A stretch of 64,000 bases of DNA from Thermoproteota archaeon (GTDB taxonomy: Archaea; Thermoproteota; Thermoprotei_A; Sulfolobales; Ignisphaeraceae). The notes below the pieces were generated by a model that saw only the letters and a program-made list of their open reading frames with translations, ran no database searches and was not told where the DNA came from. The stretch's first letter is position 1. Every line of letters begins with the position of its first letter. Both the position numbers and the translations under genes were made by a program. The stretch spans positions 1-64,000 of the forward strand of contig JAUQPB010000001.1 of NCBI GenBank assembly GCA_030550585.1, in the 5' to 3' direction. Positions 1-64,000 of the stretch are shown here, in pieces.

Positions 1-35
1 TGGAGGGCTACGACGAGCCAGCCAAGCTGGATCCA

Positions 36-805
36 CTTTCAATTCCATTTATCGGATTCTTCGGGGGGACAAGATGCCGGCGATCAGGGTGATGCCAGAG
101 AGCTTTCAATTCCATTTATTGGATTCATACACTGTGTCGGTTATGAGGAGCTACTTTGGTAGCGTATATGGCTTTCAATTCCATTTATTGGATTCCTGTA
201 GATGTCTGTTCCTAGGTCTGCGAGCTTTGCAAGTAGGACCTTTCAATTCCATTTATCGGATTCCACAACACCACTCATAGCATTCATAGTCAGGTTTATC
301 ATGGAATCTTTCAATTCCATTTATCGGATTCGGAAAACCTGCCGAAAATTGTGAGCGAGGCTGTAAGCATCTGCAGAACACTTTCAATTCCATTTATAGG
401 ATTCTTCGTCGCTTAGGTGCCAGTCCTCGTCGAGCTCGTAAATGATGAACTTTCAATTCCATTTATCGGATTCTTGTATCGGGCTATGTAGCAGTAGACA
501 AAACAGTCTATGACAACTTTCAATTCCATTTATCGGATTCCGATGATCATGGCAACGACAATACACACTTTATGCAGAAGAACTTTCAATTCCATTTATC
601 GGATTCCCCGCAAGAACTTGAGTTAAAGTTGAATTTCGGCAGATTAGAACTTTCAATTCCATTTATCGGATTCCTTTGAAGCCATGCTAAGATCTCTTAT
701 TGTCGATAGGATCGCCTTTCAATTCCATTTATTGGATTCAAAACCAAATTTGTTGACGACCCATTTTCAGAGGAGCTTATGCTTTCAATTCCATTTATTG
801 GATTC
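36..805 (-). CRISPR. CRISPR array, 12 repeats of 24 bp (GAATCCGATAAATGGAATTGAAAG in transcribed sense), spacers 42-49 bp; probably continues past the left edge
   Basis: CTTTCAATTCCATTTATCGGATTC or 1-nt variants start at 36, 103, 172, 240, 308, 381, 450, 517, 583, 650, 716 and 782, with unique spacers. The ATTGAAAG 3' end is typical of crenarchaeal repeats. Confidence 0.98.
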
Positions 806-1140
806 TGTGCTTGGTTCTCTTGTTTGAGAGTCTCCATTTGCGGATTCGAAGCAGTTCAATATACTATGTGTTGAATCTGGTATAAAAGCTTTTAAGCAAA
901 TTAGCGTTAATCGCCATGCGATTGCCATAAAACATCAATGATCTGAAGAGACCATAGCTGCAATACAGCTATTGCAATGAACACCATAAAGAGTTTTGAG
1001 AAGGAGTTGACAAAATTGCATACACAGAGATTGTTCTCACGAAGTGATAAAAGCTTTTAAAGCCCTTAAATATCTTTGCAAACCCAGCACTGCATGTACA
1101 GAATATGGAAAGAGATGAAAGATTTAAAACTCTATTGTTT
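806..1140 (-). promoter_or_regulatory. CRISPR leader with archaeal promoter elements
   Basis: AT-rich and non-coding. Minus-strand AAAAGCTTTTATA (BRE/TATA-like) at about 881-893 points into the array, and ATAAAAGCTTTTAA recurs at about 1048. Confidence 0.7.
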
Positions 1141-2000
1141 TGTGTGGACTGGAAACCTATGTGGCTTGGGACTTTGTTTTTAGAAAGTTTTTGTTGTGTT
1201 CTCTCTTTCTAGATGTTTTGCACAATCTATAGGCCTTGAAATCAGCGTCATTGGTGTAGAGGTTTGTTTGATGAAAATGGTTTTGTCTGATGCTCGGCTG
1301 GCTACAGGTTTTAGTAGCATCTTTTCTTTGTGGCAATGGCTCTTTGCATATTGTTGTTTTTAGCTGGATTAGCATTCTCTATGAGGACACCCATGGCTTT
1401 CCTACGCTATCTATAGACTATTGCAAGGGGCCTCTTCTCAAAGGGCATACCGATTATCTATTGCTAGGCTTGTGTGGAGTGTTGTCTCAGCTGGCAATGA
1501 TGTGACTCTCTTCGCTCTAAGCCATAGTTTGTAGCAAATCTTCTACCTATTTGCTATCCACCTGGGTTTGAGCATTCACTACAACACATTCTACAGCTCC
1601 ATCAGCAGGCCGACAGCTGCAAACCATTTTTCAATTATCTGGCACTGGAAAACGCAGCCGAAACCTATAAGATCTTGGAGTGTGAAGAGTTGCTGGAGTG
1701 GCGCTAGATCCGAGCAGCCTCGTCGCGGATCTGTCCGACGACACTCACTATCCGCTGCCCCGTCCCTGCTCTACAAATTGTTTTCGAAGCGTGTAAGCAG
1801 CGGGGCCAAGCTCTTGGGCTTTCGTGCTTATATCTGTGGAAGAGGAGGTGGGGGCAAGGCAGCCTCTTAGACAATATGCAACTACAATACCGTTGTTTGT
1901 CATATATTATAGAACTGTTTTGGAGACGAATTCTCAACTCCTTTTTGAGCGATACATATATATACCCCCACTGAATAGTAGTATGCTTGGTGGCGTGGAA

Positions 2001-2882
2001 ATGGGTAAGGTCCATAAACCATTCATTGTGCTATTCATAACCGCGGTGTTGTCTCTGGCAATAGCTTTGCCAGCACCGTTGATCACAGTTCGTGCAGCAA
2101 ATCCCAGTGTCACAGATTCAGATAATGGTGTGTGGAGTGTGGGTGCAATGTATATAAATGCCTATAGTAGTTGCCAATGCTCGGCAAATGACCTCCAATG
2201 CTGTGACGATGCCGCATCCTATATACTTACACTCCCTGGCTTCAGACAAGGCTTTCTGCTAGCTGACGGAGCTGTCACGGATTTGGCACTAATAGACAAA
2301 ACCTATGGAGGGGCTGACGATGTTTATGCCGATAGCGTCGACCTCCTTCTATTTGCTGGTCATGGAGATGTAGACAATTTGTATGTATGTAACTCGAGGT
2401 TCGGCTGTTGTGTCACACCTTCTATGATGCGTCTTGGAGACAAGGATTTGGAGTGGTTCATAGTAGATTCCTGCAAGGCGTTGAAGAGTATGTATGATGA
2501 TTTGATCAACTCCCCGTGGATTAAAGCGTTCAAGGGGTTGCATGCTGTAGCCGGTTTTGCAACAACGGTACCTGATGTCGATGCCACATATGTATGCATC
2601 TTCTCATGGTGTTTCAGAACGGGCTACGCATGTGGGTTGAGAGAGAAATACTTTGTCAATTATTTCTCAAGCGGCGAAACCTTTGCTACAGCATGGCTCA
2701 AAGCTACAAAAGAAGCTCTTAGCTACGTAGGCTTTGAGGAACCAATTATATCGTGTGTCTTCGGCCCTTGGGACGACAAAACACAGAGTTATGGCATTTA
2801 CGATGCTCCATACAAAGGATATCTAACAAATGATGTGTATAGCCCGGTGTACTTCATGGGCATGTGCACGACCATTGGCTAG
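2001..2882 (+). CDS. Secreted DUF6345-like protein (caspase/CHAT-like His-Cys fold)
   Basis: Signal peptide after ATG 2001. Motifs ADSVDLLLFAGHG, LGDKDLEWFIVDSC and FKGLHAVAGF. Confidence 0.65.
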   Translation: MGKVHKPFIVLFITAVLSLAIALPAPLITVRAANPSVTDSDNGVWSVGAMYINAYSSCQCSANDLQCCDDAASYILTLPGFRQGFLLADGAVTDLALIDKTYGGADDVYADSVDLLLFAGHGDVDNLYVCNSRFGCCVTPSMMRLGDKDLEWFIVDSCKALKSMYDDLINSPWIKAFKGLHAVAGFATTVPDVDATYVCIFSWCFRTGYACGLREKYFVNYFSSGETFATAWLKATKEALSYVGFEEPIISCVFGPWDDKTQSYGIYDAPYKGYLTNDVYSPVYFMGMCTTIG

Positions 2883-2899
2883 ATATGGTGGGTGGGCCC

Positions 2900-4324
2900 A
2901 TGAGAAGACTCCTAACATTTGCACTTATAGCCGTGGTCGCCATATCGATTATCCTAGTTGTCCTGAACAAAGCTGGCTTTAACCAAGAGCAGGGAGTTGT
3001 TATAGCAGTTCAGGACCCCACATACAATTTTGTGAAGATAAAGCAGCAAAGTTTCTATATACTCCAGGTAGATGAAATGAGTTTAGATGAGGACTTTGCC
3101 AAGGACCTTGGTGCTGCGCTGAACATCAGTATAGACAAGTCGTTTTGTTCGCAGGGTTCTCCAACTGTGTGTAGAAAGTATGACAGTGTCAATAGGTTTG
3201 AACATGTGCTGAAGTTTGATAGGCTGGGGAGGATCGAATACTATATCAACTGGCTATCCCCGGAGATACCCTTGGTGCCGGGTAGAGAGCCTCCAGCGAT
3301 TGCTCAAATAGATGAGAGTAGGGCTGTAGATATTGCTACAAGGGTTTTAAGAGAAGTGTCTCTGGTGTTAAGTAGAAGAGGGTTTAACGTTAGTGGATGG
3401 AGCTTTAATCCAGTTTACAAGAATGTTTCAATGGAATTCATATTTGCCGATGTTGAGAAAGGTGTTGCATATAAAATCCCTGGGAGAGTGCAGGTGGTGT
3501 TCAATGCTAGCTATGCAGGCATCCCAGTAATGGGGCGGTACTACGTTGAGATATCACTCTACAGCCTGAAGCCCGTGGATCTAGAACTCGACATGTTTAA
3601 CTTTAGACCTGTAAAAAAGATTGACTCAAAAAACGTTCTCCCAGTCGATGCAGCTATAAAGAAGCACATCAATATGTCACTAGTTAGAATTGTGGCTAAA
3701 AGAGATGTAAAGGTATTGAATGTAACGCACATCGACATGGTTTACAACATAGTTAATGTGGGTGGCAAGGTATATGCCATTCCATTCTATAAAATCAGGC
3801 TCCTCGGAATAAACGCCACATTCTATGTGCCAATAGCTGAGGATGAGGCATTGCAAGAGATATCGAAAAAGATGGCTGAGCAGCAACAGAAAATCGAGAA
3901 AATTGTTATTGATCCAAAGAATGTGAATAGAATTGTTATAAAGGCTAGAAACAACAATACCGGCGAAATAAGTGTGGTGACCGTGGTGGAGCCGCAGCTC
4001 ATAGAAAAGATAGTAAATAGTGTGGCAGACACAATCGCTTCAAAGATAGCAGAAGGCAATTTCAACATCACCCTCAGCGAAGATGAGGCGTCTACACTTC
4101 TAAACAAATCCGATAGCTACATCTTGATAGAGCTGAAAAACCCGATTGTAGCTAAAGCTGGCATCGACCCAGTAGAAAAGATTCTGACAGCTGACATCAC
4201 TACCAGTGTATCTGAATCCGATACAGGGACAGCTAGCAAAATAGATATGTATACATGTTTAAAGACTGTACACGGCAACTGGGTATGTGCGCTTCGCAGC
4301 CTACTTATATATCCTAGACACTAA
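2900..4324 (+). CDS. Membrane-anchored/secreted hypothetical protein, co-transcribed with the DUF6345-like gene
   Basis: Long ORF with an N-terminal hydrophobic anchor (MRRLLTFALIAVVAISIILVVL) and a GGTG RBS. Confidence 0.75.
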   Translation: MRRLLTFALIAVVAISIILVVLNKAGFNQEQGVVIAVQDPTYNFVKIKQQSFYILQVDEMSLDEDFAKDLGAALNISIDKSFCSQGSPTVCRKYDSVNRFEHVLKFDRLGRIEYYINWLSPEIPLVPGREPPAIAQIDESRAVDIATRVLREVSLVLSRRGFNVSGWSFNPVYKNVSMEFIFADVEKGVAYKIPGRVQVVFNASYAGIPVMGRYYVEISLYSLKPVDLELDMFNFRPVKKIDSKNVLPVDAAIKKHINMSLVRIVAKRDVKVLNVTHIDMVYNIVNVGGKVYAIPFYKIRLLGINATFYVPIAEDEALQEISKKMAEQQQKIEKIVIDPKNVNRIVIKARNNNTGEISVVTVVEPQLIEKIVNSVADTIASKIAEGNFNITLSEDEASTLLNKSDSYILIELKNPIVAKAGIDPVEKILTADITTSVSESDTGTASKIDMYTCLKTVHGNWVCALRSLLIYPRH

Positions 4325-4474
4325 TATAATTGAATATATTTTTACATTCATTAACCTGACAGCGGGTTCTGCAGACCCTAGCCCCCGGCCTTCGGCTATG
4401 GTGGAGGCTGTGTCCGGCCATGTCTTCCCAGAGACATAGCTGTTGGCATGAGTTGAAAGAAATTTTGGATTGGT

Positions 4475-4861
4475 TTAAGGGAATTCACAGCCTGCTGTGT
4501 AGGCCCTTAGCACATCTCTTATACTGATTATGCCAAGCAGCCTATTATACTCGTCTACCACAGGCATGTGTCTAATACCCTTTTCAAGCATTTTTATTGC
4601 TATTGCGGCAATGTTGTCTGTTGGATATGCCGAAATAACATTTGTTGTCATAACATTTTTTATTGGTGTGTTTATGTCTATGCCTAGAGCCACCACCTTC
4701 ACAAGATCCCTCTCTGTAAATATTCCGATAACTCTATTGCTTTCATCTACAATCAGTACGCTACCTATGTTTTTCTCGCTCATGATCTTCGCCACATCCT
4801 TTATGCTTGCTTCGGCGCTTGCCGTAACAACTTCAGTTCTCATAATATCTTTTACACTCAT
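4475..4861 (-). CDS. CBS-domain pair protein
   Basis: VKDIM...IGSVLIVD...GIFTERD...IRHMPVVD...GIISIRD. Confidence 0.92.
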   Translation of the reverse strand: MSVKDIMRTEVVTASAEASIKDVAKIMSEKNIGSVLIVDESNRVIGIFTERDLVKVVALGIDINTPIKNVMTTNVISAYPTDNIAAIAIKMLEKGIRHMPVVDEYNRLLGIISIRDVLRAYTAGCEFP

Positions 4862-5328
4862 TTTATCTCACCAACTCGATATTTTAGCTACACTCGTCTA
4901 TAAGCTTATATCTGGAAATAGACAAACAATGTTTTAGCGCATTTAGCTAGCCTCTAAATCATTACTCAAACAAGTTACATTGTTAGACCATATCTTTGAG
5001 AATCGTGTATTGCAAGGTGTTTTGGCTTTTTGTGTTCGAATCTTTCTTGGGGTGCTTTATAGCTGGTCTATAATTGCTTTGTCTATAGGGTACAAATTAG
5101 ATTTGTTGACAGGCTCTTGTAGAGAACCTTTATTACTTATGTTGCAAAATGACCTATGGATAATAGGGTCGATGGTCAGAGCCATGGCTCTAGCATGCAT
5201 TGGTGCATGCAGTTCTAGAGGGTCTTGTGTGACAGATGTGGAGGTCGTTTCACTCGATTCACCGAATTTGGGGGTTCAGACTGGTTTTGCTAGCTATGTA
5301 GATAAGAGGCGTTTTCTCCTGTCTTGGG

Positions 5329-6846
5329 GTGGTTGTTTTGGGTGGATCTGGTGAGAGGAGTGGTATTGGAGCTCTGTTGGCCGGTGTTAGACTGCTGTTC
5401 AACAACCCTATTGCGCGTGCTATTCTGAGGGCGGCTACAGCTGAGTCTTGTTGCATGTATGGGGATAGATGTGTAAGCGCTTCTGCGATATACCATGCCC
5501 TGTCTATGTATGTTGGCGAGAATGTTGTATGCCCTGTCGCAACTAGGTTTGTGGGGGCAATAATCGATGGCATTATAGATGTTGGTGTGAAGCTTCTTAG
5601 AGGCAGAGAGGAGGATGTTGTCGAAGCCCTTAAAGACCCTGCTGTAAGACGTGGTGTTGCAACTGTGTTGAAGGGACTGGGGCTATACGGTGTGACAGTC
5701 CCACAGAAACTGCCGGCACCGTTCATGATAGTGTGGAACTTCACCAACATGTGCAACCTTAGATGCAAACACTGTTACCAGAGAGCCGACAAGCCACTGC
5801 CAAATGAGCTTAGCTTGAAGGAGAAGATCATGGTCGTTGACCAGCTCGACAAAGCTGGCGTTGCAGCAATAGCTTTGAGTGGTGGAGAGCCAACAATACA
5901 CCCACACTTCTATATAGTGCTACACGAAATAGCTTCGAGGGGTATGTACACAGCTGTTGCAACAAATGGGTGGGCCTTCGCAGATATGGAGAGAATTGAG
6001 AAGGCAAAGAAGCTTGGGCTAAGATATGTCGAGGTCTCTGTCGACAGCGCAAATCCTGTGAAACACGACGAGTTTAGAGGGGTTAGAGGCTCGTGGGAAA
6101 GAGCTGTCAAAGCACTTGAGAACGCTGTGAAGCTGGGGCTGAACCACGCCATGGCCGTCACAATAACTAAGATGAACATCGACGAGGTTGACGATATTCT
6201 CGACCTTGCTGAGAGCATTGGCGTTAAAAGGGTTGTCTTCTTCAATTTTGTGCCGACTGGGAGAGGAGAGGAGAACAAACACCTTGACCTAGATCCAATA
6301 GAAAGAGAGGAGTTTCTCAGAACAATATATAGAGAAATGGGTAGGAGAAAGCTGGAGATACTGAGCACAGCACCACAATATGGGAGGGTAGCTCTACAGC
6401 TAAGCGGGGGGAGAAGCATGGCACCAACACACTTCTATGTAGGTGGCGACCCAGTGGTAAAGGCAGTCGCAGAGTTTGTTGGTGGCTGTGGGGCTGGGAG
6501 GATATATGCAGGGCTCCAGCCAGACGGAACGCTCACACCATGTGTATTCATGCCGATACCCGTAGGCAACCTGAGGGAAAGGCCATTCTGGGAAATCTGG
6601 GAGAACACCCCACTATTCAAAGCATTGAGAGATAGAGACAGGCTCAAAGGGTTCTGCTCAAAATGTCCATACAGAAACGTGTGCGGAGGGTGTAGAGCAA
6701 GAGCATACGCATATTTCGGAGACCCACTAGCACCCGACCCAGGATGCATATACAACATGAGGTACTGGAAAGAGATAGCTAGAGAGCCTCAGGAAAGTAG
6801 ACATCAATATCAGTTGTTGCAATTGAGCCCAAAAACGATATTGTAA
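5329..6846 (+). CDS. Radical SAM protein with C-terminal SPASM domain
   Basis: CNLRCKHC and SGGEP motifs; C-terminal CGAG...PC...CSKCPYRNVCGGCRARA...C. Start uncertain by a few codons. Confidence 0.92.
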   Translation: MVVLGGSGERSGIGALLAGVRLLFNNPIARAILRAATAESCCMYGDRCVSASAIYHALSMYVGENVVCPVATRFVGAIIDGIIDVGVKLLRGREEDVVEALKDPAVRRGVATVLKGLGLYGVTVPQKLPAPFMIVWNFTNMCNLRCKHCYQRADKPLPNELSLKEKIMVVDQLDKAGVAAIALSGGEPTIHPHFYIVLHEIASRGMYTAVATNGWAFADMERIEKAKKLGLRYVEVSVDSANPVKHDEFRGVRGSWERAVKALENAVKLGLNHAMAVTITKMNIDEVDDILDLAESIGVKRVVFFNFVPTGRGEENKHLDLDPIEREEFLRTIYREMGRRKLEILSTAPQYGRVALQLSGGRSMAPTHFYVGGDPVVKAVAEFVGGCGAGRIYAGLQPDGTLTPCVFMPIPVGNLRERPFWEIWENTPLFKALRDRDRLKGFCSKCPYRNVCGGCRARAYAYFGDPLAPDPGCIYNMRYWKEIAREPQESRHQYQLLQLSPKTIL

Positions 6847-6930
6847 AAACCCTCTATACAGCACCATCAGCATCTAAACCCATATCCTATAAATAAATTT
6901 TTTAGGTACTTAATCATATTACATACCTGT

Positions 6931-7593
6931 GTGGATATTGCTATGCAACCAGATTTTGTAGAGGCCCTAACCATTTTATCTATCCTAGTACCTATTCTAT
7001 CGACTCTTGGCGGCATTACCTACTGGCTTGGCAAGAAATTTGCAGAAATAGACCACAGGTTTAGAGAGATAGACCATAGGTTCAAAGAGATAGACAGAAG
7101 ATTTGAGGAAATAGACAAGAGATTTGAAGAGATAGACAAGAGGTTTAGAGATATCGATGAGAGATTCAAAGAGATGGAAAAGAAGTTTGATGAGCTTAAG
7201 GGATACATAGACATGCGGATTACTAGACTTGGAGAAGCATTTAGATCCTATCAAGAGTTTTTCATTGAGTATCTAGCATCACAAGATCTGTTAAAGCCTC
7301 TTGAGGCATCTATGCTGAAAAACGAGGCTATGAGGATAATTAGGCTTGCTACCCCCAATCCAATATCAAAAGAGGAGTGGAGAAGGATAAAAGAGCTTCT
7401 AGAAAAAGACGAGCTAACACTTGAAGAGGCTCTCGAACTTAGAGAACTTGCTAGAAAGGTAACCGATGAATATGGTGAAAGACCAGAGGCTTGGAAGTTA
7501 CATGCATACGCCTCTTTAATGGTCGGATACGCTTTGAGAAAGATGAGGAAAGAGGAAGAGAAAAGGAAACAGGAAGAGAAGAAAGGCGGGTAG
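6931..7593 (+). CDS. paREP15-like membrane-anchored coiled-coil protein
   Basis: N-terminal TM helix, (F-x-E-I-D-x-R) heptads, C-terminal NPISKEEW...LTLEEALEL...AWKL. Confidence 0.75.
   Translation: MDIAMQPDFVEALTILSILVPILSTLGGITYWLGKKFAEIDHRFREIDHRFKEIDRRFEEIDKRFEEIDKRFRDIDERFKEMEKKFDELKGYIDMRITRLGEAFRSYQEFFIEYLASQDLLKPLEASMLKNEAMRIIRLATPNPISKEEWRRIKELLEKDELTLEEALELRELARKVTDEYGERPEAWKLHAYASLMVGYALRKMRKEEEKRKQEEKKGG
7039..7190 (+). repeat. Imperfect 21-bp tandem repeat encoding heptads; 7087-7179 is identical to 9458-9550
   Basis: Direct sequence comparison. Confidence 0.9.
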
Positions 7594-7757
7594 AACCTAA
7601 AACTTATTGTAGTACTTGTTATTGGCAACAATGCTGTTTTGAAAAAGGATGAACTGCTTCAAAAACTTTACGAAGCTAACCAATAAAAATTTCATTTGTA
7701 GAGAAATGTTCAATCTCAATAAAAATAAGGTGTTTTTGGTGCAGTACAAAATATGAT

Positions 7758-9215
7758 TTATGATATTATTAGTAGATTTGCTGAGTGTGGTGGTATTGTT
7801 AACACTTCTCTTGTTTGTGGCACTCTCTCCTCTATTCTGACTCTGTTTGGCTCTTCGAATGTGTTTTTATCGTCTATGGAGGATCCCGCCACATACCTGT
7901 GTATAATTGTTGATGGCTCTAGGCCTTTTATGTGCAGGTGTATCTCGGCTTCTTCCTCTGGATGCCTGTTAACGATGTAGAGATACATTTTGTTGTCTAC
8001 CCTCACTGCAGAGGCGTCTATGTATGGAACTAGCATGTCCAGCTCTTCTGATCTATATGTTGGTGATGCCACATATGTTGCAACTACATCACCCTCCCTA
8101 GTCTCTGAGTATAGTCTAAACACAAGGTATTGTGGTGTTAGAAGAATTCTATCGTCTTTCGTTAGCATCAGTGGCAACACATTTACTGTTTGCGCAAATG
8201 TTGCTATTGGAACTATTTTCGATAGTCTCTGAAGAGCGTTTAGCACAAGCGCTGTGAACACAGCGTCTTTAACGCTTGTTATCTGCTCTAGATATGGGGG
8301 CTGCGCCTCCGGATACCACACATTCCACTCGTCGAATGCTATCCTTATATCCCTCTTTATATTGTATTTCCGCTTGGTCTGCTGAACAACGTTGTATATG
8401 CTCTTCAGGTTCTCCTCTATCCGTATAGGCCATGCAACAAGGTCTTCATATCTCTTCCCCTGCCTATCTGCAAATATGTATGTGTGTATAGATAGATAGT
8501 CTATGTAGTCGCCAGCTATTCTAATCATGTCTATGTTCCACTCTGGGTCGTAGTCAACCCCAACGGCGACAAGCTTTATTGTTGGGTCCACCCTCCTCAT
8601 ATGGTCGGCAAACTGAACAGTTCTCCAACCACATTCCTCAGCATCTCTACAGAAGCCGACCTGCCACCTACCATATAATTCGTTTCCAATGCCCCACAAC
8701 CTAACGTTGTAAGGCTCTGGATGACCATATTTCCTCCTGAGATTAGCGTAGTATGTATCCTTTGTAGAGTTGCAGTATTCGACCCATGCAGCAGCCTCCT
8801 CAGGAGTCCCATTACCGGCATTGACAACTATGTAGGGCTCTGCACCAACAAGCCTAGCCCACTCAACAAATTCGTCGGTTCCAAACTCGTTTGGCTCGAC
8901 CTGCCCCCAAGCCAAGTCAAATCTCTTTGGCCTGCTCTCCCTGGGTCCAACACCATCGAGCCAGTTGTATTGGGAAACAAAGTTTCCGCCAGGCCACCTA
9001 ACAACAGTGGGCTTAATGGCTTTGACAGCCTCTAGAACATCGAGTCTAAAGCCCCTTAGATTTGGTATGCTAGACCTCTCCCCAACCCATATACCACCAT
9101 AGATACACCTGCCAAGATGCTCTATAAACTGTCCATAGATTCTCTTATCAAGTTGCGATACAATCGATGAGGCGTCAAGATAGACATCAGATTTAATCAT
9201 AGCTCTATCCACCAA
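7758..9215 (-). CDS. abfA: Alpha-L-arabinofuranosidase, GH51
   Basis: YGQFIEHLGRCIYGG, RWPGGNF, WGIGNE, FDEWNVW, AQTVNVL. Confidence 0.93.
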   Translation of the reverse strand: MVDRAMIKSDVYLDASSIVSQLDKRIYGQFIEHLGRCIYGGIWVGERSSIPNLRGFRLDVLEAVKAIKPTVVRWPGGNFVSQYNWLDGVGPRESRPKRFDLAWGQVEPNEFGTDEFVEWARLVGAEPYIVVNAGNGTPEEAAAWVEYCNSTKDTYYANLRRKYGHPEPYNVRLWGIGNELYGRWQVGFCRDAEECGWRTVQFADHMRRVDPTIKLVAVGVDYDPEWNIDMIRIAGDYIDYLSIHTYIFADRQGKRYEDLVAWPIRIEENLKSIYNVVQQTKRKYNIKRDIRIAFDEWNVWYPEAQPPYLEQITSVKDAVFTALVLNALQRLSKIVPIATFAQTVNVLPLMLTKDDRILLTPQYLVFRLYSETREGDVVATYVASPTYRSEELDMLVPYIDASAVRVDNKMYLYIVNRHPEEEAEIHLHIKGLEPSTIIHRYVAGSSIDDKNTFEEPNRVRIEERVPQTREVLTIPPHSANLLIIS

Positions 9216-9340
9216 GCTACATGCAAAAGAAAGAAGCTTAAAACTATATTGTTAGACAATTCTAGGCAACAATGCTTTGAAGTCGCAATAGCATATAAGT
9301 TTTCTAAGGGTAGGATTTTTGCTGAGGAGCTAGGTCTGCT

Positions 9341-9997
9341 ATGAGCATCGACATCTTGATATCTACGATATCGTCTATCGCTGCTATAGTAGCCTCTGTA
9401 GCGTCTCTAGCTTATTGGCTTGGCAAGAAATTTGCGGAAATAGACCGCAGGTTTAGGGAGATAGACAGAAGATTTGAGGAAATAGACAAGAGATTTGAAG
9501 AGATAGACAAGAGGTTTAGAGATATCGATGAGAGATTCAAAGAGATGGAACGCAGGTTTGAGTCTTTAGAGAAGAGGGTTTCGGGAGTTGAGGAGAGGAT
9601 TGCAAGACTTGAAAACAGCCTTAGACAGTTCTCGGAGGTTTTGATAGGTTCTCTAGAGGTTAAGGGTGTGTTTACATCGACTGAGGCCACAGCTCTGAAG
9701 AACCTTGTCAAGGCTTTGATACCTATTCCAAGCTCTAAGTACTACACTAGAGAGGTTTATGAGAGGTTGAAGCGGTTGCTCGATAAGGATTCCAATGAAT
9801 ATACCATGGCCGATATATACGAGTTGGAGGAGATAGCAGATCTAATAGAGAAAGAGGGTTACGAGTCAAAGAGGAGAGAGCTCATCGACTATGCATGGAA
9901 GCTTAGATACTTTGCTATGGTGGCCAAGGTAGTGTTTATATATCCAAAGCTCAGAAAGCTTGCAGAGCAAGGAAAGAACATGATAACGCCGTCGTAA
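9341..9997 (+). CDS. paREP15-like membrane-anchored coiled-coil protein (paralog of 6931-7593)
   Basis: TM helix, YWLGKKFAEID heptads, C-terminal SKYYTREVYERL...AWKL. Confidence 0.75.
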   Translation: MSIDILISTISSIAAIVASVASLAYWLGKKFAEIDRRFREIDRRFEEIDKRFEEIDKRFRDIDERFKEMERRFESLEKRVSGVEERIARLENSLRQFSEVLIGSLEVKGVFTSTEATALKNLVKALIPIPSSKYYTREVYERLKRLLDKDSNEYTMADIYELEEIADLIEKEGYESKRRELIDYAWKLRYFAMVAKVVFIYPKLRKLAEQGKNMITPS

Positions 9998-10016
9998 TCC
10001 ATGTTAAATTGCTTAG

Positions 10017-10973
10017 CTACAGGTGTTTCCACAGTGTTAGTGGCGAGATTTTCGATGGGTCTGGCCTTAGCCGCCCAGCCCTAATCCTCTCCAAAGCCTT
10101 TGTGAGAGGCTCTGCATCGAGTGCCACTGTTGTGTATAGAGCTGCTAAAGCGCTCCACCTCCCCCATACCCTTGTATACTCCCTCTCGACACTCTTCTCA
10201 TCTATTTTATAGACCTCTGCAACAATTCTTCTAAGCCACCTATCTATAGGCGGCTTCGAGTAGTCTCTAAGCGAGAGTGCTAGTGCTAGTCTCGAGGTGT
10301 ATTCCCCCACACCCCTAATGCTTAGTAGCTCCCCCTCAAGCTCCTCAGACCCAACATCAAATCCATTCAAATGCTGCTTCCCTGCAAACAGCTTCGCCAA
10401 TGCAACAACAGTTTTTGCTCTATAGCCAAGACCAGCATCTAAGAGCATGTCCATGCTATTCTCATTTATGTTTGAAGGGCTTGGAGGAACATATGTTTCA
10501 ATACCTTCGACAGAAACCCTCTTCCCAAAAACCCTTATGAAATTGTAAAACATTTTCCACCCCTGCCTAAAACTAGCGTTTTGCTGGCAAACACCTATGA
10601 CAGATGCTATCCATGGCTGGGAAGCCCTTATGTGCATACCATACAACGTTTCTAGAGATGGCGAGAGTAGAGGGTCTTTAGCCACTATACCGTAAAACTC
10701 TGTCAAGTTCTCCACCAAACCAAGAACGTGCTCAACTATTTTGCCGAGCCCATCAACACCCTCCAACCTCCTATTCTTGGATACGTAGACCCGGGCCTCG
10801 ATCTCGCTACCCAAATCAGCAAGAACAATAATAGCGTCTTCCAATGGGACTAGAAGCCTCTTGCCGTTGAACCAAAAAGAGAAGTTGTATACAGAGGCCG
10901 TCAAGAAGAAGCTGAAGTCTTTGGGCTTCTTAAAAACGAGCTTATCGAAATAGACAAGCTTTTCTGCGGACAT
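10017..10973 (-). CDS. HhH-GPD DNA glycosylase (AlkA/OGG-like)
   Basis: GLGYRAK, LLSIRGVGEYT and PPIDRW motifs. Confidence 0.82.
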   Translation of the reverse strand: MSAEKLVYFDKLVFKKPKDFSFFLTASVYNFSFWFNGKRLLVPLEDAIIVLADLGSEIEARVYVSKNRRLEGVDGLGKIVEHVLGLVENLTEFYGIVAKDPLLSPSLETLYGMHIRASQPWIASVIGVCQQNASFRQGWKMFYNFIRVFGKRVSVEGIETYVPPSPSNINENSMDMLLDAGLGYRAKTVVALAKLFAGKQHLNGFDVGSEELEGELLSIRGVGEYTSRLALALSLRDYSKPPIDRWLRRIVAEVYKIDEKSVEREYTRVWGRWSALAALYTTVALDAEPLTKALERIRAGRLRPDPSKISPLTLWKHL

Positions 10974-11041
10974 TGTTATACACCTAGGTCTAGGTTGTGT
11001 ATTATATGAAGTCTGCCAAATCTGTGTTCTATTTGTTGTAT

Positions 11042-12298
11042 CTACCTCTCTTTCCTCCTTATAGACACCTCCAAACCAGCTATGATAACATCTCTATTAA
11101 ATATAGTTATAGCTGTATAGATCAGAGCTATGCAAACAGCTATGCTGGTTGCTATGGACAACGCAACAAGAGTTCCATTTCCCGACAACAAAAATAGTGC
11201 GTAGGCGTAGGGTAGTAGAACCACTGTTGAGCCAGCTAAAATTGCTGTGAATGCTGTTGGTGGAAGCCCTATGAATGCAGCCGCAAACCCTGCTCCGAGG
11301 AAGATAAACAGTATTATTGTCGATAAACCATATGCTGTATTTTCATCAGATGTTATAGACCCTATTATAATGCCTATTGAGCCTGTCATTATGAGTCCCA
11401 AAACAATAGATGCTGGTATTAGAGCGTAAATAATGCTACTAAAAATCGTTGATGCTATACTTGCATTCTGTAGCTGAATTGCCAACTGTGAGGAGGTTTG
11501 GAGAACAGGTACCAACATCGAGATGAACATATTCAACAAGGTTAGAACCCCGTATACTATCGACGATATTGATGACCCGATGATCTTGGCCAACACAATG
11601 TCTCTTCTCTTAATCGGCTGGGCCAAAAGCATTTCAAAAGCCTTTTCAGTTTTCTCCATAGCCACTGTGGCTGTAGCTGACATAGCGTTTATCGCAAGGA
11701 TTATGGAGATGAAAAATGGTAGTGTTGTTGCAGCCGATGCAATTACATAGTATTCATATTCGCTAACAACGTTGTTGAATAGTATAACAGAGGTGTTTAT
11801 GTGTATCGACTTCGACGAGTCTAAACCGATGCTGTGTTCCATACCTATGGCTATGGGCAAGAGCCTTTCAAGTGCTTGTAAAAAAGATAGGAGCCTGTCT
11901 CACATCGAATTTCCGCTGGACATGGAAAAAGACATGAGTTTTACAAAACCCTTTAAGCTGACGCCCCTCTGTGGGGAGGTGACATTCTCTGTGAACCCCC
12001 TCGGTATAGCCACTCCTATGCTACACTTGGAGACAGCTTATTGAAGAGATGAACATGTGTATACCTTTCCATTGAACGACTTGTTGAGCAGGTCTGCCAA
12101 GGTTGTGATGACGCTGCTGTTCTCTTCAAAGACTACGCATATACCCGCCTCGCTAGCCTCAGCCCCAATCTTGAGTGTCTCGCCAATCAAATTCCCAAGA
12201 ATGCTATAGAAAACTGCTACGATTATGAGGGTGGCTATGTAGCCAGGGCTCTTGAGAAAAACTCGGAGCTCTCTCTTCACAAGTTGTGAAAGGACCAT
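11042..12298 (-). pseudogene. ABC-2/NatB-like permease with two in-frame stops
   Basis: ORFs 12038-12298 and 11042-11860 are in one frame, separated by TAA at 12038-40 and TGA at 11900-02. EKTEKAFEMLLAQPIKR motif. Confidence 0.8.
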
Positions 12299-12302
12299 CT
12301 TG

Positions 12303-13043
12303 TTACACTGTAGCCCTGTTTTTCATCTTTATGAATACCTCCTCTAGGTTTGCAACATTAGCAAGTTTCTTCAGCTGTTCTGGTGTTCCCTCGGCTATGA
12401 GCTTGCCCTTGTATAGCATGCCGACTCTGTGGCTGAGGTACTCAACCTCGAGCATGTTGTGGCTGCTCAGAAGAACTGTTATGCCAAACTCTCTATTGTA
12501 TTTTTTAATCATGTCCCTGACATATATGCTTTTCTCAACGTCTAGTCCGGTTGTTGGCTCGTCTAGTATTAGGAGTTTTGGTTTGGAGGCTAGAACAGTT
12601 GCGACGGCGAGTATTCTTTTCATGCCCTTGCTATATGTTCTAATAGGCTTTTTCAAAGTGTTTCCGAGATCGCATATTTTGGCAGCTTCTTCAACAGCTT
12701 CTTCAAGCCTTGCACCACCAAACCTCAGAGAAAGCATAAACTTTATGAAGTCGTAGCCAGTCAAATCCCTGTATGCACCAGCCTCCTCAGGCAGGTAGTT
12801 GATCATAGACCTAACACGAAGAGGTTCTCTAACAACGTCAACACCATAGACATAGACACTGCCTCTAGTAGGCTTAATCAAAGTAGCTATAATCCTAAGG
12901 GTAGTTGTCTTACCACTCCCATTAGGCCCAACCAAAGCATATATCTCTCCATCGCCAACAGTAAAGGAAAGACCATCAACACCTACAGACCCCCTACCAT
13001 AGACCTTAACAAGATCCCTAACAACAACAGCATAAACACTCAC
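12303..13043 (-). CDS. ABC transporter ATP-binding protein
   Basis: GPNGSGKTT, YSKGM, LILDEPT and SSH motifs; GTG start inferred. Confidence 0.92.
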   Translation of the reverse strand: MSVYAVVVRDLVKVYGRGSVGVDGLSFTVGDGEIYALVGPNGSGKTTTLRIIATLIKPTRGSVYVYGVDVVREPLRVRSMINYLPEEAGAYRDLTGYDFIKFMLSLRFGGARLEEAVEEAAKICDLGNTLKKPIRTYSKGMKRILAVATVLASKPKLLILDEPTTGLDVEKSIYVRDMIKKYNREFGITVLLSSHNMLEVEYLSHRVGMLYKGKLIAEGTPEQLKKLANVANLEEVFIKMKNRATV

Positions 13044-13204
13044 CCAAACCACCACACAAACAAAGCACATAGAGCATATAAAAACTTTTGTACTTTGCAT
13101 ACACAACCATCCAAAAGCAAAAGACAATCAAAACCAAACAAATGGTTACAAAACACCAAAAACCGCCTAAACATCCCAAAACACAGATAGACAAACACAC
13201 AACA

Positions 13205-13630
13205 TCAGCTAACACAATACTTTCTAGCCAACAATTGAGTGACAACAAATTGAAAGGTTATGAACGCACTAATTGCGTTCCCAATGACATTGAATCCCAT
13301 TTTTATGTTAAGCAACATCTCCAAAACCTCGTTTGAATACCATGCACATGCAATCCCCATCACGCCACTGATAGGCACAATTAAAAAGACTAGATTCAAG
13401 CTAATTCTATGGCATGCTCCAAGCCAATAGAATAGCATAAGTATATACACCATTGCCATGGCCATGATTAGAAGCACTACAAATGCAGTCAAATACCCAA
13501 AAGCCTTTATCAAAAGCAATGAAAACCAAGGCATAAACCAAACAAGGAAAGCACAAAAAGCTACAATTATTACAATATACATTATGGCAGTCTTTAAAGA
13601 CGGTTCTTTCCCAGAAACCTGCTGCACCAT
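13205..13630 (-). CDS. Small multi-pass membrane protein (paralog of 13682-14200)
   Basis: About 4 TM segments; shares PWFSxLLIKAFGY with its neighbour. Confidence 0.72.
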   Translation of the reverse strand: MVQQVSGKEPSLKTAIMYIVIIVAFCAFLVWFMPWFSLLLIKAFGYLTAFVVLLIMAMAMVYILMLFYWLGACHRISLNLVFLIVPISGVMGIACAWYSNEVLEMLLNIKMGFNVIGNAISAFITFQFVVTQLLARKYCVS

Positions 13631-13681
13631 ACAACACCACCTAAATATTAAAATTAATAGAGTGTTGTCTTTGTATACAAA

Positions 13682-14200
13682 TCATTTGTTTTGTTGCATA
13701 TGTCTAGAATCCCATTGTGTATATCCATATTTCTTGAATTTCCTCATTAACCTGTGTGCTAAGGTTGTTCCTTCACCAATCAACAGCCTTCTATATCTCA
13801 ATGCATAGAGGCAAAATACAAACATTCCAAAGAGGGAAATTGGTAGCAAAATAACATTGTCATTTATATCCATATTAAATATCCTCTCCAATGCAAATGT
13901 TGCATTTCGTGCAAATATGAATGACGCTAAGGCAAGGGTGGGAAAGGCTAATAAAAAGATTTTAGGATTAATCCTTCCAGAAACATAAAGCCAGGGAACC
14001 ACCATAAATATATACGTTGCGGACATCGCTATAAACAGAAATACTGAAAAAGCTATCCAATAGCCAAAAGCCTTTATCAAAAGCCATGAAAACCAAGGGA
14101 ATAAGAAAAACACAGCAGCAAAACATACAGCAACACTAAGAGCAACATATGCTACAATAACTTTATCAGAAGTCATTTCTCTAGAGATTTGCTGTGCCAT
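13682..14200 (-). CDS. Small multi-pass membrane protein (paralog of 13205-13630)
   Basis: About 4 TM segments, GGTG RBS, MAQQ/MVQQ start shared with its neighbour. Confidence 0.72.
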   Translation of the reverse strand: MAQQISREMTSDKVIVAYVALSVAVCFAAVFFLFPWFSWLLIKAFGYWIAFSVFLFIAMSATYIFMVVPWLYVSGRINPKIFLLAFPTLALASFIFARNATFALERIFNMDINDNVILLPISLFGMFVFCLYALRYRRLLIGEGTTLAHRLMRKFKKYGYTQWDSRHMQQNK

Positions 14201-14247
14201 AGCACAGCACCCAAAGATATTTATTTTGTATTAAAAAATAAAGTTTA

Positions 14248-14610
14248 CTATCTTTCTCCAGCTGGAGGTAGTGAAGGACAGTTAGAGCCAAAGAGATTTC
14301 CGACAAAGAATATGCCAACTGTAGTACCAACAACAGTAGCGATAGGCTTTGCAAACGCTATTATAGCTAATCCAGCTATTGTTGCAGCTACTCCTATGCA
14401 TGCAACAGTGCTATTGCGAACTAGGTAACCAATGCCTATGGTAACCAATCCTGCTATTGTAACTGCTATTCCAACTAGTAGCCATGGAAAGTCTATTATT
14501 AGTGCATATCCTTTTTCTACTGGCTTGTCTATTTCTTTTGGTATATTGTTTGCTAACCCATTTAATGCGTTGGCTATTTGCGGATATGCTGTCGGTACGT
14601 ATCCTCCCTT
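14248..14610 (-). pseudogene. 5'-truncated ORF with a Gly/Ala-rich hydrophobic C-terminus
   Basis: 120 codons open from the TAA at 14611-13, with no ATG: KGGYVPTAYPQIANALNGL...WLLVGIAVTIAGLVTIGIG...PPAGER. Confidence 0.55.
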
Positions 14611-15030
14611 TTAACGATAGAATAGATTTGAATACTTTTGAATAACTCTGTTTTTTCTGTTGGCAGTGAGCCGCGATGCGATGAGGTTCAATCTATAGAT
14701 GGGCCTTGCAGTATTGGGCTTCACGGAGCTTTGTGAGTTGTGAGCGGAGCTAAAAATTGAAGAACTATCTAAAAAGTATCGTGGGAGGGGGATACTGCAC
14801 GTTCCTCAGTTTTTGTTTAGCGAACCTGTGTTTTGGATATTGTGTAGAGGGTTATGAGCACCAATGTGGAGAACGCTACAAAGAGTGTTCCTATGGCTAG
14901 TCGAAGGGGTATATCTAGTTGGATGTTGAGCATGTTTTCTAGAGCTCTTCGAAGCCTCAATAGGCAACCTGAGAGCATCTCTGTAAGTTTAGTATTGGGG
15001 CTTTTGGGTGTCTGGAATCTGTGAATATGT

Positions 15031-15297
15031 CTATCTATGTCTAGACCTAGCCAGATGTAGTATCAGAGCAAAGAGTATGTGAAGGCCGATAGCAAGACAT
15101 GTAACGGCCAAGCCAACAAACACATAGAACAATACATCGCTTTGAAAAGAGGAAAGGTAGAGCATAACAACACCCACAACAATGAAGCCTATAGACTCAA
15201 AAACTATGATAATTAAAGAAGAGTCTGAAGAAAATACACCAGAAGAAGTGTTTAAGGATAAAAAAATATTTTTGTTTTCAAGTTTCAAGCTAACCAC
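15031..15297 (-). CDS. Small hypothetical membrane protein
   Basis: Two hydrophobic segments, directly downstream of the archaellin gene; start uncertain. Confidence 0.4.
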   Translation of the reverse strand: MVSLKLENKNIFLSLNTSSGVFSSDSSLIIIVFESIGFIVVGVVMLYLSSFQSDVLFYVFVGLAVTCLAIGLHILFALILHLARSRHR

Positions 15298-15317
15298 GTT
15301 GACAGTCTTTCCTAAGG

Positions 15318-16028
15318 CTAGCCAAGATCTATAACACTATACGCTAGAGATGCTGGAACAGTCCTCTCAACAGTTAGAGCAGCACCAATCGGAGGCTTAA
15401 TCTCAACCTTAAAGACATCATACGGGTTGAGACCCTTTATACTTGTGTAGCCGAGATCTTCAGCCAGCTTTGTGAAGTTGACAACAACCAAGACTTTCTC
15501 ACCCGGCTGAAGCACTGTATCACCGTTGTTGTTGGGGCTCCACACTACTGCAACACCATTGGTCACGTGTCCTGCTAGCATACAGAGATTCGTTATGTTA
15601 TAGCTGTAAGTCCCAGTTTTTCCAAGGTTATCAATTATTGCCTTAGTAAGATTGGTGACTGCTTGCTGAGTAGTATTTATGTAGAGGTTTGTGCCGCCCA
15701 GCTTGTTTATTACCCATGCTGCTATGTCTGCTTTTCCTGGTGTTAAATCGACGTCTTTTTGTCCTGCTGATAGTCTAACTGGTATTACGGCACACGTCAA
15801 ATTGTGAATACTTGTATCTACATATGCTAGTACTGTTCCGTCTACTTCTAGAGAGCTGCTTGCCTGTGCTAGGCCCTGGGCCATAACCTCTTTGCTTCTC
15901 TGCGTTGTGTAAAAGCCCATGTTTAGTGCTACAAAGGCTAGTGCAGCAGCCACTACAACAAATGCTATTAGCACTATAGCAGCCTCAATACCCACAATAC
16001 CCCTCAACAGTCTTGTCCTCATCTTCAT
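15318..16028 (-). CDS. flaB: Archaellin (archaeal flagellin)
   Basis: Class III signal peptide RG/IVGIEAAIVLIAFVVVAA, C-terminal EIKPPIGAALTVERTVP, GGTGA RBS before ATG 16028. Confidence 0.92.
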   Translation of the reverse strand: MKMRTRLLRGIVGIEAAIVLIAFVVVAAALAFVALNMGFYTTQRSKEVMAQGLAQASSSLEVDGTVLAYVDTSIHNLTCAVIPVRLSAGQKDVDLTPGKADIAAWVINKLGGTNLYINTTQQAVTNLTKAIIDNLGKTGTYSYNITNLCMLAGHVTNGVAVVWSPNNNGDTVLQPGEKVLVVVNFTKLAEDLGYTSIKGLNPYDVFKVEIKPPIGAALTVERTVPASLAYSVIDLG

Positions 16029-16423
16029 CTGGTTCACCCGTCCCAACAAATTTGGCACTCCTCAAGAATATTCAAGATTAGTGCATAGAGGCGACCACAC
16101 GCCTAGAACAACAAACAAATCAAGCAATAGAATGCAGAGACGCCAACACGCTAATGTATAAAGAGAGGAGGTGTTGATCCAGATCTGGTTGCAGCAATCC
16201 TAATCTCGAATCTGCGTAGCTTGATCCTCAGAGAGCTGATCTGGCGCCACAGTTAGTTGTTCTCATATTCATTGCTGATAGGGGTTGGATAGCGAAACAC
16301 AGTTATTAGCAGCTTATCCGCCGTCGAGTTTTTGCTGATCTTGGTTCATTGTGTAGAGGGGTTGGTTTGTGAGCTATAAAGGTAAAATACCTCTTGCGAT
16401 CTATTTCAAGTTTTGCTGTTTAG

Positions 16424-17125
16424 GTGATAGGTGCTGTGGCTTCGAAAATGTTTGTTGTGTTTGTATTTGGACTGTTGATAGGATTTGCAATAGCCTTTGC
16501 AGCCATGCGTGTTGTGGAGCAACGAAGGGCCGTGGCTACACAGACGTGTGTAGCGACATTGACTCAAACCCAGACAATGTGTGTAGAGCTGCAAACACCT
16601 ATCTATGTCACGTCGCCTGCCACGATGGTGAACGCCTCTGTGTCTTCGGTTGGGTGTGGGGTTGGTGTTCTGGTTGATAAGAGCTATTTCCAGGCTGTTC
16701 AAAGCCTTCTTGAAAGAGCCAACAAAAGTATCTACATAGCTATGTATGCTATGAAATATGACCCTGCAGAGCCTGGCGACCCTGTTAACAAGCTTCTCAA
16801 CATAGTTGTTAATAAGAGTAGGTATGGGGTTGATGTGAAGATAGTGGTGGATGATGTAACGTACAAAGACTATCCAGATACCATAGCCTTTCTGCTTGGA
16901 AACAACATAAGTGTTAGACTCGACGAGTCTAGTGGTAGGACAATCCACGCCAAGCTGGTTATAGTAGATAATAGAACGGCTGTTCTTGGAAGCCACAACT
17001 GGACTGAGAGCGCTCTTCAGCTCAACCACGAAGCATCTATAGAGATAGACTGTCCAGATGCTGTCAAAACCCTTCTAAACTACTTCGATAGCCTGTGGGC
17101 AAGTGGAAGAACAATCAAGCAGTAG
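16424..17125 (+). CDS. Membrane-anchored phospholipase D-family (single HKD) nuclease/phosphodiesterase
   Basis: HAKLVIVD...GSHNWT...NHE and an N-terminal TM helix. Confidence 0.88.
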   Translation: MIGAVASKMFVVFVFGLLIGFAIAFAAMRVVEQRRAVATQTCVATLTQTQTMCVELQTPIYVTSPATMVNASVSSVGCGVGVLVDKSYFQAVQSLLERANKSIYIAMYAMKYDPAEPGDPVNKLLNIVVNKSRYGVDVKIVVDDVTYKDYPDTIAFLLGNNISVRLDESSGRTIHAKLVIVDNRTAVLGSHNWTESALQLNHEASIEIDCPDAVKTLLNYFDSLWASGRTIKQ

Positions 17126-17570
17126 ATTGTATGTGCTGAGAAGGCTCTGCAAACCTATTGCAAACACCTTTCAAAAGCTCGCTAGCAACTATAGCGGACC
17201 TGCACATGCTCCTGACTATTGCCATCCCCTTGCCTAGGTACACAGGCCTTCTAAAGACAATGACATCACCGTTTCTTATAAGCAGTATGCCAACCCTCGG
17301 ATCAACTCTACTCAAAGCCCATGTGTAGAAACTGTATGGAATAGCAACATAGAGATAGTCTGCCAGTTCAATACGCCTCCAAATCTGCTTATAGACCTTG
17401 TCACGAGGCCTTCTCTTAACCTCTACAACATGGACATAAACACGATCAGAAGAAGACTCAAAAGCAACAACATCAAATTCAACACCGTCTAAAACAACAT
17501 TCCTATAAACATCGAACCCAGCACTCCTAAACCTCGATACAACTGATTCGACTAAACCATTCTCATCCAA
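17115..17570 (-). CDS. PD-(D/E)XK nuclease-fold protein
   Basis: EFDVVA...VVEVK motif; TTG start inferred from a GGTG RBS. Confidence 0.65.
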   Translation of the reverse strand: MDENGLVESVVSRFRSAGFDVYRNVVLDGVEFDVVAFESSSDRVYVHVVEVKRRPRDKVYKQIWRRIELADYLYVAIPYSFYTWALSRVDPRVGILLIRNGDVIVFRRPVYLGKGMAIVRSMCRSAIVASELLKGVCNRFAEPSQHIQSTA

Positions 17571-17838
17571 GTCAGCAACACCAAAACTCAAAGCCCTACT
17601 ACGAATTGAAGCGGAACATATATATGCACATCGATAGGCAAAGAAAGTACAAGTTCTATGGAAATCCAACAAAATAAAAACCTTCTATAAAAAGTGCTAC
17701 ACTAGTATTACTAGCAACAGGTTGAATATAGCTATACAAACCAATACCATAATACATATAATTAAAAGTAATAGAGGTATTATCTGCAGAAAGTCGTATA
17801 TATCTAGCACAGAGTATTATATATTCGGGGGCGCCAAA

Positions 17839-17978
17839 CCCCAGTTGTGTGGACAATGCACAAACATGGCATGCTGGGGCCAGCTCCTTAGGCAGCCCTC
17901 AGGGGATAAGCCCTGGGGGTTGTCTAGGGGGCTTGACCCCGGTATGCCCATGTTTGTGCATTGTCCACACAACTGGGG
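17839..17978 (+). repeat. 140-nt long inverted repeat/rod hairpin (candidate ncRNA or MITE)
   Basis: The outer 31 bp is a perfect inverted repeat. The inner stem has 7 G-U pairs, 1 mismatch, 2 single-nt bulges and a 6-nt loop. Confidence 0.9.
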
Positions 17979-18125
17979 GGCGAGACCGTTGTTCTGGTCA
18001 CATGTCATATTGTTCTAATGTGAGTGTCTTTCTGTTCTTAGACTACGTTGTCTCGCTATGGTCATTGGGCTGGCATTTGACGAAAGCTAATAATGTCGGT
18101 GGTGATGTTAGTTTTTGGTGTTTTT

Positions 18126-19289
18126 ATGAAGGTTGTTTTTGAGAGATGTAGGATTGTATCTCCAAGTTATGATATTGCCGATGGCTATGTAGTTGTTGAG
18201 GACGGTGTTGTTGTTGGTGTTGGTTCTGGGCGTTTTGATGGCTATGCTGATGAGAGGGTTGATTTAGAGGGTTTGACTCTTTTGCCAGGTTTTGTCGATA
18301 CCCATACCCATGGTGTTGGAGGTTTCGATATAACTGCTAGTCCGCTGCTTGAGACTGTTATTGAGATAGCTAGGAGGTTTGTGAAGTATGGGGTTACAGG
18401 CTTTCTTCCAACAACTGTTTCTGCACCTCATGAAACCATTGTAAGGGCTTGTAGAGCTGTTAGAGAGGCTTCAAAGCTTTGGAAACCATCTATTGGTTCT
18501 AGGATTCTTGGTATACATCTAGAGGGGCCCTATATCAGTCGTGAGGTGGCTGGGGCCCAGAACACAGAGTTTGTTAGACATCCATCTGTAGAGGAGTTCA
18601 AGGTCTACTACGAGGAGTCTGGGGGCTTGCTAAAGCAGATTACCATAGCGCCTGAGTTGCCTGGGGCTGCAAAGCTTATAGAGTTTGCTAAGGGCTTGGG
18701 AGTAACAGTTAGCGCTGGACATACAGACGCTGGCTATGAGGTTGGCTTAGAGGCTGTTAGACTAGGTGTTTCGAAGGCTACGCATCTGTTCAATGGCATG
18801 AGGCGGTTTCACCATAGAGACCCTGGGATTGCTCTAGCTCTTATCCAGTCTCCAAACGTCTATCTAGAGATTATAGCTGATTTCATACATCTCCACCCAG
18901 CAGTTGTTAAGATGGTTGTAGACTATGCGACGCCTAGGAGAATAGTTTTGGTTACAGACTCCATAGCAGCTACAGGGCTTGGCGATGGCGTCTACAATCT
19001 CAGTGGTCTAGAAGTTGTTGTTGAGAGGGGTGTATGCAGATTGGCGAAGACAGGTGGTTTAGCTGGGAGCACGCTGACTATGGATAAAGCGTTTAGAAAC
19101 ATTGTGTCGCTTGGATACACACTAAGAGAAGCCTCTATGATGGCTAGCTACAACCCCGCTAAGAGCATAAGGCTCGGAATAAACATTGGAGATATTGCGC
19201 CAGGCTATAGAGCAGACTTTGCAGTTGTTGATGACAGGCTAGAAGTTGTTAAAACTGTTATCGATGGAGAAATTGTTTATGAGAGGTAA
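18126..19289 (+). CDS. nagA: N-acetylglucosamine-6-phosphate deacetylase
   Basis: PGFVDTHTHG, GIHLEGP, THLFNGM, LVTDS, LAGSTLTM. Confidence 0.95.
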   Translation: MKVVFERCRIVSPSYDIADGYVVVEDGVVVGVGSGRFDGYADERVDLEGLTLLPGFVDTHTHGVGGFDITASPLLETVIEIARRFVKYGVTGFLPTTVSAPHETIVRACRAVREASKLWKPSIGSRILGIHLEGPYISREVAGAQNTEFVRHPSVEEFKVYYEESGGLLKQITIAPELPGAAKLIEFAKGLGVTVSAGHTDAGYEVGLEAVRLGVSKATHLFNGMRRFHHRDPGIALALIQSPNVYLEIIADFIHLHPAVVKMVVDYATPRRIVLVTDSIAATGLGDGVYNLSGLEVVVERGVCRLAKTGGLAGSTLTMDKAFRNIVSLGYTLREASMMASYNPAKSIRLGINIGDIAPGYRADFAVVDDRLEVVKTVIDGEIVYER

Positions 19290-19367
19290 CAGCATTTCGG
19301 TACACATAACCCGTTTTTAGCATGCAAATGCTTTTAAACTCTGTAGCGCATAGTCTACATGTAATGA

Positions 19368-20348
19368 ATGTGGGATTGTATGGAGGAATCGGATTCAGAT
19401 TCAGAAGATGATTCGTCTAGCGATAAATGCTTGAATGTCTCCATTAGAAGGGCCAGAATTTCTGATGTTGACAACATATTTAGGATATATAGCGAGAGTA
19501 TTCAGTATCTCGATTTGGAGAGCAAAGAGTGGATAGCTGGTGTTATTAGGAAGAGGAGCAAGAGGATCAGAATATATGTTGCCATCCACAACAAGAGTGT
19601 GGCAGGCTTTGCCATAGTTTATAAGAAGAGAGATAAGGCATATGTCGATGCCCTTGCCATAGACGAGATGTTTAGGGGGAGGGGAATAGGAGAGTGCCTG
19701 CTTAGAAACGTTGAAGAGGCGTTGGCTGGTGAGGGTGTTGAGAAAATCTATCTAACTGTGAAAAACCATAATAATAGGGCTCTTGGAATGTATGTAAAGA
19801 ACGGCTATAGAATATCAAATGTCATTCTAGTTCTAGAAGCAAAGCTAAGCAACATAGATATTAGCGTAGATAAGAAGGTTTTGGATAGAACTAGGATAAG
19901 CATTGACAGCGTCAAGAGAGCGTCTATTCCAAGAGTCAAACTACTTGATTTGACCATGTGGAACAACTTCACATGGGATGTAGACGAAGCTATATATAGA
20001 CTTAGCGGAGAGGAGGTAACGATAATAACAGTTTACAATGGTAGGAGAATAGCCGGGGTTGCACAGCTATCTACCACCAGTAGCAAGATTGTTGTTGAGA
20101 GGTTGGCACTATCCTACTATAGACCAACAGAATCTCTAAAGGTGTTGATAGACTCTGTAAAGAGGTTTGCTGATAGAGGCATAGACACAAGCATTGTTAT
20201 ACCAGTAGACTCTTCAAAGACGTCGCTACTGAAAACACTTATATCGATGGGCTTTAGAATAGTTGATAGCGAGTATGTGCTCTACAAAGATGTTGGAGAA
20301 GAGCAAGAGAAGAGCATAAGCAGTGTGGCATTAGCCAAACATGTTTAA
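19368..20348 (+). CDS. GNAT acetyltransferase (tandem domain)
   Basis: FRGRGIG motif A and N..AL.MY.KNGY. Confidence 0.8.
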   Translation: MWDCMEESDSDSEDDSSSDKCLNVSIRRARISDVDNIFRIYSESIQYLDLESKEWIAGVIRKRSKRIRIYVAIHNKSVAGFAIVYKKRDKAYVDALAIDEMFRGRGIGECLLRNVEEALAGEGVEKIYLTVKNHNNRALGMYVKNGYRISNVILVLEAKLSNIDISVDKKVLDRTRISIDSVKRASIPRVKLLDLTMWNNFTWDVDEAIYRLSGEEVTIITVYNGRRIAGVAQLSTTSSKIVVERLALSYYRPTESLKVLIDSVKRFADRGIDTSIVIPVDSSKTSLLKTLISMGFRIVDSEYVLYKDVGEEQEKSISSVALAKHV

Positions 20349-20431
20349 CTAGCCAATCAGAAAGAGTAAAATATTTCCTAACACAAAAATCTACCAGCAA
20401 AAGCATTCATTCTTGGTAGCGGTGGCTTTGC

Positions 20432-20833
20432 GTGCCTAGGCGATTCAGAAGAGGTTGGATGGGCGGATTTGGTGTTAGAACACCCCCCGCAAAGTGTAGC
20501 ATACCCATTGAAGACACTATATTCATACCTGTTAAACCTGTTGGAAGCCTGAGTTTCAGCGACTACATAGAGATCTACGATTACGAGGTTGAGGCCCTTG
20601 TCCACATACATGTTGAAGGGCTTTCCATGGAGGAGGCTGCGAATAGAATGGGCCTGTCAAAAGCAACCTTTTGGAGAATTCTAGAGGGCGCTAGATTCAA
20701 GATTGCCAAGGCACTAGCTGAGAGAAAGCCTATGAAACTTGTTTCAACTAGGCAGATAATCGATGATAATAAGAGCTTATTAACCGAGAAACAGGTTTCA
20801 AGTACTGGCGACGAAAATGGGTTGGTGGAATAG
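20432..20833 (+). CDS. DUF134 family predicted DNA-binding protein
   Basis: EVEAL...EGLSMEEAANRMGLSKATFWRILEGARFKIAKAL. Confidence 0.88.
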   Translation: MPRRFRRGWMGGFGVRTPPAKCSIPIEDTIFIPVKPVGSLSFSDYIEIYDYEVEALVHIHVEGLSMEEAANRMGLSKATFWRILEGARFKIAKALAERKPMKLVSTRQIIDDNKSLLTEKQVSSTGDENGLVE

Positions 20834-21125
20834 GCTTTGGAGAGGCCCATACCCAGGCAATGGGCCCTGGAGCCATCTACCACCGTGGCAGAGACCCGGA
20901 TGGCTATTTGGCGGAGGATGGTACTGGCTACAATATCTAGACAAATACTGGTACCAGCCACCAATCACACCACCAACTGCACCAACAGCTCCCATTGATC
21001 CAGAGACTGAGATTAGGTATCTCGAAGAGCTGAGGAGATATATCAGCGATGTGATGCTAAAAGAGATTGATGCTAGGATAGAGGAGCTTAGAAGGCTCTT
21101 GGGAAAGGGGCAAGGCAGTAGATGA
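20817..21125 (+). CDS. DUF5320-like protein
   Basis: GPWSHLPPWQRPGW motif and C-terminal coiled coil, located between DUF134 and NifX-like genes. Confidence 0.65.
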   Translation: MGWWNRLWRGPYPGNGPWSHLPPWQRPGWLFGGGWYWLQYLDKYWYQPPITPPTAPTAPIDPETEIRYLEELRRYISDVMLKEIDARIEELRRLLGKGQGSR

Positions 21126-21532
21126 AGAGAACAGTTATTGTAGCAATACCTGTGGTAGGCTCTGGCCAAAACCCATATGTTTTTCCACATTTTGGCAGAG
21201 CACCATTCTTTGCAATAGTTGAGATAGACGGGAATAGCTTTAGAGTAGCAAAAATGCTCAAGAACGAACATGTTGCCCATGATCGTGGCCAAGGACATGG
21301 ACATCTGATAATAGAGGAGCTGGCTAGACAGGGAGTAGAAGCTGTGGTTGTTGCCAGCATTGGCCAGGGGGCATTCTACCAGCTGAGAAGCTTGGGAATG
21401 AAAATCTATGTCTTGCCAAAGAGAGAAAAAGGGTTGTACAATCTAGAGGAGGCTATAAAGATGCTCATAGAGAACAGAATCAGCGAGGCGCTAGAGCCTG
21501 TGAAGCATGAAGATCACGAGCATAACCATTAA
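21122..21532 (+). CDS. NifB/NifX-family Fe-Mo cluster-binding protein
   Basis: HFGRAPFF, IGQGA and a His-rich tail. Confidence 0.88.
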   Translation: MKRTVIVAIPVVGSGQNPYVFPHFGRAPFFAIVEIDGNSFRVAKMLKNEHVAHDRGQGHGHLIIEELARQGVEAVVVASIGQGAFYQLRSLGMKIYVLPKREKGLYNLEEAIKMLIENRISEALEPVKHEDHEHNH

Positions 21533-21634
21533 AAGAGGACCTACCCCACAAAATATTTGGCAATGCTCAAACCCTTTCTAAGAAATAAAAAATAGAAATT
21601 GTTCTTGAGAGCACCCTATAGTGTTGTCCAAAGA

Positions 21635-21853
21635 CTATTTCGATGCCTCTGAAAGCTTCTGGCTTCTCATCATCTCATCAACAACAGTTAGTATACCGGA
21701 TATCAATAGGTATATGCCTATGAGCAACGCTACTAGATCTGGGCGCACTATAACTAGTATCCCAAATACTATCATTAGCACCCCTATAACAATTCTCGGA
21801 GCGCTTATACCAAGATACTTTTTGAGGGCCTCCTGCACAGCTTTTTCGGCCAT
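21635..21853 (-). CDS. Small two-TM protein (DUF3096-like)
   Basis: GILVIVRPDLVALLIGIYLLISGIL. Confidence 0.7.
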   Translation of the reverse strand: MAEKAVQEALKKYLGISAPRIVIGVLMIVFGILVIVRPDLVALLIGIYLLISGILTVVDEMMRSQKLSEASK

Positions 21854-22233
21854 TTGGCTACACCAACTTCTGCTTATCTTAACTGTGCAGTGCTAATAAA
21901 TTCTTTCATAGTCAAAGTGTTGAGATCTGACAACTCTTCTATAGCATGTCTTTGAATGCCGAGTTTTAATTTAAAGCAAACTTTTGTGCTTTTGCATCCT
22001 TCTAGCGATTTAAGCTTCAGGGTGTCGGTAGCCCATATACTAACTAGAGAACTGTTTTGCTGGAACATCTAAATCTGTATTTTGATGTTCCCTAATGCTA
22101 AATTTAAGAAGTAGATCAATGAAGCACAGATTTTACATATTTACAACATTTGCCAATAGCAGTTCAAAAAATCGATAAGCAGAACAACAATGTTTTTAAT
22201 TTTCAAGTGTTGGTTTATAGTAGTGGTGGGTCC

Positions 22234-23474
22234 ATGAGGAAAGGTCCTAAAATAGCTTTCATAGGTGCTGGTAGCGCTAGATGGACTAGCAGAATCCTCA
22301 TAGACATATTTCTCAATAGAGATTTGCATAATTCGGAGATATGGTTAATGGATATAAATGACTATAGGCTAGGTATTATAGGCATATTTGCTAAGAGATA
22401 TGTTGGAGAATTGTATTTGCCTATAAAGGTATTTGTTGCTAAGAGATAGGAGAGAAGCTATAAGGGACGCCGATTTTGTCATATCAACAGTTCTTGCAAT
22501 GGGCTATACATACTATGAAACCATGAGGGAGATCTCAGAAAAATATGGATACAAATACGGTATAAACTCTGTCGAATGAAACTATGTTGGTGACTACCAT
22601 ACCATATGGGGTTACTATCAGTTTAAGGTATATTTAGAAATTGCTAGAGATGTTGAGGAGCTTGCCCCACACACATGGCTCTTCATAATATCTAACCTCG
22701 TGTTAGAGCTTACAACACTTATCGGAAGAGAGACAAAGGTGAGGGTTGCAGGTATATGCCATGGTTTTCTAGGGTTTAGATCAGCGCTGGAGGTTTTTGC
22801 TATGAGGCTTGCCAATGAGAAGTTGGGTAGGGATATAACAGCTCTTTGCGCTATGCATGACCCTGAATGCTACAAAACTTTTTGATGCAGCTAACCGATT
22901 TTGATGAGCTAGAGTTTGAAATGAAGGGGTTTAACCATGTTATTTGGCTGACCAGGTTTAGGTATATGGGTGAGAATGCATATAGATATGTAGATGATTG
23001 GGTCAGAGAAGATGCTGAGAAATATTGGAGTGTATGGAGAGAGTACACAAGCAATCCATGGGATGTGGATTTATAGCTCCAGCCGCAATAGACATGTGCA
23101 AAACCTATGGCTTTCTACCAATTGGCGACAGTGTTAGAGGTGGTACATGGAAATATCACTGGGATCTACAAACAAAGAAGTGTTGGTATGGATCATTTGG
23201 AGGGCCAGACTCAGAAATAGGAGATGCTATAAGGGTTCTAATTGTTAGGAGAAATATTAGGGAGTTGGCTGAAAAAGTCTTTAATACATCAATTCCTATA
23301 GTGCAAAGCGAGCCGCCAAGGCCAAGTGGAGAGCTGCTAGCACCTCTAATAGATGCTCTATTCAATTGGCTAACAGTTGATGTTAGAACAAAGAGTTTTC
23401 AGCAAGTCAACGATGTTATAGATGCTATTCTCAAAATGCCTGGCAACGAAGAAATGGCAAAGCACTTCAGCTAA
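22234..23474 (+). pseudogene. GH4 alpha-glucosidase/galactosidase pseudogene
   Basis: KIAFIGAGSARW, GICHG, GFNHVIWL and PIGDSVR are spread over several frames, with stops and a C-terminal deletion. Confidence 0.85.
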
Positions 23475-23712
23475 AAGCTATGCAGTGGATTGCTCTTCTT
23501 AATTTATATACAAGACCCTTGGATACACGCCCACCTCTACTACCAATACAAACATCGCCTCTAAACCCGACAACGTCAAATCCAAGTAAAACAACATCCC
23601 TTATATGATCTTTCTTTGGCCCGCCGGCAATAGCTGTAAGCATGTCGTTTTTCTTTGTCCTACCAACAAATTCCTTTAAACAACTTTTGAGAGTATGCCA
23701 AGTTGTGTGTTG
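23467..23712 (-). pseudogene. C-terminal fragment resembling MfnB (DUF556, methanofuran biosynthesis)
   Basis: Manual translation: LKEFVGRTKKNDMLTAIAGGPKKDHIRDVVLLGFDVVGFRGDVCIGSRGGRVSKGLV. Confidence 0.55.
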
Positions 23713-23778
23713 TCAAAAATGTCAGACACTTAGTTTAAAAAGAAAAGATAAGCTTTCATTTGTTACCGTAATGTGTAC

Positions 23779-24690
23779 CTAAATCTGAATTAGGCTCTCT
23801 TTTCTTCTTGCTAGGTATTTATAGGAGTTGTATATGGTGTATGCAGCTGGGAAAACATCTTTAGCTGATTCGATTGGTCCGTAGAGCAGGAAGTCTGCGC
23901 CTATGACTAGAGTTGCTATATTTGAAGCTATTTCACATGCTTTATAGCCTTCGGCTCCAAATCTCTCTTTAAAGGCTTTTCTCTGTGTTGAGACCGCGTT
24001 GTGGGCCCCGCTACCAACTGGGAGCCCATACCTAGATTTAACCTCTATCATTGTTCTCATAGCTGCTGAAAGGCTTGGCACATCAATTACGAATGTGTCT
24101 ACAAGAATTTTTTCAATGCCGTAGCTAGAGGTCTTGGCCAATATCGCTTCGAGGTTCTTAATCCTGGCCTCCACATCCATGATCTTGTCTGTGTATAGCA
24201 AGGCTATGGCAGCTTTAACGCCATATTCTTGGAGAAGCCTATACTCATCGTCTTTCGACTTTGCTGTTAGAGAATTGTATACAACCCTCTCTAGAAACCC
24301 AGCCTCTTTCGCATACTGGAAACCAGCTTTCATCACATTTATATCTGGAGAGTCTATGGATATGGGCATTCTGGTTGTGTTAGAAACGAACTCTAGGTAC
24401 TTGACTACAGCATTTGGATAATCTGCAACAATGTCTATCATAGCGGGTATCCTCGTCTTCGAGGACAGTTCCTCTACAGTCTTTATCAGCTCCTCTGCTT
24501 TGGATTTGTCGAAGACTCCCTGCACAGCATCAGCAACAATTTTATGTCCATGGTAAAATATTGTGCCTATCAACACAGGTGGGTTTTCAAATGCTGTTCC
24601 ACCAACCTTTATCCCACCTATTTCGAAAACCTTTTGCTGTGTTCTGTAATGGAACATAGGGGAGACCTGGTATATTGCTGTATCAGCCAT
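23779..24690 (-). CDS. mtrH: MtrH/MtgA-family pterin-binding methyltransferase
   Basis: QKVFEIGGIKVGG...PPVLIGTIFYHGHKIV, GSGAHNA, GADFLLYGPIE. Confidence 0.85.
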   Translation of the reverse strand: MADTAIYQVSPMFHYRTQQKVFEIGGIKVGGTAFENPPVLIGTIFYHGHKIVADAVQGVFDKSKAEELIKTVEELSSKTRIPAMIDIVADYPNAVVKYLEFVSNTTRMPISIDSPDINVMKAGFQYAKEAGFLERVVYNSLTAKSKDDEYRLLQEYGVKAAIALLYTDKIMDVEARIKNLEAILAKTSSYGIEKILVDTFVIDVPSLSAAMRTMIEVKSRYGLPVGSGAHNAVSTQRKAFKERFGAEGYKACEIASNIATLVIGADFLLYGPIESAKDVFPAAYTIYNSYKYLARRKESLIQI

Positions 24691-24715
24691 GTTTAAAAAT
24701 CTAGCTGTGTTTACA

Positions 24716-26323
24716 CTAGATGAGCTTGGGCATATACCTATCCAAGATGTATTCGGGGTTCTCTCTAATTATCTTCATAGCTTTTGGAAGATGCTCTAAG
24801 ACGTCATCTGGAGTCACACCGTCCTCCCCAATCTCATCTGCAGCCAAATCACCTGCAAGCCCATGGACGAGAACACCCATTCTCGTTGCATCGCCTACAT
24901 CTCTATAGCCAATGCCGTACATAGCGGCTATCGTACCTGTTAGCACATCTCCCATGCCGGCTTTTGCCATCCCCGGGTTTCCAGTCATGTTTATGTATAT
25001 ATATCCATCTGGTCTGCATATCAGTGTGTGAGCTCCCTTCAAAACAATGTAGCTATTCATATCCATACACACCCTTCTCAAAATGTTTATGGGATCCTCA
25101 AGAATTTCTGATGTGCTTAGCTGTGCTAGTCTAGAGAACTCGCCTAGGTGTGGGGTTATTACTGTAGGTGCCTTTCTCTTCTTGACAACATCAATATTTC
25201 TTGCTATAGCTGTTATCCCATCGCCATCGATTATAACAGGCTTTTCAACAGCCTCAACAAACTCTCTTACAAGCTCTTGCGTCTCTGGGTTCAGCGATGT
25301 TCCAGGACCTATAGCAACAATGTCTATGTCAAACTGCTGAACAATTTCTATGAGGTGGCTGAAATTGCTTTTTGCTATGCTACCCTCGGACGTTTCTTCA
25401 AGTGGTATAAACACTATCTCGCTGTTTCTAGACGCTATATACGGTACTATGGACTTTGGTGCTGCTAGCCTCGAGTACCCGCCCCCAGCCTTTAGAAAAG
25501 AGTATGCAACATAGTATGGAGCTCCATAGTAGTTTCTCGCACCTGCTATAGCGAGGAACTTTCCGAATGTGCCTTTGTGCCCCCATCTCACCCTCTCTGG
25601 GGGCTGAACCGGGTAGTTGAGTTCAACTCTTATGCTATTCGCCTCTAGAAGTTGTGGAGGATATGAAAGCTTTGAAACATAGAGCTTTCCACAGTAGTAA
25701 TACCCTGGATACAGGATGTTACCATATTTTGGAAGGCCAAACGTTACTGTGTAGGTGGACTTTACTGCAACTCCATAGACCCTACCATTATCGCCTCCAA
25801 CACCAGATGGTATATCAACACTCACAACAGTTTTTCCAAGCCTATTTATAGCCTCTATAACGCCTCTTCTAAAACCTGTTATCTCGCCCCTCAAACCAGT
25901 GCCAACAATCCCAACAACAAGAACATCGCAGTTTTTAGCAGCTTCGCGAAAAGCCTCAACATCTTCGTCGCTTTGGATGACCCTCACCGGAATCCCCATT
26001 CTCTTCACCAGCTCAAGATTCTTCTTAGCAAGCTCGGAAGCCTTCGAGGGGTCTCCAACAACATACACCTCAACACTGCATCCAGCTGCGTAGAGCCTTC
26101 TAGCAGAGACAAGTGCATCGCCACCGTTGTTACCTGTGCCAGCAACTATACAGAACCTCTTATCGAATAAGCCGATTTCAGCAGCTATCAGATTGAATAT
26201 GGCTGTTCCAGCATCCTCCATTAAAAGCTCGTGGGGCACGCCATAAGCTTTGGAGGTCTCCTCATCTATCCTCCTCATCTCATCAACGCTACAAACCTTT
26301 AGCCTTGGAGGAACGCTTTTCAA
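24716..26323 (-). CDS. nnr: Bifunctional NAD(P)H-hydrate epimerase/dehydratase
   Basis: LMEDAG, GTGNNGGD, DIPSG, HKGTFG, TPHLGEF, AGMGDVLTG. Confidence 0.94.
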   Translation of the reverse strand: MKSVPPRLKVCSVDEMRRIDEETSKAYGVPHELLMEDAGTAIFNLIAAEIGLFDKRFCIVAGTGNNGGDALVSARRLYAAGCSVEVYVVGDPSKASELAKKNLELVKRMGIPVRVIQSDEDVEAFREAAKNCDVLVVGIVGTGLRGEITGFRRGVIEAINRLGKTVVSVDIPSGVGGDNGRVYGVAVKSTYTVTFGLPKYGNILYPGYYYCGKLYVSKLSYPPQLLEANSIRVELNYPVQPPERVRWGHKGTFGKFLAIAGARNYYGAPYYVAYSFLKAGGGYSRLAAPKSIVPYIASRNSEIVFIPLEETSEGSIAKSNFSHLIEIVQQFDIDIVAIGPGTSLNPETQELVREFVEAVEKPVIIDGDGITAIARNIDVVKKRKAPTVITPHLGEFSRLAQLSTSEILEDPINILRRVCMDMNSYIVLKGAHTLICRPDGYIYINMTGNPGMAKAGMGDVLTGTIAAMYGIGYRDVGDATRMGVLVHGLAGDLAADEIGEDGVTPDDVLEHLPKAMKIIRENPEYILDRYMPKLI

Positions 26324-26396
26324 GGTAGAGCACCGAGCCTGCTAATGCTCTGTCTCACCTTAGATTTAAAGCTGTTGACACGAGATAGCTATTTAG

Positions 26397-27371
26397 ATGG
26401 GGGAATCGCTAGAAAGGGTATCAGAGAAAATGATTGTGGAGGTAGATGGTGTTGACTATGGCTATTCTCTCTACTACTCATACCTGCTTCCACTATTCGA
26501 TATAGAGCCAACTGAAAATGGGTTCGTATTTAGAAAGGTTGTAGGGTTTTGCAGTAGAATTGAGTGTGTTTTCCATAGAGACTCTCTAAAAACGGTCTGC
26601 AAAATCCCGCCAAACTGTGTTGAATACTCTAAACATGTTCTTGGTATTGATAGCAGATGGGGCTTTAAAGAACTGTGTAGAGTCTATGGCTATGACAACT
26701 GCGTTGCTGAGAAAATAACACTGATCTACAGCCCCAAAGACGCTAGACTTGTTTTTTACACAATACTCTTATCGAGAAACACAGACTACTTTGTCAACAC
26801 TTTGAGGTGGTTAAAAGAACTTGTGTATACAGGGGGTATTAGAGGCGGTAGCTATATAACTAAACAGTTTCTGGAGATTAGAGAAAGTGTTGACAGGACT
26901 TTCGACAGCACTGAGAAGATAGATGAGCTGGCTATATCGCTACTCAGGCTAAGGTACGTGGGTCTAAAAACAGTATCAGCTTTTCTTCTACACGCTTTTG
27001 GATTGACGGAGCATGCCCCCATCGACAGGCACTACATGTGGTACTTGTCGAGGACTCTTCCAAGCTTTAAATATGTGCAGATTAGGAAGGAGGTTTGCAT
27101 TAGAAGCAAGCTGAACTGTTTCAGCTGCCCATATAGAGAAAGGTGTTTGTATGGAGCTACAAAAATCTTCGGCAAGTTAAATGGGTATATACAGTCGTTG
27201 GCATACCTGTCTAAGAGAATGTCCATGGCTAGAAACACCATAGAGGAGATCCTCGTGCCAAGGGGGCATAGAGATATTAGGTCTCTAGAGAATATTGTTA
27301 AGGCGGTTATAGAAAAAGTTGTTGGAGATGCTAACAAGAATGCAGGGCTACGACCCTTTCCAACTTGGTGA
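26397..27371 (+). CDS. HhH-GPD/endonuclease III-like protein with 4Fe-4S motif
   Basis: LRYVGLKTV...APIDRH and C-x6-C-x2-C-x5-C. Confidence 0.7.
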   Translation: MGESLERVSEKMIVEVDGVDYGYSLYYSYLLPLFDIEPTENGFVFRKVVGFCSRIECVFHRDSLKTVCKIPPNCVEYSKHVLGIDSRWGFKELCRVYGYDNCVAEKITLIYSPKDARLVFYTILLSRNTDYFVNTLRWLKELVYTGGIRGGSYITKQFLEIRESVDRTFDSTEKIDELAISLLRLRYVGLKTVSAFLLHAFGLTEHAPIDRHYMWYLSRTLPSFKYVQIRKEVCIRSKLNCFSCPYRERCLYGATKIFGKLNGYIQSLAYLSKRMSMARNTIEEILVPRGHRDIRSLENIVKAVIEKVVGDANKNAGLRPFPTW

Positions 27372-28116
27372 AGCAGTTAAAAAAGATGTTACTAAAGTTG
27401 TTGGCGCTGTTGAGATGAGGAAGTACTACAGGTTTAGAGGAGGGAGATGGTATGGGGGTATAGCAACAGGAGATGTTGTTGGCTGCAATCTGAGATGCAA
27501 ATTCTGCTGGAGCTGGAGATTTACTCACCAAACAAACAAAGGCGAGTTCTACAGCACTGCCGAGGTGTTTGAGAAGCTCTATGAAATTGCTGAGGGAAAT
27601 GGGTATACATATGTCAGGCTAAGTGGGGGTGAGCCCACACTCTCCTTCAACCACCTACTCGAACTTCTAAGACTCTTCGACGAAACAAACCACATATTCA
27701 TCTTAGAGACCAACGGTCTTTTAATAGGGAGGGAGAAGAGCTATGCAAAAGCTCTTGCAAACCATAGAGTGGTTGTTAGAGTTTCTTTCAAGGGTGCTAC
27801 AAAAGAAGAGTTCTACATGTTGACGGGAGCCAGACCAGAGTTCTACGAATATCAGTTCAAAGCGTTGGAGAACCTCTTGGAAGAGGGCTTCAAACCTGGG
27901 GAAGATGTTTACCCGGCGATAATGCTTAGCTTCAGCACAGACGAATCCTACGCACAATTCAAGAAGAGGCTGAGAGAGATACATCCAAGGCTTGTGGAGT
28001 CTATAGACGAAGAATACGTTATTCTGTACCCCCATGTAATAGAGATTCTGAAAAGGAATAGACTAAATCCGCGAATAGCCTACACACCTGATAACATACC
28101 CCAGTACATGATCTGA
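27328..28116 (+). CDS. Radical SAM protein (short archaeal family, no SPASM)
   Basis: RWYGGIATGDVVGCNLRCKFCWS, SGGEPT, LETNG. Confidence 0.9.
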   Translation: MLTRMQGYDPFQLGEAVKKDVTKVVGAVEMRKYYRFRGGRWYGGIATGDVVGCNLRCKFCWSWRFTHQTNKGEFYSTAEVFEKLYEIAEGNGYTYVRLSGGEPTLSFNHLLELLRLFDETNHIFILETNGLLIGREKSYAKALANHRVVVRVSFKGATKEEFYMLTGARPEFYEYQFKALENLLEEGFKPGEDVYPAIMLSFSTDESYAQFKKRLREIHPRLVESIDEEYVILYPHVIEILKRNRLNPRIAYTPDNIPQYMI

Positions 28117-28211
28117 GAAAAAGTTTTAGTAGCATTGCTTGTTTTGCCGATACATGTGCAACTTAGCTGCTATGATGATGGATTTACAGTTCAAATTAAT
28201 GTATCATAGCA

Positions 28212-28790
28212 TCAAGATCGGGTCTCGCCAGTCTGCTCCTTATCATTAATGATTATGTAGACTAGTGATGGCGGCGCCAAATTCAGTTCTCTAAGCACTA
28301 AGCCGTCCAAATTCGATATTAGAGCTGCTGTGGCTAGATCTAGCGACGTACTTTTCCTTTTTATGCATCTCAAATCCGTATTCTCTAAACTATTTTTGAA
28401 CTTCTCGAACACCTTCTTCAAATGCTCGGAGTGCTCTTCTATAATTGGCTCAAGTCTTCTTCGGAGCTCCTCTAGTTCTGATACAAAGAAGAATGGAATG
28501 GAGAGTTTATAGTATATCTCAACCTTGAACCTCTTAGGCTGATCCTCAGCCTCAGAAATAATTCCGCTAGACTTCAAGCGCTTCAAATGGTCAAAGACTG
28601 TTGATGGGGCTAGACCCAATCTATCAGCTATTTCCTTAAGTGTGAGTGCACCCTCTGTAGCAAGCAGATACACAATGGCCCTCCTCGTAGGATTGTCGAG
28701 CAGCATCATTTTATCCATAACCTCACCGTAGCCAATAACATAGACACGCCTGCTAAACAAATCCTTAGCATCTTTTAGCTCCTTAGACAC
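28212..28790 (-). CDS. ArsR-family winged-helix regulator
   Basis: DNPTRRAIVYLL...LTLKEIADRLGLAPSTVFDHLKRL; start at GTG 28790 or ATG 28718. Confidence 0.85.
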   Translation of the reverse strand: MSKELKDAKDLFSRRVYVIGYGEVMDKMMLLDNPTRRAIVYLLATEGALTLKEIADRLGLAPSTVFDHLKRLKSSGIISEAEDQPKRFKVEIYYKLSIPFFFVSELEELRRRLEPIIEEHSEHLKKVFEKFKNSLENTDLRCIKRKSTSLDLATAALISNLDGLVLRELNLAPPSLVYIIINDKEQTGETRS

Positions 28791-28874
28791 TCCAAACACC
28801 TGCTGCTCTAAGCTGTTTTCAAGCAATTTAACGCTTTTCGAAAATTCTTTTTTCCAGAAACTAGAATAAGGGAA

Positions 28875-28901
28875 TTCGGAAATATACGAAAAAATTATAA
28901 A
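28875..28901 (+). promoter_or_regulatory. BRE/TATA promoter with overlapping inverted repeat
   Basis: GAAAAAATTATAAA at 28888-28901; TTCG-N8-CGAA at 28875-28890. Confidence 0.55.
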
Positions 28902-28933
28902 CTCGGCAAGCAGACCTGTTCTAGGTGAAACCC

Positions 28934-29080
28934 ATGAGAACATTAAAGGCTGAGACGCGTATGAAGGAAGAGGAAAAAATAGGAATAGCAGTCCTTGAGA
29001 AGGAAATAACAAGCGTAGAGGATCCCAATTTCTGTGGGTTCTGTGGAATGTTCTGTGCTTCAATACTCTGTATGGGATAA
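28934..29080 (+). CDS. 48-aa Cys-rich peptide, putative RiPP precursor
   Basis: MRTLKAETRMKEEEKIGIAVLEKEITSVEDPNFCGFCGMFCASILCMG*, with an AGGTGA RBS and an upstream promoter; below the ORF-track cutoff. Confidence 0.7.
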   Translation: MRTLKAETRMKEEEKIGIAVLEKEITSVEDPNFCGFCGMFCASILCMG

Positions 29081-29202
29081 GGAGGCTGTAGTTACTTGAA
29101 ATCCAAGAGCATAAGCACGTGTTTAAGACATATCTATGGAGTTGAGAGTCTAATGCATTTAGTAAAACTATATATAGAGTTTAAATGCATGGTGTGATAA
29201 AT

Positions 29203-30107
29203 ATGGGTGGCATAGTTATAGATGTTGAGAATGTGACTAAGATTTACCCCAATGGTGTTGTAGCAAACAGAGGTGTGTCGCTTAGGGTATGTAGTGGTGA
29301 AATTGTGTGTTTGGTGGGCCTAACGGTGCTGGCAAGACTACGCTTATTCGTCAGATAATGGGTCTTCTTAGACCTACTTCTGGGAGGGTGCGCGTATTAG
29401 GTGTAGATCCATTTATGGAGCAACATGTTGTTCGCAAAAATGTTGGCTACGTTCCTCAATCACCCCTTACCTTTCCTGCACATAAGGTTTCTGAGGTTTT
29501 AGAGTATGTGGTTGATCTAGCTGGTGAGAAGCGTGTTAGGGTTTATGAATTGCTAAAACTTCTGGATCTAGAGGATGCAAAGAATGTGCTCGGTTATCAG
29601 TTATCCCTAGGTCAGCGCAAGCTATTGCTAATAGCTATGGCTCTAGCTAAAAATCCTAGGATTCTTGTATTAGATGAGCCTACCACATTTGTTGATATTA
29701 TTAGAAAGAGGGTTGTGTGGGAAACCATTCTAAAGCTGAGGAGCCAGAATAAAACGATGCTTCTCGTTAGCCACGATGTTGAGGAGGTTAAAAGGCTTTG
29801 CGATAGAGTATATGTGATGTTTTCAGGGAGGGTAGTATATAATGGGGGTATCACCGATATCAGCAAACTTGGTGGTGTAGAGCTGAGAATATACACGCAT
29901 AAACCTTCTGAAGTTGCGAAGAAGATAAAACATGGTGTGACAATGACACAGGAAAACACTTTGCTAGTCAGCTATACAACACTTAGCGAAGCGCTTAAGG
30001 ATTTGAGTAGCTTAGCGGATTTGTCGGCAAACGGTCTTGAGCTTAAGCTTGTTCTAGAATACCCTTCAATCACATCAGCCCTGCTCTCTATAGTAGATAG
30101 CAGGTGA
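29203..30107 (+). pseudogene. ABC ATP-binding protein with a 1-nt frameshift near 29319
   Basis: MGGIVIDVENVTKIYPNG...EIVCLVG is in one frame and GPNGAGKTT...LDEPTT in another. Confidence 0.82.
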
Positions 30108-30119
30108 GGGGTAGGAGCG

Positions 30120-30781
30120 ATGGCAGTTAAAAATGTTTGGAGGACAATGATTTTCGAGCTTAAGTCCCTACGGCTTTTCTGGTTTCCTATAACAACCATG
30201 ACTATGTTGGTTCCCCTCTCCTATCTTTCAATAGATTTACTGTGGTTTCCACATTCCTAACGCTGGTACTGCCCTTGGCTCAGCGGGTAAGCAACATGTT
30301 TGAAGATGATGTGATCGAGTTGTTGGCGTCTCTACCCCTGGGCATGGGGGAAATGCTATTGGCTTACATAGGGACATATACAGCACTTTCGATGCCAGTA
30401 ATCATCGAATTTATAATCGTAATAACCTTATCTCTAGGAAGAGTGGATGGAGTGCTCCTAGCCTCTGGGCTGTTCACACTATGGTGCATAGCGCTAGAGA
30501 TTAGCATCTTGCTGGGCCTTACCATCAAAAATAAGCTTAAGCTAGATCCACTACTATCACTAATCTTACTAGCAACAGTAGTGTTTACCCCAGCGTTCTA
30601 CTCGATCAACAGCTTGGAAAATCCATTTAGAGCAGCAGTACTAGTCAATCCACTCACACATGTGGTGCTAATAATAAGAGCTAGTATGGGAATTGACGAG
30701 GGGGTAAGCCCCATCACCTCACTAGCATGCCTAGGAATAGCACAGATAACGCTCGCCATAGCCCTACTATTCAAAATGTGA
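30120..30781 (+). pseudogene. ABC-2 permease, disrupted near 30230
   Basis: The N-terminus from ATG 30120 is out of frame with 30242-30781 (IELLASLP, NPLTHVV). Confidence 0.7.
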
Positions 30782-30914
30782 AACACATCTCTAAATATAA
30801 TTGAGAGGAAATAGCTATGGCCACCTCATTTTAGTTAAAGTAGGGGTTACAATCTATATACAATATATAAACTGTTTGACATGTCAAGGTATCCGCATAT
30901 ACTTGTAGAGCTCA

Positions 30915-31107
30915 GTGAAAAGAGAGGAAGACTATGTGATAGCGATAAGAGTTGCTAAGATAGAGAACTTTAGCGTGGCTGAGGTTCCCAAGATAGGTAT
31001 AGACTATCTGAAGAAAGTGGCTGAAAAGCTTCTAGAGCTCGGCAAGATCAGGGCTGTGGTTTTTGATGTGACTCCAAAAAACTCTGGCAACAATAGGGTA
31101 TGAGTAG
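30915..31107 (+). pseudogene. guaA: 3' fragment of GMP synthase (guaA C-terminal domain)
   Basis: YVIAIR...AVVFDVTPK, then frameshifted TLATIGYE*, matching the GuaA end (VVYDITSKPPATIEWE). Confidence 0.65.
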
Positions 31108-31138
31108 TGTTTAAATGGAGTGGATAAAATTACAAAAA

Positions 31139-31531
31139 CTATATTTCGACTTTGTATAGAGATGGGCATATATTACACTTTGTAATGTCTATCGATGGCT
31201 CTATCTCCTTATGTTTTTTGCATAGATATTTCCTAACCATGAAAGCCATTACGATTCTATCCAACTCTCTCACAACATCGTATTCACTCATATGATTTTC
31301 GATAATCCTGTTCGCCAAACCCTCTACAAGCTTCACAATATCTGTATACTCATCTATATTGATGTAGCTTCCCCTCTCCCCACTCAAATATCGTGTTACT
31401 AGAGATTGTGATATACCCAACTTCCTAGCTATCTCCACACCCATTAAACCCTTTTTCGCAAGCTCTAAAACGAGTCTTCTTTTTATTGCTGGGACAACAT
31501 ATTTTGATGCTAGCTCGTATGTGGATCTCAT
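31139..31531 (-). CDS. HTH transcriptional regulator with C-terminal Cys motif
   Basis: VVPAIKR...EIARKLGISQSLVTRYLSGERG...LCKKH...CNIC. Confidence 0.85.
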   Translation of the reverse strand: MRSTYELASKYVVPAIKRRLVLELAKKGLMGVEIARKLGISQSLVTRYLSGERGSYINIDEYTDIVKLVEGLANRIIENHMSEYDVVRELDRIVMAFMVRKYLCKKHKEIEPSIDITKCNICPSLYKVEI

Positions 31532-32856
31532 TATAGAACCACTATCTTCTTCTTTATCTCCTCAACATTGTTTATAACGTCTGTAAAGTCTTCGACTATC
31601 TCGAGAGTTCCTAGATACTCTCCCCTATCATTTTTGACAGCGACTATAAGTACTCTCAATATCCTGTCTCCTTGTCTAGTCCAAAACTCTCTATACTCTG
31701 CTTTGCCGGCTTTCAGCTCATCCACGGTTTCCCTAACCAACTTCTCTAGTCTTGGTGGGTGGCAAAACTCTATTCTTCTACCAAGAATGGTCTCAGTTCT
31801 TATGAACCCCTTCAACAGTTTGCTTTCATTGAATAGTGTTACCCTATCATTTTTATCCGCATATGTTATTTCGATTGGAATTGATTTGAGTAGTGCCTTA
31901 ATCTCCTCAACATTTAGATACCCCGTACCCAGATCTATATCGTTCTCCTCTACAATATTGTAATCATCTGGCTTCAAACCCATTTTAGCGACAACATCCT
32001 TGAACTCCTGTGGGAGCTTCTCAAGTTGCTGTGGCTCTACAACAGGCTTTAGCTCATGTGGCAAAACCGGTTTTGAGCCCGGCTTCCAAACACCGTCTTT
32101 CGCCTCGACTATCCACCCAATCCTATTAGCAATCTCGTATATAGCAGCCCACTCACCCTCTGTGAATAGCGCCCACACAGCTGGGAACAGGATCTTGTTT
32201 TCTCTAAACACAAGCTCTCCAATCTCTCTAGCAATCTCCATTCCAAGCTCTCCAACAGCTCTGACATCCTCTAGTGATCTGCTGTTCCGGGCCTTTGTGG
32301 CAAGATCAAACAACTTTCTGAGCTTTACGATAATCTGGTCTTCTCTACCCCACAAAACTCTTGGAACTGCTATGATCCCCCTTCTCTCAAGATATGGAAA
32401 TATGAGCATCTGTACCTTTCTATAGTGGCTTCTTAAAGCCCTTAGATTACTAGCTAAGTCCATTAGTATTGAGAGTTGCCTCAAAGCCTCGTCAGCATCC
32501 CTAGCCCTTAAGAGTATGGAGGACTGGAGGCCAAGAGCCTCAGCCTGCTTCAATATCCACTCATTCTCTCTCATGAGCAGGTCTACAGGATGGCCCTTTG
32601 GAACGTCTGAGAGCTCTCTACTGGCAAGATACTCTCTAAACAGCTCTACATGCAGATCACAGAGTTTTAGAATATCGTTAATTGATATGCCCTCGCCAAC
32701 AAGTTGCTGCTCTATCAAAGGAATTTCAAATGGGGATATCTGCTTAAGTATATCTCCAAACCTCTTCTTGAGCTCCTCTACACTCTCTCCTCTGTGAATG
32801 GCCTTCAACATGTTTTTAACTAGCTCTGCCTTTTTATTCATATCCAAACTTGACAT
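31531..32856 (-). CDS. DUF438/hemerythrin/PAS domain protein
   Basis: IEQQL...LCDLHV, GHPV, ENKILFP, CHPP. Confidence 0.88.
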   Translation of the reverse strand: MSSLDMNKKAELVKNMLKAIHRGESVEELKKRFGDILKQISPFEIPLIEQQLVGEGISINDILKLCDLHVELFREYLASRELSDVPKGHPVDLLMRENEWILKQAEALGLQSSILLRARDADEALRQLSILMDLASNLRALRSHYRKVQMLIFPYLERRGIIAVPRVLWGREDQIIVKLRKLFDLATKARNSRSLEDVRAVGELGMEIAREIGELVFRENKILFPAVWALFTEGEWAAIYEIANRIGWIVEAKDGVWKPGSKPVLPHELKPVVEPQQLEKLPQEFKDVVAKMGLKPDDYNIVEENDIDLGTGYLNVEEIKALLKSIPIEITYADKNDRVTLFNESKLLKGFIRTETILGRRIEFCHPPRLEKLVRETVDELKAGKAEYREFWTRQGDRILRVLIVAVKNDRGEYLGTLEIVEDFTDVINNVEEIKKKIVVL

Positions 32857-33092
32857 GTGTCAAGCACCGATTAGAATAGATGGCTGGAGAGCAATATAAG
32901 AATAGCGATAGTGAATCGCAATGAAAAACCCATAAAGAGTTTTACATCGTCACATCATTTTTACACAACATCGCAAGTCGTTTATAAAGCCCTTACAGTT
33001 GTATGTTTACATCTATGCTCTAAGACAAGGATCTTTTCAAAAGGAAAATCTATATATAGGTCGCCTTTGCCATAGTATATACGGGGTCTTGC

Positions 33093-33428
33093 ATGCCCCT
33101 CTGGAAATGCCAGGTGTGTGGATTTGTATATGAGGGTCCAGAGCCCCCTGAGAAATGTCCTAAGTGTGGCGCCCCCAAAGAACAGTTCAAACAGCTTTCA
33201 CCACAAGAAGAGCAGCTTGTTCTAAGGTCTAGAAAGACTAACTATCTCCACATGAAGGCTCTATCACTATTAAGAGAGCTTCAGGCTGTTGCTGAAGAGA
33301 TTATCCAAGATAATCTGGATCCACCATGTGTTAAGATAGCAAATGAGGAGAAGGAGTTCGCTTTAACGATGATTCAGAAGATTATGGCTGAGCTTGAAAC
33401 CCATATGAAGAAGGGCAAGTGGGGCTAA
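33093..33428 (+). CDS. Rubredoxin-like domain protein
   Basis: WKCQVCG...[11 protein letters not shown]. Confidence 0.88.
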
Positions 33429-33488
33429 ACCCAATAGAATGCCATGTTTAAAAATGATTTGATTTAATAAAAAATGTTTTTTATAGCC

Positions 33489-34364
33489 TCATTCTCTTTG
33501 CTCGCCTCTGCCAACCATCTTTGTTAGTGCTGTTAGCAGCTCTAGTGGAATGACTATCTTCGTAGATGGTGCTTCTGCTATCGATTTGAGCGCCTCTAGA
33601 TACTGAAGCAGAATGGCGTTTGGCCCTAGCTTCGCCGCCGCCTCGTTTATCAGCTCAAGTGCCTTCGCCCTTCCCTCTGCCACAAGTATCTGGTACTGTT
33701 TCTCTCCCTCACCCTTCTTTATCATTGCCTCTCTCTGGCCCTCAGCCTCTAGAATAGCCGCTGTTCTCTTGCCATCGGCCTCAGCTATCATAGCCCTCCT
33801 ATTTCTTTCAGCCGCCATCTGCTTTATCATCGCCTCTTGAACCTCCTTTGGCGGTTTAATCTCTTTTATCTCAACTGATGTTACTTTTATCCCCCATCTA
33901 TCTGTGACCTCATCTAGCCTAGCCCTAAGAGTAGAGTTTATGTACTCTCTTTTTGCAAGCACATCATCTAAAAGCATATCGCCTATTATAGCCCTTAGAG
34001 TGGTTATTGCTATACCTGTAGCCGCATTAACATAGTTTTGAACTGCTGTAACTGCTTTTATAGGATCGAATATCTTCATATAGACAAGCAGATCAACATC
34101 TACTGGCGCATTATCCTTTGTTATGCATGTCTGTGGAGGGATATCAATTACAAACTCCCTCAAGTCGATTGTTACACCAGTGTCTATTATGGGTATCAAA
34201 AAGACTATTCCAGGCCCCTTAACACCAACAAGTTTACCAAGCCTAAACACAACCAATCTTCTATACTCTGGCACAACCTTTATCCTTGGAACCACAATTG
34301 CTAGTATAATTATCAAAAACAGTATTAGTAGAAAGATTGAGACCACATCCATATCTGCCACCAA
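33489..34364 (-). CDS. SPFH/stomatin family protein
   Basis: VVFRLGK, ITKDNAPV, WGIKVTSVEIK, QMAAER. Confidence 0.93.
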   Translation of the reverse strand: MVADMDVVSIFLLILFLIIILAIVVPRIKVVPEYRRLVVFRLGKLVGVKGPGIVFLIPIIDTGVTIDLREFVIDIPPQTCITKDNAPVDVDLLVYMKIFDPIKAVTAVQNYVNAATGIAITTLRAIIGDMLLDDVLAKREYINSTLRARLDEVTDRWGIKVTSVEIKEIKPPKEVQEAMIKQMAAERNRRAMIAEADGKRTAAILEAEGQREAMIKKGEGEKQYQILVAEGRAKALELINEAAAKLGPNAILLQYLEALKSIAEAPSTKIVIPLELLTALTKMVGRGEQRE

Positions 34365-34399
34365 AACACATAGTTTTTGGCTGTAAAATAAATGCTTTT

Positions 34400-35641
34400 C
34401 TAATCAATTTTCTCGACATATAGCTTTAGACCATCGACCCTAACTACCCTCACTCTAGAGCCTGCTGGTATAGCCCCCCTAACAGAGTATGCTGTCCAAT
34501 CCTCGCCAAGTACATAGACAACGCCAGGGCTTGTTTCACCAATATCTGTTTTGGCGATGCCTATAGAGGATAGAAGCTGTTGCTCCAAAGATGGTCTTCT
34601 TCTCCTAGCGGTTTCAACAGCTTTATACGCTGCAAAAACCATTATAGATGATATTGTTGCCAAGCCTCCAATAACTATGTAGACAGCTTGGGTAAGCAGC
34701 TGTGGGGGTGTTAGATAGATCTGGTAGGCAGCTCCAATAACGAGTAGTGCTATACCACTAACCCCGAATAAGCCGAACCCAGGTGTGAACATCTCTACTG
34801 CTAATAGTGTAGCCCCTGAAACAGCTATTATCAATGCAAATATGTCTGGGGGTATAATATTCATTGAGTAGAGAGATAGGGAAATAAGTATTGCGCCAGC
34901 TACTGCATATCCCTGGAAACCAGCTGTCAGAATCTCAGCCACAACCAAAATAGCTCCAGAGACTAGAAGAATCATAGACACTATTGGCAGTGAAAATACA
35001 GAGACTAGCCTATCCCATAAACCAGGTCTAAACACACCCGAGACAGAGACTCCAATAGCTTTTTCAACCTCCTCTAGAGAGTCAGCTCTTCTAGCAAAAC
35101 CAATCGATATAGCCTCATCAGCTGTTAGAGTCTTTCCCTCTCTAACCATAGACTCTGCAACCATAACAAGAGTCGCATTGTTGCCGAAGAGCCTCTGAGC
35201 CAAAGACCTGAACCTGGCAGCTACATACTCAACTGTTTTCTTGTCAGATGGCTGGGGAATAGCATCGCCAATAACAGAGCCAGAGCCCATGAAAATACCT
35301 CTGCAAGCCAATGCAACCATAGATGCAGCTGAGACAGCATATCCACCTGGGGGGACCCACGCATAGCAAGTTATGTTTCTCTCAACAATTGTATTAACAA
35401 TCTCGTCAGCAACAGATAGATACCCACCATAGCTATTGATACCCAGAATAACAACCCTATCACCAGCATCCCTAAAAACCCTCTGAAGAAAAGTCAATGC
35501 ACCACCATCTACATTCATAGCCAGATCAACAAAAACAGCATTAGAATCCCCAGCAAACGCTATAGAGACTAAAGAGGCTAGATAACCTAAAACAACCAAA
35601 ACAGCTATTACAAAAACCCTTGAAACAGCCATAGCATACAC
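34400..35641 (-). CDS. nfeD: NfeD-family membrane protease (stomatin partner)
   Basis: INSYGG, AVSAASM, GSVIGDA.P and a C-terminal OB fold, upstream of the SPFH gene. Confidence 0.88.
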   Translation of the reverse strand: MYAMAVSRVFVIAVLVVLGYLASLVSIAFAGDSNAVFVDLAMNVDGGALTFLQRVFRDAGDRVVILGINSYGGYLSVADEIVNTIVERNITCYAWVPPGGYAVSAASMVALACRGIFMGSGSVIGDAIPQPSDKKTVEYVAARFRSLAQRLFGNNATLVMVAESMVREGKTLTADEAISIGFARRADSLEEVEKAIGVSVSGVFRPGLWDRLVSVFSLPIVSMILLVSGAILVVAEILTAGFQGYAVAGAILISLSLYSMNIIPPDIFALIIAVSGATLLAVEMFTPGFGLFGVSGIALLVIGAAYQIYLTPPQLLTQAVYIVIGGLATISSIMVFAAYKAVETARRRRPSLEQQLLSSIGIAKTDIGETSPGVVYVLGEDWTAYSVRGAIPAGSRVRVVRVDGLKLYVEKID

Positions 35642-35923
35642 CCTAAATCATTTCGACTCCATTTATCGAGCTACACTATTTACTTTATCAATCTGTTCTC
35701 ACAAAACAAAAACTTATAATACTTTATGGTGTACACTATGTTGGATCGAGCATAAAACTTTATGGCTATGAGAACAGCGAAAATTAATTTGCAATCCAAT
35801 GTAGAATGATAATAAATGATTATAAATTATTGAACTGAGTATTACTGGTACACTCTATAAACATTGTTTTCCACCGTTAAAAAAAAGCTTGCTCAGCTAT
35901 ACATTATATTATGAGGTGAGCAG

Positions 35924-37201
35924 ATGGCTCTTACCACAATCTTTCGTGGGCATAGAACACTGGTTGTGTCAGCCCTTGTAGCTACCGTAGCAATAATAAT
36001 ACATGGTGTTGCGCCTGGATATTTCGCGATAAACAGTATTGATGTTATGAATAGTTTTAGCTCCTCATTGCAGAGTATCGGAGGATTTCTGAAGAACTCT
36101 ATAAGAGACTTTATAGGGAATTTGTTTAGTTGCGCCACTTGTACATATGATCATAAGGATTGTATTATTATACCTGGTAAGTATTGTAACGGGACTGGTG
36201 TGTTCTCCAGGGAGATGATGATCTATGGTGGAACCAATGGTTCGTGGATCGACAGGATCTATTTAAGAACATCCATAGTTCCTGTCCCAAACAACTATGC
36301 CTATGCTATTGCGCATTCCCTTAGGCAGAGAGTTGGCATTAGCGTCAATATTGATGAGCAGCATCTATACACAATAATATTGAGGATAATTAGGCATACA
36401 CCTGTTAAGGAGAGATGCAGTAGCGAGGAATGTGTTAAGATTTATAGGGTTCCAAGCGATGAGGCAATAGCATTTCTGGTTCTTAAAAATGGTAGCGGTA
36501 TATCGATATATGTTGCCAAATTCAATGGCAGTAGGGTTGTCAGCATCTCTGCAGCTAGATACCTTGTTTATAGTCGAGAAATTGTTCTAGAGAATAGGCG
36601 GAGCATTAGGGATGAAGTGAAATCAAGGCTCAACATCACAGAAAACGATATTGAGAGGCTTGGCATCCCCACAGAGGTTGTAGAGAAGCTTATTGTCTAT
36701 CGCTATAAACTTGATTTGAATAGTCTTGGCAAAGAATATACAACTATCGATGGCATCAACATTGATCCCGCAATGGCCCCGGGACCAGTTCTATATGAGC
36801 TAAGGTCCCAGATAGCAACAGGCTCCATAGTCTATGCCGAGACCATACTCAGAATAGAAACTTATTGGTCTCCAGTAATAGGGGTGATAGTATCGGCTAT
36901 AGACAGAAGTGAATGCAAATCCTATACCCCAACAATGCTTGTATCTGACTGTTATCACAAAGTATATCTAACTGCATCGACAGTTGAAGGAGAGGCTTAT
37001 GGAAAATATGTGCTTATTGTAGGCATACTCCCACCGATATACATAACCTACTGTGCTGGGGCAAAAATGGCTGTAAATAGAACAACTGGGCTACCTATTG
37101 TTGGCAATACACGTGTTTGTTGGTGGCTTGGCTCACCGCCACCAAGTCCGAGGGGATCCACCGGGTGTAAAGATATGTGCCCAGTTTGTATATATGGGTA
37201 A
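35924..37201 (+). CDS. Secreted Cys-rich hypothetical protein
   Basis: 425-aa ORF with GAGGTGA RBS, N-terminal hydrophobic segment and multiple Cys pairs. Confidence 0.75.
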   Translation: MALTTIFRGHRTLVVSALVATVAIIIHGVAPGYFAINSIDVMNSFSSSLQSIGGFLKNSIRDFIGNLFSCATCTYDHKDCIIIPGKYCNGTGVFSREMMIYGGTNGSWIDRIYLRTSIVPVPNNYAYAIAHSLRQRVGISVNIDEQHLYTIILRIIRHTPVKERCSSEECVKIYRVPSDEAIAFLVLKNGSGISIYVAKFNGSRVVSISAARYLVYSREIVLENRRSIRDEVKSRLNITENDIERLGIPTEVVEKLIVYRYKLDLNSLGKEYTTIDGINIDPAMAPGPVLYELRSQIATGSIVYAETILRIETYWSPVIGVIVSAIDRSECKSYTPTMLVSDCYHKVYLTASTVEGEAYGKYVLIVGILPPIYITYCAGAKMAVNRTTGLPIVGNTRVCWWLGSPPPSPRGSTGCKDMCPVCIYG

Positions 37202-37368
37202 AGCCTGTCATAGGCAATGCAACAACTCTTTCCAAAGGATTCCAAAATCAGGGAAGGGTAATGTGTTTTCGAAACATTTTATGTGTCTAGCTGAAAGATT
37301 CTGACCTCTCTGTTTTTTAATTGGGGTAGGGGCAGCAATGCTAAAAGCAATGTTTTTTGTGTTTGGAG

Positions 37369-38609
37369 CTATTTGCTTCTTTTCTTTATTAAAATGTTTA
37401 TTGCTATAGCTATTACCGCTGCTATTATTGAGAATATTGCTGAGAGGAGAGCTGTTGTAATGAATGAGCCTGTTAAGTCCCTGGCTAAACCTCCTATTAG
37501 TGGACCAGCTATGGATGCTGCCATTACAACTGATGTTTGTATACCCAGTAGTTTCCCCATGTTGTTTTGTCCAAACAGCTTTGGTATTAGAAGCATATGT
37601 GCAACTGGTTCTCCGCCAAATGCTAGAAATCTCAGCCAAATCATTGAAACTACCGCCTCTATGCTATGTTTGGTAAAGCTTATCGCTAAAAACATTGATG
37701 CTGCTTCTACAGCGTATAGCAGTGGGAGAGTCTCTAAAACACCTAGGCGCATAGCTATAAACCCCCATGCAAAGGCTCCTACACTTTGCAGCACACCCGA
37801 TACGCTCATGACCATTGGTACATAGCTTCTAGATATAGTAGTGCTATCCATGCCCAGGTTCTTGCAGAAATCTGTTGTTATAGGTGCTAGGAACTGGAGG
37901 AGTATAGTGGATGACATAGCTATGAAGAACTCTCTAGATAGGAAAAAGCGAAGAATATTGGAGCAAGTAAGAATATGAATGTTGCCGGGATTTTTGCAAA
38001 GGTTGTCGAAGACCCTTTTACAGAATCTCTATATAGGCTTTGTCTAGAGTATATAATGCCGCAAACAATCATTGCTATAAACGATACTATTGATAGAGCA
38101 AGAAATACTTCAAACACGTCAAACACCTCTATCATTGCAGATATTATAGGAGACCACATAGTCAGAGCTAGATAGCTAGCGCTTTGGGCAATAGCCAAGG
38201 CAATGGCAGGTTTGTCAGAGAATGACATTAGCAGAGCGGGATTAACGCTCAACACTAGAGCTGTTGCGCCAAGGCCAGCCACAACATTTCCCGCATACCA
38301 CATCCACATAGATAAACCCCATGAGAAAAACTTCATGGGGTAAAATACAAAGGCTGATAGAAGCTGTGTTAAAGCACCTATGTAAATAACAACCGAGGGC
38401 CCCCTCCTATCGTATAGACCACCAAGAAGATAAGATGAGAACACAGATGCCACACCCGATAGCATAGGACCTAGGGACAGCAGTGTAACAGCGCCAATGC
38501 TATAGTAGCTCATTAGATGTGAATAGAATATCGAGATATTCATTCTCCAACTAGATACGAGAATAGCTATTAAACCAGCCAACATGAGAACCAATCTCTT
38601 GCCGTTCAT
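37369..38609 (-). pseudogene. MFS transporter split by a 26-bp insertion (37930-37955)
   Basis: GGLYDRRGP and GGLARDLTGSF MFS motifs; removing the insertion restores the frame. Confidence 0.85.
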
Positions 38610-38673
38610 TGGCACCCCCTTTACATGCACATTTTGCATAGAAAGGGTTTTTAATATTTAGACTAATTATTTG

Positions 38674-38937
38674 TTATCTCCCATGTTTTCTAGCTATAGC
38701 AACTACAGCATTTTTGTCAAAGTACACTAACTCTACTACTGTGAAGCCCTCTCTAGATAGGAAAAAGCGAAGAAGATTCACAGGTATGTCGCTTGCATTG
38801 AATATGATTCTGATCTCCTCGACCTCCTCTCTAGAAATACTACGCAAGCTATTTACTAAAACAGCTATGGGATGCGAATTGCAAGAGCTTGGCACACCCC
38901 TCAAATCTATTTCCTTGGTTCTCAACCTCCTCACCAC
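38674..38937 (-). CDS. TusA/SirA-like sulfur carrier protein
   Basis: IDLRG...C..HP motif, 87 aa. Confidence 0.55.
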   Translation of the reverse strand: MVRRLRTKEIDLRGVPSSCNSHPIAVLVNSLRSISREEVEEIRIIFNASDIPVNLLRFFLSREGFTVVELVYFDKNAVVAIARKHGR

Positions 38938-39037
38938 ACCATGGCAGACCCCACCATCGAAACCCAGGAGTTAACACTATTACATAGATATTTGTTGAGG
39001 AAACAAAAGTTTTTGCCTTGTTTGCGAAAAAAGCTTT

Positions 39038-39091
39038 TGATGATGAGTGCACGTCAGGTTGAGTGATGATTGAACAGTCGTGTGCTGAGCA
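39038..39091 (+). ncRNA. C/D box methylation guide sRNA
   Basis: ATGATGA-12nt-TTGA-GTGATGA-15nt-CTGA. Confidence 0.82.
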
Positions 39092-39163
39092 AGGTAATTT
39101 CAGTTTTTTGCATAGACATGAGGTTTAAGAGCTGTGGAAAATTCCTTGGTGTTGTATAGTGGG

Positions 39164-40060
39164 CTAAGTTGCTTTTCTAAAGATTTTGAATCCGTTGGTG
39201 TAGCACCATAGAAGCAGTGCTATAGCTATGATTATGCCTCCCACCAACGCATATATAATACTCATGGTGTTCTGAGGAACCTTTTCCAGTGTTGCTGTAG
39301 AGAGGATTGTTGTTAAAACAGTTTCTTGGGATGACACAGTTTTTGTTGTAGTAACTGTCGCAAATTGTGTAGCTGTTTGCTGTGATGGGGCTTGAACAGT
39401 TTCTCTCTGTGTTAAGGTAATTAAGCTGATGTAGGTTGATACTTGCTGCACTGTTGTTGGTGTAATACGCTCCACAGTAACTGTTGTTGGTTGTAAAAGA
39501 AGAGCCCACACTGTTGATGTTGTTGTGGTGGGGGATAGCTGTGTGAGGGTTACTGTTGATAGAAGTGTTGTTGTCGCTGTAATTGTTGTAGTTGGTATAA
39601 GGACTTGGGGTGTAGTGGCATTTAAGCCGCTAACCCTCTCTAGGCTTATGCTCACATATGCCTCATAAGATATGAGATTCATTAGTATAATGGTATAGTT
39701 GCCGCCCGCCATAGTCTTAATAGAGAATGTTGTTTGCTGCCTAGTTGCATTAATTCTAAAAATGGCCACAGGATAATTCTGCGGATCCAAAACAATTCCA
39801 GCTACATCTATACAAAAATCGACTGTACATGTAGCTCTACTCTTTATTGTGCCAACCACACTATCTAGTGGATTTAGCCTAATCTGAAACCTTACAAAAG
39901 ACTTTGGCGGTATAAAAACATAGTCATTGGAATATATGACCTGGCCATACAGACTCTGAATTGATGCATGCAATGCAATTCCTATAAGAACAATCAGTAC
40001 CACTAGACTACATTGTTTCCCAACCCTTTCAACTAACTGAAAGATATTCACAGCCTGCAT
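39164..40060 (-). CDS. Thr-rich surface protein with C-terminal membrane anchor
   Basis: Signal segment, beta-rich domain, Thr-rich linker, C-terminal TM helix. Confidence 0.75.
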   Translation of the reverse strand: MQAVNIFQLVERVGKQCSLVVLIVLIGIALHASIQSLYGQVIYSNDYVFIPPKSFVRFQIRLNPLDSVVGTIKSRATCTVDFCIDVAGIVLDPQNYPVAIFRINATRQQTTFSIKTMAGGNYTIILMNLISYEAYVSISLERVSGLNATTPQVLIPTTTITATTTLLSTVTLTQLSPTTTTSTVWALLLQPTTVTVERITPTTVQQVSTYISLITLTQRETVQAPSQQTATQFATVTTTKTVSSQETVLTTILSTATLEKVPQNTMSIIYALVGGIIIAIALLLWCYTNGFKIFRKAT

Positions 40061-40154
40061 ATCTTCCCTCCAGTATACGCAACCATGTAAACACATATAT
40101 ATAGTTTATCTCTTCTAGTCTAAAAACAGCAATAGAGATCGAAACATCTACACC

Positions 40155-40208
40155 AAGTGATGATAAGATCGCCGCTCTGATCAGTGATGATGGCCGAGTT
40201 CACTGACA
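40155..40208 (+). ncRNA. C/D box guide sRNA
   Basis: GTGATGA-13nt-CTGA-TCA-GTGATGA-12nt-CTGA. Confidence 0.9.
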
Positions 40209-40257
40209 ACATATTCTCTACTAAGCCAAATAAGACACAGAAAGTTAGCATCGATTA

Positions 40258-40312
40258 TATCAGCGCAATTCTCTCCTATCATCAATCAACAGCGGTGGAG
40301 GATCATCATCAA
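40258..40312 (-). ncRNA. C/D box guide sRNA
   Basis: Minus strand: ATGATGA-TCCTCCACCGCTG-TTGA-TTGATGA-TAGGAGAGAATTGCG-CTGA. Confidence 0.8.
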
Positions 40313-40358
40313 AATTTTGCATCAAAAACACAAAAAATATGTATATGTATAAAATGTT

Positions 40359-40415
40359 TATCAGTGCGTATAGCTGTTATCACAATTCAAATCGCGGCCT
40401 CTATCATCATCACAT
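40359..40415 (-). ncRNA. C/D box guide sRNA
   Basis: Minus strand: ATGATGA-TAGAGGCCGCGAT-TTGA-ATT-GTGATAA-CAGCTATACGCA-CTGA. Confidence 0.75.
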
Positions 40416-40494
40416 CTATACATGAATAAAAAATACTATTAAAAGCTTTTGATTATATTTCATCCATAGTGTGGAGCTGTAGTAACTATGACAG

Positions 40495-40550
40495 ATGTGA
40501 TGAGGGCTGTAGCCTCTGCTGATATGTGATGTTGCCCCTACCCCCTGATC
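40495..40550 (+). ncRNA. C/D box guide sRNA
   Basis: GTGATGA-15nt-CTGA-TAT-GTGATGT-TGCCCCTACCCC-CTGA. Confidence 0.85.
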
Positions 40551-40616
40551 AATCCTATGGCTACGCAAATCTTAAATTATGAAAAATATAGTGTATAATA
40601 CTGTGTGTGATAGTGA

Positions 40617-41680
40617 TTGGAGGCATCGTGGATTTGTAGGTCTTGTGGTTTTCGTGCTAACATATTTGATGGCTATTATTGGAGGTGCCCTGTTTGCGGA
40701 TCCCCGATAGATATATCTTATGAGCCTGTCTATGAGTTTGGTGGTAGGGGTCTTGATAGGTTTCGTGGTTTGCTTCCTTTTACGCCTGATAGGTATAGGG
40801 GTGAGGGGGAGACAAAGCTTGTTGAGGAGACCATTGATGGTGTTAAGCTGTTGCTTAAGCTTGAGTATATGAATCCGAGTGGCAGTTTTAAGGATAGGGG
40901 ATCAGCTCTATCCATCTACTATGCCTATAGAATGGGTTTTAGAAGAGTGGTGGAGGACTCGAGTGGAAACGCGGGTTTGTCGGTAGCTCTATACTCATTG
41001 GTCTACGGGCTAAAACCAACGATAATTATACCCAAAACTGTTTCTAGATCTAAGAGAGATCTGATTAGAGTTGTGGGAGGAGATGTTGTAGAGGTTGACA
41101 CAAGGCGTGATGCCGCTCTCTACGCTGCTAAACTATCTTTGACAGGATTCTATGTTGCTCATACATGGAGTCCTCTATACATATACGGCTCAGCAACAAT
41201 AGCATTTGAAGTGTATGAAGAGGTGGGCGAGCCCGATGCTGTAATAGCCCCAGCAGGTTCTGGGGGATTGTTGCTAGGCATTATAAAGGGTTTTGAAATT
41301 CTCAAAAAGCTTGGAAAGGGAAAAAGGTTCCCCGGCCCATAGCAGTCCAAGGCTACAGTGTTCAGCCAATATTCAAAGAGGTTAAAGGGTTCGAATCAGC
41401 TGGAGAGGAATCAACTCTAGCAGAGGGAATAATGGTTCAAAACCCACCAAGACTAAAAGAGGTGGCTAAAGCGATTAAAATGTATGATGGGGATGTAATA
41501 CTAGTTGGAAACAGCGAAATAAGAAAAGCCCTTGAGAATCTAATTGACATGGGATTCTTAGTAGAACCAACATCTGCCACAGTATATGCAGCATTTGAGA
41601 AGATCAAAGAGAAGTTGAGAGGACTTAGGATACTTGTTCCACTTACCGGATCAGGACTGAAGATGGTTCAAGAACTATAG
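40617..41680 (+). pseudogene. Threonine synthase-like PLP enzyme with a frameshift near 41320
   Basis: NPSGSFKDRG and SSGNAG; continues in the -1 frame as KVPRPIAVQ...EPTSA...LTGSGLK. Confidence 0.8.
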
Positions 41681-41813
41681 AAACATGATTAGGGCGGTCC
41701 AGCACCGAAAGCCCTCAGCACATTTTGATTGCATATTACACTATGGCTATAGGCCTTAACACAAAATATAATGATAAAAACAATTGAGAATATTGATGTA
41801 GAAATCTATACTT

Positions 41814-42503
41814 TTACGCAACCCCCTTTCTAACGCTTTCGATATATCTTGCTATGTCTGCAAACTCTGTTTTTCGCTGTGTTCTTGGTTTCCCAATAGG
41901 TATTATGTACATTGGTGTCTCGCCACTTTTCAGAGTTAATATCTCGGCAACTCTTCTATCATCAAATGCTCCTATAGCGACTGTTCCAAGGCCTAGGGTT
42001 GTTGCCATCAGATATATGTTTTGCCCTGCATGACCCACATCCATAGGCACATATCTTGTTCTACCCCTCTCGCCATAGAATCTAGTTGTTCTTTCAAAAA
42101 CAGCTGTTATCACAATGTCTATGGGTGCTTCTCTAACCCATGGCTGATTCAAAGCCGCTTTTGATAGAGCCTCTCTATAGTCCCCATGCTTTATCAGTTC
42201 AATTGCATGTGCTCTATCGTTGTATTTGTATATTGCTGGTTCTAGGTATGTACTATTTGTTAAAACACTTTTCTCTCCGACGACAACATATATTTCTAGT
42301 GGGTATGTTGCTCCAGCGCTTGGAGATGATCTAAAACCGTGTTTGGGGTCTGTAACTCCATAGGCAGCCCACAAAAGCATTGAAAGCTGCTCAACTGTTA
42401 TGGGATCAGGTGAAAACTCTCTAACACTTCTCCTCAAAAGAATAGCCTCCTCAACAGAAACGCTAGAAACCTTTTTAGGGAAAGGCAGTAGTATTATGGT
42501 CAA
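41814..42503 (-). CDS. SagB/ThcOx-family nitroreductase-like dehydrogenase
   Basis: RRSVREF, SPSAGATYPLE, GHAGQNIYL, IGAFDD. Confidence 0.9.
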   Translation of the reverse strand: MTIILLPFPKKVSSVSVEEAILLRRSVREFSPDPITVEQLSMLLWAAYGVTDPKHGFRSSPSAGATYPLEIYVVVGEKSVLTNSTYLEPAIYKYNDRAHAIELIKHGDYREALSKAALNQPWVREAPIDIVITAVFERTTRFYGERGRTRYVPMDVGHAGQNIYLMATTLGLGTVAIGAFDDRRVAEILTLKSGETPMYIIPIGKPRTQRKTEFADIARYIESVRKGVA

Positions 42504-43228
42504 ACTTGAGTCACCTCAAATTGTTTATAGATCTTCTCAAGCTCTTTCACAGCTACTTCAAGCTCATCAATGTTATTAATACCAGCTGTAATAACGATAT
42601 CGTTATTCTCTGAAATATCTGGTCTTGCATACCTTGGTTTAAATAATTCAACAGTTCTTTTTATGAATAAGAGGTTTTGCACATTTGTAATGTCATTAGC
42701 ATATTTTGCGATACCCTCACCCTCCAGATGCATGCCATATTCCTCAACATAAACATTGAACGAAATTCTGTTTCTGCCACTATATTTATATGCACTAACA
42801 ATTTTTTCGCCGTTTCTCAATGGAGTTGCAACTCTATAACCCAAGTCTTGGAGTTTTTTCACAACGTCTTTGAATCTTTCATCAATTACATGCTCAAATA
42901 CTTCAACGGGCCCACTCCAACCAGCAATTGTGTGCAGAGCATCCACCACAGCACCAATATGTATCACTGGTGTGTAGGGCTGTGAAAAGCCGTGGAACAT
43001 GCATATAGCTTTTTGTGGTGGCCAATAGTATACACCTCCCCTCTTAACACGGTATACAAAATCTTTTTCGCTGAAATCTATTTTTATTGGCGATGGAAAG
43101 CATATCTCTTGTTTCCATGTAGTAGCCTCAGATTTAAATGGAATATAAGACTTTATACAATTGCTATGATTCTCAACATCTATCACAAGAGAGCTATTTG
43201 TATTCTTAAAAAGCACCTCTAAAAGCAT
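42500..43228 (-). CDS. Cyclophilin-like fold (DUF369-like) protein with extra C-terminal domain
   Basis: WKQEICF, GVYYWPP.KAICMFHG. Confidence 0.65.
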   Translation of the reverse strand: MLLEVLFKNTNSSLVIDVENHSNCIKSYIPFKSEATTWKQEICFPSPIKIDFSEKDFVYRVKRGGVYYWPPQKAICMFHGFSQPYTPVIHIGAVVDALHTIAGWSGPVEVFEHVIDERFKDVVKKLQDLGYRVATPLRNGEKIVSAYKYSGRNRISFNVYVEEYGMHLEGEGIAKYANDITNVQNLLFIKRTVELFKPRYARPDISENNDIVITAGINNIDELEVAVKELEKIYKQFEVTQV

Positions 43229-43286
43229 ATTTCTAGGCCTCTAAAAATTCTGTGCCCCTGATGTATAAGCAAAGCAGTTTTATTAT

Positions 43287-44030
43287 CTACCTTTTCTTTT
43301 TCTTTGGGGCTGATATCTTAACCCTAGCTATTTCAGTAGATTTATATGCATCAAGTGCTACGAAGGTTATAATGGCTATTCCAAAGCCTATTAGAGCGGC
43401 CGCCACAAACATCCCTCTGGCGTCTACGCCACACACATATCTTATCTCTCTTTGGTTCCAGCTAGATGGTGACAAATCGAATTTTATCGATGGTGAGGAT
43501 TCGAATGAGAGGGCTGAGATATTGAATGAAACAACCCTGAATTTAGACGATGCGTTGATCTCAATTGTGTAAACGCCTTTTGGCATTGAGGGTGGCGATA
43601 GGAAGAATTTGCTGTCTGAAACAGTCGATGTGTTGTACTGCAAGGGTATGTACAGCAACGTGGCATTTTTACTATCCCTCACTGTTATCGATCCTGTAAC
43701 ATTCTTCGACTCAGACACTATGTCGTATTTCACTAGAAATGGTGAGACAGCTGATGTATTCAAAGAGATTGTGTCTCTATATGTTTCGCCAGGGCTTAGC
43801 GTCACATTTGATATCTTTCCAAAAACTATTGTGACGTACTGTGTGTAGTTGCTGAGCAGAGATAAGACGCCTTCGAATTTGTTTGGTACTGAGACATATG
43901 TTGAACACGACTTTAAGTCGATACCGTAGTTAGATAGTATTAGCACCCATCCAATAACAAAGGCTAGGATCCCCGTGGCTATTAGGACAACAGCTACATC
44001 TCTACTCAACATAATGCGCCACCCAATCAA
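43287..44030 (-). CDS. Hypothetical membrane protein (N- and C-terminal TM)
   Basis: ORF with two TM segments flanking a Ser/Thr-rich domain. Confidence 0.7.
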   Translation of the reverse strand: MIGWRIMLSRDVAVVLIATGILAFVIGWVLILSNYGIDLKSCSTYVSVPNKFEGVLSLLSNYTQYVTIVFGKISNVTLSPGETYRDTISLNTSAVSPFLVKYDIVSESKNVTGSITVRDSKNATLLYIPLQYNTSTVSDSKFFLSPPSMPKGVYTIEINASSKFRVVSFNISALSFESSPSIKFDLSPSSWNQREIRYVCGVDARGMFVAAALIGFGIAIITFVALDAYKSTEIARVKISAPKKKKR

Positions 44031-44119
44031 TTTATCAATCTAGTAGGTATAGCAAGGGTTAAAGTATATATACTTTTTCCTTAGCCACAGTTTATCACGC
44101 AATAAAAAAGGGGCTAAAA

Positions 44120-46069
44120 ATGTCTGTAGCAATAGATGATGGCATCATTTTAATTGATGGGGAATTCAAGTTTTTGCTAGGTGTTAACTATTGGCCCAGA
44201 AAATTGAATATTAGAATGTGGAGGGACTGGAATGAGGATGCGATTAAAGAGGATTTGAAGTTGATGAGATCTCTTGGTATCAGGGCTGTCAGATTCTTTA
44301 TAAAGAACGAAGATTTTGCTGATGAAGATGCAAACGTTTTTCCAGATGCGCTGAGAAAGCTGGGGAGGTTTCTGGATCTGCTAAGAGAAAACGGCTTAAT
44401 TGGCTTTCCAACTCTTATTGTGGGGCACATGAGTGGGAAGAACTGGGAGATTCCATGGCTAAAACCGGAGGAGATCTACACCTCTCACGGAATTGAAAAG
44501 ACTATAAGATTTGTAGAGGCTATAGTCAAAAGCTTTTCTGACCATCCATCGATCAAGGGGTGGATTCTAAGCAACGAGCTTAGTCTTGTTAAAAGGGCTG
44601 AGAAGAGGGAAGAGGCTCTAGCACTTCTAAAACTCTTTTCCAGAACAGTCAAGGAATTGGCAAACAATGTTTTGGTCTCCTCTGGCGATGTGCCAGACAG
44701 CTATTTGCAGGAAACACCAAATGTCAAATCTATTGTAGACTATGTTGGACCCCATCTATATCTATACGACACCGATCCAGTCAGACATGGATATACCTAT
44801 GGAGCTATGATAGAGCTTTTCTCAAATGACGGTACACTACCTGTGATACTAGAGGAGTTTGGTTTTAGCACACACCAATACTCAGAGGAGAGTCAGGCAA
44901 GATTCGTAAACGAGGTTCTATACACATCCCTAGCCCACAGAGCCTCAGGTGCTTTCATATGGTGCTTCTCAGATTTTATCCACGAGAGCGATCCGCCATA
45001 TGAGTGGAGACCTCTTGAACTAGGCTTTGGCATAGTCAGAAAAGACGGTTCTCCAAAGCCTGTTGCAGAAGTTGTGAAGAGGTTTTCAGAGGAGCTAGAA
45101 ACTATTGAGAAGCTCAAGATAAATACTGTGTTTAGGAGAAGACCCGAGGTATCAATTGTATCTCCGTTCTATCTCTTCAAAGACTATGAATTTGTGTGGT
45201 ACAAAAATGCGCTGGACTTTTGGAGGGTTATACAGCCAGTCATAGCCGCAAGCATAATAGCATCTTCTTGTGGGGTGGACAACACAATTGTGTTTGAACT
45301 AGACATAGACAGGGTTGTTAAAAACAAAAAGCTACTGATAATGCCGTCAACTATATTGGCCTTGTCCTCGACATGGAGAAAGCTTCTAGAATATGTAGAT
45401 GGAGGTGGATCGCTATACACATCACTTGTAAAAGGATTTGGAGATTTCAAGGCTTCACACGAATCCGCAACACATCTGTGGACAGAGCTCATGGGAATCG
45501 AAAACATTCTTGAGGCTGGGTCATATGGCTTCGTATACTATGGCAAGATCTCTATAGAGTTTGTCAAGGATCTTGGAGAAATTAGAAAGGGAGAGAAAAT
45601 CGATGTCAACATCCCAATACCGATATACACATATAGGTGTAGAGCCGTTGATGCAGAGGTTATAGCTGTTGATGGCAATGGAGAGCCTGTTATCTTCAGA
45701 GCTAGGAGAGGCAATGGCTATGCATATACATCGACAATACCGATAGAGCTTATAGAAGCTGTTTCAGTGCATATGGACTGGAGTGGGAGGATCCAGAGGC
45801 TATACAAATCAATTGCAGCAGAATCCAATGTGAGCATAGTCTACGAGTCTACATCTCCCGAGGTGGAGGTAAAGCCGTTCTACGGCAGTGGATCAGACAT
45901 AGTCATAGCTGTAAACCACGGCGATAGCAAAACGGTTGAGATTCTGATTAGAAGAGAAGCTAAGAGCATATCGAAAATTGGGGGAGATGCAAAGATTGTT
46001 TCTGCCGAGGGTAGAAAGGCCATTGTTGAAATGCCGAAGAAATCAGCTATTGTCTTGCAAATCACATAA
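44120..46069 (+). CDS. Clan GH-A glycoside hydrolase (GH5-like beta-mannanase/mannosidase)
   Basis: GVNYWP, WILSNE (acid/base), ILEEFG (nucleophile), FIWCFSD. Confidence 0.85.
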   Translation: MSVAIDDGIILIDGEFKFLLGVNYWPRKLNIRMWRDWNEDAIKEDLKLMRSLGIRAVRFFIKNEDFADEDANVFPDALRKLGRFLDLLRENGLIGFPTLIVGHMSGKNWEIPWLKPEEIYTSHGIEKTIRFVEAIVKSFSDHPSIKGWILSNELSLVKRAEKREEALALLKLFSRTVKELANNVLVSSGDVPDSYLQETPNVKSIVDYVGPHLYLYDTDPVRHGYTYGAMIELFSNDGTLPVILEEFGFSTHQYSEESQARFVNEVLYTSLAHRASGAFIWCFSDFIHESDPPYEWRPLELGFGIVRKDGSPKPVAEVVKRFSEELETIEKLKINTVFRRRPEVSIVSPFYLFKDYEFVWYKNALDFWRVIQPVIAASIIASSCGVDNTIVFELDIDRVVKNKKLLIMPSTILALSSTWRKLLEYVDGGGSLYTSLVKGFGDFKASHESATHLWTELMGIENILEAGSYGFVYYGKISIEFVKDLGEIRKGEKIDVNIPIPIYTYRCRAVDAEVIAVDGNGEPVIFRARRGNGYAYTSTIPIELIEAVSVHMDWSGRIQRLYKSIAAESNVSIVYESTSPEVEVKPFYGSGSDIVIAVNHGDSKTVEILIRREAKSISKIGGDAKIVSAEGRKAIVEMPKKSAIVLQIT

Positions 46070-46072
46070 CTT

Positions 46073-46903
46073 TTATCTGGATCCAAACACCCTGCTTATC
46101 TCAAGCCAGTCCTCCCTAGACAGTCTCCACCCCATTGCACCGGCATTCTCCTTGACATGCTCTATACTAGCAGCTTTTGGTATTGGGATAACGTTGTCTA
46201 TGCATATAAGCCAGTTTAAAGCTACCTGCACTGCTGTCTTGCCATATTTCCTACCAATATTCTCTAGGTAGGCGTTTCTCGCGAGCTGGCCTCTTTCAAG
46301 TGGTGTGTAAGCCATGTACATAAGACCCTCTCGCTGTGCATATGGTATAACATCTTTTTCATCGTCTCTATGAAGCAAGCTGAAATGGTTTTGTACTGCA
46401 ACAACATCGTATTTCTTTGTACATGACCTAGCCTCCTCTATTCCCCTCACAGAGAAGTTTGAAAGCCCATAGAATCTTATAACACCATCGTCAACAAGCT
46501 TCTCAAAAGCCTTTATAGTTTCGCATATTGGTGCAGCATCGCTTGGCCAGTGGAGGAGATATAGGTCTATGTATGTCCCCAGCCTCTTAGAGCTTGCCAC
46601 AGCAGATTTCAGCACATTATCGTATGAGGCATTGGAGGGCCAAACCTTTGAAACTATGAAAAGCTCATCTCTTTTGAAACCCCTTATAGCTAGACCCACA
46701 ATCTCCTCGGCATGTCCACCACCATACATTTCAGCAGTGTCTATAAGTGTCATACCAAGCTCTATACCCTTTCTCAAAGCCTCTACCCACTCCCTATCCA
46801 TCGAATAGTCTGGCACCCAATAACCGCCGCCAATGCCCCATGTACCCATGCCCAACGAAGATACACAGCCAATTTTATTAAAGCATTTAACATCTTTAGC
46901 CAT
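46073..46903 (-). CDS. Aldo/keto reductase
   Basis: GMGTWG, IDTAEMYG, DLYLLHWP, IPIPKA. Confidence 0.94.
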   Translation of the reverse strand: MAKDVKCFNKIGCVSSLGMGTWGIGGGYWVPDYSMDREWVEALRKGIELGMTLIDTAEMYGGGHAEEIVGLAIRGFKRDELFIVSKVWPSNASYDNVLKSAVASSKRLGTYIDLYLLHWPSDAAPICETIKAFEKLVDDGVIRFYGLSNFSVRGIEEARSCTKKYDVVAVQNHFSLLHRDDEKDVIPYAQREGLMYMAYTPLERGQLARNAYLENIGRKYGKTAVQVALNWLICIDNVIPIPKAASIEHVKENAGAMGWRLSREDWLEISRVFGSR

Positions 46904-47001
46904 GGTCTACCACCAAAAAACTGTTATCCAAGCCCAGCTATGCACAATATGTAGAACTGTGCTTATCTCTTTAAAAAATCTAAGCCCTATGAGCTCTATC
47001 C

Positions 47002-47730
47002 TCAGCTCACATACTCATAGACTTGGTCTACAACATCTTGGAAACTCTTCGATCTTCTATCCCTAGGCCTTGGCAACTTAACCTCAATTATTTTAGTTAT
47101 CTTCGCTGGTCTCGGCGTCAGTATCACTATCCTATCTGCCATGAGCACAGCCTCCTCAACATTGTGAGTGACCATAACTATGCTCTTAACTGTTGTTACC
47201 CCAGATAGCCATATATCGAGTATCTCGGCCCTGAGAGCCTCAGCTGTTAGCGGATCTAGCTGCGAGAACGGCTCATCCATTAGAAGTATTGTGGGCTCAA
47301 CAACAAGCGCTCTAGCAATGTTCACCCTCTGCCTCATACCACCGCTGAGCTCCTGTGGATAGAAGTCCTCAAAGCCATTGAGACCGACGAGAGATAGATA
47401 CTTCAAGGCCTTTTCCCTTGCAACCTTTTTGTCAACACCTTTTGCAATGAGGGGGAGGGCAACATTGTCTACAACTGTTAGCCAGGGTAGCAGGGTAGGG
47501 GATTGGAAAACAAATCCATAGACAAGGTTTCCAACTGTTTTTATCTCACCGCTGTCAGCCTTCTCAACACCTGCTATAATTCTAAGCAGAGTCGATTTTC
47601 CACAGCCAGATGGACCTAGAATGGCTATGAACTCCTCGCCAATGTCAAGTGTTATACCATCTAATACCCTGAGGACTTTGCCTCCTTCGCCAAAGCTTTT
47701 AACGATATTGATGAGGCTAACAAGGGCCAT
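47002..47730 (-). CDS. NitT/TauT-type ABC ATP-binding protein
   Basis: GPSGCGKST, LSGGMRQRV, MDEPFS. Confidence 0.93.
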   Translation of the reverse strand: MALVSLINIVKSFGEGGKVLRVLDGITLDIGEEFIAILGPSGCGKSTLLRIIAGVEKADSGEIKTVGNLVYGFVFQSPTLLPWLTVVDNVALPLIAKGVDKKVAREKALKYLSLVGLNGFEDFYPQELSGGMRQRVNIARALVVEPTILLMDEPFSQLDPLTAEALRAEILDIWLSGVTTVKSIVMVTHNVEEAVLMADRIVILTPRPAKITKIIEVKLPRPRDRRSKSFQDVVDQVYEYVS

Positions 47731-47732
47731 GT

Positions 47733-49211
47733 CTATTCAACCACAAAAGACTTTTCAACACGTTTAAAAATCTGCGACCACACAGACTTATTTAACAATA
47801 CTATCATTAGAGCCCACAGAATAACTGTATAGAGAACTATATCATATCTACCTCCATACGTGTATTTGCTTAGCATAGAGCCAACACCACCAAGATCAAT
47901 TGTTGTAGAACCACTCTCAAAATATTCTGCAACTATAGATGCATTCCATGCCCCACCCCAAGCACTTAAAGCGCCAGAGGCTATCGATGGCAGAAGCGAT
48001 GGTATTAGAATATATCTGAAGTAGTTGAATCCTCTTATGCTATAGACCTTTGCCAGCTCTAGAACCTCCATCTTAATCTTTGGCACTCCAAACAACATAA
48101 CATTGAAGAATTCGTACCAGAGAGAACCTTGTAGAAAGACTATGAATGAAACCAGCCAAGATGCTTTGACTGCCAGCGGTGATAGGATAGGCCACCACAG
48201 TATAGCTGGTATAGATGCTAGGATCTCGCCTACAATAGCTATTATCGGGCCCAAGCCCTTTACAAGAGAGAGATATGCCATGACAATTGTTATCATAAAA
48301 GAGACTACCACTACTAGACTAACTCTAGCAAGAGAGATTAGGAAGTTTGTCATAAACTCTAATATGAATAAAGGACTTTTCTGCAAGTTTGCAACGACAT
48401 TGATGTATAGAAGAGGTAGGGTTAGTAGTGGAACAGCAATAACCATGTTATGCTTTGCCATGCCCTTGGACTCAAACTTTATTCCGAGATGCATGATATG
48501 CTCCCAAACAATAGACACAAATCTATAGATGTAGTAGAACGCTCTATGCCATGCTGGAAGCAGGTGATGCTGTATCACCAGATTTGTGGCTGGATTGAAT
48601 ATGAGTAGATAAGATGCTATAATAATTGCAAACAGAACTGCTGTAGCAATGTAAAATTCTAGCATGTCTCCCTTGCTATACAAGTCCATTATTAGAGAGC
48701 CTATGCCTAGAAGCTTGTACTCCTCGGATCCAGCCGATATGACCTCTGCTGATGTTAGGAAAAACCATCCTCCAGCCCACGAAATTATGCTGTTAGCAGC
48801 TATAGCTGCTCTAGCCGCCGGCACATATATGTATGCAATTCTAGAAAATGTTTTGAGTCTGTATACACTAGCCATGTGAAACATGTTAGGATCTAAAGAC
48901 TTTACAGAAGTGTAGACACCGAATATCATGTTCCATAGAAGACTGGTTGTTATTAGAAAGATTGCTGCAAGTTCTAGTCCAATACTTTTAGGGAGGAAAG
49001 ACACGAAAATCACAATTGCTATTGGGAAGAAGCCTAGTATTGGAATGGACTGGAGAACATCTAGAATAGGCATCAAAATCGCTTCTGCAGTTCTTCTCCT
49101 AGCCATTAGAATACCTAGTGAGATGGCAACTAGAAGAGACAGTATATATGCAGCAAGCATTCTTCCGAAACTCGCCAAAGATGCTAGGACTAGGAGTACA
49201 ACATCCAACAT
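47733..49211 (-). CDS. NitT/TauT-type ABC permease (duplicated)
   Basis: LDVLQSIPILGFFP, WAGGWFFL, GGAWNASIVAE. Confidence 0.9.
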   Translation of the reverse strand: MLDVVLLVLASLASFGRMLAAYILSLLVAISLGILMARRRTAEAILMPILDVLQSIPILGFFPIAIVIFVSFLPKSIGLELAAIFLITTSLLWNMIFGVYTSVKSLDPNMFHMASVYRLKTFSRIAYIYVPAARAAIAANSIISWAGGWFFLTSAEVISAGSEEYKLLGIGSLIMDLYSKGDMLEFYIATAVLFAIIIASYLLIFNPATNLVIQHHLLPAWHRAFYYIYRFVSIVWEHIMHLGIKFESKGMAKHNMVIAVPLLTLPLLYINVVANLQKSPLFILEFMTNFLISLARVSLVVVVSFMITIVMAYLSLVKGLGPIIAIVGEILASIPAILWWPILSPLAVKASWLVSFIVFLQGSLWYEFFNVMLFGVPKIKMEVLELAKVYSIRGFNYFRYILIPSLLPSIASGALSAWGGAWNASIVAEYFESGSTTIDLGGVGSMLSKYTYGGRYDIVLYTVILWALMIVLLNKSVWSQIFKRVEKSFVVE

Positions 49212-49304
49212 CCCAACCTTTTGCAGTGCTCGGTCATTGACATAGATATAACATAGATTTAAAAAGCTCTTTAGATAATTAGATTATTTAGGTGCTTATC
49301 GGAG

Positions 49305-49802
49305 GTGTCAAAAGAGGCAGATAAAAACCTTCGTTTCATCCCACGTGATGTACTCCCAGACCATGTTATAGGGTTGGTAGAGGCATTGTATAGCTTGGGT
49401 GGCTCGGCAGACCCCATGCACATAGGCGATATCACAAGCGAGTCGATAGATGTTCTTCCAAAGGCTATAGATGTTGCAGAAGCGCTGAACCTGTTGAGAT
49501 ATGAGAACGGCTACCTATATATAACAGAGCTTGGTAGAAAGGTTGCTGAAGCCAATGCTAAGAAGCTGAAGAAAATTCTTAGAGAGATTGTTCTATTAAA
49601 CAGAATTGAGCCTCTCTACGAGATCTACACAATACTAAAGGAGAGAAGGGCTATACCTGTAGAAGAGTTTAAAAACATAGTTGAGAAACATTACAGAAGA
49701 ATAAACAGGGATGTTATAAAAAATGTTCTTGTTTGGGGTGCTTATCTAGAGCTCTTCAAAATGAGTGAAGACGACTCACAAATAGTTTTAATACATGACT
49801 AG
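49305..49802 (+). CDS. AAA-associated C-terminal domain protein (partner of NitT/TauT ABC)
   Basis: IGLVEAL...DVLP...AEALNLL...LVWGAYLELF; divergent from the ABC genes. Confidence 0.65.
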   Translation: MSKEADKNLRFIPRDVLPDHVIGLVEALYSLGGSADPMHIGDITSESIDVLPKAIDVAEALNLLRYENGYLYITELGRKVAEANAKKLKKILREIVLLNRIEPLYEIYTILKERRAIPVEEFKNIVEKHYRRINRDVIKNVLVWGAYLELFKMSEDDSQIVLIHD

Positions 49803-49854
49803 TTCTAATACAATGCAGAGTCTTTAATAGCTTCTATGGCAATTACACCATGGT

Positions 49855-51192
49855 TTACATCATATGCTTGGATATGTTTATATTTCTTACAAGCACAAAT
49901 GGTACTTTCGATGGTGTTGAAACCTCCCACCACTGAATTCTGTATAGCTCTCTTCCCACCATCTCAATATTGTTCAATATATTCGATAGTTTGTCCGCTA
50001 TCCTGATTTTTGTAACAGGCCTGGCTATTCTGCCATTCTCTATATAGAATATTGCATCTCTAGCAACAGTGGAGAAGATCCCTTCGACATAGTTCTGAAG
50101 CCTTGTATACCAGTTGTTTGTTACCAAAATGCCTCTCCTAACCTCCGATACCATCTCATCCAATGTCGCATCACCAGGCCTTACAACAATGTTCCACGGT
50201 CTTGGGCTTATCCAACCAGCATTAGCCGTCGAGCTTGCTCCCAGCAACCTAGCCGTTTTTGTGTTATGTAGAAATGTCTTCAGCGTGCCACTCTCTATAA
50301 TCGGCTTGTTGAATGTCTCTAGGGCCTCATCATCAAAGCTTCTGTAACTTGGCAGCTCCCTGTTTCTTGGCTCGTCCAAAATGGTTAGATGCTCTGATGC
50401 GATTCTATCCCCAGGCCTGTTCTTCATGAACATCGACCAGCCCATTATAACCCAGTATGCCGATGCCATCGAAACTATGTAGTCAAGCAGATTGCCGAAT
50501 ACCATGGGGCTTAGAATAACATCGTAAACGCCTGGCTCAATCTCGCTTCTACCTCTAGACTCTACAGCGTATCTAGATGCTATAAAAGCCATTGTCTCAA
50601 GCTCTTTAGTGTCTAGAGATGTTGATGTGAAGCACCATTGTCCACTTCCATCCGGTTCTGCAAATGCTCTGACATAGCTTTGCAGAAACGTCTTTCTCTC
50701 TTCTAGCAATGCCCCCTTAGAAGTTGCTAAAACAGTTTCTGTTTCACCCATTTGAAGCATTCCAGCCACGCTATCTATCTTCTCCCTGTGGGCAGCCTCT
50801 ATAACCATTTCAGCAAACTTGCCGATATTGTCTATATTATTGTGTATCCCCTTGTCGAAGACCTCTTCCCTATATGTAATCTTGCTTGGCTCGGGCAGAG
50901 GTGCATAGATAGGCGATTCCTCTATCCTTCTAGACAACGACAATAGCGTCTCAACTGGTTTGTATAGCTCCTCTAGACTCTTTGGCTCGAATCTGAGAAC
51001 AAATATTCTCTTCTCCTTAGCTAGGTAAAGATCTATTGTAACCCCCTTCCAGTTCTGAACCACACTAACCTCGCTATTAGCTATTTTAGTCATCACCACG
51101 TCTTTAATAGTCGCTTCAATAGCCACATCTTCAAAACCCATTTTGCTAAGTTCGTTCACGAGCCTAGCCACAAAATCAACATCTATGTTCAT
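49855..51192 (-). CDS. pmbA: TldE/PmbA family protein
   Basis: FDDEA, IESGTLKTFLHN, TANAG; follows tldD. Confidence 0.85.
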   Translation of the reverse strand: MNIDVDFVARLVNELSKMGFEDVAIEATIKDVVMTKIANSEVSVVQNWKGVTIDLYLAKEKRIFVLRFEPKSLEELYKPVETLLSLSRRIEESPIYAPLPEPSKITYREEVFDKGIHNNIDNIGKFAEMVIEAAHREKIDSVAGMLQMGETETVLATSKGALLEERKTFLQSYVRAFAEPDGSGQWCFTSTSLDTKELETMAFIASRYAVESRGRSEIEPGVYDVILSPMVFGNLLDYIVSMASAYWVIMGWSMFMKNRPGDRIASEHLTILDEPRNRELPSYRSFDDEALETFNKPIIESGTLKTFLHNTKTARLLGASSTANAGWISPRPWNIVVRPGDATLDEMVSEVRRGILVTNNWYTRLQNYVEGIFSTVARDAIFYIENGRIARPVTKIRIADKLSNILNNIEMVGRELYRIQWWEVSTPSKVPFVLVRNINISKHMM

Positions 51193-52622
51193 TGCACCGC
51201 CACCCCAAGTCTAACACTCTTTAACCTTACATCAGGTCCCCCAAACCATACCGGAACACCTTGCATCGGCTCACCCTTGCCACATGTCCCAGCATAGAAT
51301 CTGAGCTCCTTCCCAACAGCATCTATGCTACTATAAAAGGATTTTGTTGTAAGCTCTAGAACAGGGTTTCTAACAAGCTTTGTCGGCTCTCCATGCTCAA
51401 TTAGATAAGCCTCTAAGCCAACGTATCTCTGGCTCCACCTCTCATCATCTATGTTCCACTCCATATAGCTTTTTATGTACACCCCCAGCTTCACATCCTC
51501 TAAGAGCTCCTCGAACTTGTGGTCACCTGGTCTTAGATATGTGTTGGCCATTCTCACTATAGGCTCGCTCGTATAGTCCATGGCTCTGGCAGCCGCATTA
51601 CTTTCAACACCAAATGTCTTTGCGGTTTCTCTATTATGCAGAAACTCGTTTATCAAACCCTCTTTATATAGGTAGCGGGGTCTGGCTGCAACACCCTCGT
51701 CATCGTATAGATAGAACCCGTAGCTGCCAGGGATTGTAGGGTCGTCAACTACAGTTGCATTCTCATTCCCTATTCTATAGCCGATCATATTTGGCTTTAT
51801 GAAGCTCTTCCCAGCCTGGGCAGCCTCTCTACCAAGTATCCTGTCAGCCTCACTTGGATGGCCACAGCTCTCATGAACTATTAGACCGACTATTTCACTG
51901 CCAACAACAACTGGCACACTATCCTTTGGCGGCTCTACAGCTGTTAGAAGTATCTCCTCAAGCTTTCTAACCTCATCAGCAGCAGCCCCAACAACATTCC
52001 ACTTCTCAAGCCATTCCAAGCCACCTGAAGCCCCTAATCCTCTAGCTCTCTGGATATAGCCTTTCTGCGGATGGTAAACAACTATGTTGTAGTCCATGGA
52101 TATTCTTGGAATAGAGCTCTCCACATAGGCCCCATCACTGTTAGCCACAATCTTCTCCTCAACCCACTCTACATAAGAAAGCGTTGCAACAGGCACCTTC
52201 GCCTCCCTAACAGAATTTGATACAGAGTTCCAGAATAGCTTATGCAAACCAATCTTCTCCTCAAAATCAATGTTAGAGAATTTCTTCAAGGGATTCACAG
52301 AGTATTTGACCCTGCCAAGCCTTGCCTCAGACAATTCAATAGGCCTCTTAACCACATTCCTATGCGTTCTCGCTCTAGCAATAGCCTTTTGAACAGCCTC
52401 TCTAACACCATCCCTACTCAAATTGTTTGTTGATGCAAATCCTAGAACGCCGTCGACTAGAACCCTTATTGCAATCCCTTCGCTTATCTCGCTATAAGCA
52501 GATATTAGCACCCCATTTCTAGAGCTCATACCCTGAGACTCTAGCCTGTGGTATCTGGCCTCAGCATATTTTGCCCCAGATTCCCCTGCAATCTGCAGGG
52601 CGTATAACAACAAGTCCTCCAA
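51189..52622 (-). CDS. tldD: TldD family metalloprotease
   Basis: HESCGHPSEAD, YDDEG, RMANTY, CGKGEP. Confidence 0.92.
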   Translation of the reverse strand: MEDLLLYALQIAGESGAKYAEARYHRLESQGMSSRNGVLISAYSEISEGIAIRVLVDGVLGFASTNNLSRDGVREAVQKAIARARTHRNVVKRPIELSEARLGRVKYSVNPLKKFSNIDFEEKIGLHKLFWNSVSNSVREAKVPVATLSYVEWVEEKIVANSDGAYVESSIPRISMDYNIVVYHPQKGYIQRARGLGASGGLEWLEKWNVVGAAADEVRKLEEILLTAVEPPKDSVPVVVGSEIVGLIVHESCGHPSEADRILGREAAQAGKSFIKPNMIGYRIGNENATVVDDPTIPGSYGFYLYDDEGVAARPRYLYKEGLINEFLHNRETAKTFGVESNAAARAMDYTSEPIVRMANTYLRPGDHKFEELLEDVKLGVYIKSYMEWNIDDERWSQRYVGLEAYLIEHGEPTKLVRNPVLELTTKSFYSSIDAVGKELRFYAGTCGKGEPMQGVPVWFGGPDVRLKSVRLGVAVQ

Positions 52623-52674
52623 ATTTTTGCACCAAGGTTAAGAATCTAGTTAAAAAAAGAATTTTTATTTTACT

Positions 52675-53514
52675 TTACTTTTTTGCCTCTATCAAAACTA
52701 ATTTGACTAGATAGAATGCAATTGGTATGAGAACAATTCCAAACGCTATTGCTATTCCTATTGAAAGCATCTTCAGCACATCGCCTACATAGCCATATCT
52801 ACTAAATATGGCTGCTAACCCAACTAGTATAAATGCTAGCATCACAATGAATTGAAGATATGGAGCAACCTTTGCAAAATCTGGATGCTCTTGTAGAATC
52901 ATTTTAGACACGTCAATAACTATTATAACACCCATTGCGATGGCCACAATACCTACAAGCAGAGGGTATATCATCTCTGATGGGAGTTTAAACAAGGCGA
53001 ATGCAACTGTTAGCATTATGGCTATCAAGCCAACCAGTATCACATTCTCTATCAAGCTGACCAAGTACTTATATGATTCTCCCCAGCCTCTGGAGAGCAC
53101 AGAGCCAAGATATTTTGATAGTAGTATAGATAGTATGGTGCCTAGAGTTATAACGGCAACACCGCCAATTAGATAGGGTATATAGGAGACAACAGAATAT
53201 ATGAGAGCACCTCCATCGCCACCAAGAGGAATGTAGCCAATGGCAACAACGAGGGACAAAGCTATGATGAAAGCCATTGTCAAGCCGCCAATAAGATTCG
53301 ACAAATCTAGCTCTAGCGTAGCAATGTTCTTACCAACATCTGTTTTCAGCAAAGGCTTCTCAACATATTTGTCGATAACTCTATTCACTATCTCGCCAAC
53401 TAAATACCCGACAATAACGCCGATGGCAACCCATATTAGTGCAGCAATCAAATTTGGTAGGGTGTCTACAAAGGATTGCCACAGTCTAGCCAGGGCATCT
53501 CCTGCACTACTCAA
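52675..53514 (-). CDS. TM-helix repeat membrane protein (MscS/CmpX-associated type)
   Basis: LPNLIAAL and YIPYLIGG repeats, multi-TM. Confidence 0.7.
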   Translation of the reverse strand: MSSAGDALARLWQSFVDTLPNLIAALIWVAIGVIVGYLVGEIVNRVIDKYVEKPLLKTDVGKNIATLELDLSNLIGGLTMAFIIALSLVVAIGYIPLGGDGGALIYSVVSYIPYLIGGVAVITLGTILSILLSKYLGSVLSRGWGESYKYLVSLIENVILVGLIAIMLTVAFALFKLPSEMIYPLLVGIVAIAMGVIIVIDVSKMILQEHPDFAKVAPYLQFIVMLAFILVGLAAIFSRYGYVGDVLKMLSIGIAIAFGIVLIPIAFYLVKLVLIEAKK

Positions 53515-53667
53515 CTAGTATACCCCCAGTCTAGCCATATTCTTTAGAAGGCTTTATAAATTTTTTGTCTATGTCTGTAAAATATCAGGTAGTAGAAATG
53601 GAATTGTTATGGCCTTAGCAGAGAAAACGGTAAGCAAATATATTTGGTTCGGTAGCGGTTATACATA

Positions 53668-53720
53668 TTGTGAAGAGTACCCCTGGGTCTGAACAGTGAT
53701 GAGAAGGCATTTGTCGGATG
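53668..53720 (+). ncRNA. C/D box guide sRNA
   Basis: GTGAAGA-12nt-CTGA-ACA-GTGATGA-GAAGGCATTTGT-CGGA. Confidence 0.72.
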
Positions 53721-53730
53721 GTGATGCTCT

Positions 53731-54297
53731 ATGGATTTTAGAGAGCTCTTTGATCTTATAGCATCTGCTTTTGTTGTCTTTGTAATATTCTCTCTTCCCT
53801 ACATTAATCCGCCTAACTATGAAATGCTAGTTTCCTATCTCCTCGCTACAGCAACTGCATTTGTTTTTCATGAGCTTGCCCACAGAGCTGTTGCTAGGTC
53901 AAAAGGTGTTTTTGCTGTTTATAGGGCTTGGTACCTAGGCCTCTTGATATCTCTTGTTCTTGCGATAGCCACTCGCGGAACGTTTGTCTTTATTGCTCCC
54001 GGAGCTGTCGAAATTTATATGCCGATCTATCTACCATCGATAGAATCTAGCATTGCTATCGCAGGCCCCACAACCAATGTAGTCATATCATTGTTATGCA
54101 TACCGCTATCTATGGTGCCTAGAATATCTGTGTATGCTCGTGTTGTGGGCTATGTAAACTCCTCCCTAGCCCTATTCAATTTGTTGCCTATACCACCTCT
54201 CGATGGATACAAAGTTTTCAGATATGATGTCGTTAGATGGGGTCTTGCAATGATTTTATCCATAGTCTCATTCATTATCTACATACTCTTTATATGA
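53731..54297 (+). CDS. Site-2 protease (M50)
   Basis: HELAH, AGP, NLLPIPPLDG. Confidence 0.92.
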   Translation: MDFRELFDLIASAFVVFVIFSLPYINPPNYEMLVSYLLATATAFVFHELAHRAVARSKGVFAVYRAWYLGLLISLVLAIATRGTFVFIAPGAVEIYMPIYLPSIESSIAIAGPTTNVVISLLCIPLSMVPRISVYARVVGYVNSSLALFNLLPIPPLDGYKVFRYDVVRWGLAMILSIVSFIIYILFI

Positions 54298-55120
54298 CCC
54301 TCATCCTCCTCATTTCTATGGAGCCGTCTCTAATCTCAACGAAGTACATCTCGCCATTGCCTAGCGGTTCGCCTCTCCAGCCAAACAGCTTCTCGAGGTA
54401 GTAGCCCACTGTTGAAGATGCTATGACCATGCTATCCCCATCTACTTCTATTCTTAGCAACTGGTAATAGTCTCTGTTCTTCTCCCCTTCGCCAGTTATG
54501 TAATTCAAAGAGAAGGATACCGCCCTATGGCTCGCCTCATCAACTATTATACCAACGCTGTTAAGAGATGTTTCCACAGCTCCAATCTCTATGACCCTAC
54601 CCATAGCTTTTGCCAGCGACTCTACATCTATTCTGTCAATGTTTTTCGCTATCCAATATGCAACAAAAAATGAATCGGCATAGCTATTCACAAGACCCTC
54701 CAATCCAAGTTCTCTTGCAAGCAGATTCTTATTGACAGAGCCATTGTGCGCAAACCACAGGCTGAGTTTTCCAGGTATGCTTATGTGGAATGGATGAGAA
54801 TTGAACACGTTTATAGGCTCTGAAGAAGTTAGTCTGCTGTGCATTATCATATGGATCCACTGTACATCTGTTGGAATGCCTTTGACAAATCTCCTAACAT
54901 CTTCGTCTAGTAGGGGTAGCGATGTTTTATAGTAGGCGAACCCCATTTCATCAAACTTCATGAATGCATATGCTGCCCCCCATCCATGGTTATGGGATCT
55001 CCTACCCCTTCTAACCCTATCGAGAACAACATCATGCTGTGTAGCAAGTTTAAACCCTTTCACAACCTTAATTAGATTGCCTGTCTTGCCAACGCCAACA
55101 AAATGAAGTATTCTACACAT
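54290..55120 (-). CDS. Class II glutamine amidotransferase domain protein
   Basis: MCRI N-terminal Cys, HNHGWG, HSR, HPF, HNG. Confidence 0.85.
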   Translation of the reverse strand: MCRILHFVGVGKTGNLIKVVKGFKLATQHDVVLDRVRRGRRSHNHGWGAAYAFMKFDEMGFAYYKTSLPLLDEDVRRFVKGIPTDVQWIHMIMHSRLTSSEPINVFNSHPFHISIPGKLSLWFAHNGSVNKNLLARELGLEGLVNSYADSFFVAYWIAKNIDRIDVESLAKAMGRVIEIGAVETSLNSVGIIVDEASHRAVSFSLNYITGEGEKNRDYYQLLRIEVDGDSMVIASSTVGYYLEKLFGWRGEPLGNGEMYFVEIRDGSIEMRRMRVI

Positions 55121-55175
55121 CCACATACACACCTACAAAGCTTTTGCATTAGCATAAATAGCCAGCTGTTTAATG

Positions 55176-56543
55176 CTAATAAATGTTCTTGGGCGCTGAT
55201 CTAGAGAGAAATTCGTCTATAAGCACTTGTATGGACGGCCCCTCAACTATTTTCATATGCCAGAACGCCCTCACCACAGGCTTGTTGATTTTTATAACCC
55301 TTTCTATTCTTGCTGGTGTTCCCAGCACAACAGCATCTGCAGGAACTCTATTTATGGTTTCTTCAAGATCTCTCAACTGCTGGGGTGTGTAGCCGAGGCT
55401 TGGCACCACAGGCCCTATGCCGGGGTAGAGCTCGTAAACCTTTTTTATGTAGCCAACAGCATAATCTCTTGGATCGACGACCTCAGCTCCAAACTTTCTC
55501 GCTGCCACATATCCAGCCCCATAAGATGCTCCACCATGCGTGACGGTTGGGGCGTCCTCAACTACTACAACACTCTTTCCTGAAATCACACTGGCGTTGT
55601 TGACCTCCACAACGAAATCTGCCTTGACTATATGAGCATCTCTATTTATCTTCCTCACATTATCGACGATTCTGCTGATATTCTCCTCTTTTGCCTCCCC
55701 AACCTTGGTTATTATCACAGCGTCGGCTAGTCTTATGTTGACCTCGCCTGGATATGCGCCAATCTCTATTCCGGGTCTTGTACTATCGGTTACGGTGATC
55801 CAGTACCACGGTCTATAGAATGGCCAGTCGTTGTTTCCACCATCCCACAGTATCACATCCCCAAGCTTCTCAGCCTCTATGAGGATTCTCGTATAGTCTG
55901 CACCAAGCAAGACAGTTGATCCAAGTTCTAGGTGGGGCTCTATCTCCTCCCTCTCCTCTATGGTGATGCCATGTATGTCCAGATCATCCAAACTTTTGAA
56001 CACTTGGACTATCTGCACCCCAAAATCTCTATATATCATGGGGTGCCTGACAACAGAGACCCTCAAACCCCTTCTTCTAAGCTCTTGGACAACAGCCTTT
56101 GAGACAGTGCTCTTCCCAGCTCCGGTCTTGGTGGCCGTAACTGCTATCACAGGCTTTACAGAGTCCAGCATAGTTTCTTTCAAACCTAGGATCCTGAAGC
56201 TACAACCTGTTGAGAGAACATATGATACTATCCTGCCGAGCTCCTCGTAAGTCAGATCGCTTAGACATAAAACGGCCTCGTCAACGCCATAGAACTTGAC
56301 TATATTCGGGAGCATGTCTAGGGGGTATATGGGGATGCCACTGGAATATCTATCGCCAGAAACAGCCTCGGGCACTCTTCTAAATTCTGCACCCGGTATT
56401 TGAGTAAACAAAAATGCTACAACCTCTACACTTGGATCCCTTCTCAGCACAGTTATGAAATTGTGTATGTCCCTGCCACCAGCACCTATAACCACTACCC
56501 TTCTAACCAAAACACGCCACCAGATACCAACTCTTGTTAGCAA
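55176..56543 (-). CDS. Predicted GTPase, cyclic 2,3-diphosphoglycerate synthetase-like
   Basis: GAGGRDIHNF, TKTGAGKS, RHPM, WDGGNND, PTVTHGG; true start probably near 56510. Confidence 0.85.
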   Translation of the reverse strand: MLTRVGIWWRVLVRRVVVIGAGGRDIHNFITVLRRDPSVEVVAFLFTQIPGAEFRRVPEAVSGDRYSSGIPIYPLDMLPNIVKFYGVDEAVLCLSDLTYEELGRIVSYVLSTGCSFRILGLKETMLDSVKPVIAVTATKTGAGKSTVSKAVVQELRRRGLRVSVVRHPMIYRDFGVQIVQVFKSLDDLDIHGITIEEREEIEPHLELGSTVLLGADYTRILIEAEKLGDVILWDGGNNDWPFYRPWYWITVTDSTRPGIEIGAYPGEVNIRLADAVIITKVGEAKEENISRIVDNVRKINRDAHIVKADFVVEVNNASVISGKSVVVVEDAPTVTHGGASYGAGYVAARKFGAEVVDPRDYAVGYIKKVYELYPGIGPVVPSLGYTPQQLRDLEETINRVPADAVVLGTPARIERVIKINKPVVRAFWHMKIVEGPSIQVLIDEFLSRSAPKNIY

Positions 56544-56625
56544 AGGTAAAATAAACTATTGCTGGAACCATACATCTAATAGCTAAGCAATCGCCCATAT
56601 CATATTGTGTAGCAAAGTTGCTTAA

Positions 56626-57381
56626 TCACATCTGCAACGGATGAACAATCTCTATGTCTCCAGCACTGAATGTGTAGTAAACCCAGTCGGGGTTGTGTCT
56701 AGTTATTTTCAGTTTCTTCACCATGGCTCTCCACAAAACGGCTTTGTTTTTATGCTGCGTTGTATACCAAATCTTCTCAGCTTTTATCACCCCATCTACA
56801 TTGTGTTCAATGCTTGCTAACAACTCCCTTGCCTGAGGTGTCGATGTATGTAGCGTTGCAACCGTTAGAATGTTTTTAGCCTTTGAGAAGTTTGCTCTAA
56901 TGACTTTTATGTGCTCTGCCAAATCCATTGTTTTGTAGAAACACAGAAACTCATTTAGAGAGTCTATCGCTATAAGGCCCCTGCTCTCTAGACCCATCTC
57001 ATTTGCAATACCTAAAAGCGTTTCAATTACATGTTCAATGTTCTGGGGGTTCACCTTGGCTATCACAGATATATGCGACTTGAAGTCTCTGTCTCTTATC
57101 CTCTCACTATATCCATCTACAATAAAAAACTGCTTCTTTTTAACATACTCTATAACATCTATTTTCAGATTCTCAAGCTGTAGAGCAACCGTTTTTGGAT
57201 CATCGTCTAGAGCAAGGTATAAAACGGGCTCTCCCAACTGAAGAACACTCCCAACAATTTTTGCAAGAAGCACACTTTTGCCAGAACCACTTTTGCCGGC
57301 TATTACAATGAACGAGTTTCTTGGTATGCCCTCAGGAAACATTGTTTTCAGCGGCTCCAAACCTGGTATCAGCATAGACAT
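56626..57381 (-). CDS. KaiC/RAD55-family ATPase
   Basis: GIPRNS...GKSGSGKS, IDSLNE, VDGVI. Confidence 0.85.
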   Translation of the reverse strand: MSMLIPGLEPLKTMFPEGIPRNSFIVIAGKSGSGKSVLLAKIVGSVLQLGEPVLYLALDDDPKTVALQLENLKIDVIEYVKKKQFFIVDGYSERIRDRDFKSHISVIAKVNPQNIEHVIETLLGIANEMGLESRGLIAIDSLNEFLCFYKTMDLAEHIKVIRANFSKAKNILTVATLHTSTPQARELLASIEHNVDGVIKAEKIWYTTQHKNKAVLWRAMVKKLKITRHNPDWVYYTFSAGDIEIVHPLQM

Positions 57382-57491
57382 GTGGAAGACCAGAATTTTA
57401 TCCCACAACAAAATTTTTAAGTTTATGAAGAATACTATCCTCATTATTTGAAATGTTGACCTAGATGGATACTCTACCGTGGTTGTTGTGA

Positions 57492-58481
57492 ATGAAGGGA
57501 ATAGTTGTTGACTCCATTAAAAAGACTTATATTAGTAAGGAGGGCTTTAGGAAGAAGCGTGTTGTCGAGGCTTTGAAGGGGGTTTCGCTAACTGTTGGCA
57601 GTGGAGAGATACATGCTCTTCTAGGGCCAAACGGAGCCGGAAAGTCGACTCTTGTCAAGATACTGGCAACACTTCTTCTCCCAGATTCTGGAAGAGCATA
57701 TGTAGACGGCTATGATGTTGTTAGAGAGGCTGAGAAGGTTAGGAGGGTTATCGGCATTGTATTAGATGTTTCGAAAGGTTTCTACACCTCACTAAGCGGC
57801 TACGAGAATCTTGTCTTCTATGCTCTTCTAAAAGGGTATTCCTATCAAGAGGCTAGGAGAAGAGCGAAAGAGGTTCTCGAGCTTGTCGGACTCTACGAAA
57901 TGAATGCCCACAACAGGCCCTACTACACATATAGCCTTGGGATGAGGGCTAGACTCTCAATAGCAAAGGCTCTTTTGACAAATCCGCCTGTTCTACTCTT
58001 AGATGAGCCGACACTCGGCCTAGACGTTGAAAGTGCAAAGGCTGTGAGGAAGCTGATCACGGATCTTGCCAAAGAGGGTAGAACAGTTCTTATAACAGGT
58101 CACAACATGCATGAGATAGAGCAGATAGCCTCGTCGATAACTATAATAGATAGCGGTCGTGTGATAGTATCTGGAAATCCATCAGAACTCAAAGCAAAGC
58201 TGGGCTTGATGCTCAAAGTCTCTACAAGAATAGAAGGTCTTCACACCCCCCAAATTCTCGAGAAAATAAAAAGCTTTATACCAATTGAAAAGGCTAGCAT
58301 AGAGCCCCTCGACAGCTCTACAAAAATCGTTTTCTACACCAAGGCTAGTAGAGAAGAGGTTGTGCAGAGCATTATGCAGATGCACAGCACACTAGATTTG
58401 AAAATACTTGATTTGGTTGTCGAGGAGCCGACGCTTGAGGATGCCTATATAGCTGTTGTTGGTGAGGGTCATGGTCATTAA
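57492..58481 (+). CDS. ABC-2 exporter ATP-binding protein
   Basis: GPNGAGKST, YSLGM, LDEPTLGLD, PTLEDAY. Confidence 0.93.
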   Translation: MKGIVVDSIKKTYISKEGFRKKRVVEALKGVSLTVGSGEIHALLGPNGAGKSTLVKILATLLLPDSGRAYVDGYDVVREAEKVRRVIGIVLDVSKGFYTSLSGYENLVFYALLKGYSYQEARRRAKEVLELVGLYEMNAHNRPYYTYSLGMRARLSIAKALLTNPPVLLLDEPTLGLDVESAKAVRKLITDLAKEGRTVLITGHNMHEIEQIASSITIIDSGRVIVSGNPSELKAKLGLMLKVSTRIEGLHTPQILEKIKSFIPIEKASIEPLDSSTKIVFYTKASREEVVQSIMQMHSTLDLKILDLVVEEPTLEDAYIAVVGEGHGH

Positions 58482-59292
58482 CATTCTAAGAGCTCTTACC
58501 TATAGGGAGATCGTGTGGTTCAAAAGATTCGCCTCTGACTACATTGTTTCGTGGATACTGCCCCTAGCCTTCTCACTAGGTGTAGTGTTTCTACCTGCAA
58601 CAATATCCGATATCAACACAGTTGTTGGTAGAATGAGCTCTATGTTCGACTATCAAATGGATTTGAAGACAGCCTACATGCTAGCACTTTCTGTAACGGG
58701 TATAGTGAACATAGTTGCCATAACAGTAAACGATGTTATCCAAACAATATTCTCAGAGTTTAGATTTATGGAGGTTGGGTGGATGATACTGGAGACCACA
58801 AGTCTAACCAGATATGGAATTGCCAACGCCATCGTCAGGCCAGCTATAATGACACCTCTAACAACATTGTATCTAGCACCAATCCTAGCCTATTTAGACG
58901 GTTTAAACGGTTTGACAACATTTGCGATACTTGAAGTAGCTTTCGAGGTGACGGCCATTGCCCTAGGATTCTATGCGACAGCTATAGCCCTTGTGCTAAC
59001 CTTTTACACGAGGATTTCAAGGCCCTGGACAATATCAAATGTTTTAGCGCCTGCCATATTGGCTGGTGCTGGTGTGTATATCCCAGTTAGTCTTGTGCCA
59101 GCTGTTCTAAGGCTCTTCGCATATACAACCCCTGTTCCAGAGTCTTGTGAAATAGTCTACCTGATAGCGTTGAGAGGGGTTCCAGGAGAGTTAATATGGT
59201 TCATGGCTATAGCCTCGTTTGCAATGACACTATATGTGGCTGTCTCTGGGCTACTGTCTAAGAGTGCCGACATCAGGGTGAGGAAAGGGTGA
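58456..59292 (+). CDS. ABC-2 exporter permease
   Basis: About 6 TM segments, GVYIPVSLVP, follows the ATPase; start possibly 58471. Confidence 0.8.
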   Translation: MLVRVMVINILRALTYREIVWFKRFASDYIVSWILPLAFSLGVVFLPATISDINTVVGRMSSMFDYQMDLKTAYMLALSVTGIVNIVAITVNDVIQTIFSEFRFMEVGWMILETTSLTRYGIANAIVRPAIMTPLTTLYLAPILAYLDGLNGLTTFAILEVAFEVTAIALGFYATAIALVLTFYTRISRPWTISNVLAPAILAGAGVYIPVSLVPAVLRLFAYTTPVPESCEIVYLIALRGVPGELIWFMAIASFAMTLYVAVSGLLSKSADIRVRKG

Positions 59293-60068
59293 ATATGAGG
59301 AGAATACTGCATGTGCTTTACATAGGATTTGTATTGTCTAAAATGCATATAGCAGGCTATATAGCATCTATTGTCAACTCTATACTGTGGTTCATAGTAA
59401 TGTTTGTTCCCACAGTAATATTCAGTGGATATCCTCTAGAGGCCCTATCCGTTCTCCTACCAGGCATATATGCATTAACAGTAGCAAGCAGCGCTATGTG
59501 GACATCAACCGAGTTTCTGAGATGGAATGTCTACCAGGGGCTAACCGACATGTATAGAGAGAACGGTTTAACAGTATTCCACTATCTTCTAAGCAACTCT
59601 GTAGTGGACTCTGTAGTGATTGGCACATCCACATACATCCTCTCAGCATATATAATGGCATCTTATCTGGGGCTTGGAATAGAGGCTGCCCTCCCAAAGA
59701 GCTACTTGTACCTCTTCCTAGCAATAGCCTTATCCATACCAACATATCTACTTGTAGGTTCTATAATCGGCTATCTAATGGCCTCAACCTCTATTAGCGG
59801 GTCATGGATAAACATAATCCAGATGATAATAGCCTTGGGTACAATAGTACCGCCAAAAACATTTCCAAACACATGGATACTACTTGCAAATCCCCCAACA
59901 ATTGTGGCAGAAATCCTTAGAATAGGATACAACACCAACACACTACCCCCAGACATTCTCGTAGCAATTGGTGTAGCTATGATATTTGTGTACACAGCTC
60001 TAGGCTACTTCATTGGTATGCTATGTGACAAGAGAATCGCTAGATATGGCCTAGAATACAGGTTCTGA
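59289..60068 (+). CDS. ABC-2 exporter permease
   Basis: About 6 TM segments, overlapping stop/start with the previous gene. Confidence 0.78.
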   Translation: MNMRRILHVLYIGFVLSKMHIAGYIASIVNSILWFIVMFVPTVIFSGYPLEALSVLLPGIYALTVASSAMWTSTEFLRWNVYQGLTDMYRENGLTVFHYLLSNSVVDSVVIGTSTYILSAYIMASYLGLGIEAALPKSYLYLFLAIALSIPTYLLVGSIIGYLMASTSISGSWINIIQMIIALGTIVPPKTFPNTWILLANPPTIVAEILRIGYNTNTLPPDILVAIGVAMIFVYTALGYFIGMLCDKRIARYGLEYRF

Positions 60069-60075
60069 TACTTGT

Positions 60076-61020
60076 TCAGTAATACCATGTGTCGTAGTAG
60101 AAAGGCTCGTTGACAAAAACCCCCGTTTCATATGCCCTGCAAAAACTTTTGAATGGGCAAACACTGCATCTAGGCTCATCATATCTACACACGCTTCTAC
60201 CAAAATACCACATGAAATCGTCTATCAGGAGAGGGTCAACACTACTAAGCCTTGACATCGCCTTATACGCCTCTCTAACAGCCAGGCGAATCAACACATC
60301 TTCGTCATGCGATATGGGGGAGCCTCTAACAGCCTTTTCGGATAGGCTATACTCAAGCTCTACAACACCGGTTCTCAGTGCTATCCTCGTCAGATGGTTG
60401 TCTACAGCCACATGCAGATTTTCCTTGTCTATGGGATTGAACAGACCTCTGTAGACTAGGAACTTGACTAGGAGAAAAATCTTCTTCTCTACAGGATCCT
60501 GGTACGCCTTGAACACCTTTAGCAGGTCTGCAAGGCCGTAGCCATTCAAAGACCTTATATAGTTTCTGGATAGCAAGATAATATTCTTTGGATTAGAGCT
60601 GTAGACCAGAATTATCTTCTGGCCCAAGTCGTTGAGCAGATGCGTTCTAAGCCCAATGTCAACCGGCTTGGCATCGCCTACAGAAAGCCACTTCGCCACC
60701 TCATCCTCTCTAACCCTAGCCAGATGCTCTGGACTAAAGAAATCTGGGTTGTTTCTATACATCTCGATCCCTAGCCTGTACAGCAGATCCGCGCCTCTAA
60801 GCCTCTCACCATCTATAATAGCCTCATAGGGTTTTCCAGGACGGCTCAGTCTATGATCCATTGCAACCATGGTCAGGAAGTACATCAGAACCTGCTCTAG
60901 AGGCTCATTCGATTTTGGGTAGAACCTAGAGTCAAAAACATTCATCTTATGCTCTTCGCTAACCACTCTAGGCAGAATCTCTGCGATAGAGGCTATCCTC
61001 CAGTTGACAAGAGTGGGCAT
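60076..61020 (-). CDS. HhH-superfamily protein with 4Fe-4S loop (queuosine-salvage-like/EndoIII-like)
   Basis: DPVEKK, VAVDNHLTRIALRTG, DDFMW, C-x6-C-x2-C-x5-C. Confidence 0.6.
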   Translation of the reverse strand: MPTLVNWRIASIAEILPRVVSEEHKMNVFDSRFYPKSNEPLEQVLMYFLTMVAMDHRLSRPGKPYEAIIDGERLRGADLLYRLGIEMYRNNPDFFSPEHLARVREDEVAKWLSVGDAKPVDIGLRTHLLNDLGQKIILVYSSNPKNIILLSRNYIRSLNGYGLADLLKVFKAYQDPVEKKIFLLVKFLVYRGLFNPIDKENLHVAVDNHLTRIALRTGVVELEYSLSEKAVRGSPISHDEDVLIRLAVREAYKAMSRLSSVDPLLIDDFMWYFGRSVCRYDEPRCSVCPFKSFCRAYETGVFVNEPFYYDTWYY

Positions 61021-61043
61021 GGTCCATCACCACAAATTTGACT

Positions 61044-61916
61044 TTACGCTGCCCTCTCCTCCCTGAAGTACACCTCTCCAAGAGCTTTTGGCATCGCAAC
61101 TTTTTTGCTTAGTGGAGTGGCATACACAATGACCACTACCGCTAGCGATACCATAAATGGTAGTGCATTTACCACATCTGTTGGAACTCCATAGAGAAGT
61201 TGTAGAGCGTATGACGATGTGTATAGATATCCGAATGCAATGGCTATGGGATATGCTATTAGGGGGTGCCACGAAGATGCCATTGCGAGGGTTATAGCCA
61301 GAAACCCGTATCCCATGCCCGTGTACTGTGACCAGCCACTTCTATAAATCGTTGTGTAGATGTAGGAGCCTATGGAAACCAGCGTGTATCCGATTATAGT
61401 TGCTATGTACCTTGTTCTCCACACCCTGACACCAGCTGCCTCAGCAGCTCTTGGATTGAATCCACAGGCCCTAATCTCTGTTCCAAGCCTCGATCTATAT
61501 AATGTGAACCATGTTAAAACCGCTGTTGCCACGCCTATCAGAGCTAGAATCGGCTTTCCAATACCTATTGGGACCAGGGATCTGCTCTTCATGTATCTAA
61601 GCCCTATTAGTGCTCCAACACCATAGAATGCTATGTTTAGAGATAGCCCAGTCAAAACGTGTGGTGCATGCAATACATTGATGAATGTTGCGAAGATTAG
61701 CGATAAAGCTATTGTTGATGCCAGCGAAATGAGAAGCCCTTGGACATAGCCAATGTTTTGAACGGCCACAAACGTTACCGCTATCGAGAAGGTTATTATG
61801 CCGTCTATCGCAAGGTTTATAACACCACTCCTCTCAACAACTATGTCTCCTAGGATCCACAGAGTCAGTGCTATTGCCAGCGGATCTGCTAAGATAGTTA
61901 GTATGGGCTCCACCAT
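61044..61916 (-). CDS. Nucleoside/sugar ABC permease
   Basis: ERSGVINLAIDG, RACGFNPRAAEAAGV. Confidence 0.9.
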   Translation of the reverse strand: MVEPILTILADPLAIALTLWILGDIVVERSGVINLAIDGIITFSIAVTFVAVQNIGYVQGLLISLASTIALSLIFATFINVLHAPHVLTGLSLNIAFYGVGALIGLRYMKSRSLVPIGIGKPILALIGVATAVLTWFTLYRSRLGTEIRACGFNPRAAEAAGVRVWRTRYIATIIGYTLVSIGSYIYTTIYRSGWSQYTGMGYGFLAITLAMASSWHPLIAYPIAIAFGYLYTSSYALQLLYGVPTDVVNALPFMVSLAVVVIVYATPLSKKVAMPKALGEVYFREERAA

Positions 61917-61919
61917 ACC

Positions 61920-62975
61920 TCACCTAACAACTATCTTGTATTTGGATACAAACTCCGCGACTATTGTGGCTGCAAACAGTGTTCCTATTATGGACTTCGC
62001 CAATGCATCGCCTATAGCAGCACTCCCAATTTGAAGAGCAAAGCTCAGTCTATATAGAGCAGCTGTATAGTAAGACGATATCACAATGCCTATTGGATTC
62101 AAGCCGCCGAGCCATGCAACCATTATGGATGTGAAGCCCATTCCGCTGCCAACAATGCTCCCCTCAACAAGCTTTCTATGGTAGACAAGAATCTCTGCAC
62201 CACCGACAAAACCTGCAAAGGCTCCTGATATGCAAAACGCTGCTAGTGCAAGTCTTTTGCTTGATATGCCAGCAAGCTCGACAGCCGCTATGCTAGAGCT
62301 TAGGGCTCTTAGCGATATCCCGAATCTTGTTTTGTAGAGCAGTAGATAAACTATGGCAACAAGCACAAAGGCTGTCACAACAATGTACCAAGAGAAGCTG
62401 TAGCCTGGTACCACAGGTAGCTTAGATGCATCTGGAATCATATCTGTTGTTGTATAGCCGTAGACCCCCCTGCCTCTCCAAGGGCCTTTGACTAGGTAGC
62501 TAGAGAAGTAATAGGCTATATAGTTCATTAGAAGGGTTGTAACAGCCTCGTTAACCCCTAGATAAAGCCTCATAACAGATGGTATGAGCGCCCACAGCAA
62601 TCCGATGATTGCTGCAAAAGCGAGGGAGGCTATCGGGGCTATATAATCCATTTTCCCAAGTGGTGTAAACAAGGCTATGTATGTTGCTCCTACAGCCCCC
62701 ATCACAAGCTGGCCTTCTGCACCAAGATTCCACAGATTTGCGTTGAACGCTATCGCCAAGCCGAGTGCAATTGGCAGGAAAACAGAGATGTATCTGAAAA
62801 CATTTAGATCTAAAAAGCTTTCAAAAGCTGTTCGAAGCGTTTCAGAAAATCCCAATCCTGTGGCAACAGATGTTATGTAGACTGCTATCAAAAACCCTAT
62901 GAATGCCGTTAAAAACCTCGTTAAAATGCTTAGACTTGGCGGCAAAACCCTTTTCACAACGACTATTCTAGCCAT
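61920..62975 (-). CDS. Nucleoside/sugar ABC permease
   Basis: WNLGAEGQ, VNEAVTTLLMNY, GFTSIMVAWLG. Confidence 0.9.
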   Translation of the reverse strand: MARIVVVKRVLPPSLSILTRFLTAFIGFLIAVYITSVATGLGFSETLRTAFESFLDLNVFRYISVFLPIALGLAIAFNANLWNLGAEGQLVMGAVGATYIALFTPLGKMDYIAPIASLAFAAIIGLLWALIPSVMRLYLGVNEAVTTLLMNYIAYYFSSYLVKGPWRGRGVYGYTTTDMIPDASKLPVVPGYSFSWYIVVTAFVLVAIVYLLLYKTRFGISLRALSSSIAAVELAGISSKRLALAAFCISGAFAGFVGGAEILVYHRKLVEGSIVGSGMGFTSIMVAWLGGLNPIGIVISSYYTAALYRLSFALQIGSAAIGDALAKSIIGTLFAATIVAEFVSKYKIVVR

Positions 62976-64000
62976 GCACCATAGCCTTCTCGATTTCACT
63001 TCTAAAACTCTCTAGATTGCCGCCCTCAAAAAGCTTAGCTATTCTACCATCCACCATAACAGCCACCTTATCCGATATCTGAACAGCCTCATCAACATCC
63101 TCTGTGATTAGAAGAACACCACCGCCTGACAGGCTAAACCTCTGTAAAATGTCTAGCACCAAAGCCCTCGACCTCTCATCAAGCATTCTCGTGGGGTTGT
63201 GAGCTACAACAACCTTCGGCATTGTTAGGAGGAGTCTGCTTATAGAGACCTTCTGAACATTTCCACCAGACAATTTAGATACTTGTATAGCTGGATTCTC
63301 AGGAACTATGCCAAGCTTCTTAATAGCGTCTAGAACAACATCCTGGCTCAGCCTCTCCCTAGCATACATCCTCATATTCTCGATTATCGATAGCGTTACT
63401 GCTGTACCCTCTTTGAATGGGTCTTCAGGTATGTATACAAGTCCTTTTCTGGTTCTCTCGCTCGGAGGGCTCTTCGTCACATCAAATCCATCGATCTTTA
63501 CAGAACCGCTTGAAGCTTTTCTGAGACCGGCTATAGCCTCCCCCAGCTCTTTTTCCCCATTCCCAGCAACACCAACAATAGATACAATCTCACCTGCTCT
63601 AACATCAATTGAAAGTCCATCCACAGCTGTTTTCCCGTAGTCGTCGAGAACAACCAGCTTATCGACTGAGAGAACATTTTTAGAATCTTTTGATAGTCTC
63701 TGCAAAAGCTGTCTCGAAACTAGTTTGAGATACTCCTCTGTTCCAAACATTGCATGGCGAAGCTCCGAGGGGTTGGCAGCACCATTGAAAACCCTAGCAA
63801 CTTTTCCACGCCTAAGTACAACAAATCTATTTCCTATCTCAAGCGCCTCCGGTATCTTGTGCGTAATATATATAACCGCTCTATTGTCTGACACAAACCT
63901 TCTTAGAATCTCAAAGAACTTTGTTTTCAGGTCTTGTGGCAGATATGTAGCCGCCTCATCAACTATTAGAAGCCTGGGGTTTATCAGCAAGGCTTTTGCC
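62968..64000 (-). CDS. Nucleoside/sugar ABC ATP-binding protein (5' end outside window)
   Basis: ITHK, GVAGNGEKEL, LSGGNVQK, double-ATPase architecture. Confidence 0.88.
   Translation of the reverse strand, partial: AKALLINPRLLIVDEAATYLPQDLKTKFFEILRRFVSDNRAVIYITHKIPEALEIGNRFVVLRRGKVARVFNGAANPSELRHAMFGTEEYLKLVSRQLLQRLSKDSKNVLSVDKLVVLDDYGKTAVDGLSIDVRAGEIVSIVGVAGNGEKELGEAIAGLRKASSGSVKIDGFDVTKSPPSERTRKGLVYIPEDPFKEGTAVTLSIIENMRMYARERLSQDVVLDAIKKLGIVPENPAIQVSKLSGGNVQKVSISRLLLTMPKVVVAHNPTRMLDERSRALVLDILQRFSLSGGGVLLITEDVDEAVQISDKVAVMVDGRIAKLFEGGNLESFRSEIEKAMVHG

Follow-up and report, generated by a model that had tools for sequence, protein, structure and literature searches.

A Probable Decayed and Horizontally Acquired Copy of a Conserved Desulfurococcales Radical SAM Cys-Peptide Cluster

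Genes and Remnants at the Locus

The window, by which the whole analysed stretch of 64,000 nucleotides is meant, carries a compact segment in which a winged-helix regulator gene is divergently oriented from a short Cys-rich peptide ORF, itself followed by the remains of a maturase gene and of two ABC transporter genes (Table 1). A sequence-only reading of this DNA had described a RiPP-like locus, and its account of the layout was recovered here: the ORF encodes the 48-aa peptide that had been quoted, the proposed AGGTGA ribosome-binding site, the BRE/TATA box and the TTCG-N8-CGAA repeat over the promoter were all present, and the downstream ABC-2 ATPase and permease genes were indeed both disrupted.

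Table 1. Coordinates of the features described at the locus (positions in the window)
Feature	Position	Strand	Remarks
Island, whole decayed cluster, 2.7 kb	28113..30812		Only this genome among 17 of the genus
Winged-helix (ArsR/MarR-type) regulator, 192 aa, intact	28212..28790	-	Pfam HTH_5, HTH_20
Promoter/putative operator, TTCG-N8-CGAA overlapping BRE/TATA-like box	28875..28901	+	Conserved in related loci
Ribosome-binding motif AGGTGA	28921..28926	+	Before ATG 28934
Precursor peptide ORF, 48 aa, intact	28934..29080	+	ATG 28934, TAA 29078-29080
Remnant of deleted radical SAM/SPASM maturase, last 38 codons and stop	29081..29197	+	tblastn
ABC transporter ATPase pseudogene	29203..30107	+	ABC_tran; -1 frameshift in Walker A near 29318-29322
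ABC-2 permease pseudogene	30120..30812	+	52-nt deletion at about 30234, premature TGA 30779-30781

The divergent regulator, which had been assigned to the ArsR family, was found in place with a Pfam HTH_5 (arsR family) match of 47.3 bits, above the cut-off of 22, and an HTH_20 match of 45.9 bits; since several other winged-helix models also passed, only its membership of the winged-helix superfamily is secure. The GTG at 28790 is probably its true start, because a protein of 192 aa agrees with homologue lengths of 187-197 aa; 17 homologues, with 187-248 aa, were aligned end to end. In the intergenic region, TTCGGAAATATACGAA at 28875-28890 is the sole TTCG-N8-CGAA site of the window, where 0.16 sites would be expected by chance and at least one site appeared in 13 of 100 shuffles, and an A/T-rich stretch resembling a BRE/TATA element is placed at 28888-28901.

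The peptide ORF holds an internal ATG at 28961 that gives a 39-aa version of the precursor, and this shorter version corresponds to a gene call (P0021) present in the protein collection. The locus had been presented as unannotated, which this gene call makes only partly correct.

Directly after the precursor, tblastn aligned window positions 29081-29176 with residues 394-425 of the maturase encoded at a related locus (L016), with 19 of 32 residues identical (E 6e-11, in a 330-nt database). The same remnant of 38 codons (29081-29194) was recovered by the whole-genome search, whereas residues 1-393 are gone, which corresponds to a deletion of about 1.2 kb; of the maturase gene that belongs to a radical SAM/SPASM RiPP cluster, the window copy thus retains 38 C-terminal codons only. 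One alignment of the whole-genome search (29051-29179) runs through the TAA of the precursor ORF, and the last ~9 codons of this ORF may derive from the maturase. Two observations speak against such an origin: the F-C-A-P/S-L stretch that follows the third Cys is shared with P0020, the closest relative of the window peptide, and a more divergent strain variant (X4) keeps the stretch after this Cys without the maturase remnant.

The exporter genes are recognisable and broken. The ATPase gene matches ABC_tran with 99.4 bits and its two frames align with the ATPases of L015 and L016 (residues 1-39 at 59-63% identity, residues 36-303 at 51-53%), being separated by a -1 frameshift inside the GPNGAGKT motif near 29320, where a short C run reads GGCCT and GGCCCT is needed. 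The permease gene, split near 30234-30257, matches ABC2_membrane with 23.5 bits, under the cut-off of 26.9; two frames align with the L015 permease, leaving residues 47-56 unaligned, and the similarity runs 10 codons beyond the premature TGA, to 30812. The window copy has both exporter domains and no intact ABC-2 exporter, and the fifth gene of the cluster is absent from it.

Intact Clusters in Related Archaea

Homologues of the regulator led to seven genome loci and 18 metagenome loci, in Desulfurococcaceae genomes and hot-spring contigs. The regulator is always divergent from the peptide operon, and a divergent peptide was found beside it in 23 of the 23 loci with enough upstream DNA, the two left out of this count (L021 and L031) having too little. 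All 22 loci that continue beyond the peptide encode, directly after it, a radical SAM/SPASM-type enzyme of ~440 aa; this is what separates the precursor from the transporter in intact loci, as the earlier reading had predicted. Among the 14 loci that extend past the maturase, 10 present the ABC ATPase and the ABC-2 permease, and four (L019, L020, L039 and L040) have no ABC genes and only a ~108-aa protein. The intact order is therefore a divergent regulator and an operon composed of a ~38-aa precursor, a ~440-aa radical SAM enzyme, the ABC ATPase, the ABC-2 permease and a ~110-aa protein; in one locus (L026) the peptide and the enzyme are naturally fused in frame. The ~110-aa protein had no match in NCBIfam, a weak Pfam match to NitrOD5 below the cut-off, and Atlas matches only to hypothetical archaeal proteins.

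The promoter elements recur as well. The composite TTCGGAAA-N3-ACGAAA followed by a T/A-rich box was traced in the window and in the 16 loci examined, its strict pattern matching in 11 of these 16; the repeat itself reads TTCG-N8-CGAA in 13 of them and TTAG-N8-CGAA in the other three. GGTG-type motifs precede the chosen peptide starts by 5-12 nt. Chance thus does not account for these features, as peptide, TTCG...CGAA/TATA element and GGTG motif keep matching positions across related loci.

The precursor family was reached through the regulator homologues, direct searches with the peptide being nearly blind. Querying the whole genomes of 41 relatives with the peptide returned chance-level matches only (E 0.0025-0.58), mostly inside long ORFs; HMMER, run exhaustively over 1.84 billion representatives, found two matches, of which one, a 2246-aa protein lacking such a stretch, was spurious; the word-index search retrieved the window's own gene call and nothing else; and no family was matched in Pfam by the two peptides scanned or in NCBIfam by the three scanned there. 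The alignment of 18 distinct peptides (A2) revealed the pattern LE...NF-C..C-x3-C, in which L, E, N, F and two Cys are invariant and the third Cys is present in 17 of 18. The peptides of the related loci have 35-45 aa, with a leader that conserves the strand (I/V)(I/V)LE(K/R) and a core, N-F-C-x2/3-C-x3-C, that varies except for N, F and the Cys and ends in a short hydrophobic tail, 6-10 residues following the last Cys. The Cys are spaced either C-x3-C-x3-C, that is, at every fourth residue, or C-x2-C-x3-C. The latter spacing is shared by the window peptide and the 38-aa P0020, which are 58% identical over the matched stretch and 53% identical in A2; together with P0020, the regulators P0002-P0004 (58-84% identity to that of the window) mark the subfamily closer to the window. 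The ORF and its Cys spacing, whose conservation had been named as a check on the RiPP-like reading, are thus kept in homologous loci, and this reading is supported by the maturase and the conserved peptide of the intact relatives.

The four maturases scanned all match Pfam Radical_SAM with 54-59 bits (cut-off 29.5). In the maturase alignment (A3), the CX3CX2C motif (C96, C100 and C103) is invariant, and so are eight C-terminal Cys (C329, C331, C348, C382, C386, C392, C396 and C407), which include a C-x3-C-x5-C-x3-C arrangement; its first spacing is x3, and that of the canonical SPASM domain is x2. Alignments to SPASM-type models reach about residue 400-426, with no Pfam SPASM match at E <= 0.01. 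Full-length NCBIfam alignments to RiPP models were obtained for CefB, the geopeptide maturase (177-182 bits), TIGR04463 and PapB, all of the curated maturase models scoring the family enzymes below the respective cut-off; in view of this and of the missing Pfam SPASM match, the enzyme class rests on sub-threshold full-length alignments together with the Cys motifs. The best solved relative is CteB (5WGG, E 9e-17). From these sequences and from structure prediction, the maturase would bind the leader through its N-terminal domain and have, at its C-terminus, a SPASM-like domain for two clusters.

Modelling of one maturase with its own peptide (L017) gave a complex score of 0.73 versus 0.01 for the best of three controls; the mark used for this score was attained by 58 of 80 solved complexes and by 2 of 110 mismatched pairs, with calibration alignments that differ from those used here. 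At least 49% of the contacts agreed among the runs, and the pLDDT of the partner was at least 44. In the model, leader residues 7-17 are predicted to lie on enzyme residues 24-31 and 45-60, with core residues 27-37 inside the barrel, although the score may in part stem from solved CteB-type complexes that the predictor had already seen.

Island Boundaries, Strain Variants and Origin of the Locus

DNA homology to the closest genome (G007) extends up to 28112 on the left, at 79% identity, and starts again at 30812 on the right, at 92-99%, the two flanks being on different contigs in that genome. The remaining 16 genomes of the genus yielded no homologue of the regulator, peptide or maturase. Across the class sample, orthologues of the maturase turned up in 10 of 351 genomes and homologues of the regulator in nine of the 350 genomes other than the one studied; every one of these genomes belongs to a single genus (g55), which is part of another family. 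Within family f10 the distribution is patchy, the cluster being present in 10 of 63 genomes. The GC content of the island (0.40-0.44) is the same as that of its flanks and no direct or inverted repeats bracket it, so there is no sign of a mobile-element mechanism. The probably foreign origin of the island and its likely status as a non-producing relic had both been missed by the sequence-only reading.

Other strains carry the same locus in different states of decay. One contig of 2410 nt from X3 (depth about 190), which belongs to another study, covers 27800-29681; it differs from the window there by 10 substitutions, without gaps, and so contains both the junction of the maturase deletion and the frameshift in Walker A. 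In its permease region X3 is 52 nt longer across 30234, without the 52-nt deletion, and has C and not T at 30779, without the TGA, but it presents a 1-nt deletion of its own at 30346. A contig of X5 covers 29010-29239 with no difference. X4 is represented by a single 707-nt contig at depth 6, which leaves parts of the region, among them the Walker A site, uncovered; since its piece at 30209-30234 is under 31 letters, the 52-nt difference is taken to be bridged by X3 alone. The peptide ORF of X1 and X3 is identical to that of the window, and in X4 its indels add up to multiples of three and the frame stays open. The maturase is missing in all strains seen and the exporter lesions are strain-specific. 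The precursor and the regulator are intact in the three variants X1, X3 and X4, an observation that could mean that a role is retained.

The reading we favour, and hold to be very likely, is that a cluster conserved in Desulfurococcales for a ribosomal, radical-SAM-modified Cys peptide reached this genome by horizontal transfer, the window containing a decayed copy of it. In the intact cluster, the leader strand would dock on the N-terminal domain of the enzyme while the core threads into the barrel, and the enzyme would link two or three Cys sulfurs to carbons of other core residues, generating thioethers of the sacti-/ranthipeptide type. The ABC pump would then export the product, and the regulator may act at the conserved TTCG-N8-CGAA site overlapping the BRE/TATA box. 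The genome studied would have a dead pathway, with only the regulator and the precursor ORF intact.

A speculative extension, which we consider unlikely, is that the regulator-precursor pair has been kept by selection, for example for 'eavesdropping' on the cross-linked peptide of neighbouring Desulfurococcales, and that the intact family would form a new Cys-every-fourth thioether topology on the invariant Asn-Phe, with a product acting as an archaeal cell-to-cell signal. It is also quite improbable that the regulator and the unmodified peptide are under selection for a new or residual role, such as metal binding, signalling or sensing of the product of neighbours. Such a role would agree with a full-length regulator and with a peptide ORF that stays identical or open while the exporter genes gather different lesions; however, the strains have diverged little (X3 shows 10 differences in 1.9 kb), so an intact 147-nt ORF is expected by chance, and the evidence from X4 is that one shallow contig.

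It is very doubtful that the family peptide is a precursor of an intracellular cofactor or scaffold for its own cell, like PQQ or mycofactocin, and not an exported product. SPASM enzymes make cofactors too, as illustrated by the PqqE- and mycofactocin-type NCBIfam matches of the unrelated gene at 5329 (the only gene for which the AlbA model appeared), and the four loci with no ABC genes past the maturase would fit such a role. Nevertheless, a dedicated ABC ATPase and ABC-2 permease are directly downstream in the other 10 of the 14 loci, the best model matches of the maturases are peptide cross-linkers and not cofactor synthases, a core that is variable beyond N, F and the Cys is typical of secreted RiPPs, and the cluster is patchy in f10.

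The maturase had been proposed to be either deleted or encoded in trans, and the deletion stands, demonstrated by the remnant, while the second option finds no cognate enzyme elsewhere in a genome that is 99.9% complete. It is thus highly improbable that the precursor still serves as a RiPP substrate for an enzyme encoded elsewhere, whether the SPASM enzyme at 5329, the radical SAM enzyme at 27319, the SagB-like protein at 41814 or TldD/E, even though ORF, promoter and regulator have all stayed intact and a SPASM-type enzyme and a SagB-family protein 13 kb away (TIGR03605, 122.7 bits, cut-off 78.4) are at hand. The best other match to the maturase in the genome is 25% identical, in the core only, and is a NirJ2/AhbD-like gene whose own best matches are heme-pathway proteins; the gene at 5329 is carried by 11 and that at 27319 by all of 16 sister genomes that lack the peptide; and the exporter is broken too. 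Finally, assembly or sequencing artefacts can practically be dismissed as the cause of the missing maturase and the frameshifts, since, despite the hot-spring metagenomic origin of the genome and the short C run at the Walker A lesion, the deep X3 contigs of another study repeat the junction and the frameshift without gaps, X5 agrees over the junction, and the permease lesions, one a 52-nt deletion and the other a base substitution, are of a different kind from homopolymer errors.

Under the favoured reading of a decayed, horizontally acquired copy, the locus is an evolutionary snapshot of a cluster on its way to being dismantled after its transfer into another family, with its regulator and precursor still whole. 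For genome mining, it is an example of an orphan Cys-rich 'precursor' beside a broken pump that was rightly read as a RiPP relic, the missing enzyme being recoverable from relatives. Moreover, the intact loci define a compact, well-conserved five- or six-gene cluster of hyperthermophiles, whose 18 distinct precursors, thermostable maturase and conserved putative operator constitute a target for heterologous reconstitution.

Comparison with Known Systems

Radical SAM-dependent RiPP clusters, ranthipeptides and sactipeptides among them, are found by antiSMASH across archaeal phyla, and in the portions of that survey available to us 962 BGCs are attributed to Thermoproteota, archaeal products are described as scarcely known, and no Desulfurococcales family, precursor motif or regulator is named (PMC12144867). 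The parts of the literature covered by our search likewise yielded no crenarchaeal radical-SAM-modified peptide of known structure. The RiPP-type cluster family reported here is real, of a known kind (putative thioether-type radical SAM peptides) and apparently undescribed. Its intact loci carry the generic traits of radical SAM/SPASM RiPP clusters, namely a Radical_SAM core with CX3CX2C and an adjacent short precursor with a conserved leader and a Cys core.

Thuricin CD is a sactipeptide with C-x3-C-x3-C donors, and its group resembles the present family in the three Cys placed four apart, the short hydrophobic core, and the radical SAM/SPASM enzyme and ABC exporter alongside. In contrast to sactipeptides, the residues past the last Cys are here too few for the known nested hairpin, and the RumMC sactipeptide model ranked among the 25 families shown for three maturases, in which it scored 51-77 bits, its cut-off being 720.

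The best-scoring curated model was that of CefB (NF038107), which aligned from residue 1 to about residue 400 of the family maturases with E 1e-54 to 1e-62 and whose precursor, CefA, also has periodic Cys ('Cys-every-fifth', by model name). However, the four maturases reached 185-210 bits against a cut-off of 600, outside the CefB equivalog, and the present family differs in having Cys at every fourth residue or as C-x2-C-x3-C, an archaeal host and an invariant Asn-Phe before the first Cys. To our knowledge, CefB has no determined product.

The enzymes of freyrasin (PapB, NF047865) and SCIFF peptides (CteB, TIGR03974; 5WGG) share with the family a leader-binding N-terminal domain and a C-terminal auxiliary-cluster domain, both predicted here, the CX3CX2C core and a precursor gene adjacent to the enzyme. 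The family is nevertheless distinct from both, with 104-123 bits against the PapB cut-off of 340 and no conserved C-x3-D/E in A2, and with 70-86 bits against the SCIFF cut-off of 425 and precursors without the SCIFF motif. In the CteB-CteA structure the leader strand reportedly lies on the N-terminal domain, and the L017 model likewise sets the predicted leader strand of the archaeal peptide on the N-terminal domain of its maturase.

The precursor family, its promoter and its regulator

The 48-aa ORF that the sequence-only reading had proposed as a Cys-rich precursor was confirmed in the window sequence. Its description as unannotated holds only in part, since a 39-aa gene call starting at ATG 28961 (P0021) exists in the protein collection. 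Direct searches with the peptide gave only chance-level matches in 41 related genomes and two matches among 1.84 billion representatives, one of them a genuine 38-aa relative (P0020) sharing the core of the window peptide, N-F-C-x2-C-x3-C. The gene divergent from the ORF encodes a winged-helix regulator (Pfam HTH_5, 47.3 bits against a cut-off of 22), in keeping with the proposed ArsR regulator, and it had 17 homologues with 37-98% identity together with one weak partial match. An alignment of the 17 homologues used as query revealed seven loci on genome contigs, whose records give Desulfurococcaceae or Thermosphaera-type metagenome-assembled genomes as the source, and 18 on metagenome contigs. 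A divergent ORF of 35-45 aa stood beside the regulator in all 23 loci with sufficient upstream DNA (L021 and L031, with 1 and 101 nt, were left out), several loci being near-duplicates from different data sets and hence partly non-independent. The alignment of 18 distinct peptides revealed an invariant Leu-Glu within an (I/V)(I/V)LE(K/R) strand; Asn-Phe and two Cys in C-x3-C spacing were likewise invariant, with an additional Cys immediately behind Asn-Phe in 17 peptides. By this alignment, the window peptide is assigned to a conserved family almost missed by direct peptide searches.

Features of the island and its surroundings in the window
Feature	Position	Strand	Basis
Precursor ORF, 48 aa	28934-29080	+	confirmed in window sequence
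AGGTGA	28921-28926	+	read in sequence
TTCGGAAATATACGAA (TTCG-N8-CGAA)	28875-28890	+	read in sequence
A/T-rich BRE/TATA-like box	28888-28901	+	read in sequence
Regulator frame, 283 open codons	28212-29063	-	
Maturase remnant	29081-29197		similarity to L016 maturase
Permease stop TGA	30779-30781		
62-aa ORF	30915-31103	+	PF00958, 30.9 bits
441-aa protein	31534-32856		
SagB-family gene	41817-42503		
SagB-family gene with neighbouring gene	41817-43228	-	TIGR03605, 122.7 bits (cut-off 78.4)
TldD/PmbA-like pair	49858-52622	-	sub-cut-off

TTCG-N8-CGAA occurred once in the 64-kb window against an expected 0.16, and at least once in 13 of 100 shuffles, which is weak if taken alone. In related loci, the region 5′ of the peptide gene presented TTCGGAAA-N3-ACGAAA followed by TTTAAATA-like boxes, with TTCG-N8-CGAA in 13 of 16 loci and TTAG-N8-CGAA in the other three, and a strict composite pattern matched 11 of the 16, placed 54-79 nt ahead of the start. 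The window carries the same promoter element 59 nt ahead of ATG 28934, and the start at this ATG is favoured by the GGTG-type ribosome-binding motifs found ahead of the relatives' starts, comparable to AGGTGA in the window. The promoter and operator reading was thus backed by conservation across related loci, and the divergent regulator would act at the predicted operator TTCG-N8-CGAA. The regulator itself probably starts at GTG 28790 (192 aa) and not at ATG 28718, because its homologues measure 187-197 aa. Its frame stays open over the intergenic DNA and, in antisense, over the peptide gene, and the homologue P0002 (248 aa) in the protein collection seems to have been over-called likewise.

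Intact loci and the decay of the window copy

A radical SAM protein of ~440 aa, the maturase, was found directly behind the peptide in all 22 loci whose DNA continues. Of the 14 loci reaching further, 10 continue with an ABC ATPase of ~300 aa, a 248-aa ABC-2 permease and a protein of ~110 aa; the remaining four (L019, L020, L039 and L040) presented a ~108-aa protein alone, without ABC genes. The proposed test, what stands between precursor and transporter in intact copies, therefore came out as predicted, and the overall RiPP reading of the locus is supported. For the cluster, we infer the cross-link chemistry, the export and the operator function.

In the window, the translation of 29081-29176 matched residues 394-425 of the maturase of related locus L016 (19/32 identical, E 6e-11 in a 330-nt database), and a whole-genome search recovered the same site. 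The remnant extends to TGA 29195-29197, so that 38 codons are kept and residues 1-393 lost, which demonstrates the suggested deletion of the maturase. The ABC ATPase (ABC_tran, 99.4 bits) and permease (ABC2_membrane, 23.5 bits, under the 26.9 cut-off) were both broken, as had been noticed from the sequence: the Walker A codons lost one C (GGCCT in place of GGCCCT), and the permease lacks a piece of its first third, changes frame near 30234-30257 and stops ten codons short of the end of homologue similarity (30812). The fifth cluster gene (~110 aa) is absent.

The other option, a maturase encoded in trans, found no support in this genome (99.9% complete), where the best non-cognate match was gene 5329 (25% identity, E 2.9e-7). 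Its top NCBIfam matches were NirJ2/AhbD-type heme enzymes, and a SPASM part is missing from the radical SAM gene at 27319; gene 5329 occurs in 11 and the gene at 27319 in all 16 of the 16 sister genomes, which lack the peptide. Both the SagB-family gene and a TldD/E-like pair are located downstream, 11-20 kb from the right end of the island. The SagB-family dehydrogenase domain protein stands beside a 242-aa protein without family, with the TldD/PmbA-like pair 7 kb on, and this region could be a separate peptide-modification locus.

Contigs from public hot-spring runs were compared with window positions 27800-31100; one of these runs, X1, may have yielded the DNA of the window. In run X3, from another study, a 2410-nt contig covering 27800-29681 differed by 10 substitutions and was free of gaps; the Walker A frameshift and the deletion junction are therefore common to X3 and the window. 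A second X3 contig was 52 nt longer than the window across 30234, lacked one base at 30346 and carried C for T at 30779 (CGA, not TGA). An X5 contig was identical to the window over 29010-29239. The single X4 contig (707 nt, depth 6) was more divergent, its core being without one Gly-Phe-Cys unit (C-x3-C-x4-C); the peptide 3′ end, its ORF still open, was joined nearly directly to the last maturase codons, so that even the remnant is gone there. The picture is one of a single shared early maturase loss (or two losses), then pump breakage strain by strain. The window copy is probably a relic from which no product is made.

Relative to the closest genome, G007, homology stopped at 28112 on the left (79% identity) and restarted at 30812 on the right (92-99%), the two G007 flanks lying on separate contigs. 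Regulator, peptide and maturase were found in none of the other 16 genomes assigned to the genus. In a 351-genome class sample, the 10 genomes with strong maturase matches all belonged to g55, a genus of another family; regulator matches appeared in nine g55 genomes, and nine genomes of family f13 carried weaker relatives of the maturase (E 1e-41 to 1e-60). Neither GC content nor repeats gave a clue to the transfer mechanism. The island is foreign, and its decay is real and ongoing.

A second decayed copy was observed in the main host genus (genome G198, one of the 10 with strong maturase matches; C1:68185-69087, L053), with 13 stops in a maturase matching only model positions 125-425. In f13, G308:C1:561852-563102 (L054) and eight other genomes carry ~400-aa distant maturase relatives, in larger genomes of the same order, which may mark a further peptide-maturase family. 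To the right of the island, 30812-38580 was 99.3% identical to G007 DNA over at least 7.5 kb, including the 441-aa protein at 100%, against only 79% (86% protein) on the left; this right flank has the appearance of a tract recently recombined between two species in the genus, ending exactly at the island. The 62-aa ORF in this shared stretch matched the GMP synthase C-terminal domain alone, and is either a fragment of a gene or a domain standing by itself.

The maturase and known radical SAM systems

The complex model of the L017 maturase with its own peptide scored 0.73, and the best of three controls scored 0.01; among 80 solved complexes 58 attained the mark of the L017 model, and among 110 mismatched pairs 2 did. 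Runs shared at least 49% of contacts, with partner pLDDT of at least 44; the conserved leader strand (residues 7-17) lay on enzyme residues 24-31 and 45-60, and the Cys core (residues 27-37) inside the barrel. The model, which took our own alignments as input and to which solved CteB-type complexes may contribute, supports peptide binding by the maturase. Two irregular loci were also observed: at L017:588-1335 (- strand), a cluster that is intact in other respects has its permease divided between two ORFs (155 and 96 aa), by either a frameshift or an assembly error, and on one metagenome contig (L026:1-498, - strand) the precursor ORF continues in frame, with no stop, into the maturase, which is a precursor-enzyme fusion of natural origin or else a stop-codon sequencing error.

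A 2026 paper reportedly deals with a SPASM enzyme of methanogens. Our literature search found no paper uniting Desulfurococc-, radical SAM and precursor peptide. A genome-mining study of archaeal RiPPs described rSAM-type clusters (ranthipeptides and sactipeptides) across archaeal phyla, with 962 BGCs in Thermoproteota, and archaeal products as scarcely known (PMC12144867).

The maturases matched Pfam Radical_SAM (54-59 bits) and Fer4_12, and those scanned gave no match to Pfam SPASM. Over almost their full length they aligned with the NCBIfam models of the CefB 'Cys-every-fifth' maturase (185-210 bits) and the geopeptide maturase (177-182 bits), and further with TIGR04463 (151-168 bits), Clo7bot and PapB (104-123 bits), all far below the cut-offs of 340-600 bits; they belong to no curated equivalog. 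The closest solved structure was the SCIFF maturase CteB (5WGG, E 9e-17), and in a six-enzyme alignment CX3CX2C was invariant, as were eight C-terminal Cys, among them C-x3-C-x5-C-x3-C. Judged by these alignments, the maturase probably forms a new branch among radical SAM peptide maturases of the thioether-forming type.
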